Origin: Rhizodiscina lignyota
Taxonomy: Eukaryota
DNA: 64,000 nt
Assembly: GCA_010015805.1 (NCBI GenBank)
Contig: ML978145.1
Location: 124,001 to 188,000 of the forward strand
Direction: 5' to 3'
Shown: in pieces, positions 1 through 64,000 of the stretch
How the letters are laid out: each line of letters begins with the position of its first letter
How positions within the stretch are numbered: position 1 is the stretch's first letter
Program-made: the position numbers and the translations under genes
Notes under the pieces: generated by a model
Seen by the model: only the letters and a program-made list of their open reading frames with translations
What the model was told of the DNA's origin: nothing
The model's database searches: none

Positions 1-195
1 GCATGCGGCTGGGGAGGTCAGGTCAGACTGTATGGCCTTTACTCGCGAGGCATGAGGCTGGGCGGCGGGAGGTATGGGAGGAGAGACAATATCGCTGACT
101 GTGAGGGTGAGGTCTGGCGCGCTCTCGAGGAGTGCTGTGATGAGGTCCTGGCCGATGAAGCCAGACGCGCCTGTGATGAGTATGTTCTCCGGCAT
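1..195 (-). CDS. NAD-dependent epimerase/dehydratase (extended SDR), 5' part; runs off the window start
   Basis: Hand translation from ATG 195: MPENILITGASGFIGQDLITALLESAPDLTLTVSD..., with a TGxxGFIG Rossmann motif. Open to base 1; not in the ORF track. Confidence 0.85.
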   Translation of the reverse strand, partial: MPENILITGASGFIGQDLITALLESAPDLTLTVSDIVSPPIPPAAQPHASRVKAIQSDLTSPAAC

Positions 196-857
196 CTTGA
201 CAATTGAGCAGCGAAAGAGGGAAGTTTCAATATGAGAAGGAATTGCTGGATTCAGCCTATAGAAATTGTGAAAAAGAAAGGATGAAAAAGCTACTTAACC
301 TTGACACGACCTCAGAGAGCAAAAGCGGAGAACTTTCCGTTGGTTGCGGAGCTAGACTTTTGATATCCCGAGCTTAGGAAAAGGCATTGTGATATGCCAT
401 CAGACGATGACAATTTGAGAGTCGTCCGTAATGGCCCCGTGCGATCTGCATGTCAATGTGACAGAGGATTGATGATGCTCTTGAGGTCCTTGGGCACTTT
501 TGGGAAGATCCAGGAAGCGGAAGCGGCGGCGGAGCCAAGACGTCCGCTGCTTCTCCTGTGGAAGCCACTGCATTCATGACGAAAAGCAGATAATGCTTAG
601 GCATATTTCAAACGTAGTTTAATTCTCGCTAGGAAGTAATAATTTTGTCGTTAAGTCTTCTTGGTCCATCAAATAGAGACAGCAATCCAAAATGCCATCG
701 CCGTCAAGCAGCTATCACCTAGCCATGATTCTCATCAAACGCCAAAACAATGCATATAGGTGAACGCTTGAGTAACATAAAACAATGGTATCCGCTCTGT
801 CCTTTCCATTCCCTCATTCGTTCAAACTACCAGCCTCCTAGCCGACCGTGCAGAGAA

Positions 858-3800
858 TCATCTCCCATGGCCCTCAAAGTCCCTCTCAAAGAATACAATA
901 TAAGCCTGCTCATTCTGCAGCTCATCTCCCCTCCTCAAAGCCCTTGGATCAAAATCACTAACCCTGTCATCATTAAAATATTTCCAGCACTGTCGTCCCG
1001 TGTCTTTCACAAGAGCAACATAGTGACCCGAATGCAAAGTCTGGCCAATATGTCGCATTACAGCATAACAATTGTACCTATACGGCGGCGTCATCGCTTC
1101 ATCCAGGGCGCAGTCCTTCTTGACGCTCTCAATGCCTCTGTCACGGATGGCTTGGTTGACTTCTTCCGCAGTTGGAGGGGGCAACATCAACGGTTCGAGA
1201 TCGAGGCCATTGAGCGGAAAGTCAATCGGCGTGCGCACTTTTCTCGCGGACTCGGTATGCGATGCGCTGAAGCGCTTGAAGTGGACCACGAGGTAGCGCG
1301 GGGCGCGGGTAATAGTGATCTGCTTGGTTGCTTCCCGTTCTTTCTTGCACCGCGGGCACTTCCAGACTTCGTCCCCTGAAAGCATCTCCTCTGCGCAGTA
1401 TGACTGGAGACACTGCTCGATAGTCGCAGCCCCACTTCGAGGAATCTCTACGGAGATGCTGTAGAATGCTTCATAGGTCGTACTCGTGGTACCGCAAGTA
1501 GTGCAGCGGAGCCGACTGGCGTGCTGGCCTGCGAATAGGTCCGATACGACACTGCGTTCGCGCTTTGTATAACGAGCCCATTCAACCTTTGATGCGAAAG
1601 GTTTCGGCGTCTTCTCACGGAGCTGTTCTTCAAGCTCAGAAAGGACATGCGGCGGAGGGTTGTTCCAGTTCCAGTTGAGATCTTCATGCAAGACATCGAT
1701 GAGAAAGTCGAAGAATTCCTTGGCGTCTTGCTGGCGATCAGAGCCCCATTCGCGATTTAACCTGGCACAAAAGTTCTGAGATGGATTAGTGAACTATCAA
1801 CAAAAATTAGATAAGTATTGCTTACACGAAAAGTGGAAGGTCGACAAGCAGTCACATCGTTCTTCCACAAGTGCAGAATTAGATTCGCGTAATTTTCTGG
1901 TAGCAGTCCTTTCGAGCCTTTCCAGTTCTCACGCTGGATTATCTTCCGATATGAGCCGTTGCGGAAGATACGCGTGAGCGGAAGAGTTGCATTAAGACAC
2001 TGAACTGTGGCATTCATGTAACATGTTGATCCGAAATTGATCAAGCCAGTCCGAGGAAGGCGGATGTTGTGAGGCATCTCGTTCTGTGGGACATACGAAG
2101 CAAGTTGTGGCCCGCGTGCGCCCAAGGTGTATCCCGACGGCTCTCGTTCGTGAGCTCCACGGTAAGCAACTGGAGGGACAGATGGAGCCGGTCTGGACGG
2201 TATAGTGGGCATGGAGGTGACCGGATAGCTAGGGACCGGTGACTTTCGAGATACCGGCGATGTCATGGACTGCGCAATAGGGGAAACTTCAGGGTATCTT
2301 CGCAAAAAGTCTTCGGTCGTGCGATAAATCGGAACAGCCTCTTCCCCGTCTTCTTCTTCGAAACCTTCTTCCGCTAAGGACTCCTGCAAAGCAATGCTTT
2401 CGGTTCTCGCTCTTTCGGCCCATTTACGTTCTTCTTCTGGATCAAGAGGATTGTAGTCTCGCAGCCGTTTTTTACGCACATACAACTGAGAGTTTGATCC
2501 TGCCGGAGGGACACGCTTGATAGGACGAGCCGCTTTCATCCTCTTTGTACTTGAGGTACTTGAGGTGATGAGTGCATTCTGTCCTAAAAGATCCGCCCAA
2601 GCTGTAATTCCCCCCATGAGTAGAATTGGTGGTCTCTGTAAAGGCTTGTCACCATTGAACTCGTAGAGACAATCGTAGAGCTCCTTTAACGCCTTTTCGC
2701 TCTCATTTCTCGGCGGTCCCTGCAGAAAGCCAGTGGAATAGGTCGATGCATCGTAGTAGACTACAAGATCGAAATGGTCTCTTCTCTCGAACATGGCTTG
2801 TTCCCTGTCTGGAGACAGGACCAAAGATTCCTGGAGCTGATCGGCTGACATGCCACTCCGAAGGCCAGCGGGCTCCACGCACATGATGTTCTGCGTGTAT
2901 ATATGCCCCGCATCGAAGTCTTCGCGTGGACGGACATCAATGACGAGTACATTGAACATCTTTTGGTAGTCGTAGAGCTTCTCCGCGCTTATTTGCGATT
3001 CGCTTGGCATGTAGACAGACTTTCGTCGTACAGACGTCCCGCTTCTTGCCCCACTGGAAGAGTCAGGAAAGTATGAGTCGGTATCGCTATTGGCGCCGGG
3101 AGGTGCATTCGAGATGCTCGAGACTATTGAGTTGCTCCGTCCTCCGGTGCCGACAATGCTGCGAGCCGTGCTACGCGGAGGATTGATGCCACCTGGTGTG
3201 GGCATGTTACGCGCAGGACTATAGGTTGGACTTGGAGCCTTCGGAAGGGCGGATGCAAAAGATGTGTCCAGAGGAAGTTTCGGAGGGTGAGGAGGAGGCA
3301 TATCCCGCGCACCAGTCAAACGAGAGCTATGAGATGCGGAAGAAGATGCTGAGGTGACACGAGAAAGACTGTTGCTGCCGAAATCCGGGGGGGATGGCAT
3401 ACGAGCCGATGGACCGTCTCCAACAGCTCCCTGCCGTGCATAGCTGTCACCATTTGTAATAGGCTGTCCTCCTGTCCTCAATCGCGCGAATCGTTCATTC
3501 AACGGATCAATGGCAGGTGCTCGAGGAGAAACTCCATTGATTGCGTGTCCATGTAAATTTGGAGGCTTCGGCCGGATGGCTGGCCTCAAACTCCCGGGAT
3601 GTATGCCTTCAGGGGTCGAACGTCCTGAAAAACGATCCTCAGGCGTATCCGGTCGGTAAAATGAGGACATTCCAGCATCGGGGTCGACATAGCTACTCGG
3701 TCTGGTCGAAGCATTTGGATGACCGTTGACGGACGACCGTTGGCTGGATCCTTGCGTCTCTGACCCATGCACCCCTTGCGCGGTCGAAGGTCGTTGCTGT

Positions 3801-4375
3801 ACTTGTCCTCCAGGCGATCCACCATATGTCGGCTGAACTCCGCTTCTCCGATTATCATTCTCGATTATGTTCTTGATACTGTCGAACTGATCGCTCATTG
3901 CTGAGAGGCGCTTCGCCAGGTCCTTGTTCAGCCGATGCATACTGCCGCGGTCTTGATGCAAGATGACAGCGTCTTTGTGTCGTGGAATTGATCGAGAAAC
4001 GATCTCCATAGCAACGAGATACTCGACATACGCCATGTCTGGGCGCCGGTACTGGACGAGGTATTCGGCACCTTTTGTCGCTTGTTCCGCCACTGTCAAG
4101 AGGTGGCCCATCTAACACAGTCAGTACCAATGGTTACAGTTGGTCACATAGGGGAAACATACGGGTATGTTTGGATCCAAGCTCCTCGTCTTATCCTCTG
4201 CCATTCCTTGCAGATCCTTGATATGCTTCATTGGTTGGGCACGGCGACCAGGGCTGCCACCAGGTCCACCCATTGGATTTGAATATCCATTTTGGGCGGG
4301 ACCATATCCTCTATCGCCATTCGCATATGCGCGATAGGGCCCAGGCGGGGGAGGCATCGAAGACGCAGCACTCAT
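858..4375 (-). CDS. DOA4: Ubiquitin-specific protease of the Doa4/Ubp4 (USP8) type with a rhodanese domain
   Basis: Exons 4375-4163, 4111-1826, 1775-858 (GT-AG introns 4112-4162, 1776-1825). Cys box GLINFGSTCYMNATVQCL, QQDAKEF, His box HIGQTLHSGHYVALVK...FNDD, rhodanese-like LVIDVRPREDFDAGHI. Confidence 0.93.
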
Positions 4376-4956
4376 GTTTAGAGGTGCCGAAGATATGGTG
4401 ACGTGCCCCTCATGTTATCGGAGGACACACTGGGTACGACGGAAGCAAGGGAAACACAAAAACTAGTGTATTTGTCGTGCGAAGTGGTATAAAACACACA
4501 CAGAGTGCTATTCGACGGGGATTGGAGGCCCGCAAAATGTGCGGCGGAGGTGTCGTCGGTGAGGATAGGTGGGTAGTGTACAGTTTCGGGCGTCGATTTG
4601 TAGAACGGGGGACTGGTTGGAGTCGGACCGAGGGAAGAAAAGGTGAATGCAAGAGAAATGGGTATATCGAAGGCCGCAGAGGAGAATTAGGCGGATTGGA
4701 AGGCGAAGTGGTGAGAGACGAACGGCAGCGGCTTGGAGATGATGTACGACGCCAAGCCACCCACACGCCACCAGCGCGAGAGCTGCCCGTCAAGGTACTT
4801 CCATCACTAAGCTCAAACTTCACCTCGAGCTTCGGAGTGGCCCCAATGTGTGTGCCTAAATCCTCGCTGTAGCCGTCGCACTTTGTCTTATATCCTCACT
4901 TACTTCTCTCCCTCATCATATCTATATACGGCCTGCCGAGGAGAGCTTGCAACGTC

Positions 4957-7348
4957 ATGGCTGGCTGGTTTGCGTCAAGCAATTCCGCTCTGGATGAGCA
5001 GATCGAGCGCGCTACATCTTCAAGCTTGTACGTCATGGCGATACTGAGCATCGTAGAGTACGCAGAAATACTGACACTTTCTTTAAATCAGAGAGGATAT
5101 TCCGCTCAACCTCGAAATCTCCGATGTCATTCGATCCAAGACTGTGCAGCCTAGAGAGGCGATGCGCTCGCTCAAGCGGCGCATAGGCAACAAGAATCCC
5201 AACATCCAACTTGCGACCTTGAACCTCACCGACACGTGTGTGAAGAATGGCGGAATACATTTCATGACTGAAATTGCATCGAGGGAGTTTATGGACAACC
5301 TAGCGTCTATCCTTAAGGCCTACGGATCCGCCGAGCCAAACGCAGACGTCAAGGCAAAGATACTAGAGCTCATCCAAGCCTGGGCCGGGGCATCAGAAGG
5401 TCGCAGCAATCTCGTGTACATTAACGAGGTGTACAAGACACTGCAGAGAGAGGGACATCGCTTCCCTCCGAAAGAAGCGGTTGCGAGCAGCATGTTCGAC
5501 AGCAACGCGCCACCAGAGTGGGTTGACTCTGACGTGTGTATGCGATGTCGGACAGCCTTCACATTCACGAACCGCAAGCACCACTGCCGAAATTGCGGAA
5601 ATGTCTTCGACCAGCAGTGCTCGAGCAAGTCGCTACCGCTGCCGCATCTCGGCATAACGACTCCGGTCCGAGTCGATGATGGTTGTTACGCAAAACTTAC
5701 AGACAAGATCAAGAGCACACCGGTACCAAAGGGATTCGATGCTGCGAAGCCGGCTAAGACACTATACCAGGGCATGCAACCGCGCGATGCTCGAGTTGAC
5801 GACAGTTTCGATGCTGATCTGAAGAGAGCGCTGGAAATGAGCTTGGAAGAGAGCAAGGGACAACCAGGTGGCTCAGGCTATGTGCCCCAATCGCAGCTCC
5901 AGTCGCAACCTAAATCCGAAACGACAAATGGGACAACAAAAACTTCTCAACAACCCCAAGAAGAAGAAGACGACCCGGAGCTCAAAGCTGCGATTGCGGC
6001 ATCGCTGAAGGACATGGAAGAGCAAAAGAAAAAGCATGCCGCGACCCTGAAACAACAATCTTCATCCACAAACGGTGCCCAAGTTATCGTGCAGCCCAAG
6101 TCAGAATACGAACTCACTCCTGCGGAAGCCGAGAACATCAATCTATTTTCTACGCTCGTGGAACGGCTACAGCATCAACCTCCGGGTACTATCCTTCGGG
6201 AACCTCAAATCCAAGAGCTATACGATAGTATCGGAAAGCTGAGGCCAAAGCTGGCCAGGACTTACGGAGAAACAATGAGCAAGCATGGTGAGTTATTGCC
6301 ACGACCTTCATTCAGGAAACATCGTGCTAATGTAGTAGATACCCTCCTTGACCTTCACGCCAAGCTCGCGACTGTAGTCCGCTACTACGATCGTATGCTC
6401 GAAGAGCGCCTTTCGAACACCTACAGCCAACATTCTTACGCATATGGCGCTCCTCAACAGCGCCAATCATCATCCTTATACCCGACTCTGTCATCTGGCA
6501 TTCCTGACGGCCAAGCCCCTGGCCCCGGACCCGGAGGCGCCGAAGGTTTCTACACAGGAAATACTGTGCCAGCATCCGAGCCATACGGCCGACCGCAGTC
6601 AACCTACGCTGGATACTCTCAACAGCCTCAGAGCCCGTACATGTACGACAAGCGAGCATCAGTTGCAGCACCATATCCACCACAGCAGCAGCAATCGTAC
6701 GTACCACAAGGATATCCACAGCAACAACTTCAGCGCACGCCGAGTACCTTCTCCCAAGGCCAGGTCCAACCGCAAGGCTCGCCCCAACTCCAACGGCGCA
6801 CTTCGGCGCAGCAGTACCCTCCACAACAGCAGCAAAGGCAGCCCTCATACACTGATGCACCTCAACAGGCGCCGTCACAGCCTTCTATGCCTCCACCTGA
6901 CAACAGCTCTTCCTACTACTATAATAACCAAGAAGTAGCTCCTCCAGCTCAACAGCAGCAACCGCCATATCCGCAAGTCCAGCAACAGCCCTCCCCCGAA
7001 CAATTCCTTCAATCCCCCCCACCGACACAACAATCAATGTCCCTTCAGCCACAGCAATCCTCTCAGCCATCTCACTCTCAAACCTTGCCTCCCCCTCAGC
7101 AATTCCAACAAGCCCCGCTGCCCCAGCAGCAGTATCAGCAACCTCCACCAACGCAGCAATCGATGCCTCCACCGGTACAGAACCAGTATCAGCAACCTCC
7201 ACAACAGCAGCAATGGCAGCCTCAACCTACTTCGGTATATCCGCTGCAAGGAGGACCGCCATCCACGCTACCGCAGGATACCATGTTCCCGGCAGCACCA
7301 CAGCATCAACCGCAACCGAAGGTTGAGGAGTCGCTGATAGAGCTATAG
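4957..7348 (+). CDS. VPS27: ESCRT-0 subunit Vps27/Hrs (VHS, FYVE, two UIMs, Q/P-rich tail)
   Basis: Introns 5028-5091 and 6288-6338 (in frame). VHS ([15 protein letters not shown]...NLEISD), FYVE ([22 protein letters not shown]), UIMs [12 protein letters not shown] and [13 protein letters not shown]-terminal clathrin-box-like LIEL. Confidence 0.96.
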
Positions 7349-8220
7349 GGTTAACGGATTTGGCATGTTTTGCTCGAAGATTGGATTGTTTTGGTATACC
7401 TTACCACCACAGGAACGGCGTCGGGGAGAGCTGGCCCTGTTCATAGCGGTCTTAGCAGTTAGTCGAAATGTCAAAGAAGACGTTCTTAATTAGGTCCCCA
7501 CATGCAAACCAGTGCTCCTCGTGATTTCCAAATTTATTTTAATTCTTTTTTTGTTTGGACATTTTCGATGCTCGATGTGGGAGGCATCGTACAACTACAT
7601 ATGTACAGTGTGGGAAACGTATTTTCTAGAATCGAGAATGGCCTGGAATCAAATCCATCCGTCCGTCCGAGCAGAAGAGCAACCAAGACACGAAGAGAAG
7701 ATAATCAATCGAACGGCAAAGTAAAATAAAACATCGCTATAGCTCTCGTAAGCGCGTGTCATGCAATACCCATCTTTGCCCTCTTGTCTATGCACTTCAT
7801 GACATGTATCTCAAACTCTCCGCTCCCAAAAGCGTGGACAATGTACTCAGTGTGTCCGCATATGTATGTGAAGAATCGAATCGAAGGTAAAAAAGGGATT
7901 GGCTAGAAGGTATACAAAGAATTTTAGAGAGGGAGAAAGAACAAGAAGAACAGTACATAAAGTGGACAAAACTCCTAGTTAAACAAAACAAGATGCGGGA
8001 GAAGCTGCACTGGGTGAGTTCTCGACCGCCCATGCCATTATAACGCCGTCGAAACGCCTCGCTTGCTGAAGAATTAAAAGGAAATCGGGTATGTCTGTGG
8101 ATGATGTACCGAGCCTGAGGTGTATTCGCGGTATCTGCAGGCCAACGATTTTGACCGGGTGTTGTGTCGCACGAGACGTATCGTTGTTGTTTGTCACTTC
8201 AACATCGACCTCAGGATGTT

Positions 8221-10176
8221 TCAAACGAACTCCGGCCAGTAATTGTACGGCATCAGAGATGGCCCATCCCATTTCTCGCCGTACATGTTCGATCGCTGGC
8301 CCGCAAAGAAAGCGTCGTGCGCGTGTTCGATGACCGACATCCAGGATGATGGCTCGGGGTGTTTCGACCACTGGTTATGAACATGGTATGTCCAGCTTCC
8401 GCGGAAGAAGTTCTCGAGAGTGCGGTTGTTCGGTGGATACTTGTCTTCCTCAAGGTCGTACTCTCCGATGACTCCCGCCTTTCGGAGCTCTTCCTCCTCA
8501 CCAGACGTTGGGGAGAAGGAGTCCTGGCTGTCAGGTTCGGGCGCTGCAGAAGAAGTGGGTTGGTCGGAAGTCGAAATGAGGTCGTATGTTGCGTTTGTAG
8601 AGGAAGGAATGTGGTTGCGTTTGCCCCGGCGCATGGCGCGTTGTTCACTCTGTTCGTCTCGAATCTCGAGTTTGCTCGGGACATCGTCATCGAAGAGGTC
8701 AATCTCCTCTAGCTGCGGTCCATCATAACTTTCCCATTCATCACGGATAGCACCAGCCTTGCCCTTGAAGGCGGCGCCGTAGTCCCTCAAGCATGGAACT
8801 GTACATCTGCCTTCACGGTCCCAGTTGAATTCCGTCCAGATTGGGTCGAACGCGGCCGTCTCGAGCATTAAGAACTCTCGGTCTCGCCCATCTTTCCACG
8901 CCATGCGTCCAATCACTCTTGGGTGGAAGTTTAGGCCCATGCGCACGCCTCCTCTTAGGAGATATGACGACAAACTCGAATTTGCCGTCAACGACATGAT
9001 AGCTGTGTTGTAGTCTCCTGGGTGTGGGTGTGCTGCCCATCGCTCTGCGAAAGAGTGATTCTGTGGGAGAAGCATAGGCCTCATATCACGCAGCATCAGC
9101 ACATCCATGTCAAAGTATGCTCCGCCGTGCAGATGCAGCACAACGAAGCGTACAGCATCTGACACCGCCTGAGGCAAGAAAGTCATTTGCTTCTCTGTTA
9201 GGACCAGCCATTGCTGTCCAGTCTCCACATGCTCCACAATTCCGTCCGCAACGCTGAGTTCGCCTTTCGAGTTGGGCTTTCCGGGAGTCTTGTAGTATCC
9301 CACACCATCCGTGTTGTCTTCGCGCTTCGGCAGAGGAATTCGCTTTGGAAACTTCCACTCGCGCACGATTATGTCCCCACGCTCGACGAATGGCAGGAAA
9401 CGAGCGAACAACGGATCCTTGTGGAGCATATCATCGACGGCTTTCGGGTGCCGATCAGCATCAAGCCACAGGTTTAAGCGGGAGCAGGGAAGGTTCTGCG
9501 TGTAGAGGTAGGATTTGATGAAGACTTCAACGCGCCAGGTAGCCGGACCAGTCCAGTAAACATGGTAAGGAATAATAGGCCCAGCACAAGTGCCTGATGA
9601 CGACTTGGAGAAAGGCTCTACGTCTGATGGAGAGACGTAAGATGTGAGGGTGTTGGAGTGTCCATCAGCATCGAGGTACTCGGCGTCCCGTGGGTCTTGG
9701 GTTGAGGCGCGTCGCGAAGGTTCTGGAAGACTGTAATATTTCTCCTCTCCATCGGCAAGGAAAGTCATACACTCAAAGACGTTACGCATCTTCTCAAGTC
9801 CATTGTACGTGCCTCTGCACTCCTCCACCAGCATCTGCAGGTCTGCTTCGGTGTCGACATTGGGCCGCGGTCCGAGATAATCATCTCTTGGGACGACAGC
9901 GCTCTTCGGGCGGTTGAAGACGTTCGCCTGCGGGTTGATGGTAACCTTGGTCGACGAAGCAGCAAATTTGACCTTGACGCCGGACTTGGTGGTCTTGAGG
10001 ATGTCCGCAGGCCCCGACTTATCTAGGAAGGCAGGGATTCCCAGCTTCCCCTTTGCTCCGACAGAGGGATTCCGCACCAGCTCTATTGTTCCAAAAATGA
10101 CTGCGTAGAGCAGAGCGGCGAGGATAAGGTTTCTGAGGAGCGCGAAGCACGATCGTATGCGCGACCCTTCAGCCAT
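8221..10176 (-). CDS. Type II membrane glycosyltransferase, GT32-like (DXD sugar-binding region)
   Basis: Single ORF, ATG at 10176. N-terminal TM segment LILAALLYAVIFGTIEL; SDAVRFVVLHLHGGAYFDMDV matches the GT32 DxxR..L...GG.Y.DxD pattern. Confidence 0.8.
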   Translation of the reverse strand: MAEGSRIRSCFALLRNLILAALLYAVIFGTIELVRNPSVGAKGKLGIPAFLDKSGPADILKTTKSGVKVKFAASSTKVTINPQANVFNRPKSAVVPRDDYLGPRPNVDTEADLQMLVEECRGTYNGLEKMRNVFECMTFLADGEEKYYSLPEPSRRASTQDPRDAEYLDADGHSNTLTSYVSPSDVEPFSKSSSGTCAGPIIPYHVYWTGPATWRVEVFIKSYLYTQNLPCSRLNLWLDADRHPKAVDDMLHKDPLFARFLPFVERGDIIVREWKFPKRIPLPKREDNTDGVGYYKTPGKPNSKGELSVADGIVEHVETGQQWLVLTEKQMTFLPQAVSDAVRFVVLHLHGGAYFDMDVLMLRDMRPMLLPQNHSFAERWAAHPHPGDYNTAIMSLTANSSLSSYLLRGGVRMGLNFHPRVIGRMAWKDGRDREFLMLETAAFDPIWTEFNWDREGRCTVPCLRDYGAAFKGKAGAIRDEWESYDGPQLEEIDLFDDDVPSKLEIRDEQSEQRAMRRGKRNHIPSSTNATYDLISTSDQPTSSAAPEPDSQDSFSPTSGEEEELRKAGVIGEYDLEEDKYPPNNRTLENFFRGSWTYHVHNQWSKHPEPSSWMSVIEHAHDAFFAGQRSNMYGEKWDGPSLMPYNYWPEFV

Positions 10177-11556
10177 GGTGATTTGAGTTGTTTGTCGGTG
10201 AGGCGGCCGCCTCAAGCAGCAACGGCTGCTACCTAACAGAATTGAATGACGCCAGGTCTGTTGTTTGCACGCCCACAGTCGCTATCGACGCCGTGTTGAG
10301 GCTCGATCGAAGGCGTGAGGTGGATAGTGGGGTGTTTGTGGTGGGTGGGCGAAGGCTGCTGTGGTGAAGGGGTCGTGTGCCGGAGGCAAAGCAGTCGCCA
10401 GCGCCGGTGAAATTAAGTTGCCGTGCAAGTCGCGTACGGACGTAGGTGTCGTGTCTATGCTCTTCTGTAAGAAGATACTCGACGACTCGAGCAGCAAAGT
10501 AGGTGGGAGGAGGGAGAAGGATATGCGCGTTGGTCGCGTGGTGAAACGTAAAAGGAGCGAATTCAAAGTCCCTGAAAATGGGGGATGATGGCGAAAATGG
10601 GCTCGAGGGCGGAAACAAAGACGATTAGCGTGCCGAAGGTCAAGGCATATACATCAATTGAGCGATGGGAGAAGTGAAGAGGGCCGCGACGCGGAGAGGC
10701 AGAGGATGTAAAGGCGTGGGAGGCTCGCAAGAAAACTGAGGCTGTGAAGGCAGTTTCGAAATGCTTGCGGGCGAGGGCGTTGAGTCTGGGCGAGCACCCA
10801 ATCACGGCGAAGGATTTTGGGGCGGATTCTGGGCGAAGGGGGGCCTGCTGCTCCTGCCAGGTGTGGGCGCGCGCAGGAGATTGCGGCGCTGCGCATTTGT
10901 TACGGCCAAAGATAGAGCGCTAAGCCTCCGCATCTCCTTCTATCAGCGGCAATGCCTTGCGCGCCGCGCACACTACGCCGCATGCGGGCTATACCGTACA
11001 GTACCGCGTGCTCGCCCATCCCCATTCGGGTTATTTCGCGGCGCCTTCCCCGTGGAGAGGTAGCGTGCGCTCGGTGCGCTGCAAACGCCACGAAATTGAA
11101 ATTGTCGAGTCGAGCTTGTCGAGTCGTCCTGCTCAGCTCCTGCACTCTCGTCCCCGCCGTTACGAAGCACGCGGGCATTCCTGCTTCTTCTCGGCCGGCA
11201 CGCGATGCTCAATGGCTGTGTGGAGGTCGTCCTGCTCCATGATGGGCAGCGTGATCGTCCTTCTGACATGCAGGCTATGACGCGTCTTGTCGTCGAGCGC
11301 ACCGCTGTGACTCGCTGTTCCTGGCCCGTCGCCTCGTTAAGCACGCTTGACACTTAATTAGCCTTACAGCCCGCGCCCCTGCCCGCATCCTGCACGCGTG
11401 CGGCGTGCGCTATCTTGGCTCGCTTGGCAGCTTGCGCTGTTGTGGGCAAGCGACGACGCTCTGCATGCTTCCGGCCATTTACATGCGACGCTGCTTCAAC
11501 GTCGAATCGTGTCAGTACTGCTGTGACGCGGTCTTTGCTCCGCTCTGCGCTGCTCT

Positions 11557-13008
11557 ATGTTCTGCCCGCCGTTGCGTCAATTCACTCCGCTCCTGCATAG
11601 CCGCCGCTTGCGTCTCTCGCGCTCACTGCCTTATTCCAGCAACTCTCGAGCGTCGCTCATATCAGAGCAAGTAACTGTCGATTGCAGATCGAATGGCAGC
11701 ATCACTCTCGAGTCAGTACTAAGACTCCTATATTAGGCCGGCGCCCTTACTAAATTCTCCCTAAGCGTCTGTCGTGCGACAGACAGAGCCGATCCCTCTC
11801 GTATCGTGCTCTTCCTTCCCACCGGACCCGTGGTTGACCATTATGCCTCCATCAACGATGACAACGTCATCCGAGACCTCTCGCGCGCTTCACAGGCCAC
11901 GGTAGTACGTGTGAACTACCGTCTTGCACATGGCTACTTCTACCCCACGCCAATCCATGATGTCCTGGCCGGCTATGACTGGGTTCTGGAGAACCTTGCA
12001 CCCACTGCCGAGGCTAATCGTAGAACTGGCTATCGTCCGCGCATTGCACGTCTTGGTGTTTGTGGGCAGCTCGTCGGTGGCAGCCTAGCAACAATGTTAG
12101 CATTGACCGAATGCAGGATGGGAGGAGATCGCATTGCTGCTGCTGCTCTCCACAGCCCCATTGTTGATTGGCTCTTCCCTGATCCTTCGACCTTGAACGG
12201 TAATGGAGCTACTGGCTTCAAGTATGCTTCACCAGAGGAGCTGGTGGAGAGCATTGTGAAACCTACAGCTCGAACGCGTAGAAGCAAGCAATCATCATGG
12301 CTTGCCAATGCCCAGAATAGTGCATTGCCGGCCTCATTATTGATACGAGCACGCCAGACCTTCTTTCGTAACCCGGCAAACTGGTTTGATCCGCTTGCTT
12401 CTGCAATCCTCTTCTTCAGGACTCCAGGCAGCAGCATTCTGTCGGGAGCTTCCGACCACCACATACCCTCAACGGCGAATGCCAATTTTGTAGAAGACTT
12501 CCCGTTGGGTTCAAATTACGAAGACATTGCGCAGCCAGAAGACTATCTGGACCTTGAGCAACGCCATGCAGCAGACTATTCTGATGCCTCTGCCTTTGTG
12601 CCAATTGCAGAGGCTGAACCGTCCACGTCTACACCATCCCAACACGTAGTCCCTCGACGGCGTGCCCATCGTGTATTTCCTCCTCAGGGCTCTGCTCTTC
12701 GTCTTCCATTCACGCGTATCTCTACCTCTTCAGACAGCATTCTGTATGATCAAAGCGCAGAACTCACCAAGCTAATGCAAAGGAGCTTGGTACGAACCTC
12801 TCTGAAGGCTGCTGGGATGCTGCACCCCGACGCACTAGAAGAGCGCGACAGAGCCATTGCCGAGATGGAAGCCGAGAAGAATGCAGAGAAGAGAGTCAGT
12901 TTCCTTGTGGGCCAGGGAAAGGGTGCAGGCCTATGGGGAGTGCCTGGCACAGAATGGGAAGAAGAGGTTGAGCAGACTGGCTTGTGGTTCAAAGAAGCGC
13001 TGGATTGA
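11557..13008 (+). CDS. Alpha/beta-hydrolase fold protein (HSL-like, degenerate nucleophile motif), possibly mitochondrial
   Basis: Exon 1 11557-11711 (MFCPPLRQFTPLLHSRRLRLSRS..., Arg/Ser-rich presequence-like), intron 11712-11765. VVRVNYRLA..YPTPIHDVLAGYDW; GQLVGG sits where GDSAGG is expected. Confidence 0.8.
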
Positions 13009-13089
13009 TTCAGCAACATTCTTTGAGCAGACATGCATTCATCTAAGAATCATCTTTCTACATCGCTTCCACACCCATGCGGCTCAACT

Positions 13090-14735
13090 CTACTCCCCAA
13101 GTCTCTCAACATGAGCGACGTTGATCTCTGCCTTGATCTCCATGTCCATTTTATTCTTTTCCTCCTCTGTCGCATCCGTCAGATGAATCACGACTGTCTC
13201 TCCGAACAATTCAGCAAGCTCTTCCAAGCTCTTCCCTTTCGTCTCCGGGAAGGTAAACCACATAATGACAATACTGAAGACTGTCATGATCACGAACACC
13301 AAGAAGTACTTCCACCCAATATTTGCGAATGCCGTGGCTCCGGGCGTCACATACAAGATGCAGCCGGCGAAATACGTAAAGGTGGCCATTGCAACACCGC
13401 GAGAGCGGATGTTAGTTGGGTATACCTCGGACGAATACACAAACGAGGCAGCGTCGAGAAAGATGCCGTAGAAGAAGACGTAAAAGAAAATAGCAAAAAC
13501 TGCGACTTTCTGTCCAGCTGCGTTCGGATGAGCTTCAACGAACTCACCCACCATGGCCGTTTCGAGGATCAACGCAATGAGACAGCCTGTGAAACCTATG
13601 AGGAGGGACTAGGACAGCAATTAGCCCGCCAGCCTGAGTCGTACGAAATAACCTCACTCACCGGACGACGCCCTATTTTGTCAATCACAAACACAGCGAT
13701 TACGTTGCCGAGCGCACCGATCAACGTGTAACATGCATACAGAAGCAGCGGAACCCATCCTGTCAGCCCGAGTTCGTTATAGATCAAGACACTGTACGAG
13801 CTGATCGTCAACGCCGCAGCCGACTGTGCAGCAAACTGTACGAAGCACGCAAGGAAGGCGCGATGTCTGTACGATTTCGTCGTCAATATCCCCCAATACC
13901 CGCTCGGATTGCTCCTCTCGTACTCGATCTGCACGCGCATCTGATAGAACTCCTCGTGCGCCGCCAGCTCATCCGGATCGTCGGCATCGCGATGCAAGCG
14001 GCTCAGAACCGTCCACGCCTGCTCGTGCTCGCCTTTCATGAGCAGGAATCGGGGCGACTCGGGGATCCACAGCGCGCCCAAGGCCACCACGATCGCGGGA
14101 ATCGTAGTAAACGCCAACGGCCCGCGCCACCCGAACGTCAAGTTCTTCGAGAAGTAGCACCCGAATCCAACCCATCCCGAGATCGTGTACCCGCTCACGA
14201 GGAACACGCCATGCAGGCTGGTCAGCATCCCTCTCCGCGCAGGCGTGCTCGCTTCCGCTAAATAAATCGGCACGAGCGTCGCCAGGCAGCCCAGACCCGC
14301 GCCTTGCAGCGCGCGCACGACAATCAGCATCGCGATGTGCACGCTCCCCGCGGTCAGCGCCCCGCCGACGATGGAAACAAGAGCGGCGAAGAAGAGCGTG
14401 AGGCGGCGGCCGAGCCAATCTGCGCATGGTCCGCCGCCCAGCGCACCGAGGCACGCACCGAAGAAGAAGAGCGCTTGGATGGCGCCGAGGATGTGGTTGC
14501 TATATGCGTAATTTGGCGCCGTGGGCTCGGTGGTGAGGCCGAAGTAGGTGTAGAAGCCCGGCTGGCCGATGGATGTGGAGAACGAGGCGAATCCTTAAGT
14601 TTCGTAAGAATAGTTGAAATTGCATGATTGGAGATGTAAAGAAAGAGTTTGGATATGTTTACCGAATCCATATGTGAAGCTGCCCCATGCAGCAGTCATG
14701 GCGACTGCCACATTGTACACAGTCGTCTTTGTCAT
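13090..14735 (-). CDS. MFS sugar porter family transporter
   Basis: Introns 14594-14662 and 13609-13661. Motifs DWLGRR, PIYLAE, PESPRFL, DKIGRR, SEVYPTNIRSRG, PETKGKSLEEL. Confidence 0.92.
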
Positions 14736-15382
14736 TTTGGACCTTATTTATAGACGCGCAGTTTCAGTTTCAAACCAGATAATCACAAGAGACCCAGGTC
14801 AGCCATTGCAATTGGAACAACCGTTAGGGACACAGCATTATACAAATAGATAATGTGGCCAAGGTACGGTTAAGCATTCACGGCATCTTGGTGATAATGC
14901 ACTAGCACCTCGACCTAACCCTTGCTCGTCTAGGCCCGTCCTAACAGCCAGCCGCCCGCAAAGCTTGAAAAATAATACGGCGGGGAGATGCAGGCTAGCG
15001 GGGCTTTTAGCTCCGTATCAGTTCACTTTTATGCTGATCTCGTCGTTGTTGCTTCGGGCTTTGGGAGCCGCAGGAACGTGATGGTGAAGTTTCAGGCCCA
15101 GGATTATGGGAAACCATATCCGGTGGAGTGGTACATGGGGCGAGGTAAACAACGTCGTTTCCCTCACCACAGCAGCTATTGGACAGGAGCGACTCGAATA
15201 TTCGGATGCGGATTCGCAATGAGATACTTTCGCTAGGACATCAAGATTGTGAATATTAGACGGCCTATCAGGGCCTATCGTACATACTTTTAAAGGTATC
15301 AACCTTTCTTTTACATTATAGATTATACAGTGATTGTGAAATGCAAACGGAAGCCTAAACAGCCAAAAATGTGAGCAGCCAC

Positions 15383-17845
15383 TTAGCTCTCATTTGCTGT
15401 GTAAAATCGCTCGACGCCTGGACGTAATGGTACAGGCGCTGCCGCTGAGCCATTTTGTTCTGTTTTATCTAGAGGGGTCGCTGGTGAGCTCTCTGACGGA
15501 ATGTTGGTATTATCTTTCGCTTGAAGATTGTCCGGTTCGGCCGTACCATTGGCAACGTTAGACGAGTCCTTTCGATTGTTTACCGATTCGATCGGCGCCA
15601 GTGAAGTTGCCTGCCCTTCGTCTCTTACTTCAGCGTAATGAGACGAGTGTTGTGAAGGAGGGCCAGGTCTTTCATGAGACCTTGTGTGTTCCGGGTGCTC
15701 TCTCCGGGGCCTTTCGGGACTCTGGGGTTGAGAAATTGTACCGGGACGTTTCTCGCGTTGGATCTAGTAGGTATAATCAGTGCAACACTCTTGACATGAA
15801 ATTGGACGGTCTTTACCGTCTTCTCATCATGTTTGCTACCCCACAAGCTCCACAGACTCATACCCCAACTCCTCTTGAACCGCTTCCTCTCAACAATCTC
15901 CTGGCCGTTCTCATCGAGTCTTCTTCTCCCCACGAGCGCAGTCGGAGGCGGCTTTTCCGTTCCGTCTCCGCACCTCAGATAGCCCTTCATTTCCTCTAAC
16001 GTCTGACGCTGCAGGTTACGCTTCCGATTCGCATACAAATCGTCCCACTGCTTCTGAGCTTTCAACCACTTCCGGACGGGGCCTTCTTTGATAGTACCAA
16101 TCTCATCAGCAGCGAGCTGAAGAGCACGGATTTCGGAAGCTGGAGGTAAGTCATAGCAGTCGCCATGTCTGTCGATCCTCTGGCGGATCATGTTGTTCTC
16201 AAATGGAGGCAACGGGTCTCCTGCTTTGCCTACGGCTCTGCCGGCGGACACAGAGTTGAAGAGAGGCAGCAAAGCTCCATTCATCTTCTGCTTCTGCAAG
16301 CCGTGGACTTTTGCTCCGTTTTCTGATTCGCCGTTTACTCCCTTTCGCTTCGGGTTTGATCCACTTTCCGAGTCTGTCGACTCTGTAGAAGTTTCGGTGC
16401 TAATTTCGCTAATATCGTCATCATCGAGGATGTCGATTGTGCGATGTTGAGCTCTAGCCAGTGCCCATGCGCCGAATTGTGCAACAGCACGGTACATGTA
16501 TTTAGCTGGTCTGGTCCAGCTGAGAGTATGCGCCACATGACAGAGATCATCCCAGACTTGTAGCTGGACGTCCGTAGGTTCGTATCTTTTGCGCTTAGTC
16601 CCGTCCGGATCAGTCAGAACTAGCATAGCCTCGGAAGGGAGGTATGCTAATGGATTTGCGGCTTTATGTGCCAGGTAGATCTGCTCGTCGCAAAGAAGCT
16701 CGCCTCCACCAGCTTGGATGAGAAGTGGTGGGAGACCACCCAAGCTGGGATTCAAGATTGGAGAGACGAGCGGGTGGGTGAGGAGGTGGTTCGGCGCATA
16801 CATCTGGATCTGCTCTTTAATCTCTATCTTCTCGCCGTCGATCGTTATTGATAAGTCGGGAGTGAAATCTGATTTTGTTTCGAGTTGCGCCTGATCGACG
16901 TGCGTGTTCTGAGCAGATGCAAGTTCGTCACTATTCGGAGGTGGCCACCCTCTTGAGGGCCGATGATGGAATCCATGAGCCGGTATGTAGTCGAATGCGC
17001 CGTCTCCGCTCAAGCTTGGAAATGAGTGTGTCAAATCAACCCATGGTGATAATAACATTGCTCCTGCAGGTAGTGGTATGCCCTGGTCTCGAATAATCAC
17101 AAGCATAGAAAGTGTCATCCCTCCACCTGCCGAGTCCCCCGCAAGTAATATGTTGGCAGGGTCGTATTCCTGTAGCAAGTACAAGTACGCGGCAAGACAA
17201 TCCTGCAGTCCGCACGGAAAAGGGAATTGAGGCGCTAAACGGTATCGTGGCGCCAGACATCGTGCCTTCAGCTTCCGAGCATGCCTTTGCATCTGGTATC
17301 GGTGCTCGTCGACAGATCCAAAATAGTATGCTCCACCGTGCACATACAGAAGCACCCTACTGCCCTTATCTCCAGACCTCTTCCGCTCTTGATAGTCGCT
17401 ACGCATCTCAATCCACTCTGCTCTCAGTGATGCAGGGCCCGACCGCCATTGCCACCACTCCTTTCCACCGACTGCCTGAATCCCATGTGGGCCAAGCTGG
17501 GCTTGAATATGCTTCGCAGATTGTTTGAGCAGGTCTGCACCAATATCAACCTCTTTCAATTTCACCCATCGAGGGACCGGAACCCATTGGCTCGTGAAGG
17601 CTTGTATCTCTTCGACGGTGTGGTGCGACGCATATGTAATGAATTGGCGAACGAGGCTGAGACCTTCGTGGTAGGAGATGTGTGCAGTGGGTTTCTGTTT
17701 CAACGGCTTGCGGTTCAAGTACTATATCGTGTAAGCTTCCAGAGCATTGGTTGAGGCGAGAAAGCTGAGGACAGACGTGAGAGAACCCCGTACCAACCAC
17801 CGTGGGAGTTATAGCCGCTACAACCGTTATGGTGTTGAGGACCAT
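15383..17845 (-). CDS. HSL-family lipase/esterase (alpha/beta hydrolase_3)
   Basis: Introns 17722-17776 and 15764-15816; last exon reads open to TAA at 15383. HGGAY oxyanion motif, GDSAGG nucleophile, YRLAPQFPFP. Confidence 0.9.
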
Positions 17846-19083
17846 TATTCAAAGAGATAATAACTTCCTCCTATGATGGGCGCAAGAAGCTTCTTTGAAT
17901 CCTTATTATTAAAGTTATATAGCGTCCATCGGCGGAGCGCGGGAATTCCAAAGGAACAGACGGTTCCTCGTGAAACGCGTCAGTCATGCGCTTCGTACCG
18001 GAGTGCTCATTGACGCGTTGACAAGAGATTAGACCTTGGCGGGTATGTTATTTATACAAATAGGAGGTTATTCATGGCATAGCAAGTCGAAAAGAGATAA
18101 AACACAATTTAAAACTACAATTTATTCCTGCTGCAGAAGCTGCAGCAGCTTCACGATGGTTTTGGCCCCTTGATTCCTAGTGGCGTCATAGCCAAGGAAT
18201 TTCCTTGCGACCTCAAGGAAGTCACATTTGTACATGTATCTCATTCCTTTCGATATTACTTAGGAAAACAGCATAACAAAACCCACTCATGGTCTATTCT
18301 CCCACATGCCTACTAAATTATACCAAAATAAGCACCAAGGAGGCCAAACAAGCTCAGCTATGTGAATATATCTATTCACCCCAAATTGAACTACACAATA
18401 TGTGCGAAATATCCGTTCCAGCGAGGCTGTTTGAAGACAAGATACTCGACTCCATCCCCTCCTCCGAAATAGCATTATGAGCACTCTTCCATTGTGCCGG
18501 CTGAAAGGGTTGGCATACCGTACAGAATTCTCCTCGTGAAGTCGGATCGAACCGATACGTACCATGTGTAGTTTCAGTCCTCTGTGGAAGGACCATACGC
18601 CGCATTCGTCCAGCTCATTCCACATAGCTGAACGATTACTTTACCCTGATGGAGACGAAAGGCTGCACAAAGTAGAGATAACTTTGTAGAATTGTCGAGA
18701 GGGTGTTGACGTAGCGGGGGGAGTCGAAATGCATTTCATTGGACCGCAATGCACATGTGAGTATCGTTCAAAAGCCACCTGAGCGACCGAAACACATTGA
18801 AATTGACGAATGATTAGGATTGGTGAAGAAAACCAATTTCAGCCAATCTCGGCCTCGTTTGCCGCTTTCAAGGGATAGTTCTTGTGTTGACGCTCGGGTT
18901 GCTCACCTCACCAAGACTGTGGCGCCAACCTTAATGCACCATAACACATTGCGTTACTTCTAAATGTGCCAAGACTTTCAAGTATTTAGGTTCTCCTTCT
19001 GCTCCTCCTCCTCTTCCTTTCCAACATCTTCTGCAAATTTCCCCTCCTTTTCCAGCCGGAATTCCCACACAACACTTCGCATC

Positions 19084-21066
19084 ATGACGGACCCGCTCGA
19101 CGCGGCCCCCCCTTTGATTTGCGAGCAGCCACTGCAATTGGACAAAGGAGATGTTATCATCTCACTCTCACATGAGCCTAGAGATAGGCTTCTCCTTCGA
19201 AGCTCGTCATTTCTGCAATTGCCGTGGCTCAGGAGCCGACTTGGAAAAAGGACTAGGACCAAGAACGCCCGATCGACCGTCGACCCGGCAACTGGCAAGC
19301 CATTCAAAGTCTACAAGTATGGATTGGTGTTGGTTGAGAGAACTTGGGGCGATAAGATGGTGCCTGTGTCGGAAGCAGGGGTAATGCAAGAAATCCAGTT
19401 TATTGTTCACGCAACTCACAGGAAAGAAGTATATGGCAGGAAATAAGTACATGGCTAATGGCGGCGAGATGGTACTTGTGTTGAAAGCAGGGGTAATGCA
19501 AGAAACCAGCTTTATCATTCACGCAACTAACAGGAAAGAAGGAGTTCGACTGCACGCTGAGAAATTGGGCCAACGTGCCCTCCAGGGACGATGACTGGTA
19601 CTCAACACATTCCAAATTGGAACACGATAAAGGTGTCTGCGACATGTACGAATCCTCTCTGGCCACTGGGTTCTTCCGGTATAACATAGGTAATCCTGAT
19701 GACTTCGGCAATCGGAACCCAGGTGCCATATTTCGCCGCACTGTCATTGCTTTCAAGATTTTGTTTCGAATTCTTGAAGGACAATCAGTCGAACTTGTCG
19801 GATTGGAGTCCATGCAAGCCTTGCGCTGCCTTGCAAATGCAGTCGCATATGCTGAATATTTCGAGATATTGCCATCTGTTGGAGCGCGATTGCTAGAACT
19901 CTACGAAGGCCTCGCCGAACATTTCCTGAACGATTCTGCTGATGAGGCACCGCTTTTCCATCTCGCAATGGCCCTGAAGCTCCGATCGGAAAACATGTTC
20001 AAAACGGCTGTGCGACGTCTTACAGAGACCCACCACATCTGCGCCGAAGCCAGCGCTGATCACGAATTTCGCAACAAGATCCGGGTCAGATTAGAAGGAA
20101 CAATCGAAGAAAAAAATCGATCGATCATAGGACTTCGTTCCAGAGGGAGCAGCAATCCTTGCCCTAGTCCAAGACAAGCGCAATGGGCTTTTCTCGAGGA
20201 TCAATGGTCTGTTAATCGCCTTGCAGAACTGTGGCCTGCTTTCAAAAGAAGATCCACCCAGTTATAGAAGTGCTGTCATTGCACCTTTCGCACACTTCAG
20301 GCCTGGAGCTGAAGTAGATGAAGCTCTGCGTTTCCTCGCCTCTTCCGTATTCCTGCAGTGGCTCGCCCAAGAAGTCGCCAAAACGGTTCCCTCTGAGGAA
20401 TTACACATTGCGACGACTAACGTGAGCATTGCACACCAGCCGAAATCTTGTCGCGATGACTATATCTCGTTCATCTGGTGAGTGAATTGATCACTTTGTA
20501 TGCTGCACTAAATATGAGGTCAAGACAGGAGAATGCATCGGATTGCAGTTCGTATCCTCAAGGCATGGGAGAAGAAGGACTTGAAAATGCTTAACAGGAG
20601 CATCCCGAGACGTCTCGCAAGGACCCTCCCTGTCTCTCCAGTGACCTTTTTCGCCAGGAACGAAATCCAGCTTCACAATGAACTCATGAGCATCCTTGAG
20701 CGTGCTGCGTCGATCGTCAGATGCCATATCGGAGCCACGAATCAGCCGGTTACACGGGATGCTGTTTTGAGGATCATCTCGAAAGCCACCCCAGCTACTA
20801 AGAGCGGACATGGCGGAGACGATGATGATACCGACTGCGATGACTTGGACAAGGATGACAGTCACAACTCCAAGCGACGTTCGCAATTCTCCAGGTGGAG
20901 TCCCAGACAAAAACTGATCTTCTGGAACGAAATCACACTCTGGCCTTCTAACTTCCCCTGGTATGGTAAAGCGCCCTATGATATGTTTGTCTCGGAGCAC
21001 TGCGAGCCGGTCACTGCGGAGTGGGCGAAGCTGGTGGGTCTTAATGAGTTGCCACCATGCTCATAA
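19084..21066 (+). CDS. Hypothetical multi-exon protein (orphan-like; one junction uncertain)
   Basis: Consecutive protein-like ORFs join in frame through proposed introns 19360-19429, 19472-19541 and 20478-20528. The frame change near 20085-20130 needs either a weak 46-nt intron or a frameshift. Confidence 0.55.
19355..19541 (+). repeat. Imperfect direct repeat, 2 x 75 bp, period 112 bp, coinciding with two predicted introns
   Basis: 19355-19429 vs 19467-19541 align without gaps with 11 mismatches. Confidence 0.9.
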
Positions 21067-22070
21067 AAATGTCATGGCCAGCGTAGAATTCCAACAAGTA
21101 TTCGAATGCATGGTGGTAGAGCATATCCTATTGATAAGAGTGAACCATTGTATTACACGCTTCATCCTGACTCGCTGTGCCCGAGGTTGTTGAAGAGCGG
21201 AATGACGGTGGAAAGTCGGCCTTCGAAACTATCGCGCTTCAAAAAAGAATCGTCACGCCATAGATACACAAGCTCTTGGAGTTGTTGCTCGTCTACAAGA
21301 GCATATTCGGCAGCAATCAGAACTTGCGCTCTAACTGCCTCGCGCGAACATGGGAGACAGGACATCTTTGGTACAAACATATTTTGAAAGTTCTTCGTCA
21401 AATATCTCCAAGACGGGTTGACGCCGCACACTGTGTACTTTGACAGCTCTTGTACTTCCGCAACTCGGCACTGTAGCGTAGTTACAACTTGCTCCTCCAC
21501 CATCGTGGTGGCAAGCTGATTAAAGAACCTGCGCATCCCGCGTATATCTAAACTGCGAGATGGTCGCCAGCCATGTTGGAGAACTACAGATCCTTGTGCA
21601 CATCATTTCCAGAACCGCGGTCCTTATGTAGAAGCATGTTCGAGTGCCGATTCAATTGACTTCACCGCGATCGGGTCGCATCGTTTGAAGAGGCCATTGT
21701 CGCAGTGCAGTGCCATTTCTTCCCAACCGCGAGAGAAAACGAGATTCTAGCGTCTACGAAGAAGCTAGTTCATCGTGAGCGAGTGATATTTATAGTGGCG
21801 TCTCCTTTCCGCGATAATGAGAAGCAAATCTTCCAAGGCAGATCTAGCAAGCCACTCCCTGATAACCTCGAATGTAAGCTCGCCAATATGTGGAAGCTTC
21901 TTGTAAATGCTGAAGGCAACTGTAATACAGGGGCTCTGTACACTGTTCGCTCGATGAAACTGGATCCTTCGAATTCCAGAGAACCCTCCTAGATGTAGCC
22001 CATCCAAATCATAGCCTTCCTGGGCACAACTCTAGAGGTGGTTAAGCAACGACGGTCGACACGACACTCT

Positions 22071-22905
22071 TCAGCTTAATCGTCTCTTCTTCACTGCACC
22101 AATAGTACCTCCTGGATGGTTCTTTTGGAACTCAGCACCCACATCCTCAAGATGTAATCGCTCCGCCACTGTCAAAGAAAGCATATCACCAACCGCCATT
22201 GCGACGGTTGTGGATGTTGTTGGTGCGCAGACGCCGAATGATTTCTCCTCTGGTTCGTGTATCGGGGCAGGCAGGACGATTGTGTCCGGTCTATCACGAC
22301 AAAGAGGGAAGCTCGAGGAGTCCATATGGCTAGTCATGACCACCGTGGCGATGCTCTCATTAATGTGCGATGAGACAGTCATCAGCTCTTGGGTCCGGCC
22401 AGAGTACGTTATGAATAAGACCACATCGTTCTGCACAGCAAATAAGTGTCTCAAATACGGAGGCCAAAGTCAATAGTATTCCTACCTTCTTAATGTCTCC
22501 TAGATCGCCGTGCACTGCCTCCGCGGCATGCATGAAGCTCGTCGCAACTCCCAAACTCTTCATTGTGGCTACAATCTTCATCCCCACAATCCCACTTTTG
22601 CCAACGCCACAGATTATGAGCTTCCCGCCTGCATCGTGGGCTTTCAGTATACATTCCACCGCCCTAAGGAGCCCGGTCTTTGCGACGGGATTGGTCTGAT
22701 ACAAGCGGGTTACGAAGGAAAGTGCGCTCGCTTCAGTGGCGAGTATATGGACTGCGCGATCGAGTATCTGTGCGCTCTCGGCATCTTCAGGTGATATTGG
22801 AGGTGTCAATGGACCGGAGGGTCTGCGTTTGATCGAGTTCCGCGGAGATTGAACTGTTGAGTCGGTCGTGTCAAGGCTGGCTGATTGGATAAGTTTACCC
22901 GCCAT
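22071..22905 (-). CDS. SIS-domain sugar-phosphate isomerase, KpsF/GutQ-like, without CBS domains
   Basis: Intron 22431-22485. LIICGVGKSGIVG, FMHAAEAVHGDLG, ITYSGRTQEL, APTTSTT..MAVGD, F.KNHPGG.IG. Confidence 0.9.
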
Positions 22906-23629
22906 AATCTCTCTAGTTTCAACCACACAATCCCAAGAAGAGAAGAGAAGTGACAGCAGAATAGCAAGGAGAAATGAAGGAAAGCGAAATTGTTGAAGAG
23001 AGAACGCGACGCGTCACAGCATGATTCCGAGGAAGCTCTTCAACCTAAATTTTAGCTTCGTAAGCTAGAGATAGATGATTCATGACCCTGCGGATACGTC
23101 CGACGGATAGAGAACGCGGGAACATCGCTTCAGCCGTACTCGGCTCGACCCGGAGGCCTGATAGCATGGTGTCAGAAAAACGTGTGGGAGCGTGGGAAGG
23201 AGGGTAGGGAATGTAGTGATAGCGACTTTGGCGTCCATGTTGAGGTGATCGCTGCTAGGCCTTTTCCAGCCATAAGATGCTGCACGCGTCCAGACTCGTT
23301 ACGCGAATGCTTGGCATTTGTGCGAGAGACGGCAATGCGGAATACTGCTAGCTTATTACTAGAATCCATCTGGTGATGGAGTTGTTGGGAAGGATTGGCT
23401 TTGTATGCAAGTTTCTTTGGCGTCTCCATAACCCTTGCGCTGCTGCAAGACTGCGAGTCGACACGTGAAGGGCTTGATGCACTCCATACGGTACCTGTCG
23501 TACTGAGTAGCCTTCGACCAGCTTATGGATTTCCAACACAAGATCGATGTCACATTCATCGATCACATTCTATTTGGAGAGCTCTAGAGGCTTGTGTTGA
23601 ACGATCTCACGCTCGATATTCCACTTTGG

Positions 23630-24386
23630 CTACTCCAACAGATACATACCAAATATATGGAGACTATGCTGTTCTCTCCATTCTCCAGCCAGGAAAATAC
23701 CTCTGTCCGTAGTAAACTCATAGAGGCCCTTATTTATCATTCCAGACTTGTCCATCACTCGTCGGCTCGCCGGATTATCTGCATTCACCATTGCTCTGAC
23801 ATAAAGCTTGGAGAAAGGTGTCCAAAAGGCCACCGCCCTCTTGCAGGACTCAAAGACTGCTACCACCGACTCTGTTGCGTATCCTTTACCCCATCCGATG
23901 GGTAAGAACGTGTAGGCGATTTCGACAGTCAGTGTCGTAGTTGCAGCGGCAGCTGGTATCGTAAAATTCTCCGGCAACGCAAGGCTACTAGTACCCAATG
24001 ATTTCACAGTTATTAGGCCGATAAATCGTGTTGATTTTCCTTGTTGCTCTGCGGACTGCGATTCGTTCGACTGAAGGATCTCGTGCACCGCATAGGCAAC
24101 CCTATATGTCTTTTCTCCTTCTTTGGTTGGCAGATAGCCTTTCATGACCTTCTCCGAGTCCTCGACGGACTTTGCCCTGCCATGGATGCTTCACAAAGTC
24201 AACCGTGAAACCAATTTAAAGAACGAAGCTCCTACGAATGAAATGGACCAAGGGCATGCCTTACCTCCACCACGTAGATTTTTCATTGCTGTGCAGTTCA
24301 TTAAGCCACTCGAATTCCGGACTTCCTCTTTCCGCTTTCGCAAGGAAAATTAATTTCAGCCGCGGTGTGAAGATAACCGGATCCAT
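23630..24386 (-). CDS. GNAT N-acetyltransferase (RimJ/RimL-like)
   Basis: Exon 1 24386-24265 (MDPVIFTPRLKL...), intron 24189-24264. EIAYTFLPIGWGKGYATE (acetyl-CoA binding motif A), NPASRRVMDKSG. Confidence 0.88.
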
Positions 24387-24481
24387 CGGGTCGCTCCTCT
24401 GCTGCGCTTTGTCACTTTTGAGACGAGTGTGGCTGTCGACTGATGCGTGTATCCAGCTGCCCTCGGCCTTGCGGAAGTGTA

Positions 24482-24916
24482 CAGCGCGTTGCAATCACGG
24501 AGGCACACCCCCACTTTTCCTCTATATCCTCAAGTCGGCCTGTGCATTTTACACTTTTGTGGCGTTTGAAAAACTAACTATATAAGGAGTTAGTAGTATC
24601 TTAGTTTCTCTATGCTAGCTTATACTAGCTAGCGTATTATTCTTAAAGCTAGTTTAAATATTTTAGGGCTACGCACGTCCTCTTTCTAGCGTTAGAGGTA
24701 AATTTATTTTAGCTTAAAAAGGAGTAGAGTTATTATTAACTAGCTAATTAGAGCTACTAGCCCTAACCCTAGTAAGATCCAGCTTTTCTAAGCATAGTAT
24801 AAAATGCACGGGCCGACTTGAGGATATGAAGAGGAAAAGGGGGGGGGTGCCTCCGTGATGGCAACGCGTTGTATTNNNNNNNNNNGGGGGGGTACCTCCG
24901 TGATTGCAACGCGCTG
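24482..24916. mobile_element. Non-autonomous Tc1/mariner-type element (MITE-like) with about 75-bp TIRs and TA flanks; spans a 10-N assembly gap
   Basis: Left end TA|CAGCGCGTTGCAATCACGGAGG (24482). Inverted copies end at 24871 (...GCAACGCGTTG|TA) and 24916 (...GCAACGCGCTG|TA). Interior 24570-24800 is AT-rich and TpA/TAG-rich. Ns at 24876-24885. Confidence 0.85.
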
Positions 24917-24943
24917 TATGTTCCTGCATGATGGCGGGGTAGC

Positions 24944-26556
24944 TTATCTTGCTCGGCTCTCTGGTGGACTCTGAGCCTGCCATTTACTGTGTCTCTCTCT
25001 GAAAGTTGAGAGCTTTTCCTCGTATCCGAGCTGCCTACAAGCCGTAACAGCATGAGAATACAGTCTTGCTTGAGCACTTGGAATCTCGAAATCGGGATGG
25101 TTGCTCTCGAAATCTTCAACTTCCTTCAAGGTGGCCTCGAAGTCCTGGTATTCGTGGTTGAGCGTATTCAGAAGGTCGGATAGACAAAAGGCCTCCAAGT
25201 AGGCCATGCGTGTTACATTTCGCTGGAACTGAAGAGCATCTTGTAGGACCTTTCGAAAGCTGTCACGGGCCGCCTGGTCTTCTTCGGTGTCTTTTACTCT
25301 TGTCAACCAAGACTCTGCGGTATTTCGGGCTGCGAATAATGCTTGGTTAGCTCTCGCGATATCTCGTCTTGCTTGCTCCTGCTGAGCGAGTGCAACCATC
25401 ACATCAATGATATTTTGCTCTGGCATCTGCAGTTCTGGTGATTTCCGAAAGGCCTTCATTGAGAGATCAAATGCGATTCCTGGGGCAAAGCCATCCTCGA
25501 AATTGAGAGGGGTTTGGTAGCCAGCAGTTTCGCGCAGAGACTCGAGTGTAGAAGCGTACTGATGAAATAGGTGTCTCGCGTATCGAGGGTTGCTGATTTC
25601 CAGGAGATCTGCGAGAAGCTTTCTCACTGTCATTGATAGGAACTTCATGGTGGGGTCCTCAGAAGAGTCCAAAGTCTCTGCAACATGAACAGATTCCATG
25701 AATATGTCGTTGGCGTCTGCTCTCGGGCCAGAGTATGTCAACTCCATGTGCGCTGCTGTGGCATACAGACGCCATCGGCCTTGGATTTGAAGAGTCTTGC
25801 GGATGGTGGTGAGCTCGAGTGACTTGATTCTGCCGGAGTTTGTAAAGACGATTCGAGAGTCGTTGCTGATATAGTTTGAAATCTTTTCGAGGTTAACGAC
25901 AGTGTGGTGGTATAGAGTTACAATTCGAAACTGAAGTCCCGTCAACACATTCCCGCATTAACTAGAGTACAAGCGTTTACCTCGACATCAGAGAGATCCT
26001 GGATATTAACATTTTGCATATGACGCCGCACGTCAGCCAATATAGACTCTATCTGCCGCATATGCCCAAATACCCAGAGCTTGGCGTCTGCAAGCATAAA
26101 TCGGAGCAAAATTTGCTCGCTCGCTTTACAACTGGAAGAAAGATGCTCAATTCCATTCTCTAACAATTCCATTCGTTCACGTTGGAGGCCTTGATCAGCG
26201 AGCATATCTGCCCGTTGGAGGGTGAGGAGCAAACTGGTGTGCGTTGGTGGAAGTCGAGAGTTAAAAGTTGCCGCAGCATCGTCGTACCGCCCAAAGGAAT
26301 GACTACAGGCTGCATCTTCTAAGGCTTCGCGATGCGCTTTCTCAAGCAGAGTTTGGAGAAGGGATGGATATGATGTCCAGCTGCCATTTTGTGTTGATTG
26401 CTCTGCCATGCTCGGCACTACGGACGATAGCGTACTTGTTTCGTTGTTATGGATGAGAGGTTGGAGGAAAGCATTCCAAAGAATCGTTCGTCCAAAGTAA
26501 CAGAGCTGTGCGGCAAGACCAAGAAATATGAAGAGAAATAGACCTCTCCACATCAT
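24944..26556 (-). CDS. Hypothetical alpha-helical (TPR-like) protein
   Basis: Two long ORFs joined in frame by GT-AG intron 25931-25980 (..DVE|FRI..). Leu/Ala/Glu-rich helical composition; start codon uncertain (26556 or 26409). Confidence 0.65.
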
Positions 26557-29154
26557 TTCCAATGCTAGCAACGTGATTGAAACATATTTGAGATTTTCAT
26601 GCTAAGGCGATGCGAAGGTGACGAGTTGTAATGATTTCAGGGGTAAAATGGAATGGTCTCAAAGTAGCCTCATTTTACCCTAAGGACTCCCTGAGCCACA
26701 GAGGTACCAAGGTACCCCCGGATATCAGCCGATTTAGGGCAGCTCGTACCCAGATTTTAGCACCACTCCACCCAAGTCCGTTGCTCAAACAATACGATGG
26801 ACACCACTGCCACGACTAAGTTCATATCGCCAAGTAAGGTATAAACAAACTCGCAAGTAGGCGGAGCATCACCTTGACCTAGGGCAGCCCTTCTACTACT
26901 AGGCCTACACAATACGCGGAGGTTGACCTATTTTTGCGACCACTCTTCTTCCACCAAGCTCACTTTGTGTGCGGAGCTTTACATATTTGCCTAGCTCATG
27001 TTCTTCGACTAAGGTCGTACCGTGTATGGAGGTCAACATATCGGCTCAGCTCCCTTTCTTTGGGCGACATGGTGCTATGAGCGAGAATTGAGGGATCTGT
27101 TCAGTTCACCTTCTTCCAAGGATCTCGCACTATGCCGCGGAGACTGGCCTCTCTACTCAGGTTACCTTCTTCAAGCAACTGCATACTATACACACAAATT
27201 CACTTACTACTTTCACCTCCTTCCGCTCGGCAGGCTTGTAGTACCTGTAGAGGTGTTCTTTTAACGATCGGCACATTAGCGCCGGGCAGGCAAACGAAGA
27301 TTGCCAGGTCTCGCTTCTTCCGTTAGACCACGCCTTTGAGATTATCCAGTTTACCCTGTTCCAAAGCGCGGCATCATAGGTGCCCTTCTCGTCTCTTATC
27401 GCGCGGTTCGAAACGGTTTGCAGGTTCGCATAAGTGTTCTTATATTGCGGGACTGAAGATCTGTGGTTTCACAGGTTCATGTGTTGCCGCTAACTTGTTG
27501 CTTGTACGAACATACAGGGAGGGAGGCCCGTGAGAGAGCTGTGCGATGCAGTTCACGAGTCACTGATGATGATCATCATCGTCAATCTCCCCGTCGGTGC
27601 TGGACAGTGATTCGGGATTCGGAGGGAGAGAGAAGGGATATCGTGGAGATCCAGCAACTCCTCTCGGTACCTCATAAATCTTTTTTCTCGAGCTGCATGT
27701 ACAATTCAGTGTCGCCTCCCTGCACAGCCTTTAAACCCTTTGAATTTGATGGTTCTGGAGTCCTTCAGTTTCGCGAGGAGTTCGCTCAAGTTTCGGCGGC
27801 AGCTTACTGTGATTCTGTCTCATCCTCGTTAAGTTCGCCGGACTATTTCGCTTTGGGAAGCAATCTTATTTATGGAGTAGTAGGTACTAGCTATAACGAT
27901 TAACAAACCCTCGGGTTCTCTGTGCGTTCGGCATTTCATTTAGTGTTTTAACCCCTTATGAGTTTGGCTCGAGTACTTCGCACAAAATGAGGTAATACTC
28001 CAGAGTATTTGACCATGTCGAAGATCGCAATTATTTCCGAGCAAGGATACGAGGTTGCAGCCCCGAATGAAAGAGTTTGACAAGGAGGCGAGAAGAGGGG
28101 AGTTGTCTGCGTTTCCTCAATTTCGAAACGCAGAACGAAAAAGACCCTTTGACTCCGCGCACGAGCTCATCTTGACACATTACGTCAGGGATCTTTGAAG
28201 GAGAAACAGTGGTTTGACTTGCCACTGTCTTGGGTCATCAAGGAAGAAGGCGGAGTTGAAGATTAAAGGGGAAAAGTGGATAATTTCGAAACATTCGCAT
28301 TAAAACTCTCTACACGTATCTAACTCGCCTGTACAAACTCCATCAAACCTCGCATGACTATAGTGTCACGAACCCGACATAGTCATCACCGACCTCATAC
28401 GACAAATGACGTGCATTTTCTATTGCCCATGCACATGAAGGGGGTATTCTTCGTAGAAGCCGATCTCGTCCACCGAAGCCCACACACCCAGGGTATCCTT
28501 ATCGTTGAATTTCCTGACCACACCTCACTCCATGAAGATGCAAGACAAAAACAAACATGCAAGGAACATAGGAGAATTGTGAGCAGAGCACAGAACAGGC
28601 TGATAAGCCAGCTAAGCAGACAATGCAAAACGAAGGGGTTTGTGCTGGAAAGTAGGTAGGGGTATCACACCAATCCCGCCGTCGTCACGGACGCGTGTAT
28701 GTCTTGAAGGTGTAAAAAATTGGCAAAGAGCAAAGGTAGAACGGCCACGCGCCTAAGGTTTGCGGAAGAAGTGCAAGTCGTAGACTCGACACCCAGTAAC
28801 AGGGGCTGAAGCAGCAATGTACCGGTAGCATGAGCTCCACGGCATCTGCGCTTGTTGAATGAAGGGGGCAGTGATTACATGAATGTAGCGGGATTTGAAT
28901 ACCGATGCAGCGAGAGCCAAACATGCGCGCGGCTACAAACAAGATTCGTGAAAGGGGAATACATCGTTCATACGTTCAGGACCACCAGTGGAAGGGGAAG
29001 AGAAGGGGTAGAGCGCACTCGACGGGTAATTATTGCGCTAACAAATGATAGTTGTCGAGTCGCAGTATCGATGAAGGCAAGAGATGCGCGTGTCGCACAA
29101 GTCGACGGGGTGTTGTTCTTCGCTGCCACCTCTCGTGCTTCATTTCTACTGAGA

Positions 29155-29574
29155 CTACAGCGCAAGCATGGCGGCGCCGGCGACGATCGCAGCGAGGGCG
29201 GTCGGAAGTGCGTTCAGGGGTGCGGCGCCAGTGAATGGAGAAGGCGCCGCGAGGCCGCCAGTAGCAGAGCCGGTGACGGAAGCGCCACCAGCTGCGTTGG
29301 AGACGGTGCCATTACCACCAGTGGCAAGAGGAGCGACGATGCTGCTGCTGCTGCTGCCAGTACCAGATGGGCTGAAGGTCAAGACGGTGCTGTTTGCCGT
29401 GGTGGAGGAAGGAGGCGTCCCGGTCTTCGTCTGAGTCGTAACCATAAAGACGGTGCGGGTGCTCGTGAAGGTGTTGTAGGAGGTCAGAGAGGAGCTGCTC
29501 GCAAAGACAGCTGGCTCGGCGAATGCGCCGGCCGCTAAGGAGAGAAGGGAGAGTGCAAGCGTGAAGACGCGCAT
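29155..29574 (-). CDS. Small secreted Ser/Thr-rich, probably GPI-anchored cell-wall protein (139 aa)
   Basis: Signal peptide MRVFTLALSLLSLAAGAFA, S/T/G-rich core, C-terminal FTGAA followed by hydrophobic tail LPTALAAIVAGAAMLAL. Confidence 0.85.
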   Translation of the reverse strand: MRVFTLALSLLSLAAGAFAEPAVFASSSSLTSYNTFTSTRTVFMVTTQTKTGTPPSSTTANSTVLTFSPSGTGSSSSSIVAPLATGGNGTVSNAAGGASVTGSATGGLAAPSPFTGAAPLNALPTALAAIVAGAAMLAL

Positions 29575-31145
29575 TGTGGAAGGTGAAGCCGAGGAATGCG
29601 CGTGGCTTTCGTGCGACAGAGGGTGTATGTTTATTTAGATCGTCGAAGACGGAGAATGCAGGTTCTGTTGCGCAATTGAGCGCAGGATATTGTATGGACA
29701 GTGACGGTTGTTCTGGCCCGCGGACGTCGGTAACAGTACTGGAGCGTAGTGTTTGGTTATGTGTTGATGCGCGCAGCGGTGAATGTATGTGGTGGCTCGA
29801 CTATGCGATGCGATGCGATTTGAGAGTGAATGAGTGTCGCGTGGACGTGGTGTGCACTGAGCGAGCGCGATCGTATTCAGATGCCGACGAGGCTGACTGC
29901 GGTCAATGGCGATATGTGCTTGTTGATATGTATGGTGAGGTGCCCTGCACAGAGCGTTGGCGAAGCAGACGGGTTTGAATGAGTGTGGGTGCTACTAGAG
30001 CAAGACTGGATGCGCGCGCGAGAAGAGAGTGAAGATGTAGAAGAGAGGAGGACGGCAAAGGGTGGAGAAGAAAGAAGAGTCGCTCGTGGGACCGGGTAGG
30101 TGTTGGGGAGGGCTTGGGGGTGCTGGGTGAGTTTAATGAGCACCAAGCACCATTACGCTAGCGCCAGGCACCGGCCAATGGCACGCCGCCCCCGCACGAG
30201 CTAGCGTGCGGATCTCCGACGCTGCCTGCGGCTGCCCCTGCCCCGGTCCCTGCGCCAGTGCGAGCGAGAAATTGGCAGCCGCTCACAATCTGAGTGCTCG
30301 CCCACCGTGCAACCCAACCAGCGTGCCCAGAGATGAAGACTCTTCCATCCTCCTTCCAGAGGCACCGTCGCGCGCACCATGAATCGCGGTGGGTCGCCGC
30401 GCTGCAATCTCTGCAATCCTGCTCCAGTCCTCCGGCCGCTGCGCGCTGGAGCCCAAACGACCCGGCGGCGCATGAAACTCAGGTGCCGAAGTGCGCGCTT
30501 GTGGCCACCGCGACCGCTGTGGTGCTGCGTCGCACGCGAGCTATCGTCGGGAGCCACGGCGAGCACGCAGCATGCGAATTGGGTGGAGCGCGCAACGTGG
30601 TACGCCATCAAGCTCTTCGCGACCGACCGCTGCTAAGGAAAAAATCTTCCGAACTTAGCGTGGTGCGCCAATCGTCACAGCCAACAGTCAGCGAGCACGC
30701 TCCCGCGCCCTCACAAGAACAAATCTGTCGCCGTGCCACGTTCCTTTGCCTCCTGGTCCATCTCTTGGCTGTTGGATAATTGCTCCACGTCACATCCGAC
30801 CCAGTAACCCGCCCCAGCCCAACACTTCGCACTGTGCCGTGCAACCCATCCTGCTCGAGAGCGTCCGGTCCATAGAGACCAGAAGAGCCAGCTGCATTGC
30901 GGTGAGCACTCCGTTGCTGTCCGAAGAGTCAATTATGATTTGCCCTCTACCACCTGCGACTTCGGAGACTCTGCCTTTGCGCCGCGTGTCGATGTCGACC
31001 CAAGCCCCCAACAGTCGAGCGGACCCGTGACAAATTCGGCGTAAATTAACTGCAGTCATCAGCCTCGGATTTGTGGACGGCTACACCACTCTCTGACGGC
31101 TGTACCATTGCCGGGTGCTCAAAGTCCAGAGTGCGGAGACAAATC

Positions 31146-31860
31146 ATGTGCTAATCCTATCATAATTGGGGCCTCATGGAAAGGACTGCGAATGACCCTG
31201 GAGCTTCGATTCCATTATTGTCAGAATCTCATCTTCCTGAGGGCGAGCATGCCTGAGTATTGATTCTATTATTGTTGGAAACTCCATCTCGTAAGTGTGA
31301 GCAGACCTTGGGCACCGATACTATTGTCGTTGGAAGCTGGTCGTCCTGGAGGGGAGTGGCTGCTGAACTTTAATGCTATTATGGTTGCACTCTCAACTCC
31401 ACGATGGCCGGCATGTCCTGAGCATCCATTTTGTTAGTATTGCAAAGTCATGTCCTAGAGGCGGGCGGCGTTGACTGTCGATTCTGGTTTCCTTGCAGGC
31501 TCATCTTCATAGATGTGAAGATGCCCTGAGGATTGATTATCTTCTTATCACAAGCTCAATTTCTTAGAGGCACGCAGGCGTGGAGCATCGATTCTATTGT
31601 CGCTGCACGTTGGCCGTTTAGAAGACGAGCAGGTGCTGAACATTGATTGTGTTGTGGTTACAAGCTTGACGCTTCAAAGGGAAGCATATCTTGAGCATTG
31701 ATTCTATTATCGTTACAAGTTCATTGTGCTGAAGGGTTGCAGACTTTGAGCATCGATTCTGTTATCATTTCAAGTTCGACTTTCTCAAGGCGGACGAGCT
31801 TTGATCATTGATCATATTATCGTTGCAAGCCCTTCTTCCCACATGCCAGCAGACCTCGAG
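31146..31860. repeat. Degenerate tandem array of 55-bp units, block A (12 clear units plus one eroded)
   Basis: Unit starts at 31201, 31255, 31310, 31365, 31420, 31473, 31528, 31583, 31638, 31693, 31748, 31803, eroded unit near 31146. Approximate consensus GAGCATYGATTCTATTATCGTTGCAAGCTCATCTTCCTAGAGGGCGAGCAGACCTT. No ORF of 60 aa or more in 31060-32274. Confidence 0.9.
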
Positions 31861-32205
31861 TGATGTCTCCACCTCGACCACGGCGGATGTCGTGAGATGA
31901 GACGGCGCAGAGAAGTCCTGCGATGACGCCCATTCTGCGAAGGATTCTAATGTATGAGGAAATAGAGGGCCAGTGAAGTCAAGATTGGCCGTGTTTGGGA
32001 CGATGGGCCAATTCGGATTGATCTATTGTAACGTTCTGTCCAAACGTTTCACCTTGTTCTGAATATTTTCCTGGACAGTCTATCCTTTCACGTTCCCAAT
32101 TCGAAGACCCCATGCAAAGATGAGAAGGACCGGACTGATCCACTGTGCCACAAACCTGTCATGACTACGGGAAAGAGCTTGTAGCTTGATTGCACTTAGG
32201 TGTTG

Positions 32206-32590
32206 AACCGTCGACTCAATTATTCGCGGAAGTTTATCATCTTAATGGTGAGTAGTTCCCAAGCATCGACGTAGCTACCGGCAAACGTCTCTAACCTGGT
32301 TAGATTTAATGATTTCACACTCGATTCTATTACTGTCGGAAGCCCGATCTTGTAAAGGCGCGTGGATTTTGAGCACGCCATAACTTCCGTTAAGCACCTG
32401 TAAGCTGGTTGCGTTTGGAGCCTTAAGTATCCATTCTACTATTACTGGAATCTTCATTTATTAAATGTGAGTAGACCTTAAACTTTTCAGTCACTCTATC
32501 TAACACTTACAATTTGATTGTGTTTAGACACTTGACCCTCGATTCTATCATATGGGAACGCTCAGCGAGAGGATCACGTACAAGCCGCAA
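32206..32590. repeat. Degenerate 55-bp array, block B (about 7 more eroded units of the same family)
   Basis: Unit starts about 32206, 32261, 32316, 32371, 32425, 32480, 32534. The 32425 unit (AAGTATCCATTCTACTATTACTGGAATCTTCATTTATTAAATGTGAGTAGACCTT) closely resembles the 31255 unit. Confidence 0.75.
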
Positions 32591-33073
32591 GAAATATCCT
32601 GACCAGAACGTACATCCCGAAGAGTACAATTCTGACCTACTCAACACGCCTGTTTGAAAAAAACGGGCCCGGGCAACTACAGCCAGTAACAGAGCCGGGA
32701 TTCCAATGCAGTATACCGCATGCGAACAGGCCCGTGACACTTATTCAAGCCAGAAACAGCAGTTAACCTAACCTCCACGCTGACTTCCTTCTTCATTCGC
32801 TCAGCTGCCCGCTTGGCTATTCTGCTCCTTCCTCGCATGCTCAGGTTCACCTTCTGCCTTCGCAGCTCCTCCGTGCCTCAGTAGGGATTTGTCACAATAC
32901 GTTAACCGAAAGTGGTTTAGAAAACTTCATTCATATTACTGCCTTTTTATAAGGCACCTCTGTCCTAATTCATGCCTCAAAACACAGCATTTGACCTCGA
33001 AAACAGCACTTGACCCCCAACTTGACCGCCTTCCTCGTTCACTCCGATAGCGGCTCAATCATCTGCCCCTTCC

Positions 33074-34510
33074 TCACCTCTTCCTCTTGCGGAGATTGAA
33101 CTCGCCCTTCTGCAACTCCTCTATCAACTTCATGTCTTCCTCGGTAGGCTCCACATTCGGCGGCGATCCTGCGACACCTGCCACAAACGTACCAGGACGA
33201 CTACCAGCAGCAGTAGAGGCATCGTTCGACGCGCGGTCGGATGGGGAGGGCGATGCAATCGTCCGTGCCGCGTCTTCAGCCTGTGAGAATCTTGTAAGTG
33301 TAGCGGTTGTTCTCTTGCGTTTTCTTCGGGAGCGTCTTGCCGCAGCTTCGCGTCTCGCGTGGTCCCTGGCGTTGCTAAGAGCCGCGGGATACTCTCCGTC
33401 ATACATCTTCCAGAACCTGGTAACAGCATCCTTTCCTCCGAGCAAGTCCCAGTTGCCCTTCATCGCCTCCTTCTTGATCAGCTTGCAGCCGGCCTTCACG
33501 TGGCTCACAATGTCCTCCACCAGACTCTCGTTCGTCGCGTCGGGGTGGTTGAGCTGGTTGATGATGACACGCATCCACTTCTCGACACCGCTCCACTCGA
33601 GATAGTGACCGCCGATCATCATTGTCTGCGCGTCGTCTGCGGATCGGCGAAAGACGAAGTGGGTAGTACCACTTGGGAAGCGGACCCACTCTCCTGGACG
33701 GAGGACGATGTAGCGCCACTGCGGGTTGTTCTTGGGACCCTTCCAGAACCTGTCCTTGGACCAGGCTTCGACGTGATTCTCATCCTGACTCGCCAGCCAA
33801 CCGAAGCCAACCTCGCCTTGAAGGACCTTGAGCCAAGTCGAGTAGCCGTGGCTATCTTGATGGGGAAGCGTGATTGCTCCAGCTTCGGCGATGAGCACCC
33901 ACTCCTGCAATCCGGGGAACTTGAGAATTTGCGAGGCAGAGGCTCTCATGCGAGCACCGTGGCTGCCCATGATTGCGAAATCACCGAGGTACTTGAGGAA
34001 AGAATACTTGAACTCGTCGAACATGGTCGGCCTGAATGATCTCATGTGCGGCTTTCCGACTTCAAGCAGATTCCAGGGCTCCTCATGCGCAGATGCGTCA
34101 GCGAAACGCGCTCTGATCGTTCCCACGTCCATCTCGACCGCCGATGGCTCGTCCAACGTGCACGACGCATCGCTCACCGAGAGCTTGGCCTCGTCGTCGC
34201 GCATCCACTCGAAGAATTCCTGAATTGGCGTCTTCTCATCACCCGTTTCATAATCGAAGTGCGGATAGACTTCCGGAATACCGCTGAAGTTGCTCGTGGG
34301 GGTATCATCCTCGCAGTCGCCAACATGGACGTCGACACCGAGGGTCGCAGGCATAGAGTAATGTTGGAGCAGATCGGCCATCTCTTCCGCATTCTGAAAG
34401 CCTCGAGTTCCGACTTTGTTCGCGCTGTTTGCGATGAATTGCTGCAGATGATTGATAACGTCTTGCACAAAGGCCTCATCGGCGCTGACGGCCGTCTTCA
34501 CGGTCGCCAT
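33074..34510 (-). CDS. JmjC/cupin-type Fe(II)/2-oxoglutarate dioxygenase with basic NLS-like segments
   Basis: 478-aa ORF. AITLPHQDSHGYSTWLKVLQG (HxD), IVLRPGEWVRFPSGTTHFV (distal His), MIGGHYL; basic patches RRSRRKRKR and terminal LRKRKR. Confidence 0.82.
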   Translation of the reverse strand: MATVKTAVSADEAFVQDVINHLQQFIANSANKVGTRGFQNAEEMADLLQHYSMPATLGVDVHVGDCEDDTPTSNFSGIPEVYPHFDYETGDEKTPIQEFFEWMRDDEAKLSVSDASCTLDEPSAVEMDVGTIRARFADASAHEEPWNLLEVGKPHMRSFRPTMFDEFKYSFLKYLGDFAIMGSHGARMRASASQILKFPGLQEWVLIAEAGAITLPHQDSHGYSTWLKVLQGEVGFGWLASQDENHVEAWSKDRFWKGPKNNPQWRYIVLRPGEWVRFPSGTTHFVFRRSADDAQTMMIGGHYLEWSGVEKWMRVIINQLNHPDATNESLVEDIVSHVKAGCKLIKKEAMKGNWDLLGGKDAVTRFWKMYDGEYPAALSNARDHARREAAARRSRRKRKRTTATLTRFSQAEDAARTIASPSPSDRASNDASTAAGSRPGTFVAGVAGSPPNVEPTEEDMKLIEELQKGEFNLRKRKR

Positions 34511-35549
34511 GTTTGAATTGTCGTAAGCGAGTGAAACGGTGCAGTCGCAACTGGCTGAATGTGGAAAAGAGGTTGAGCGTGGAATAGGATCTGTGCCTCA
34601 AGACGAGACAGTGATTGGCCTTGAAGTGGACCCGAGAATATCAGCAAGAAGAAGCCCGAGATTGTTTCGAGCGTACCTGCCACACGCGTTGTTATTGATT
34701 TTGTGGTTGTGAGCAGCTGTTGTCTTTGTGAGAAGAGCGTGCCTCTTTGTTTAGCCTGGCCTCGCCGAATTGGGAAGGCTCGATTGAATGCGACCACCCT
34801 TTGAAAGATGGCCGAAGAGTGCTTTGATTGTCCGCGTATATAACGGAGGAAGAAAGAAGGGAAGAGTGAGGGGCTCAGTAGAGAGTGAAAAGGTGGAAGC
34901 TTTGACAAGCTGCGCCGTTTGTTGCCGCGCTGGCTAAATTTTGAGGGTGGTGCGCGCTTCACTGTTGAGCGCGTTTGCTGTGGAAACGAGGCCGGGCTTC
35001 GGAGACCTGAAGCGCCTATTAGCGCGGTCTTATACACTGTTTACCTAACGCTAAACCGGTGCCTGCGTTCACGTCTCGATGAAGACTTGACTTCCACTTC
35101 ACTTGAGCAAGGCTCTTCCGGATTCGGATGGCGCTTTCCCATTTTGGGAATGGTACATGTGACCACCCTCCTGCCTGACGACGCCTCGGGAAGGATGTTT
35201 CTGAGATATTCACCTGAGGCAGGCAGCTTGCTTAATTCATTGCAGTTAGCTGCTTATGTGGTACACTATATACCATATCTTTTTGTGACATAACAAAATG
35301 ATGTAGATCGTTCCAATGGACAGCTACGACTGCTCTCACGACGCCCAATCGAAAATCACAGTCCGCTTGCGGTTCCAATAGGTGGAGAGACACATTTTGA
35401 ACTCGCATAACCTCAATTAAATGGAATTTACACCGGATAGCTCGAATTTCTTGCTCTCAATTCGCCAACCAGGCTAATCGACCCTTCTCACAACACGCAA
35501 GATATACATCCCACAAACCTTCCAGTGTCGCAAAGACCCAATCCTCGCA

Positions 35550-37579
35550 TTACTCAAGAACATCCGTCTTGGAATCTTTGCGGCGTCGTTTGCTTGTCCT
35601 CTCCCCTACGCTCTCTGCATACTCCTCCTCGCCTTTTCCTTGTACGGCGGCCAGCCATTTCGTGTCGATGTTCTCCAGCTGCAGATACGGCGAATAGTCC
35701 GAGCCCTCCGTAGCATTGGCCACATTGGCTCCCATCCCCATGAATGCCCAGGGGTTTTTGTAGTTGTAGGCGATTTCGTAGTCCTCCCACCTCGGCTTCT
35801 CGATGAGCTCGGCTGCAGCGCATCAGTATTGCTTCAGCGTTGGAAAAGCGAAAGGCTTACCGTAGTGGAGTGAAGAGCCTGGCCAGATTGCGTTGACGCG
35901 GCCAGTGTCGTTGTTCTTGTACCAGCTTCGACATGAGTCTTTCCATACTGTATGCTTGATCCATTCCTATTGCGCGTGTCAACTTCCGCTCTGTGCCATA
36001 TTGTCAGAAAACGTCCTTACCTGAGCGTGTTCGTTGAAAGCATCGGTGATGTCCTGCTTCGGCGTTACGCTCTTGATATTCTCGTACTGTAGCTTATTGA
36101 TCATCTGAATGGCGTATGTGGACACGTTGAGCAGAGGGCCAGCGACCGAGCCGTTCTCCACAGGCCACGTCGGACCGATGAAGATCATGAAGTTGGGGAA
36201 TGAGGGAACACCGAGTCCGAGATATGCCTCAGGCTCGTTCCTCCACTTCTCGTACAAATTGACACCATCCTTGCCGATGACAGGGAAGCGAGGCTTGTAC
36301 GTCACGTCAAAGCCCGTTGCACATACTATCGTGTCGCACTTCCTCTCGATGCCGTCTCCGCCGATGACTCCATCTTCTGTGATCTTCTCGACTGGTGTGA
36401 AGTGAACGTCGACATTGGGTTGTTGAATCGCTTCCATATATGGGTCTCCCGGTGTTACGCGGCGGCCTGTAGCCACAAGGTTAGCAATGGAGTCATGCTG
36501 TGAGGGACAAAACTTACACCCGACTTCCCATTTGGGCGTGAAGCCCTTTAGTAGCCTCTCGTCCTTGATGAACTCCGCCATCCTGGCTCTAAAGAGCTCC
36601 TGGGCTTTCTTCTGCGCTTCCGATCCAGTGTAGAAAGTACCCCACAATCCGTTAATCTGGTTCTCAATACTCTTTGCGTGCTTGACGAGCTCTTCTGGCT
36701 GAGTTCTGAATTTCTCCTTTTCCTCAGTCGAATACTCATGGTTCTGGCCATAGTTGTTTGCGATCTGAACGAACCAAACGCCTGTCCTGATGAAGACATC
36801 CATGTGCTTGACATGCGGCTGCATCTTCGGCACAGTCTGAATCGAAGAGGCGCCGCTACCAATGACAGCCACTCGATCTTCCTTCCATTGCTCTTCCTGG
36901 TAGTCCTTCGGCCAGCGGGCAGTGTGGCATAGTCTGCCCCTGAACTTTTCGATGCCCTCGATCTTGGGCCACTTGAAGTCGTTCAAAATGCCGGTGGCAT
37001 ACAGAAGCACGTCGCACTCGTCTTCGAACTCTCTTGCTTCTCCTCCGGCGTGTTGGCTCTGGCGTAGTTTGACCTTCCACTTCCCAACATCGTCGTGCCA
37101 TTTCGCTTCGACGACTTCGGTGTTGAATGTCATGTACTTGCGGAGATCGAAGACCTTGCAGATCTTGTCGAGGTATGCCCAAATATCAGGGCTGTAGCTG
37201 AAGAAACGAGGCCAGTCTGGATTGAGAGCAAAGTTCATCGTGTATGCATGCGAGGGAACGTCGCAGGCGCACCCCGGGTATCTGTCTTTTGTCAGCCATT
37301 GAAAATCTTCTAGAGTCCACAGGATTCATGCCTGTTCTCCAACCATGTACCACCTATATCCTCGTTCTTCTCGTAAATCCGATGCTCTACGTTCTGACAG
37401 AGCTTCTGGATCTGATATGCCATCAAAATACCCGAGAAGCCTCCGCCAATTGTAATGACTTTTATCCGCCTGTTATTTGGGTCTCCCATGGTGATGTTTG
37501 GGATATCATAGCCGGATGACCCTGGAGTGGAATAATCCCACTTCCCACCCTTCGTAATGCCGTTGAGATCGGGCGCCAT
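35550..37579 (-). CDS. Baeyer-Villiger-type flavin monooxygenase
   Basis: Introns 37282-37331 (GC-AG), 36467-36517, 35967-36020, 35813-35860. [23 protein letters not shown], fingerprint [22 protein letters not shown]. Confidence 0.93.
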
Positions 37580-39006
37580 GTTGGACGTGGTCTCGTCAGG
37601 GAGGGGAAAGATGCGGCGAATAGTTTCGAGATCAAGGGAGAGGTGGGAGAAGAGATGATGAAACGAGAACTCTTCCATGCAAAAGCTCCGAATGCTTTCA
37701 ATCTTGACAGTATGAGAAGGGGAATGGGAAGAATAATAGAAATGTTAATCACTCCACCAAGCTTGAGCTCCGCTTTAGCGATCCTCGGCCTACCGATATA
37801 GCTTATGTGCGACGGTCACGGTTCCTCATCCCCACAACTTACATAGAAGCCTAGAAACCTGCCATTTGGAACTCGCGCCATGCCGCTGGCGGCTCGAGAG
37901 CATTCCGATCTCCGCATCGCGGGGAGGTGGCCTCGAGAGCTACATTTCGGCTTCCAAATGTCGAGTCTAATGCAAGGGAGCTTCGGCAACAGGTCCTCAT
38001 TCATGCTAGCAGACACATCGCGTGCCGAGTGACGAGAGCGCATCATACTAACTATCTTGGAAATCGTACCTCGGGATCTGAAAGGCAGATCAGCCGCGGA
38101 GTCTCCAAGAGGCGAGCCTGCGAGATGTCGAAGTCCAACAAGCCCTCTGTGCATGAGGCACGCGTCACTCGCTTCATGTCTGACTCCTGTCGTCCGAAGT
38201 TTGCGTGAAGGCGGCCTCCTTCCGCGCCATGATCGGTAGTCTACGGTCGATGGCGGCAGAGGTAAATGATAGCTATCCGAGTCAAGCAGCTCATAATCGA
38301 CCCATGGCCAAGGAGCTCTCGACGTCGTGCAAGGCGGGGACCCCACAGTTTGGTATGCGCTATGAGATGTTAGCGAGGATAACCGGCCGTGAGTGGATGC
38401 GGGGTTTGTTAGAGGCGCATTTGCCCAATTGAGACGTGTAATGACGAAAGAAAGGTGTTAGGGGTGAAGAACGTGTGAGTATTTGAAGTAGGTTTGGAGA
38501 GTCCAGTGATATTTTTGAATGCAGATGGAGAATGGCGGTTGATTTAAGCTTAAAGCGCTGGGCTCGCGTAGCGCGGTCAGCATTGTCAAAGACACCATTT
38601 TGGGGGGTATCAGGGATGTGTAATCTCAATTGGCCACATCGTGTACTGTAGTCGATTGTAGTAACTTTCAAACCGTCCAAGCATCTCGCCTATCTATATT
38701 CAGGAAAATATCTCCGTGGATTAAACGTTCCTCGGAGCGTGCAATACAGTTCAATGAGTCCCTAAACATGATGATACGGCAAGAATTTCCTGTGCGGACT
38801 TGTTTTTATCCAGCAGGAAGCAGATTAGTCTTTATACCTCTACCTATAATCCCCTTTTTAACACTTTCGGCAGGATACCAATCCATCTTACAAAGAAAGA
38901 CGAACTCATACGCCACGCTCCACGCAAGCAATGCAAATAAGCACAGGCCCTCAAAGCGAGCGCAACCCTCTCCAACCCTCCTCAACTTCATCGGCACAAT
39001 TGTCAC

Positions 39007-41519
39007 TCAATCTTCGTGATTCTCCTCCAATAGCGGCGTGTGTTCTCCATCCTTCCCATGCTTCTTCTTACCCGCCCGCTTCTTTCTCTTCTTTTTCCCA
39101 TTCTTCGCCGAAGCACCTGCACCTGCACCATTCTCCTTACCCGTCACAGCAGCCACGTCGTCCTTCGTCCCATCACCAGCCGTTGCATCATGATCCACCG
39201 CCTCGCCGTCCTCATTACTACTGCTCATTTCCAAGACCAACTTCTTAACTCCGCCGCCCAGATCGACCGTCGACTCGGTTATACTACCACTCCTTGCAAC
39301 CCCATGTTTCGACGCGTGACTTGAGCTCCGACTACTTCTCGTCTGCGTCTTACCGATCGAGCTCCCGTACACGGACGTCATCGCCCGGTCGCCACCATCC
39401 TTCTGCTGGAGATCGCCAACAATAGAACCAGCCGCCGACTTCGGCGTCGACGGCGGCGATGGGGTTGGACTGCGGTGATCAATTTTGTCGATCACCAGCT
39501 TCGGGAAGCCGGACGAGTCATCCATGTGGATTTGCGTCTTAGACGTAGACTCCACCGGCGCAAGCTGAGAAGAGGACGCCACAAGGGTGCCATAGCTTCT
39601 ACCACTTGAGATGTCGCGCTCAGCCCCCACCTGCGGAGCATCGTCGTTCTTCAATAGACCAGCCCTCTCGCCGTCTGCGTCGTTGGCCACTTTCGTGGCG
39701 ATTTCTCCGGGGGCGTGTTGTTGGCCGTTGTTTAACTGCAACTGGCGGTTCTCTGGGATCGACACAACGCCTGTGCCGGGCTTGATTTTAACAGTACTGA
39801 TTCTTGTTTGCGTTGGATCCTTCGCCTTGTTCCTTGGGCCAAGACTCCTCAGATGCGCTCTCATTTCCGGCGCATTGCCTCTGATTTGCACTAGATCTCT
39901 TGCCTCACCACTAGAACTGCGTCTTCGCATCAGAAACGTCGTATGCCTGGGGCTGCGTCCAAACTCGTCGTTCAGACTACTTTTTCTGGTGTTTGGATGC
40001 GACTTTATTGTCTCAATCGGGTGTGGATGCGTGTGGTATCTGCTCAGAGTAGGACTCTTTGCTCTTTCGTCTGCGGCGCCTTCGCCGTCTGCCTCTCTTG
40101 TAGCTGCGCCTACCTCTTCATCTGCTTCCTTAGCTTCCGTCATATCGCCCTCTTGTTGAGTCGGGAGGCCTGGCTCCGGCTCAGTGATGACCTCTCCTTT
40201 CGGAACTCTGAAGCGCGGTGCAGGATGCAAGCGGCGGATGGCTTTGTGAACATCAACAAAAACGTCAGACTCGTCGATGATTTCTTCGCCGATAAGCTCT
40301 TCGATGACGTCTTCCAAAGTTAGGACACCGAGCGCGCCATAAGGCTCGCCGGGGAACTCAGAGACCAGGACCATGTGTGATTTGCCTTCTTGAAAGAAAT
40401 TGACAATGTCGAGACACGACGTGTCCGGTCGTGTTTCGGGAAGAGTTGCGAGACTGAAGTCGCGAACACGAAGGCAGTCTTCCGGGTCGTACGTGATGAG
40501 CATCTTAACAAGGAGCATGCCAACAAAATTGCGAGGATTCTCTGGTTCGTAAATTGGGATGCGAGAGTAGCCAGCAGACAGGATCATGTCCATCATCGGC
40601 TCATCGAGTACAGCGTTTGCGCTGAGAGTGAAAACATCCGACATTGGTGTCATGATGCTCCCCACAGGCTTGTCCTTTAAATCCAAAACAGCCGATATAA
40701 TTGTGACCTCGTCCTGGTTCAGTCTCTCGTCCGGTCTTTCGCCAAGGGTACGGTGCAGTGTCACGAGTGTCTTCAGCCCAGCCTTTTTGTACATCGTGCC
40801 ATGGTCCTCACCAAGCAGCCTGTCCAAAAGCTTAGCTGTCGGCCACGCGATAGGTGCAAGGAGCCACATCAGGGCGAGGACGAGGGGAGCACAAAATGCG
40901 CCGATGGGCAGTCCGTAACGAACGCAGATGGACTGGGGTGCGATTTCTCCAAAAATGACGATGAGGACTGTGGAAGTCAAGACGGCCGGCCAACCACCTC
41001 CAAGGCTCCGGTCGAGCACAACGGGTAGGGTCTCGTTGGTGATGACATTGCCCAGAAGCAGCGTCACGAGGACCCAGTGTTTTCCTCTTTGCAGGAGTTT
41101 GAGGACTTTCGCGGCATTCTTTCGCTCGGCGCCTTCGCCAGACGTTGCAATGACTTGAAGGTAGATTTCGTCTTGGCCCATGAGCCTGTTTGAAAAGCAA
41201 AGTTAGCGTCGGTGTGACTCAATTGAGGAATAGTTAAAACGTACGCAATGGTCAATCCAGCGAACACACCTCCCAGCAACACAAGAGCGACAGCGGTACC
41301 AAGGTAGGCCCATAGACTAGGACTGTCTGCGGGCTTCGGATCAGGGACGTCTTCGGCGACATGATGTATGTGATGAAAAGAGTGGTCGGCAGGTAGTGCA
41401 TTGAGCTGTTGTACAAATGCCAGTAGGAATAGCGCTGTATATAATGCACGAGGTTTGGAAGTGAGGTTGCAGACTCTGAAAGGTGACATCAGGGTCTCGA
41501 GGAGCACTGAGCCCGCCAT
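39007..41519 (-). CDS. MAM3: CNNM/DUF21 plus CBS-pair membrane protein, Mam3-like
   Basis: Intron 41186-41244. [72 protein letters not shown]. Confidence 0.9.
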
Positions 41520-42062
41520 GGCTGGACGCGAGGACAGGGCCAATGACAGGCCGACAGGTGTAGCAAACAGCTCTGCAATGCAAAGCAAGTTTGCTGATGG
41601 AAATGCAGGAAGCGGTGGCGTTGTATAGCTGTATAGCTGACGCTTGTTATGGCTTGCAAGCGTGGAGGGGTTGTTTGGGTGCAGCAGCTCTTGCAGTTGC
41701 AGCACTTCGGCAGGCGGGGCCACCTGGAGTTGTGGCGTCACCACGTAGAGTAAGCCACACCTCCGCACCAGCCATCGCTCGCTACCACGAACGAACCACA
41801 GCTACTCCCACGGTCGGGGCCGCCGACATTCTATACGGCTGACGGAATCAATCCTTGATATTTCCATGTGCTCCTAGAGTCTTCTCTGACTCTGAAGGCC
41901 CAATGGCTCCGGTGCCGGCCAGACATGCATACCTCTGCATCTGGGGAGTGAACCGATGCTAGCCGTTGTACCTGACGCCGTAATACTCCCCTCTAGCTCC
42001 TCATCCGCAACTCTCCTCAGGACTCGTCTCGTCTTGCAGGAGGTCGCTCAGATAGATTCAAC

Positions 42063-43439
42063 ATGTCTTCTCCCCTCTCTCGCTCAATATCCAAATCATC
42101 ATTGAAGTGTCTCTTCCACCCCATTCGCGCAAGACCATCCGTACCGCTTGCTGCGTCCGCACTCCTCGTCCGTAGCTACTCCTCACATCCCCCAAACGCT
42201 CGCCTGAACATCCCCACCGACTACTCCACAACTCCAATCCTCAATCACACTTCGTCGACCGCCCTTTCGAATCCCGAGCTCCCTGAATCTGCCCGTCGCG
42301 GCTCAACCTCCCGCCTCACGCTGCACCAGTCCATCAACGCGGCCCTCTCACATGCCCTGCGCTCAAATGAGTCCGTCATCCTATTCGGCGAAGACGTCGC
42401 CTTTGGAGGTGTCTTCCGCTGCTCTATGAACCTGGCGAATGAGTTTGGATCGGACCGCGTATTTAATACTCCTCTCAGCGAGCAGGGCATCGTGGGGTTT
42501 GGGATTGGTGCGGCAGCAGAGGGGCTCAAGGCTGTTGCGGAGGTGCAGTTTGCAGACTATGTCTTTCCGGCATTTGATCAGTTGGTCAACGAGGCGGCGA
42601 AATGGAGATTCAGAGAGGGCACGAATGCGTGGGGTGCGAAGGATAAGGAGGGCCGAAGTTGTGGAGGTTTGGTGGTCCGCATGCCATGTGGTGGTGTAGG
42701 ACATGGCGCACTGTTAGCTCCCTTCAACATTGCTGAAACCACGGAAACTTGAAGAGCATAGGACTGACTGCAAGCAACAGCTACCACTCCCAATCTCCAG
42801 AATCGCTCTTCACCCACGTTCCAGGCCTCCGAGTCGTCATGCCGCGATCTCCACTCCAAGCGAAAGGTCTCCTCCTCACATCCATCCTGCAATCCAACGA
42901 CCCAGTCATCTTCATGGAGCCCAAAGCTCTCTACCGCGCCGCTGTCGAACAAGTCCCCAACGAGCCTTACTTCCTCCCTCTCTCCGCTGCAGAGATAGTA
43001 AAGCCAGGATCAGACGTCACAGTCATATCATATGGGAAGCCCATGTACGACTGCAGCGCTGCCATTGCCGCTGCAGAGAAAGACTTTGACATTAGCTGCG
43101 AGCTTGTGGACCTGCGGACCGTGTATCCGTGGGATAGGCCGAGGGTGATGGAGAGCGTGAACAAGACGGGAAGGTGTGTAGTGGTACATGAGAGTATGGT
43201 AAACGCGGGTGTGGGCGCGGAGGTTGCAGCGACTATACAAGAGGGCTGTTTCCTAAGGCTCGAGGCGCCGGTGCAGAGAGTTGCTGGCGGAAGTACGCAT
43301 GTGGGCTTGGTGTATGAGAGAATGAATATGCCGGATGTTGCGAGTAAGTGATCCTTTAACGAATGGCATTCGAATAGTTGGTGGGGCTGACGTGAATACA
43401 GGAATATATGATGCGATTCGGAAAGCAATCGAGTATTGA
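42063..43439 (+). CDS. BCKDHB: Branched-chain 2-oxoacid dehydrogenase E1 beta subunit, mitochondrial
   Basis: Introns 42713-42780 and 43344-43401. [67 protein letters not shown]; presequence-like N-terminus. Confidence 0.95.
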
Positions 43440-43786
43440 GCGGTCCAACTATCCAAGGCACCACCTGCCCAAACGAGAGACTGGAGAGAGAAGAGGGCGG
43501 GAGAGTAACTGAACGAGATTATCGACACCAACATCGTTCCCCGTCTCTTTATACATAAATAGAAGTCCATAAGTCTAGGTAGTGATGAAACATCTCAACT
43601 TCCATCCTCCAGTACAGCTCGGACCAAATGAATAGAGCTCGAAATCAGACAAGGGAATAATGCGTTGAAAACGTGAGAGCTCTGATTGGGGTTATATGCA
43701 CATTGACGTATACGAGAACTAGAACAATCGTACTACGAAAGCCAGTCGCGCATTGGTTTCGAATTGTTTTGTCCTTCAACCTTTCC

Positions 43787-44523
43787 TCAGCGGCTCAAAT
43801 GCTGTCGAGATACCCAGTTCTTCTCCTCCGCTTCCTTCGCCATCTCTAACAGTTTCATTTTCTCATCTTGAGGTATCTTTTCATCATCCCACTCCTCAAG
43901 TTCTTCCTTCTCTCTCATATACCATGCTAAGCTCCTCATAGAGCTGTATTCAAGGCGTAGTTCCGCCGTGAAGTCAAAATGTATGTATCGAACGGCGTAC
44001 AGTTCGCTGGTGTAGAGCCAACGTCTCTTCCCCTGTAGCCTTTCCCAGCGCTTCCCGTCTCGGTTTCTTGCAAAATGCAGCTGGATTTTGCCCGTCCCAC
44101 GTAATGGCTCCGTCGTGGAATCGATGGAGAGCCAATGGGGCCACTCCTGATCTCCCTCGTGCCGTTCTGGAACAGTGGGCGTCGTATTGACCTATCAGGG
44201 ACTAGCTTTAGTAGGACTTAACGTTGAAAGAGATAGGATGTTCAAAGCCATACTTGGAGCCACAGTACGTATCCAGTCTCTTCCTCTTTCCCGATCACAA
44301 CACCAATGTGACCCAATGCCCCATCCATTTCTTCATTCCAAAAGCGGCCGTCGATGATTGGGTGTCCCATAGCTTCCTGCCATTCTGCTGGCATCAGTCG
44401 AAGGCAAGATCCGATTTGAATTTTGCCCCAATTCGCGAAGCGAGCCTGGTCGACCGCCTCGGACGGTGCTCCTAACTTGCAAATAAGATCGTCAAAATGC
44501 AGGTCGGCTAACGTAGTCGACAT
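43787..44523 (-). CDS. Hypothetical protein (224 aa, two exons)
   Basis: Exon 1 44523-44254, GT-AG intron 44192-44253, exon 2 44191-43787 is an open 135-codon frame absent from the ORF track. Confidence 0.65.
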
Positions 44524-46473
44524 CGTGGGTCGATAACTCGATATTGGTATGGAGGGGGGAATGAGTGGCCCGTGGGATGGCTAGGAGCTGAGTAAAGAGA
44601 AAGGTTTGTGTGCTGTGATGAAAATTTTTTGTGTACTGTGATGAAAAGGGTGGGTGTGCTGTGCTGAAAAAAGTTTGTTGTTGTGATATAGATGTAGTGG
44701 TAAATTATCACCGCAGCAACGACCAACGGGCCATTTGCTCGAGGGCGTTTTTGGAGCGAGCATTGCACTCCAATGATGAGAATTAGGATTATTACTTGAG
44801 GCTAGAGAGCTCGGGAAGCTCTGGCAGCTCTTATATTGGATGAAGGCCAATAAATTCGAGATCCTACTTGGTGGGAAGCAAATGGCGAGCTTCTGCAGTA
44901 TTTTCATTCCTCTGTCTTCGCGCCCTTAACAACACAAGATGTATAGTAGAGACATATGGCGCTAAAAGAGACGGTATAAAGATTTATAGAACATGGAGCG
45001 TTCCCTCCTATTCTCGTACGCATGATGAAAGTGATAGAGACTGTGCATCGTCTGGGTCGCTCGATTACGTTGAGCGGCATCCGTCTCCACATGCAGTCTC
45101 CACGTCTACCATCAAGCCATGCCCTTGAAGATACCCGATTGAAAATTGACATTGTGGAGCAACATGCAGCCGTTCATATCAATTCGTATGCAGATGTTGA
45201 CACCTGCAAGAGCTCGTCACGAATGTCGTCATGATATGTGATGAAAGTCGACGTGTTCTCCTACGAGATCGATACAGACGCAAAATGATGACGAATCTTG
45301 GACTATACAAGTTGGAGAGAATGCCCTACCTGGGTGGGGGGAGATGTTTCCACGCTTCCCCTTCCTCTGGCCACACCGTATGCAGTCTAGCAAGTCCAAG
45401 ATTTGCTCCCAAAGGATTCTCCTTAATTCGTTCGCACTCAGGCTCCGCACCGCATGCTGCAGCTTCCAATGTTTACTATTCATCGAGATATTCATTTTGG
45501 CGCTCGTAGACACACTCTCAGGTTGTTGAATCTCCGCGGGGATGGCGATCCCTATTGGTCACGTGACAATTGCTTGGCTTTTCATGTTTCCCTAGGGGTC
45601 GGCCGATTTCCACGTTATCGCCGGCTTTGTCGCGCGGTTACATCATTCCACGCCGCTGACGAGACCAATGCGAGTGCGTTTTCCTAAATCTCTTTAGTTG
45701 AGTGAACAAAATATATTCGCTGCTTTAGATCCTTTTGAATCCATATCTTTTTCGACTTCCATTGGAGATCTGACGTCGCGTCAGATAGCTAGACGTGTCG
45801 CAGGATCTGGCTTTTCACCATACGTCACGCCCACGCGACTCGCCTCGCGGAACCGCAGATAGTATCGCGTCGAAAAGTGCAGGTCAAGCTGCAAGGCCGA
45901 ACTCGTATCGCGTTTGTGGGTGAAAATCTGGTGCTGTGGGCTGAACCAACGTCGGCAGAGTGGCAAGCCGCAAGCCGCAATTGGAGGTGAGAACGAGGTT
46001 TCGAGCAGCGTCTGGGAGAAATTCAGCATTTAAAAAAGACTACGCAACGTTGAATCCTAATCTTCTCCAATGATTGGTTTTTCCTTGGTCCGCAAACAGA
46101 AATCTCTCCACGGAAATAGCAGCGCTCGACGTTGAAACAAAAGTGACCGGCATCGTTCGCCTGCCGCTACCGGGCTGCGGACCCTGGGAGTCGAACGAAT
46201 CGATCAGCCCAAAACAGCCTAACGAGGCCATTGGAAGTGCGGCTGCGAGGAAAGCATAAGCAATACACGCGTGACAAATGTGCCAAGACCTCCAGAGCAG
46301 GACAGGATCTTTGTCAGCGTATCAGCACTTAGATTGGCTGCGCTGCGAGCACAAGCATCTGTATCGACCATTCAGCAATTGAACAACTATAAAGGAAAGT
46401 CATGTCTCCGGCCACATGCTCCAACGTCTGCTGGACAATTAACGAGACTTGTGAAGAGCTGGAAGGACTCAAG

Positions 46474-48054
46474 ATGACGGCGAATCCCCGAAAAGAAACT
46501 TTAGCGGAACGAGCAAAACGGTTTGTCGGAGACGCACTAGAACATGAGGAGGGACGAGATGCAAGTGCAGGTAAAGCTCAACAAAGATGTCAATTCAACA
46601 CGGCCATCTGCTAATTGATTCCAGAGTCATCCGCAGAACCGACGATAGCTCGAAGTTCGCATACTAGACGGCGAGAGCAAGTCTTGCAAGCCCAACGGTA
46701 AGTGGAATTCTCCTACACCGGCGACGATCTTCGTGAGTCTGATAAAGATCTTTGCTAATTCCTTGGTCAGCGCGCACCGCCAACGCACGCAGGGCTACAT
46801 CAAGGCTCTCGAAAACGAGATCCTACGCTTACGGTAAGTACGATGCTGCTGACTGTCCCCAGGATCTGTGGGGCTTTCATGTTGCTGATTGCCGAACCAG
46901 AGCGCGAGAAAATGCCCTTCTAAGAGACACAGCCTTGATTCGGGACCATGTCAGTGTGCTGGAGCAAACTCTACTTACCAATGGTATCGGAATCCCCCGA
47001 GTGCAAGGTCTTTCCAATCTCGAAACACCGTTTGATGTGTCAAGCGGAGTCGCATCCGGGACTCCCTTCGATATGTCAAGTGTGGCTGGGAGCATACCTA
47101 GCAGTGTGCCGAGCAGTACGGGCATTGATGATCAATTCTCTAACGTCACCATCGATTTAAGAGACATGCAAAACATTGAAGCCGAGCGATGGTGCTCCAC
47201 AAATGCGGCAGAGCATGAGCCGCGCTCTTTTGAGGTCCCGTCATTTGATCCAGTCATGTGGGAGAATTTTGTGCAGCAGGAAGGAGGTACATCGGCTGCA
47301 GGTGCACATTTTGGTCCCCTCGATGCACAGACCGGCATCAACTTTATCTTAGAGTAAGCCTCAAAAGGCTGTGATCGTTTTATGCGTCTTTCTTGTCGCT
47401 TACAAAGCCCACAGATTGGAGCGCCCCTGTTTACCACATGTCAAATACAGGTATCTGCAGGAAATGCCGCCTGCTGCTCGGGGGGTGGTACCAGACTACA
47501 ATGCCGGACCTGGTCACGTATTTACAGCAACCGAGCAAATAGTCAACCTGCAAAGATCCCCGTCACCGTCTCTGGCGACATCTGCACCACAGCCACAGAC
47601 GCGGGAGCAGCGGCAAGAGCACTCACAGGGGAGGTTCCAGAGGCCGCCCCAGATGTCACCACAAGAGCAGTTCCGACCAATGCAAGATGTGCAGGAGGCT
47701 TTCAATCAGCCATTCAACATGCCCAAAGAGCAGATCGATAAGTTGCTCGAGACGAGCTCACAGCTCGAGCTTCACACCGAAGTAACACCCGTGCAGATCT
47801 GGGCGCGGCTTAGTGGCATATCATCGCAATTTCCCATTGGCAGAGGCCTCTTACAAGCCTTAAAGGACGAATTCTTAAAGTATATCAGGTGCAACAGGTA
47901 CTTATTTAGCCCATCGACTACTACTGCATCTAGTTATTACTGAATTGAGCTGATGCACGTTCGCTTGCGCAGCTTCGGTGCCGTCGTCGAGAAGGTCACT
48001 GCGACACAAGTTCTCGCCCACTTCTTTCCGGGCGTCCAATGGAACTGGCCGTGA
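46474..48054 (+). CDS. Fungal bZIP transcription factor
   Basis: Introns 46571-46624, 46698-46770, 46834-46900, 47354-47414, 47898-47972 give a continuous frame. Basic region and zipper RRREQVLQAQRAHRQRTQGYIKALENEILRLR; C-terminal INFILELERPC and EVTPVQIW blocks. Confidence 0.88.
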
Positions 48055-48109
48055 TTCCTTCAAATCTCTTCCACCATCGATAGGCCTCGATAGGCCTGGG
48101 GCGGAGGCG

Positions 48110-48650
48110 TTATACATTTTTCTCACCCACATCTAGTGCGACCACGAATCTCGAGACAGTATTGAATCCCGCGATACTCGCCGTCAATTCGACCATTTCC
48201 TTTTCGTTGAAATGCGCCCGAACCGCCTCGAACACTGCCTTCGGAACCTTTCCACTAAGCGTCATTGCATCTGTATATTCGACTACCGCCCTCTGTCTCT
48301 TATCCAGCGACCCGGGCCCCTCACCCAGCGACTTGCCTTCCTTCAGCAGCTTCATCACGTCGTCACCGATTCCGGCCTCGAGTCCGATTGGAGAATGAAT
48401 ATCCCACTCATACCACGCTCCCGTTAGTGCGGCGGCTCGACAGAACGTCATCTCCCTGACGTCCGGGGGAAGTGAGTTTTTCGTCCGGATGGCGATCATT
48501 GTTCCAGCCGTCTGTAATCAAAGGCGCGTGTAAGAGCGTGCGATCGAGGGGGATGAGCTTGCCACCGCGACGTTGTAATACACGGTCGAGGATCTGACTT
48601 TCCTCGGCCGTCTTGAAAGATGGAGTGGCTGACGTGTACGGGAGACGCAT
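48110..48650 (-). pseudogene. Carboxymuconolactone decarboxylase-like (AhpD-like) gene with a frameshift at about 48500
   Basis: N-half (..RRGGKLIPLDRTLLHAPLITDGWN) and C-half (MIAIRTKNSLPPDVREM..AWYEWDIH..ELTASIAGFNTVSRFVVALDV) are separated by one extra base, with no room for an intron. Confidence 0.75.
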
Positions 48651-49681
48651 TGTTGCAGCCTGCCGGATTCTGGATATGCTGAGAGTGGGTAGTGTTGTTG
48701 GCGATGATACTGGTACCTTCTACTGCTCGGCCTTGGCTTTATGAACTCACGATCTCGACTGTTGTGACTGGACGACTTTAAGTCTAAAAGCAATTCAATT
48801 GATTCTTTTCGTTACGATTTGGAATCGTACATATTCGTACATATATCTGCCTTAATGAATTTGCGACTCCATCTTCAAAGCAGAAAAGTCTCCTGAATGT
48901 TGCCTGAAAACATTCGCCACTTCGTCACTCCTTTTTCACCCCAATAGAACCTGATACTATGCACCGCTGCCTAGATCGCCCAAATTCTCTTACAGCGGGT
49001 CAAGCATTCCCCGATAAATCTTCAATATGCACCGTGATTCAGCATCAAGTGCACGGTTCTATGTACTCGGAAGGCTAACTGCATTCTGTGTCATCAGTGG
49101 CTTAGAACTATAGCGAACGTAAATTTCTGTTTCAGACGCATTTTCCATAGGGAGAGGATTCCTGAGATGAACACTCCGTAAATGGTCGTAGAGGCTTAAC
49201 CCGATCGGGCCAGATGAGGAATAGAGATGCAGTTCGGGATCGCCGACAGGTATCCAAAGTCCCCGGCCGTAGCACCTCCATGAAATGTGGTGCACGGCCA
49301 CGACGGCGCACAAGGCACCGCGGCGATTTGCTTATGTAAATGGATTAGATAATTAAATGGGAGGTACGCCAGAGGGATGCTTTGGAATTGGCCAGTGGAA
49401 TGAAGTCGGAGACTAACTTCACGTGGTGAAAGGAGTCAATTCGGACTACAAGATGCAATTGTGAGTGTATACATGGCCTCGGTGAGTCAATTCGACTGCG
49501 GAGAGTCCAACTCTTTCCAATTTAAAGAGTTTGTCATCGGCACTCATCCCTCAATTCCTTCGGTCTCAGAGGTCTTTCCTCTTTCTGCAACGGAATATCT
49601 ATCACTTTGAAGGCTCTAACGGCGTAGTCAACTAATCATAAATATCTCCCGAACTGAATTATCTCGCAGGGTCACGAGACA

Positions 49682-50401
49682 ATGTTCGTAGTAATATTCG
49701 AAGTGCTTCCTCACAACTTGGACACCTACTTCAGCCATGCAGCTTCACTACGCCCAATTCTTCAGCAGATCCCCGGTTTCGTGGACAACATCCGCTACCG
49801 CTCGCTGACACGGCAAGGCGCGCTCCTCTCAGTGTCGACATGCGCGACGGAGAAGGCGCTGGTCAGATGGCGAACGACCGAGAAGCATTGGCTCGTGCAG
49901 GAGAAAGGCAGGCAGTCAATCCTGCAAGACTATCACCTCCGAGTCGGGCAAGTTGTCAGCGACTCGACGAGCGCCGACGGACCGAATAAAGAAGATGAAC
50001 GGACCGATGCTACAGAGGTTGGCCAGGGTAACGCCGCCGTGTTGATCGAGGCGGAGCTTGGCGAGGAGTGGGTAAAGCAACATAAAGACGATTCAAAAGC
50101 AGTAGCTACCCAGATGGGATGTGGCGAGAAGTACCTTGGCAAGAGCGAGGAGGCCATGGTGGCGTGGGATCTATTAGAGGCTGCGCTGACGCCGGGCTCT
50201 TTGATTATGTTAGCTTCCTTCCGAGACGTACACGCCGCAGAAGAGTTCTTAAACAAAGCGAAATTGCCTGCTGGAGCGAGATCGAGAGTCGTCAGGGTGG
50301 TAAGAGATTACGGCATGTTCGACAGGAGAGAAGCGCCACAGTATCATGGGCCGGTGCCGGAGAGCAATAATGTACAGCATAAGCAGACTCTATATACGTG
50401 A
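49682..50401 (+). CDS. Antibiotic biosynthesis monooxygenase (ABM, dimeric alpha/beta barrel) domain protein, intronless
   Basis: MFVVIFEV..YFSHAASLRPILQQIPGFVDNIRYRSL..KALVRWR..H..VQEKGR..DYHLRVG; C-terminal RVVRDYGMFDRREAPQY. Confidence 0.85.
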   Translation: MFVVIFEVLPHNLDTYFSHAASLRPILQQIPGFVDNIRYRSLTRQGALLSVSTCATEKALVRWRTTEKHWLVQEKGRQSILQDYHLRVGQVVSDSTSADGPNKEDERTDATEVGQGNAAVLIEAELGEEWVKQHKDDSKAVATQMGCGEKYLGKSEEAMVAWDLLEAALTPGSLIMLASFRDVHAAEEFLNKAKLPAGARSRVVRVVRDYGMFDRREAPQYHGPVPESNNVQHKQTLYT

Positions 50402-50622
50402 ATGAGAAGTGCGGACGTTCAGTGTGAATCCCAAACGGAGCTACTCCGATAATACGAAGGAGCTAGTTTCTCGCGAGCGAACAGTCCGTAGAGCCACTCT
50501 ATTAGATTCGCCTTCAGCACTTCTAAGAAGCTTCCGTATATTAGTGAGTTTGCATTCAGGGTTATAAAAGAGACAAGCCGATCCTTTATATATCTACATT
50601 TCTTAAATGCCTGATCATCAAC

Positions 50623-52658
50623 TTATAGGTTCAGTACCGGAATATTCTTCTCCAGATATCCGTACCACTTCGGCAGTGTCCTCTTATACGGCGTTCCTGA
50701 ACTCAACTGCAAGTCTTCAATCGCAGAACCCCACTTAACAAGCTCTGGCTCGCCCCACGCAGATTGCATGAGCGCAAGCCCAAACGGCATTCCGGTCATG
50801 CTGTGGACACCTGCCGGCAGCGTGATCATTGGATATCCCGCTTGAGCTGCAATCTGATACGTCTGACCGATGTCGGGCGGTACAAGCTGTTTAAATTGTT
50901 AGTCTGGTCTTGGATACGAACTGTCATTGGTAATTGCAAGACTTGCCAGAGCGTCCAGCTTCGAGCCGTTCGGTCCCATTGCGAGCGCCGCATCAATACC
51001 ATCTTCTCTTGTCGTTCTCTGGCAGAAAGCTAATGCCTGAAAATAAGCCTCATCCATTATCCCTTTGCTCTCCAAGCTCGCCAGGAAGCCATCTTGTCCT
51101 GAGTAGAAAGCAGGTATACCCAAAGGCCAAGGATGTCCGCCTTCGGATCCGTCGTTTGCATAGTTGTAAGTGACAAGATCCTCAACGTTCTTTATCTCCG
51201 TGTTCTCGAGCTCCGACAAATAGTCGCGGATATTGTTGTAGAAGTCGACTTTCACCACAGTATATTCTGACTCGTTTGGAAAGCCCCGGGTGGTGCCGTA
51301 GTCCCAGTTCCAGCCGTCTGGACTGACAATGGTCTTGTATGTAGGAAGTTCAGTGTTGTTCACAATAGTTGCTCCGGCCGATCTGATTAGTTCCACTAGC
51401 TCAAGCAGTTTATTTTGCTGCTCCGTGTCTGCAAGGGCCCAGAAGCTCGCCCATGGAATTCCAAAAGTCGCATTGGCAAGTGCAGACCTATCAGTCAAAA
51501 ACTGCATGTAGCCTTCACGAGGAGTTTTGCCAATTTGTGCCGAGGTGTAGTTGTCCCGCCCGTCTGGACCATATATGGCATCCAAGACGTAGACTGCATC
51601 GCGAACTGTCTTTCCGAATGGCCCCGGAGAATCCTGATGTGCGCTCTCGGGTATTACTCCAGCGCGCGATGTCAATCCCACGGTTGGCTTGATGCCAACT
51701 ATCGCATTCCGTTCCGCGGGATTGATGATACTGCCGTCGGTTTCCGTGCCCAAAGCGAACATAAATACATTCGCAGCTACACCCGCAGCACTGCCAGAGC
51801 TGCTGCCGCCAGGATTGAGGGTGAGGTTGTAAGGGCTGCGAGCTTGTCCACCACGGGCACTGTACCCTTCGCTGTAATTGTTGGATCGCATGTCGGCCCA
51901 CTCGCTCAGAGTGGCCTTGCCAAGTAGCAATGCGCCCGCAGCGCGAAGTTTGGAGACAATCATAGCATCTCGTGGGACAATTGAACCAAGCAATGCGACT
52001 GAACCAGCTGTAGTCTGCATGCGGTCTTTCGTCGCAATGTTATCTTTTACCATAAACGGAACTGTATAGATGAGCTTTGATCGGGCTTGCTTCCTCGGGA
52101 TACAACTCACTTCCATGAAGTGGGCCTCGAACCTTTCCTGTTTCTCGCTCTGCGTCTAGTGATGCTGCAATTTGGAGGAAATCTGGATTGACCTCTAGGA
52201 CAGAGCTGCTGGTCGTGAGTTGATTTCGTACGATCAACGAGATTGAAACTACACACTTGATATACTCATCGGTCTGCCAGATTCTTTCCATGTAGCACAG
52301 TGCAATTTGAGTAGACGTTAGTACCCCTCTTCCCATGTAGTCTTGGAGCTGATCTATAGTCGCTTCTTCCAGTGTAATACCGTTGCAGAGAGGCATTGGA
52401 AATAGGGCGTCCGTGTTGGCAACATTCTGATCCGGAAAGGCGTATGGCAGCGGAGTCTCCAGAGTCTGAGATCCCACTCCCTACTAAAGTAAGTAGATAT
52501 CACTCTTCTGTAAATGCCAATGCGTCGCATACAATAGTCGGAATTGCAATGTGAACATCAGGGCCAGCGACTTTGACAAAAGAGTCATTCCCTTGAAGCA
52601 ATTGAGAGATAACGACGAGCGGATGGAGACACAAAGTAAGAAAGGTTGATTTCGCCAT
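50623..52658 (-). CDS. Amidase-signature family enzyme, probably secreted
   Basis: Introns 52481-52532, 52206-52256, 52062-52110, 50887-50946 (GC-AG). GPLHGIPFMVKDN, PGGSSSGS, GTETDGSI, GIKPTVG. Confidence 0.92.
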
Positions 52659-53516
52659 AATCGGAACAGTTGAAGAGCGGTAGCGGCTCAACCATTAACT
52701 TCCAGAGCTCAAGGCGGCTTTGACGAAGTCGAAATACCAACTAAAACGTCGCACCATCCCAAAACTCAAAGTCAGAGCCATTGGTGAGAGGCAGTGATTG
52801 CTGAATCCCAATTCAATGGTCTTTATACATGTGAGCTACTTAGCCTGATGTCCTGCAAGATCTGGCATCCCGCCCTGGCATCCTGCATCCTGATAACGAT
52901 GCAAGATGACAAAGTAGGTTATGTTTAGTTTCCGATAGGAGGTCGAAAGCATGATGTCGCACACCGCCTCTCGCTCGAAGGGTTTGGTTCTCGTTCAACC
53001 TGTCACAAAGGCGCCATAAGGACTTCTCAATGGAGAGATGGTCCAAGAAGTCACCATTGGAAGTAAAGGTAGAGAGGACGATCGCTCAAGGGGTCTTGAG
53101 AGCCTGGAGGCTCAGCTGGAAATCTGAAGGAAAAGCAATTTCAGGGTCCATGCACGTTTTCGACATTCCGCGACGAACTGATGCCTCCATGCCTTGTTAC
53201 AACCGCCAAAAATTGTGCGCGAGAGCATGTATACAATGAGACAATGCAATTGGGCAATCTCTTAACCCTGCTGAACAGCCACAGGTCGATTCCAATGGCA
53301 CGCCAGCTCATTCAGCTCCTCCGGGATGCTTCCCGGCTATACCCCACCCCCCCTTGCTTACAACCGCCCTGAAGTTCTCCGTATAGGCGAGAGAAAAGCT
53401 ACTGCCCCTACCAAGTTTGCTGTGCAATTACTCTCCAGAGACGAGAAAATTGTACAACATACAGGCATCGAACCAATTGACCGCCTATCCGGCTCAATTC
53501 ACCCAGACTCCTCGCC

Positions 53517-54271
53517 ATGCCTCTCATCAGGCGCTTCCTCCAGCTCACCACGGTGGGCGCGGCGACAGGTACAGCTGGCTGGATGTGGTACACACGAAAC
53601 ATCCATTTCGTACCATTCGATGCGACTTCGCCGGATTTCACTTCTCCCATATCCAAACGTCTCAACCCGAGCCTGAACAAGCCATCTTGTATCGATGACG
53701 CGACCCGCAGCGTGCCACTGTCGAAACTCAAGACGACAGACATTGCAGAACTTACACGGGACTACTGCAGGGGAGTGTGGGGTGGGCTAGGCTTTGAAAT
53801 ACAGAGACGCGAATTGGAGAGACGGCATAGACATAAAGAGGGCAAAGAGTCTCAGTTGTGGGACGTGAAAGACCTAAAGGAGAGCGAGTATCCAGTCGGA
53901 ACGCGAATTGCAGACCATTTTGAGGTGGTGGAGCACACTCCGGACAAGGTACGAGACTTCTCTCAATAGTGGGACAAGGATTGAGCATTGAAGGGTCGCT
54001 GGCATTCCTCACACTGCCGAACTAATTTATGTGACAGGTCGTTATTCGGTGTGGTGATTCTCCCGACGTTCCAGAGCATAGAGCGTCAGACGGCATATTC
54101 AGTCTCGAGGTTGCGATAGAAGGAGATGTCGCGACATTCCACATGAAGAGCATTTTCTTCAACAGCCTTCCAAATGCTTCGTACAACCAACTGCCGTGGC
54201 ATATCAAGTGGGCTCACATGGAATATGACAAGCTCCTCCTTGAGACGGCCGTTCGATCTCTCCTGCGATAG
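53517..54271 (+). CDS. Hypothetical protein (two exons)
   Basis: Exon 1 53517-53948, intron 53949-54037, exon 2 open to TAG at 54271 (VVIRCGDSP..DGIFSLEV..FHMKSIFFN..HMEYDKLLLE). Confidence 0.75.
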
Positions 54272-55154
54272 TTCGGCAACAGAAAACACAAACCAGTCGC
54301 TCTTCCCTTGTCCAATTTGGAATGGGTCTCGCATGATATTCGATGCTCATCCGCATTTGATATCCAGATTATATCCAGATTAGTGTTCATCGCTTAGGTT
54401 AAGGTGATGCTCTCGTCGACAGATTCATTATGGGAGGGTTCAGTTCAGACTACTCCGTATAGTAGATTTATCCGTTTGGTGAGACGCTACTGTTGTTCCA
54501 ACATAAGGTCGCGTTCAACGATAAGTGGCCAAAGATGCAGCGCGCCTCGAGCTGAACGGCACAACTCTGGCATGAGAAAACGGACGTTTCGTCTTCAAAT
54601 GAGTTTAGAATCGAATAGACTCTGGATACATAGCAGTAACTAATTCAATCAACTGTACAGGGTTCTCGCTTCCCAATGGAGTCATTGCAGTCCACGGATC
54701 TTTGGCTTGTATCTTGTCGGGACTAAGAGACCGCTAGAGAATTAACAGACTCGGGAGCGTTCTGTGCTGTTGCGTCTGTGGCTGAAGCCAATTTGCATTT
54801 GCAGTCCTTAAAAGAAGCTCAATAGGCGGATTTTGAGCACGTGTGGGGTGGGCCTTGGTCCAGCTCAGCAAAGATCTTCACTTTTACGCCCAACTGGCCA
54901 TCAGCTTCCCCGCGCCTTAGCCTTTGCAATGCAACCTCAACCCCACGGGGATAGCAGCGCAACACGGATTCAAGCTACCTTTTCAGGGCAAGACAAGAGG
55001 AAATATTCCGCAATGTTCTGGGCGTCAGGTTCTCTGCATTTCCCTCTCACATTACGATTTATTCTCACCATATCTCTCTTCGTTCACTTCGACCATGCTG
55101 TAGTTGTCTCACGTGAATTTCACAACTCAAGAGATTGGTCCAAGTCTCTGCATC

Positions 55155-57054
55155 ATGGTGGACGAAGAGAATATCGAGATGCGAACGGCAGCAGCCGGGA
55201 AAGATAACATCCGGACGCTGGAGAACGCGCCTCGCGACTCTTTGGAAGACCTCAAACCAGTACTGGCAAAAGGCGGCGATAAAGCTGCAGAGCTTCTGGC
55301 TAGTGAAGGACGAGTCTATGTTTCCGCTGAAGATAACAAACGCGTTCTTCGAAAGATTGACCTTGTCATATTGCCGCTGCTGCTCATTATCTACTGTCTT
55401 CAGTCACTCGACAAGACCGCCCTGTCATACGCTTCAGTCTTCGGTCTGATTCAGGACACGAATCTTCATGGCGAGGAATACTCCTGGCTTGGGTCGATTG
55501 TCTATGTTGCGCAGCTTGTGATGCAACCGCTGGTGTCATTTATGCTTGTCAAGATTCCACTGGGCAAGTTTATCAGCGTGATGGTCTTCCTGTGGGGGGT
55601 CATTCTCTGTGGAATGGTTGGAGCGAAGAGTTTTGGCGCATTAATGGCTACGCGATTCCTCCTTGGTGCTGCTGAAGCAGCTGTTGGTACGTGAAGAGCG
55701 TGTACGTGGTAGGGATAGGCGCTAATGAGCATATAGCCCCTGCCTTCATTGCTGTAGTTCAGATGTGGTATCGAAGAAGCGAGCAAACGAATCGAAACGC
55801 AAGTTGGTACGCAATGCTTGGTGTTGTGAACATGGTTAGATACCACGGAGATTCTATGTCGTCCACAAACAAGCTGACCGCTTACCAGTTAGGAAGTCTC
55901 CTGACTTATGGCTTGGGTCATATTCATTCAAGCACGCTGCACTCATACCAGGTACGTACAGTCCTACCACGCCATGACCGCACAATTGCTTACAATTCTC
56001 AGATCATATTCTTGTTTTGTGGTCTGCTTACAGTCGTGGTATCGGTATTCTGCGCGTACGTGGCAATACTATTTCCGCCCGGAAGCCGAAGCTAATTGAA
56101 CAAGGATTTTCATGCCAGATTCGCCAATGGAAGCTAAATTCCTGACCCACGAGGAGAAGTTGATCGCCATTGAACGTCTCCGTTTGAACCAGATGGGTGT
56201 CGCATCCCGAGTCTGGAAATGGGATCATGTCCAGGAAGCCTTCCTTGACATCAAAACCTGGCTGTGGTTTTCCATGCTCATGGCGATCTCGTCCGTATTC
56301 TTGAAAACCCGTTGGCTGTCTCAAGGGATAAGGCTGACACAGTTACAGTATTCCGAGCGGCGGAATATCCACATTTGGTCCCCTGATTGTCCAATCATTC
56401 GGCTTCGACTCGTTTACCACGATTCTGTTCAATATTCCGTTCGGCGCAGTTCAGCTTGTCGCTACCTTGGGAGGTGCCTTCTTAGCTACCAAGATCAAGA
56501 AGAAGTCCGTCGTTCTACTCTTGCTATGTCTCCCGCCTATTGCAGGCTTAATCATGCTCATGGTGATTGATCACGACAAACGCAACCGCGGAGCTCTTCT
56601 CGCGGGTTACTACATAATCTCCGTCTACCCTGGAATAACGCCGCTCATCTACAGCTGGTCTGCCCAGAATACTGCCGGTGACTCTAAGCGCAAGGTTACT
56701 ACCGGCATTCTGTTCGTTGGAGCCAGTGCCGGTAATATTATTGGCCCGCACTTGTTCAATCCGTCGGAGGCACCACGGTATTCGAGAGGGCTGCGTTCTA
56801 ACCTCGCCTTGTTCTGCACGATCATCGTGTTAATTTGTCTCGGCATGACATACGTTACCGTGCTCAATAAGAAACACGCAGCGAGACGAGTGGCGATGGG
56901 AAAGGCAGCTGAGGTCGTCGACATAAGCATGGAGCATGCCAAGAGCCTCGGGGAAAGGGGTGAGGTGCTCAATGCGGAGCACGGGGGTCTGGGAGAGAAG
57001 GCGTTCGACGATGTGACGGATCTCAAGAACGAGGACTTCATTTATCTGTACTGA
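55155..57054 (+). CDS. MFS transporter, anion:cation symporter (Dal5/allantoate permease-like)
   Basis: Introns 55687-55736, 55835-55888, 55952-56002, 56056-56104, 56291-56348. RKIDLVILP, LDKTALSYAS, RFLLGAAEA, PDSPMEAKFL, NTAGDSKR, terminal DVTDLKNEDFIY. Confidence 0.92.
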
Positions 57055-57804
57055 TCTGTGAAATCCCATGCACCTGTTCAAATCGAGCTAGTCTCCCGAT
57101 GTCCACGAACCGAGGATCGCCGGAAATACCATCAGCGAGTGTACAAGCTTCTCAAAATAGTCCTGTATAGTAAAAATGTTTACGGGAGAGTGCGGAATAG
57201 TGGGCCTCGGTGCCTTACTGCCCTGTCATTCGAGCATTGGCTGCATTAGTCAAATTCTTATACCTGCTTAGGGCTGATGATTAATGGGAACATACAATCT
57301 GCTGAAACATCGCTAAGCATCGTGGAGAGGGATGTCAAAAGTGAAATTCCCGAACAATGCACCATCGGTGTATTGGTGGCGGTGTAGAACTGTATCTCCG
57401 CAAAACAACGCTCTTGGCAAGATGTTACAATTCTACAGCCTATCTACGGGTGGAGATGAATTCCCTGGCTGGTAAGGGCGCTACGAGCGGCTCCCAGAAA
57501 TACGTCTGTTGAAGCCTCGTCAACTGCCGCAGCAAGCCATGAGAGTAACACTCAAAGCTATGACACCACTTCAGTCCTGGTCCATAGCTTTTGCCACGGG
57601 ACCTTGTGAGCATTCTCCACAGGCTCAGACCACGACTCTAAGCGACCAGCAATTCGGCCGAATCAGCATGTTAGCTTATGGAGAAGCTATGCAAGATCTG
57701 CCATCTCCTTAATGACGGTAGGCATTACAACGCCTCGTGTGTCTAAAAGAAAGCTGAATTGACCATTTGATCTAATATCATGTGTGCGGGCGTTTACACT
57801 CCGT

Positions 57805-60215
57805 TCACGCTCCGGTCCATCCAAAATGTTGACCTCCACAGACAAACGAGTCAAGGTCAAAGAATGACGAGTTCTCGTATACTCCGGCAAATTCATCCCA
57901 AGACTGCGTCCGGAAGTCCATTGGAAATCCCGCCATTTCCGCAGAGGTAGGGGGAAAACTAGTTGCGCTTGTAGAGGGAGCTGCCTGTTCATGGTGAGAC
58001 ATTATCGGTAGTTCCATGTAGCTGTGGTCATGAGCTTGAGGGGGAGTGTCCGTTCCCTGCGTATCTCGCTGAATGTCATGTTGGAGAGTACCGGATTGCG
58101 TGGTGCTCGGACTGGAGGTGGATGTGAGACTAGACATGCGCCTCTTTACATGTTTGAACAGGTCCTGCGCAAGATGTTAGTCTCAGGGGGGCTCCCAAAG
58201 AGTGCAGAATCACACACCTCCAAAGCTGCAACGGAACGTCTTGCGAGCGGACTGTCGTGCATAAGTCTTCTTTGCACCTCGTAGCATTTCTGTGCAGATT
58301 CCCAGATCGTCCGTACGCGTGGGCTTGAAGGATGATAGGTAATGTAGACCAACATGACAGTCGCAGCCATGGCGTTGATGTATGTCGTGAACCAAAAGTT
58401 GCCAGCGATATCCTTTGTCTCCACTAGCTTAGACGTCATTTCGCAGACCTTGTTTGCTGCATCTAAACAACGATCTTGATATTTCTGAAGCCATGGTTTC
58501 GGACCAGGCACGCTTTCGCCCTCAGTGTTTCGCTTTGCGACCAATCCAGACAGTGGTAAAGATTGTCGATATATCATCATAGTAACTTGCTGCTCCGAAC
58601 ACTTGATCACGACCCATTGCCGTTTGCGCATGGCGTCCAAGCCATCCGGTGCATCTTTTCGAAGGTGTTCTGGCAGTTCGGTTCTCCATCTGTCGACCAT
58701 GTCGCCGAGGCGGTCCGCTACGTCACAGTCAAATTCGGCATCCAAATCGAGATAAATGAACTTCAGAGCTCGTCTGAGGACCCATGCAACCTTTGCTTGA
58801 GCGATTGCTGCGAGAATGAGTGGAGGCTGTTCCGCCAATAAGGCGCTATCCTGGCCCGATTGGGGGGATTTCTCGGTTGGTATGATGCTCGCTTCGAAAG
58901 CCTCATCGTACTCAACATTTGGATGCCTGATTTTCACCCCTGTCTCCTCAAATGCCGGTGACTTCCCCACCATTGATGCAACAATACTGTCTATTGAATA
59001 TATGGCCCAGAACGTACGTTTGCGCTGCTCGATGTGGAGATGAAGCTGTGAGTTAGGATAGGTCCCAAGTGGTACGTCCTTATCGGATCCAAAACGGTAT
59101 GGATTCTCCCATCGACTCATATCCAGATTGTTCGCCATGTTCTTGACAACAGCTAGGGCATCCCATCCCGCTTTGACGCGGTAGGCTCGAACCAGAAACA
59201 AGGACATCATGAAACGGACCTGGAGCGTTGCGAGACGGTCGACAGAATGGTTCTCCTTTTCGAGAATGAACTCTGTGACCTGATAATACTCTGTGCCTTT
59301 TTGCTGTATCCATGCCCTTTCGCTAGGCGTTAATGGCTTGCCACTGCTCAGCTCAGGATATTGACACCCCATAGCCCAAACCATCAGTACGATGCACTCG
59401 TCAATCTTTGAAAGTTCTGGAGTCCTCGTGGATCCACTGCCGAGCCATTCGCCACCACTGCATAGTGTATACACCATCCGCTCAATTGTAGGACGATGCA
59501 AGAAACGACAAGTTGGGTTTCCGATCTCGAAATACCACCGACACATTTCGAAACCCCTTTCTCGATTCGGCAGGGTATAACGCGCAATATCCAATGGCGG
59601 AAATGGTGGTTCGCAAAAATGGAGCCAGCTCTGAGCTCGGCGCATCTCTCGAGACCCCATGTAGCCTGCTGGGTTTGGCGCATTGCTGGGCGATGTTGAG
59701 GCAGTTCTATCGGTGACTGAGGCTGAAAGGGGATCCTTAGCATCCTGCGTTGGTGGTGGCGGCGATTGCTCTGTGCAAAGCTGCAGCTGAGTCGCATAGG
59801 AGAAGACGGAGATGCTGCTTCTACCTAAGAAGCCTTCTCCGTGTTCTGCCTCAGAGTCCGGAGACGCTTCCCTTGAGTACCGATGAATGCTTCGCCTCCC
59901 CTCCTCACGCTCCAAGTCGGCTACGAAGATATGTTTCGAAGGATTTGGGATTGGCCCAGCGATGCCAGAGGGCGAATCTGACCTGCGTGCAATTGGCACG
60001 GCCGGCGGCGCAAGTCCACGAGAGTATGGCGTGTTGTAAGTGCAAGCAACTCCTAAAGCCTCGCATCTCGAGCATGGCTGAACTCCATCACATTTCGTCT
60101 TGCGCGCCTTGCAATGGTCGCAAGCTCGAATGATGTTCTTGCGACGCCTCTTCAAAACTGGTCGTCCATCCCTCGCGTTCGTCCAGAAGGTCTCCTTGCT
60201 GACATAATCAGCCAT
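57805..60215 (-). CDS. Zn(II)2Cys6 transcription factor with fungal-specific TF middle domain
   Basis: ACDHCKARKTKCDGVQPCSRCEALGVAC; FLHRPT; EQRKRTFWAIYSID...GK.P; intron 58165-58217. Confidence 0.92.
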
Positions 60216-60493
60216 TGCATTTCCGGTACCTCGGATTGAGCGCCGATAGTAGTAATCTCGTCACGAAATAGAGAGTATGGCGGTACTTTGACGCGGAATG
60301 TAGCAGTATCGTGACAGTAGAGCATCGGAAAGCTTGAGGGACCAAGCTTCTCACAGCAGGAGAGGAACAGATATGCATGACAAAGCGAGAAACTCCTGAC
60401 TATAAAGAGACTTTTAGATTGACGTAGGAGAATCCGTACTCAACGTCTAACCACCTGCCCCAAGGACCCAAATCCAAGGTCGCTCGCGGCGGC

Positions 60494-60514
60494 TGACTAA
60501 GATTCGGTTAGTCA
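60494..60514. promoter_or_regulatory. Inverted pair of AP-1/Yap-like sites TGACTAA-N7-TTAGTCA flanked by CGGCGG
   Basis: CGGCGGC TGACTAA GATTCGG TTAGTCA TCGGCGG, about 280 bp upstream of the Zn2Cys6 gene ATG. Function is inferred from the motif only. Confidence 0.35.
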
Positions 60515-61129
60515 TCGGCGGTTTCGCTTTTTGGAGAAGCTTATGTACGATCAGGCCGTGCCAGACGAGTCAGGCTGGTCGAATCGTGCGAGGCGTCCAT
60601 GCATGGACGTGAGAAACATTTCTGCATTCTGCCTCCCGAACGACCGCGGCTCTTCACCGTCGGCAATCGGGTCGGTTCACGCTAGGCGCCCGAATAAGCC
60701 GAGCATGATGTAAGCAGAGGAGCCTTACTGCTCCGGGCGTAGAAGCCGTGCGGAACTAAGAGCAGGAAGTGGAGGCCTGGTCGTGTACGAAGTCCGAGCA
60801 GCAGACCGCGCGGGACGATCGCCATCGCGTAGCATTATTACTCTTCAGCCTCAACTTTAATGCAGGTACATCTCCGAGCAGCTCTCAGCTCCCAGCTTCG
60901 TCGTCCAGCTTGAAGAAGACTCGCGACTCCTCTTGCTCTCAGTAGGGCGCCATTATGCGCCACAGCTTGGCATTGACGACGAGACTCTGCGCGGACTAAA
61001 TTCGGAGTTGCGACGCAGTCACGCCTGTGCCGCAGCGGCATCATCACAAGGCTCAGTTACGTGATAGTCTGAAGATAAAGTATGCTGATTAGATCCTTCG
61101 TCGAAATCATGGCTTGCTTCCGCGCGAGT

Positions 61130-62838
61130 TCATTGAGCCTGCTTCCTCAACCGCACTTCTAGACCTTTCTGGACTACGAAAAATGTGGTGTGGTGCTTCA
61201 GCGGACGTCCCGGATGGACAATCTCAAAATGGTACCTTCGAATGAGCTGTGGTAGCAGCTTGTTCATCTGCAAGAGCGCCAGATTCCGACCAATACAGAG
61301 ATGCCTCCCACCTCCGAACTACGTCTGTTAGGGCCATTCGATTCCAGCGTGGAGGTCAAAGACAACTCACTTGGTACATATTCCTCTCCATAGCTTTAGC
61401 ATCTCCTTCTAGCCAGCGTTCCGGCCTGAATACATCTGCATCCTTGCCCCAGGCGTTTTGATCTCTGTGCAGTGCCCATGCGTTGACACTCGCTCTCATA
61501 CCTCCATGATACTGTTTGCCATCGATCGTCGCACCCCCTTTCGGAACAAAGCGCTGGTATTCCAGACCCAGGGCTGGCCGAATTCGCATGGCCTCATTTA
61601 GACATGCCTGGAAGTAAGGAAGGGCTTGGCCTTCCGAGAATGAAACCATCTGGGACAGCTTGCCTTCCTTCTCGGCGGTGAGAATCTCCGATTCCAGCTT
61701 GGAATAAACATTGGGATGATTTAGGACCAGGTAGAAGAACGACTGCATGGTGGAGGCAGTAGAGTCGGAACCCGCACCGCTAAACAGTAGATCAGTCAAC
61801 GTGATTACAGCAAAATGATTGAGTACGGAAAGCTTGTAGACCCACATGGCACCAAACGCTACCGCAATGACATTCTTTTCCGTGAATTCGTCTGGGTTCT
61901 TAGCATGCGCCTCCAGCAACTGTCCAAGCAAATCTGCTCGGTCATCTGCATAGGCGCTACCGATCTGTTCAACAGCCGCTTTACGTTTCATGACTTCGCC
62001 AATAGCCATCACCGCGATCTGCAACGGCGGAGACTGGAACCAGGATGGAAGATGGGGTAAGATGGGGTTGCGTCGTAAGAGATAGTCCAAAGGAGGAACT
62101 TGACCGATCAATCCATCGTAGAATTGGATCTCGTCTATGCCGGCAATGCAGCCGCCCACATCGCACTCCTTTTCGAGGAAGCCAAATCGGACGGAGAAGG
62201 CCACCTCGCCCAAAAGCTGGTCCTCTTAGTCTACAAGAGAATTGCATCGGAACTGGGGAACCCACATCAAAGGAGAACCAATGAAGCCAATCTGTTAAAT
62301 CGCACGTGCGACCACTGTCCGCGAATTTGTCCAGTTTCCCCGCTAGTTCGTTTTCAACGTTCTCGACATACTTTGTCATCTTCCCCATGCTGTTCAAACT
62401 GTAGGGTACAACTGAATATCGCTTCAATTTGGCGTGCTTATTCTCGTCGATCTCCGTGAAGATGTCCGGGTTGTCGATCATGGGAAAGCATGTATAGAAG
62501 TCGGTCTTAGTATACCCTTTGCCGACGGCCAGGATATCTGCAGCTGCGTTCGGAGAAGCAAACGCCACCTCGTCTGGCCCCAGACGTACAATTGGTCCGT
62601 ACTTTTTATGCATATTGACTTTGTCTGTCTCCGTGTGGCCTCTCAGCACACTCCAGAATTTCCATAAACGACTTCCGGACGCAAGGAAAGGGCCCGGCAG
62701 GTCAGCCAGAGGGGATACATGACGGCGATAGAAGAACCTGCCAATTATCATGCAGACGGTGAGAATCAAGAAGTTCGACCGAACGAATGACAGCGCACCG
62801 TAACTCGGGGAATACGTTTCATGTTCTGGATGATTCAT
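61130..62838 (-). CDS. Cytochrome P450 monooxygenase
   Basis: Introns 62217-62265, 61780-61845, 61319-61370. N-terminal TM and PGP hinge, AGSDST I-helix, EAMR, PERW, heme motif FGGGRHLCIG. Confidence 0.95.
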
Positions 62839-63461
62839 TTTGGTGGTGGAACGGAGGCTTTGGAAGTCAAATGAGACTCCACGATGGTAGCAAACCTTCA
62901 GCGGGACAGAAAAGCAGTCAGAACTTGCAAGAACGGGACATCTCTGTTACTTATGGGCGAAGTGAGGATATGCCGCCTTCGAGGAGTGGTCGAACTGAGC
63001 CCCTGAGCGGCGGAACGGCACGTACATTACTCCGATCTCAATTCAGAGAGTAAGACCAGGGGTACCTTTATCTGTACTGAGACAAGATTATGAATCTTTC
63101 AAAGGCCTCTTCCCTTAAACATTGTTCGAGTGTCTAGATATAAAGAATACGATTTGGAGCTTTTAGTGGAGGTCACCGATATGCGGGGTGCCTAGAAACA
63201 TGTTCTGTGATCTATATTTATTTCCCTTTTCGGTTTGGCCTACTTTTAAGGCCACCTCCTTTCTCGGCTTCTGCGTCCCCACAAAATGCCGAGTCAGGCT
63301 CCGGGGAAAGGTCTACCAATTACAACTGTCCGGCAAAAAGAGGTATTCCAGTACCAGATCTTCAAGATGTACTGTGTCGTCTATCACACAAGGCGTTGTC
63401 CGCATATGAGTTCTTTCCTGGTGCTCTTTCAGCGCAGAAATTCCATTGAAAAGTCGAAGCA

Positions 63462-64000
63462 ATGCAACAAGCTGACGTTGTCCCGGTAATTATTGTCGGA
63501 GGAGGTCCTGTCGGACTGACTTCCTCAATCCTTCTGTCATTAAGGGACATACCTCACATCTTATTCGAGAGACACCCTGACACCTCTATCCATCCAAAAG
63601 CATGTGGAATCAATCAGCGAACATCAGAAATATTCCGCGCCATAGGAGTTGAAGATGAGGTCTGTCAGCAGGCCGCCCCAATGCCAATTGCTGGTCGTAC
63701 CGCATGGTATACGAGTTTGGGGGAAGACGGGCGAGAGATTATCTCGCGCGACGCCTGGGGCGGCGGCCAATACGCTGATGAGTACGCCACGTTTAGCCCT
63801 TCCCGGTACTGTATACTGCCGCAAATCCGCCTAGAACCGATTCTCAAAAGGAGAGCCATCGAGCTAAATCCAGAAGGGGTCGTCTTCAATGCCGAAGTTT
63901 TGGACGTACGGAATGAGAATGACCGCGTGCGAGTAAAGGTCAATTTCAGGGGCAAGAGTGCAAACAGCAACTCGGCCGAATTCTCCACTCAATACGTCCT
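63462..64000 (+). CDS. FAD-dependent aromatic hydroxylase/monooxygenase (FAD_binding_3), 5' part; runs off the window end
   Basis: Hand translation: MQQADVVPVIIVGGGPVGLTSSILLSLRDIPHILFERHPDTSIHPKACGINQRTSEIFRAIG...LPQIRLEPILK. Not in the ORF track because it has no stop in the window. Confidence 0.9.
   Translation, partial: MQQADVVPVIIVGGGPVGLTSSILLSLRDIPHILFERHPDTSIHPKACGINQRTSEIFRAIGVEDEVCQQAAPMPIAGRTAWYTSLGEDGREIISRDAWGGGQYADEYATFSPSRYCILPQIRLEPILKRRAIELNPEGVVFNAEVLDVRNENDRVRVKVNFRGKSANSNSAEFSTQYV

What the first reader, a model, noticed from the sequence alone, without database searches (positions are those of the whole stretch)
31146..32590. Non-coding array of about 19-20 length-locked 55-bp units with a conserved half and a variable, hairpin-capable half
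Seen: two blocks of related units. In block A, 9 of 11 intervals between clear units are exactly 55 bp (others 54 and 53) although the units differ by many substitutions. About 30 nt (GAGCATYGATTCTATTATCGTTGCAAGCT) are better conserved than the following 25 nt, giving a repeat/spacer-like look. The variable halves often still fold on the + strand with different sequences: GTTCG-a-CTTT-ctc-AAGG-CGGAC (31748 unit), GCTTC-aaagg-GAAGC (31638), CATCT-tcat-AGATG (31473), CGTTT-aga-AGACG (31583); the 31803 unit does not. 55 is not a multiple of 3 and no long ORF covers block A. Inference: conserved length and pairing despite heavy divergence suggest constraint, for example a precursor cut into unit-length small RNAs or a phased protein-binding array. 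An old neutral minisatellite is the null explanation.
Basis: partly seen in the sequence, partly recalled or inferred. Interest (0 to 1): 0.85.

Follow-up and report, generated by a model that had tools for sequence, protein, structure and literature searches.

The report
Fossil 55-bp tandem array in fungus
This is a real but old and heavily decayed non-coding tandem repeat with 55-base units in a fungal chromosome; it shows no sign of folding into RNA hairpins and most likely is a relic satellite-type repeat, with a possible constraint on its spacing still untested.

Summary
The array is real. Block A has 12 contiguous units (31201-31857) with start-to-start intervals of 54, 55x3, 53, 55x6. 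Block B (32206-32590) has 3 clear units in a 109/110-bp two-unit repeat. Units are about 58% identical. The first ~28 nt are modestly better kept than the rest (66% vs 50% pairwise identity). No frame is open and no coding signal is present.

The RNA reading fails. Folding energies equal those of shuffles on both strands, RNAalifold finds no consensus pair, and Rfam gives no hit. The substitutions are not RIP-like (108 transitions, 72 transversions).

New facts:
- Two other contigs of the probable source genome carry unit-specific copies (82-88% identical), so the already diverged array was duplicated as a block.
- A ~95% identical relative has the same copy number, and none of its 12 listed deletions falls inside the arrays.
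- A second cryptic array of unrelated sequence, also with a 55-bp period, lies 4 kb away (26820-27260) in the same gene-poor 6.5-kb island.

Only three 1-bp indels are seen. That is too few against the local indel rate, but not against a low rate.

Verdict: a frozen relic minisatellite or short satellite family. A spacing-constrained DNA array remains possible.

The parts
31146..31200 (+). Decayed leading unit ('unit 0') in register with block A
   Evidence: Read in 55-nt rows it shares scattered consensus letters. It is not detected by the unit PWM or HMM.
31201..31857 (+). Block A: 12 contiguous units of 55 bp (one of 54, one of 53). The better-kept core is unit positions 1-28 and the more variable part is 29-55.
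   Evidence: PWM scan, MAFFT alignment, nhmmer E 1e-11 to 4e-7, lag-55 identity 0.50. No RIP signature: TpA/ApT 0.49.
31858..32205 (.). 348-bp stretch between the blocks with no recognisable units. It is not a whole number of units (6.3 x 55).
   Evidence: No nhmmer or PWM hit. Three of the 12 listed X2 deletions fall here.
32206..32590 (+). Block B: about 3.5 copies of a 109/110-bp two-unit repeat. Clear units start at 32206, 32316 and 32425, with a partial one at 32534. The alternate units are strongly decayed and the composition is RIP-like.
   Evidence: Lag 109 identity 0.42 and lag 219 0.41, against 0.33 at lag 55. nhmmer E 1e-9 to 1e-7. TpA/ApT 1.07, (CpA+TpG)/(ApC+GpT) 0.88, GC 42%.
26820..27260 (+). 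Second cryptic array, about 6-7 units, with the same 55-bp period but no detectable sequence similarity to array 1. It may be related only by period or by origin.
   Evidence: An unbiased lag scan finds lag 55 here and at array 1 only. Unit starts are 26875, 26930, 26985, 27040, 27095 and 27151. Pairwise identity is 47%. Profile-profile comparison with array 1 gives p = 0.49 ungapped and 0.28 gapped.

Best explanation
This is a fossil, frozen, non-coding minisatellite, that is, a short satellite array.

Inferred history:
1. A 55-bp unit was amplified head to tail long ago, in DNA that was later copied as a block to at least two other places in the genome.
2. The units diverged by ordinary point mutation to about 58% identity. 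At that level they are too unlike for slippage or unequal exchange, so the copy number and the period were left in place.
3. Part of the array (block B) was re-amplified as a 110-bp two-unit repeat and later took RIP-like damage.

The period survives because decay has been dominated by substitutions in a sequence poor in slippage-prone runs. The better-kept 28-nt core is the kind of uneven variability along the unit that is known from satellite DNAs. It may reflect weak constraint or uneven mutability.

Shown: the anatomy, the non-coding status, the lack of RNA structure, the copies elsewhere in the genome, and the same copy number in a relative. Inferred: the order of events and neutrality.
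For: - Periodicity and unit map.
- Non-coding: 21-29 stops in every frame. No codon-usage signal anywhere in 26.5-33.07 kb apart from a weak one over the small ORF at 29.15-29.6 kb.
- Ordinary mutation spectrum: Ts 108 / Tv 72 and a near star-like unit tree.
- No homogenisation: neighbouring units are no more alike than distant ones (identity 0.57 at distance 1, 0.58 at distance 7).
- Block B has a higher-order 110-bp repeat, typical of satellite dynamics.
- No RNA structure.
- Copies elsewhere in the genome: in run X1 (probably the window's own source) two other contigs match 31219-31295 (14 mismatches, 1 gap) and 31335-31464 (15 mismatches, 0 gaps). Their loose ends continue unit-like in register. 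Unit 31365 differs from the array consensus at 19 of 55 positions (my count), so an 88% match is unit-specific. The diverged array was therefore duplicated as a block.
- Same copy number in the ~95% identical relative X2: no joints. The 24 unlisted indel rows hold only 63 letters, so none can be a whole unit (my arithmetic).
- Setting: a 6.5-kb gene-poor island that also holds a second decayed 55-bp array.
- Uneven variability along satellite units is documented (PMC9673304, passages read).
Against: - Only three 1-bp indels accompany 150-224 substitution events. With the local ratio of 0.13 indels per substitution, P(<=3) is 5e-6 to 1e-9, and at 0.065 it is 0.012 to 3e-4.
- None of the 12 listed X2 deletions in 30016-33073 lies in the arrays, which make up 36% of that interval. 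P is about 0.005 by my calculation. Insertion rows were not shown.
- The conserved core is contiguous (p = 0.028).
- A second, unrelated array with exactly the same period 4 kb away is unlikely by chance (my estimate, about 1-3%).
- A 1.4-kb neutral array surviving about 10-14 times the window-X2 divergence (my arithmetic) in a compact fungal genome is unusual.
Confidence: 0.55

Rival explanations
1. Spacing-constrained DNA array. The 28-bp core would be a binding site for a DNA-binding or chromatin protein, repeated every 55 bp (three units are about 165 bp, roughly one nucleosome repeat; this figure is recalled). Selection against small indels would keep the sites in phase while the linkers drift. 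It could act as a distant upstream element of the minus-strand Ser/Thr-rich secreted-type gene at 29155-29634, or as a chromatin boundary.
For: - Deficit of indels against the local calibration.
- No listed X2 deletion in either block, while the 348-bp gap and the 483-bp right flank take 10.
- A contiguous better-kept core.
- Array architecture, including the 53-bp unit, shared with an old paralogue (loose end in register).
- A second array with the same period.
- Conserved boxes in satellite units are the accepted sign of protein binding only for the CENP-B box (PMC9673304 passages).
Against: - The core is only 66% identical between units, and only 3 columns are invariant in 15 units.
- The two window-specific changes that can be polarised (31258 and 31372, where X2 and a paralogue agree against the window) both hit consensus positions of the core.
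- Much core variation sits at CpG sites (columns 7-8 and 19-20), as expected from plain mutation.
- 55 bp is not a whole number of 10.5-bp helical turns.
- No binding protein or motif match was found.
- The deficit vanishes at an indel:substitution ratio of 0.03.
Confidence: 0.2
2. Relic of a mobile or otherwise dispersed element. The arrays would be internal or subterminal repeats of an old, now unrecognisable transposon that filled the 26.5-33 kb island and left fragments elsewhere.
For: - Unit-specific copies on two other contigs at single-copy depth.
- All 12 classified differences to those copies are transitions, and block B has RIP-like composition, as expected for duplicated DNA in a RIP-competent fungus.
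- A gene-poor 6.5-kb island in an otherwise gene-dense window.
Against: - No terminal inverted or long direct repeats around the island or the arrays.
- No transposase, reverse transcriptase or helicase domain in 42 ORFs scanned, that is, the longer ORFs across the window and most of those near the arrays.
- Only two short pieces reach 80% likeness genome-wide in X1.
- Block A itself shows no RIP signature.
Confidence: 0.13
3. Non-coding RNA made of repeated modules. This could be a precursor cut into about 55-nt small RNAs, or a long RNA with repeated protein-binding cores (the Xist A-repeat layout is recalled as an analogy).
For: - A conserved core plus a variable linker at a fixed period.
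- The array sits more than 500 bp from either flanking gene, in DNA with no coding signal.
- Transcription could not be tested.
Against: - No folding excess on either strand: units have mean z -0.17 to +0.84 across registers, and the whole array has z 0.01 and 0.30.
- No consensus pairs and no covariation.
- No Rfam family at E <= 1.
- 11 of 12 variable parts have no match within 5 of 22 nt elsewhere in the window; the twelfth has a single 5-mismatch match that I take as chance.
- Both halves of the unit are homologous between units, unlike guide or spacer sequences.
Confidence: 0.07

Closest known systems
Satellite DNA or minisatellites with conserved and variable segments in the unit (for example Arabidopsis 180-bp and Meloidogyne satellites, alpha satellite with the CENP-B box). 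Source: passages of PMC9673304; the examples come from its reference list.
   Same: - Head-to-tail non-coding units of fixed period.
- Uneven variability along the unit.
- A higher-order (two-unit) repeat in one block.
- More than one array of the family in the genome.
   Different: - Very low copy number: about 20 units here, plus two other small loci.
- Units are only 58% alike, with no sign of concerted evolution.
- No copy-number change against a 5%-diverged relative.
- It lies in a gene-rich chromosome arm of a filamentous fungus.
- No link to a centromere is shown.
Hypervariable minisatellites / VNTR loci
   Same: Unit size in the 10-100 bp range, an intergenic position and tandem organisation.
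   Different: VNTRs have near-identical units and change copy number quickly. Here the copy number is the same in X2 and the unit order is shared with an old paralogue.
CRISPR arrays
   Same: A fixed period with a better-kept part and a more variable part.
   Different: - The host is a eukaryote: fungal Zn2Cys6 and Fungal_trans genes are in the window.
- The 'repeats' are only 66% identical.
- The 'spacers' are homologous to one another (50% identity).
- The period is fixed to the base, rather than a fixed repeat with spacers of loosely similar length.
Period-locked arrays of unrelated sequence reported earlier in this scan for some Bacteroidota (21-bp rule; AI notes e1-1120620 and others, unchecked)
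   Same: Two arrays share a period but not a sequence.
   Different: Only two arrays have been seen here, in a fungus. The period is 55 bp, not a multiple of the helical repeat, and the arrays are old and static rather than fast-changing.

Membership tests
Satellite DNA / minisatellite (non-coding tandem repeat) | Head-to-tail units of constant period | tested here: met
   12 contiguous units, with 9 of 11 intervals equal to 55 bp. Lag-55 identity is 0.50.
Satellite DNA / minisatellite (non-coding tandem repeat) | Non-coding | tested here: met
   21-29 stops per frame, negative codon-usage scores in all six frames, and a unit length that is not a multiple of 3.
Satellite DNA / minisatellite (non-coding tandem repeat) | Family present at more than one locus, or higher-order repeats | tested here: met
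   Two further contigs in X1 carry unit-specific pieces. Block B has a 109/110-bp two-unit repeat.
Hypervariable minisatellite (VNTR) | Copy number differs between close relatives; units nearly identical | tested here: not met
   There is no joint and no unit-sized indel against X2 at about 5% divergence. Units are 58% identical.
Structured RNA array / hairpin small-RNA precursor | Folding more stable than shuffled sequence | tested here: not met
   Mean z for the variable halves is -0.02 (+) and +0.06 (-). The whole block gives z 0.01 and 0.30.
Structured RNA array / hairpin small-RNA precursor | Conserved pairing with compensatory changes | tested here: not met
   RNAalifold predicts 0 pairs. 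The tested stem forms pairs in 41.9% of cells, against 47.3% in shuffles.
Structured RNA array / hairpin small-RNA precursor | Transcription and phased products | not testable with these tools
   No RNA run is listed as a holder.
RIP-mutated repeat | Transition-dominated divergence, a high TpA/ApT ratio and a low (CpA+TpG)/(ApC+GpT) ratio | tested here: not met
   Block A: Ts 108 / Tv 72, with indices 0.49 and 1.76. Block B alone looks RIP-like (1.07 and 0.88).
CRISPR array | Near-identical repeats separated by unrelated spacers, in a prokaryote | tested here: not met
   Core identity is 66% and 'spacer' identity 50%. The gene context is fungal.
Protein-coding tandem repeat (for example LRR) | Open frame, with a period that is a multiple of 3 or a 165-bp super-period | tested here: not met
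   There are stops in all frames. Identity at a distance of 3 units (0.584) is no higher than at 1 or 2 units (0.572, 0.591).
Transposon with terminal or subterminal repeat arrays | Terminal inverted or long terminal repeats, a transposition gene, and many copies | tested here: not met
   No convincing TIR or LTR. No transposon domain in 42 scanned ORFs. Only 2 other short pieces in X1. Old, eroded elements would escape these tests.
Phased protein-binding array (conserved box in a satellite unit) | Conserved box at a fixed spacing | tested here: inconclusive
   There is a contiguous better-kept 28-nt part (p = 0.028) and a fixed spacing. However, only 3 of 55 columns are invariant.
Phased protein-binding array (conserved box in a satellite unit) | A protein that binds the box | not testable with these tools
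   No binding data are available.

The most novel reading that the evidence does not exclude
The 55-bp period itself is what is kept. On this reading the fungal lineage has a process or a chromatin constraint that creates or preserves non-coding arrays with a 55-bp register (one third of a roughly 165-bp nucleosome repeat; that figure is recalled). That would explain three things: two arrays of unrelated sequence 4 kb apart share the period exactly, array 1 has almost no small indels despite about 0.3 substitutions per site, and its architecture has outlived an old duplication.
Probability: 0.12. Interest if true: 0.7.

Novelty: new member of a known kind. Interest (0 to 1): 0.3.

Why it matters
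- Such strongly diverged arrays are invisible to standard repeat finders. TRF reported neither array. They can easily be mistaken for designed repeat/spacer systems, so a clear negative on RNA structure is useful.
- The residual oddities are cheap to test on the whole genome and in relatives. They are too few small indels against the local rate, no listed deletions in a 5%-diverged relative, and a second unrelated array with the same period.
- If those oddities held up, this would be a rare case of a spacing-constrained non-coding array in a filamentous fungus. If they do not, it is an ordinary relic repeat.

Tried and rejected
- Whole-genome search: no genome is held for this window. Genome-wide counts of arrays and periods were therefore impossible.
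- RNA evidence: no RNA holder is listed, so this says nothing on expression.
- Read laying: the tables were cut. 40 of 290 difference rows and 12 of 36 indel rows were shown, and all 12 were 'left out' rows. The substitution density inside the arrays and any insertions in X2 remain unknown. X2 has no laid cover left of 29775, and array 2 was not in the laid stretch.
- Metagenome scan with a 19-letter degenerate core: all 25 loci are single matches with no neighbouring units, at about the number I estimated for chance. No related array was found. This scan could only see exact matches to one core variant (3 of the 15 units here match it).
- Rfam at E <= 1 and tRNA search: nothing.
- Earlier notes of this scan: nothing on this genome or sequence.
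- Literature: four searches found no description of 55-bp arrays in fungi. This holds only for those terms and that library.
- Rejected readings:
  - RIP as the source of unit divergence (40% transversions).
  - A coding repeat, including a 165-bp super-period.
  - CRISPR-like spacers.
  - Introner-like or splice-site units. GTRAGT-like sites occur in only 3 of 15 units (my reading).
  - C/D-box-like units. No TGATGA is present, and CTGA occurs at 5 of 12 unit junctions (my reading).
  - An assembler artefact with k = 55. The units are diverged, and two independent Logan assemblies cover the array.
  - Homology between array 1 and array 2.

Full report
**Observation**

The region was read directly. 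Self-identity in 31146-31860 peaks at lag 55 (0.50), then at 110 (0.45) and 165 (0.41). In 32150-32590 it peaks at lag 109 (0.42) and 219 (0.41), with only 0.33 at lag 55.

A position weight matrix built from nine clear units recovers 12 contiguous + strand units. They start at 31201, 31255, 31310, 31365, 31420, 31473, 31528, 31583, 31638, 31693, 31748 and 31803. Three further units start at 32206, 32316 and 32425. There is one noise hit elsewhere on the + strand (8.4 bits) and none on the minus strand.

nhmmer, run with a model built from these same 15 units (so those E-values are circular), scores them at E <= 4e-7, and gives nothing better than E = 3.4 anywhere else in the 64 kb. Tandem Repeats Finder does not report the array.

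**Anatomy**

- The 12 block-A units align with three 1-bp gaps. They carry 180 differences from the consensus (108 transitions, 72 transversions). Mean pairwise identity is 58%, with a range of 47-70%.
- Neighbouring units are no more alike than distant ones, and the unit tree is nearly star-like. The array has therefore not been homogenised for a long time.
- Columns 1-28 carry 72 mismatches and columns 29-55 carry 108. Pairwise identity is 66% against 50%, with 26% expected at random. The contiguity of the better-kept part has a permutation p of 0.028. This is a gradient of conservation, not a repeat/spacer layout.
- Only 3 columns are invariant across the 15 units.
- Block B is about 3.5 copies of a 110-bp two-unit repeat in which every second unit is almost unrecognisable.
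- The 348 bp between the blocks hold no units.

**Not coding**

Each of the six frames over 31146-32590 has 21-29 stops. A codon-usage score trained on 11 ORFs of the window is negative in all frames across the array. It is strongly positive over the neighbouring 507-aa ORF. There is no 165-bp super-period.

**Not RIP**

In block A 40% of the differences are transversions. TpA/ApT is 0.49 and (CpA+TpG)/(ApC+GpT) is 1.76, which is the opposite of a RIP signature. Block B, at 1.07 and 0.88 with 42% GC, does look RIP-like.

**Not a structured RNA**

- Whole units, variable halves and conserved halves were folded on both strands, and whole units also in 11 registers. Mean z-scores lie between -0.17 and +0.84.
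- Two of the 12 variable halves are individually low (z = -2.7 and -1.5), and the rest scatter around zero.
- The whole 712-nt block has z = 0.01 on the + strand and 0.30 on the - strand.
- RNAalifold on the 15 units predicts no pair.
- A stem I placed in the variable half (columns 29-33 with 40-44) pairs in 41.9% of cells, against 47.3% in shuffles.
- Rfam at E <= 1 gives nothing, and ARAGORN gives nothing.
- The variable parts have no near matches elsewhere in the window.

**Context**

The window is fungal and gene-dense. It holds Zn2Cys6 and Fungal_trans, P450, MFS, Vps27-like, UCH, amidase and other genes. The 507-aa neighbour has only two database relatives. One of them is from the Dothideomycete Elasticomyces elasticus, at 36% identity.

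From about 26.5 to 33.07 kb there is almost no coding signal. The only exception is a small Ser/Thr-rich ORF with a signal-peptide-like start at 29155-29634 on the minus strand. No transposon domain was found in 42 ORFs scanned. There are no convincing terminal repeats.

**Relatives and paralogues**

Run X1 holds the stretch without a single difference. It is probably the window's own source, so it is not independent support. In X1 two other contigs at single-copy depth match 31219-31295 (14 mismatches, 1 gap) and 31335-31464 (15 mismatches, no gap).

Unit 31365 differs from the array consensus at 19 of 55 positions. An 88% match across it is therefore unit-specific, which means the already diverged array was copied as a block. 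The loose ends continue unit-like in the same register, including across the 53-bp unit (my reading of the 30-letter loose ends). All 12 classified differences to these copies are transitions.

Run X2 is an air metagenome. It carries a contig covering 30016-35500 with 272 mismatches (about 5%) and 36 indel rows.
- There are no joints. The 24 unlisted indel rows hold only 63 letters, so no whole unit has been gained or lost.
- The 12 listed rows are all deletions. None falls in 31146-31857 or 32206-32590. Three fall in the 348-bp gap and seven in the 483-bp right flank.
- The arrays make up 36% of 30016-33073, so 0 of 12 has P of about 0.005 (my calculation).
- Insertion rows and the substitutions inside the array were not displayed, so this test is half blind.
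- Runs of 4 or more identical bases are about as frequent in the arrays (4-5 per kb) as in the gap (5.7 per kb), but rarer than in the right flank (14.5 per kb).

**Is the length lock more than neutral decay?**

The units have accumulated 150 (parsimony) to 224 (star tree, Jukes-Cantor) substitution events. The probability of seeing three or fewer indels depends on the assumed indel:substitution ratio:

| Ratio | Basis | P(<=3 indels) |
|---|---|---|
| 0.13 | local value, from X2 | 5e-6 to 1e-9 |
| 0.065 | half the local value | 0.012 to 3e-4 |
| 0.03 | low end, recalled from mutation-accumulation work | 0.34 to 0.10 |

The deficit is therefore suggestive but not decisive. The finding was also picked out for this very property.

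Two changes can be polarised, because X2 and a paralogue agree against the window at both sites (31258 and 31372). Both hit consensus positions of the core, which does not look like strong purifying selection.

**A second array**

An unbiased scan of the whole window over lags 7-250 flags three places at more than 3.5 sd. These are a coding low-complexity stretch at about 6.7-7.4 kb (lags in multiples of 3), array 1, and a new site at 26.7-27.3 kb, also at lag 55.

The new array has about 6-7 units, starting at 26875, 26930, 26985, 27040, 27095 and 27151. Its pairwise identity is 47%, and its differences from the consensus are 61 transitions and 51 transversions. Its profile shows no similarity to array 1 in any rotation or orientation, with p = 0.49 ungapped and 0.28 gapped.

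Two unrelated arrays with exactly the same period lie 4 kb apart in one gene-poor island. By my estimate this is a 1-3% coincidence. Alternatives are descent from one old satellite family whose arrays drifted apart (the 'library' idea named in the abstracts listed), or a shared constraint on the period.

**Search for relatives elsewhere**

A metagenome scan with a 19-letter degenerate core gave 25 loci. Each has a single match and no neighbouring unit, so these are chance hits. No genome is held for this window and no RNA run is listed. Earlier notes of this scan hold nothing on this sequence.

Four literature searches found no description of such fungal arrays. Passages of PMC9673304 state that uneven variability along satellite units is known in several species. 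They add that it is read as possible constraint, and that a function has been assigned only to the CENP-B box.

**Verdict**

The array is real, non-coding, old and static. It belongs to a low-copy family with copies elsewhere in the genome.

The most likely explanation (0.55) is a fossil minisatellite or short satellite, frozen once its units became too unlike to recombine. A spacing-constrained DNA array (0.2) is kept alive by the indel deficit, the contiguous core and the second 55-bp array. The remaining readings are a transposon relic (0.13) and a modular RNA (0.07). The whole-genome period census and the full paralogue and orthologue alignments would settle the matter.

Noticed in passing
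window 26820-27260: Second cryptic tandem array of about 6-7 units, with the same 55-bp period as the finding but no detectable sequence similarity to it. Pairwise identity is 47%. TRF does not report it.
   Followed up: yes
window 26500-33070: A 6.5-kb island with almost no coding signal in an otherwise gene-dense window. It holds both 55-bp arrays, a 61.5%-GC block (30000-31140) and one small Ser/Thr-rich ORF with a signal-peptide-like N-terminus and a hydrophobic C-terminus (29155-29634, minus strand).
   Followed up: partly
window 30294-30549: Seven of the eight differences to the relative X2 in this stretch fall on positions of one codon phase (coordinate divisible by 3). This hints at a short conserved coding or phase-constrained segment inside the GC-rich block. 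No ORF there looks protein-like and none has a Pfam hit.
   Followed up: partly
window 33077-34597 (minus strand): A 507-aa ORF with a strong coding signal, no Pfam family and only two database relatives (52% and 36% identity). The latter is a hypothetical protein of Elasticomyces elasticus. It appears to be a lineage-restricted gene.
   Followed up: partly
window 24876-24885 and 24460-24800: A run of 10 N (an assembly gap) lies next to a stretch with extremely negative coding scores in all frames.
   Followed up: no
window 19345-19547: A two-copy direct duplication of about 100 bp at a spacing of 112 bp.
   Followed up: partly
window 44603-44687: A 23-bp tandem repeat of 3.7 copies. It has the highest TRF score in the window (93).
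   Followed up: no
window 50900-63000: A cluster of amidase, MFS transporter, Zn2Cys6 transcription factor and cytochrome P450 ORFs. It may be a small metabolic gene cluster.
   Followed up: no
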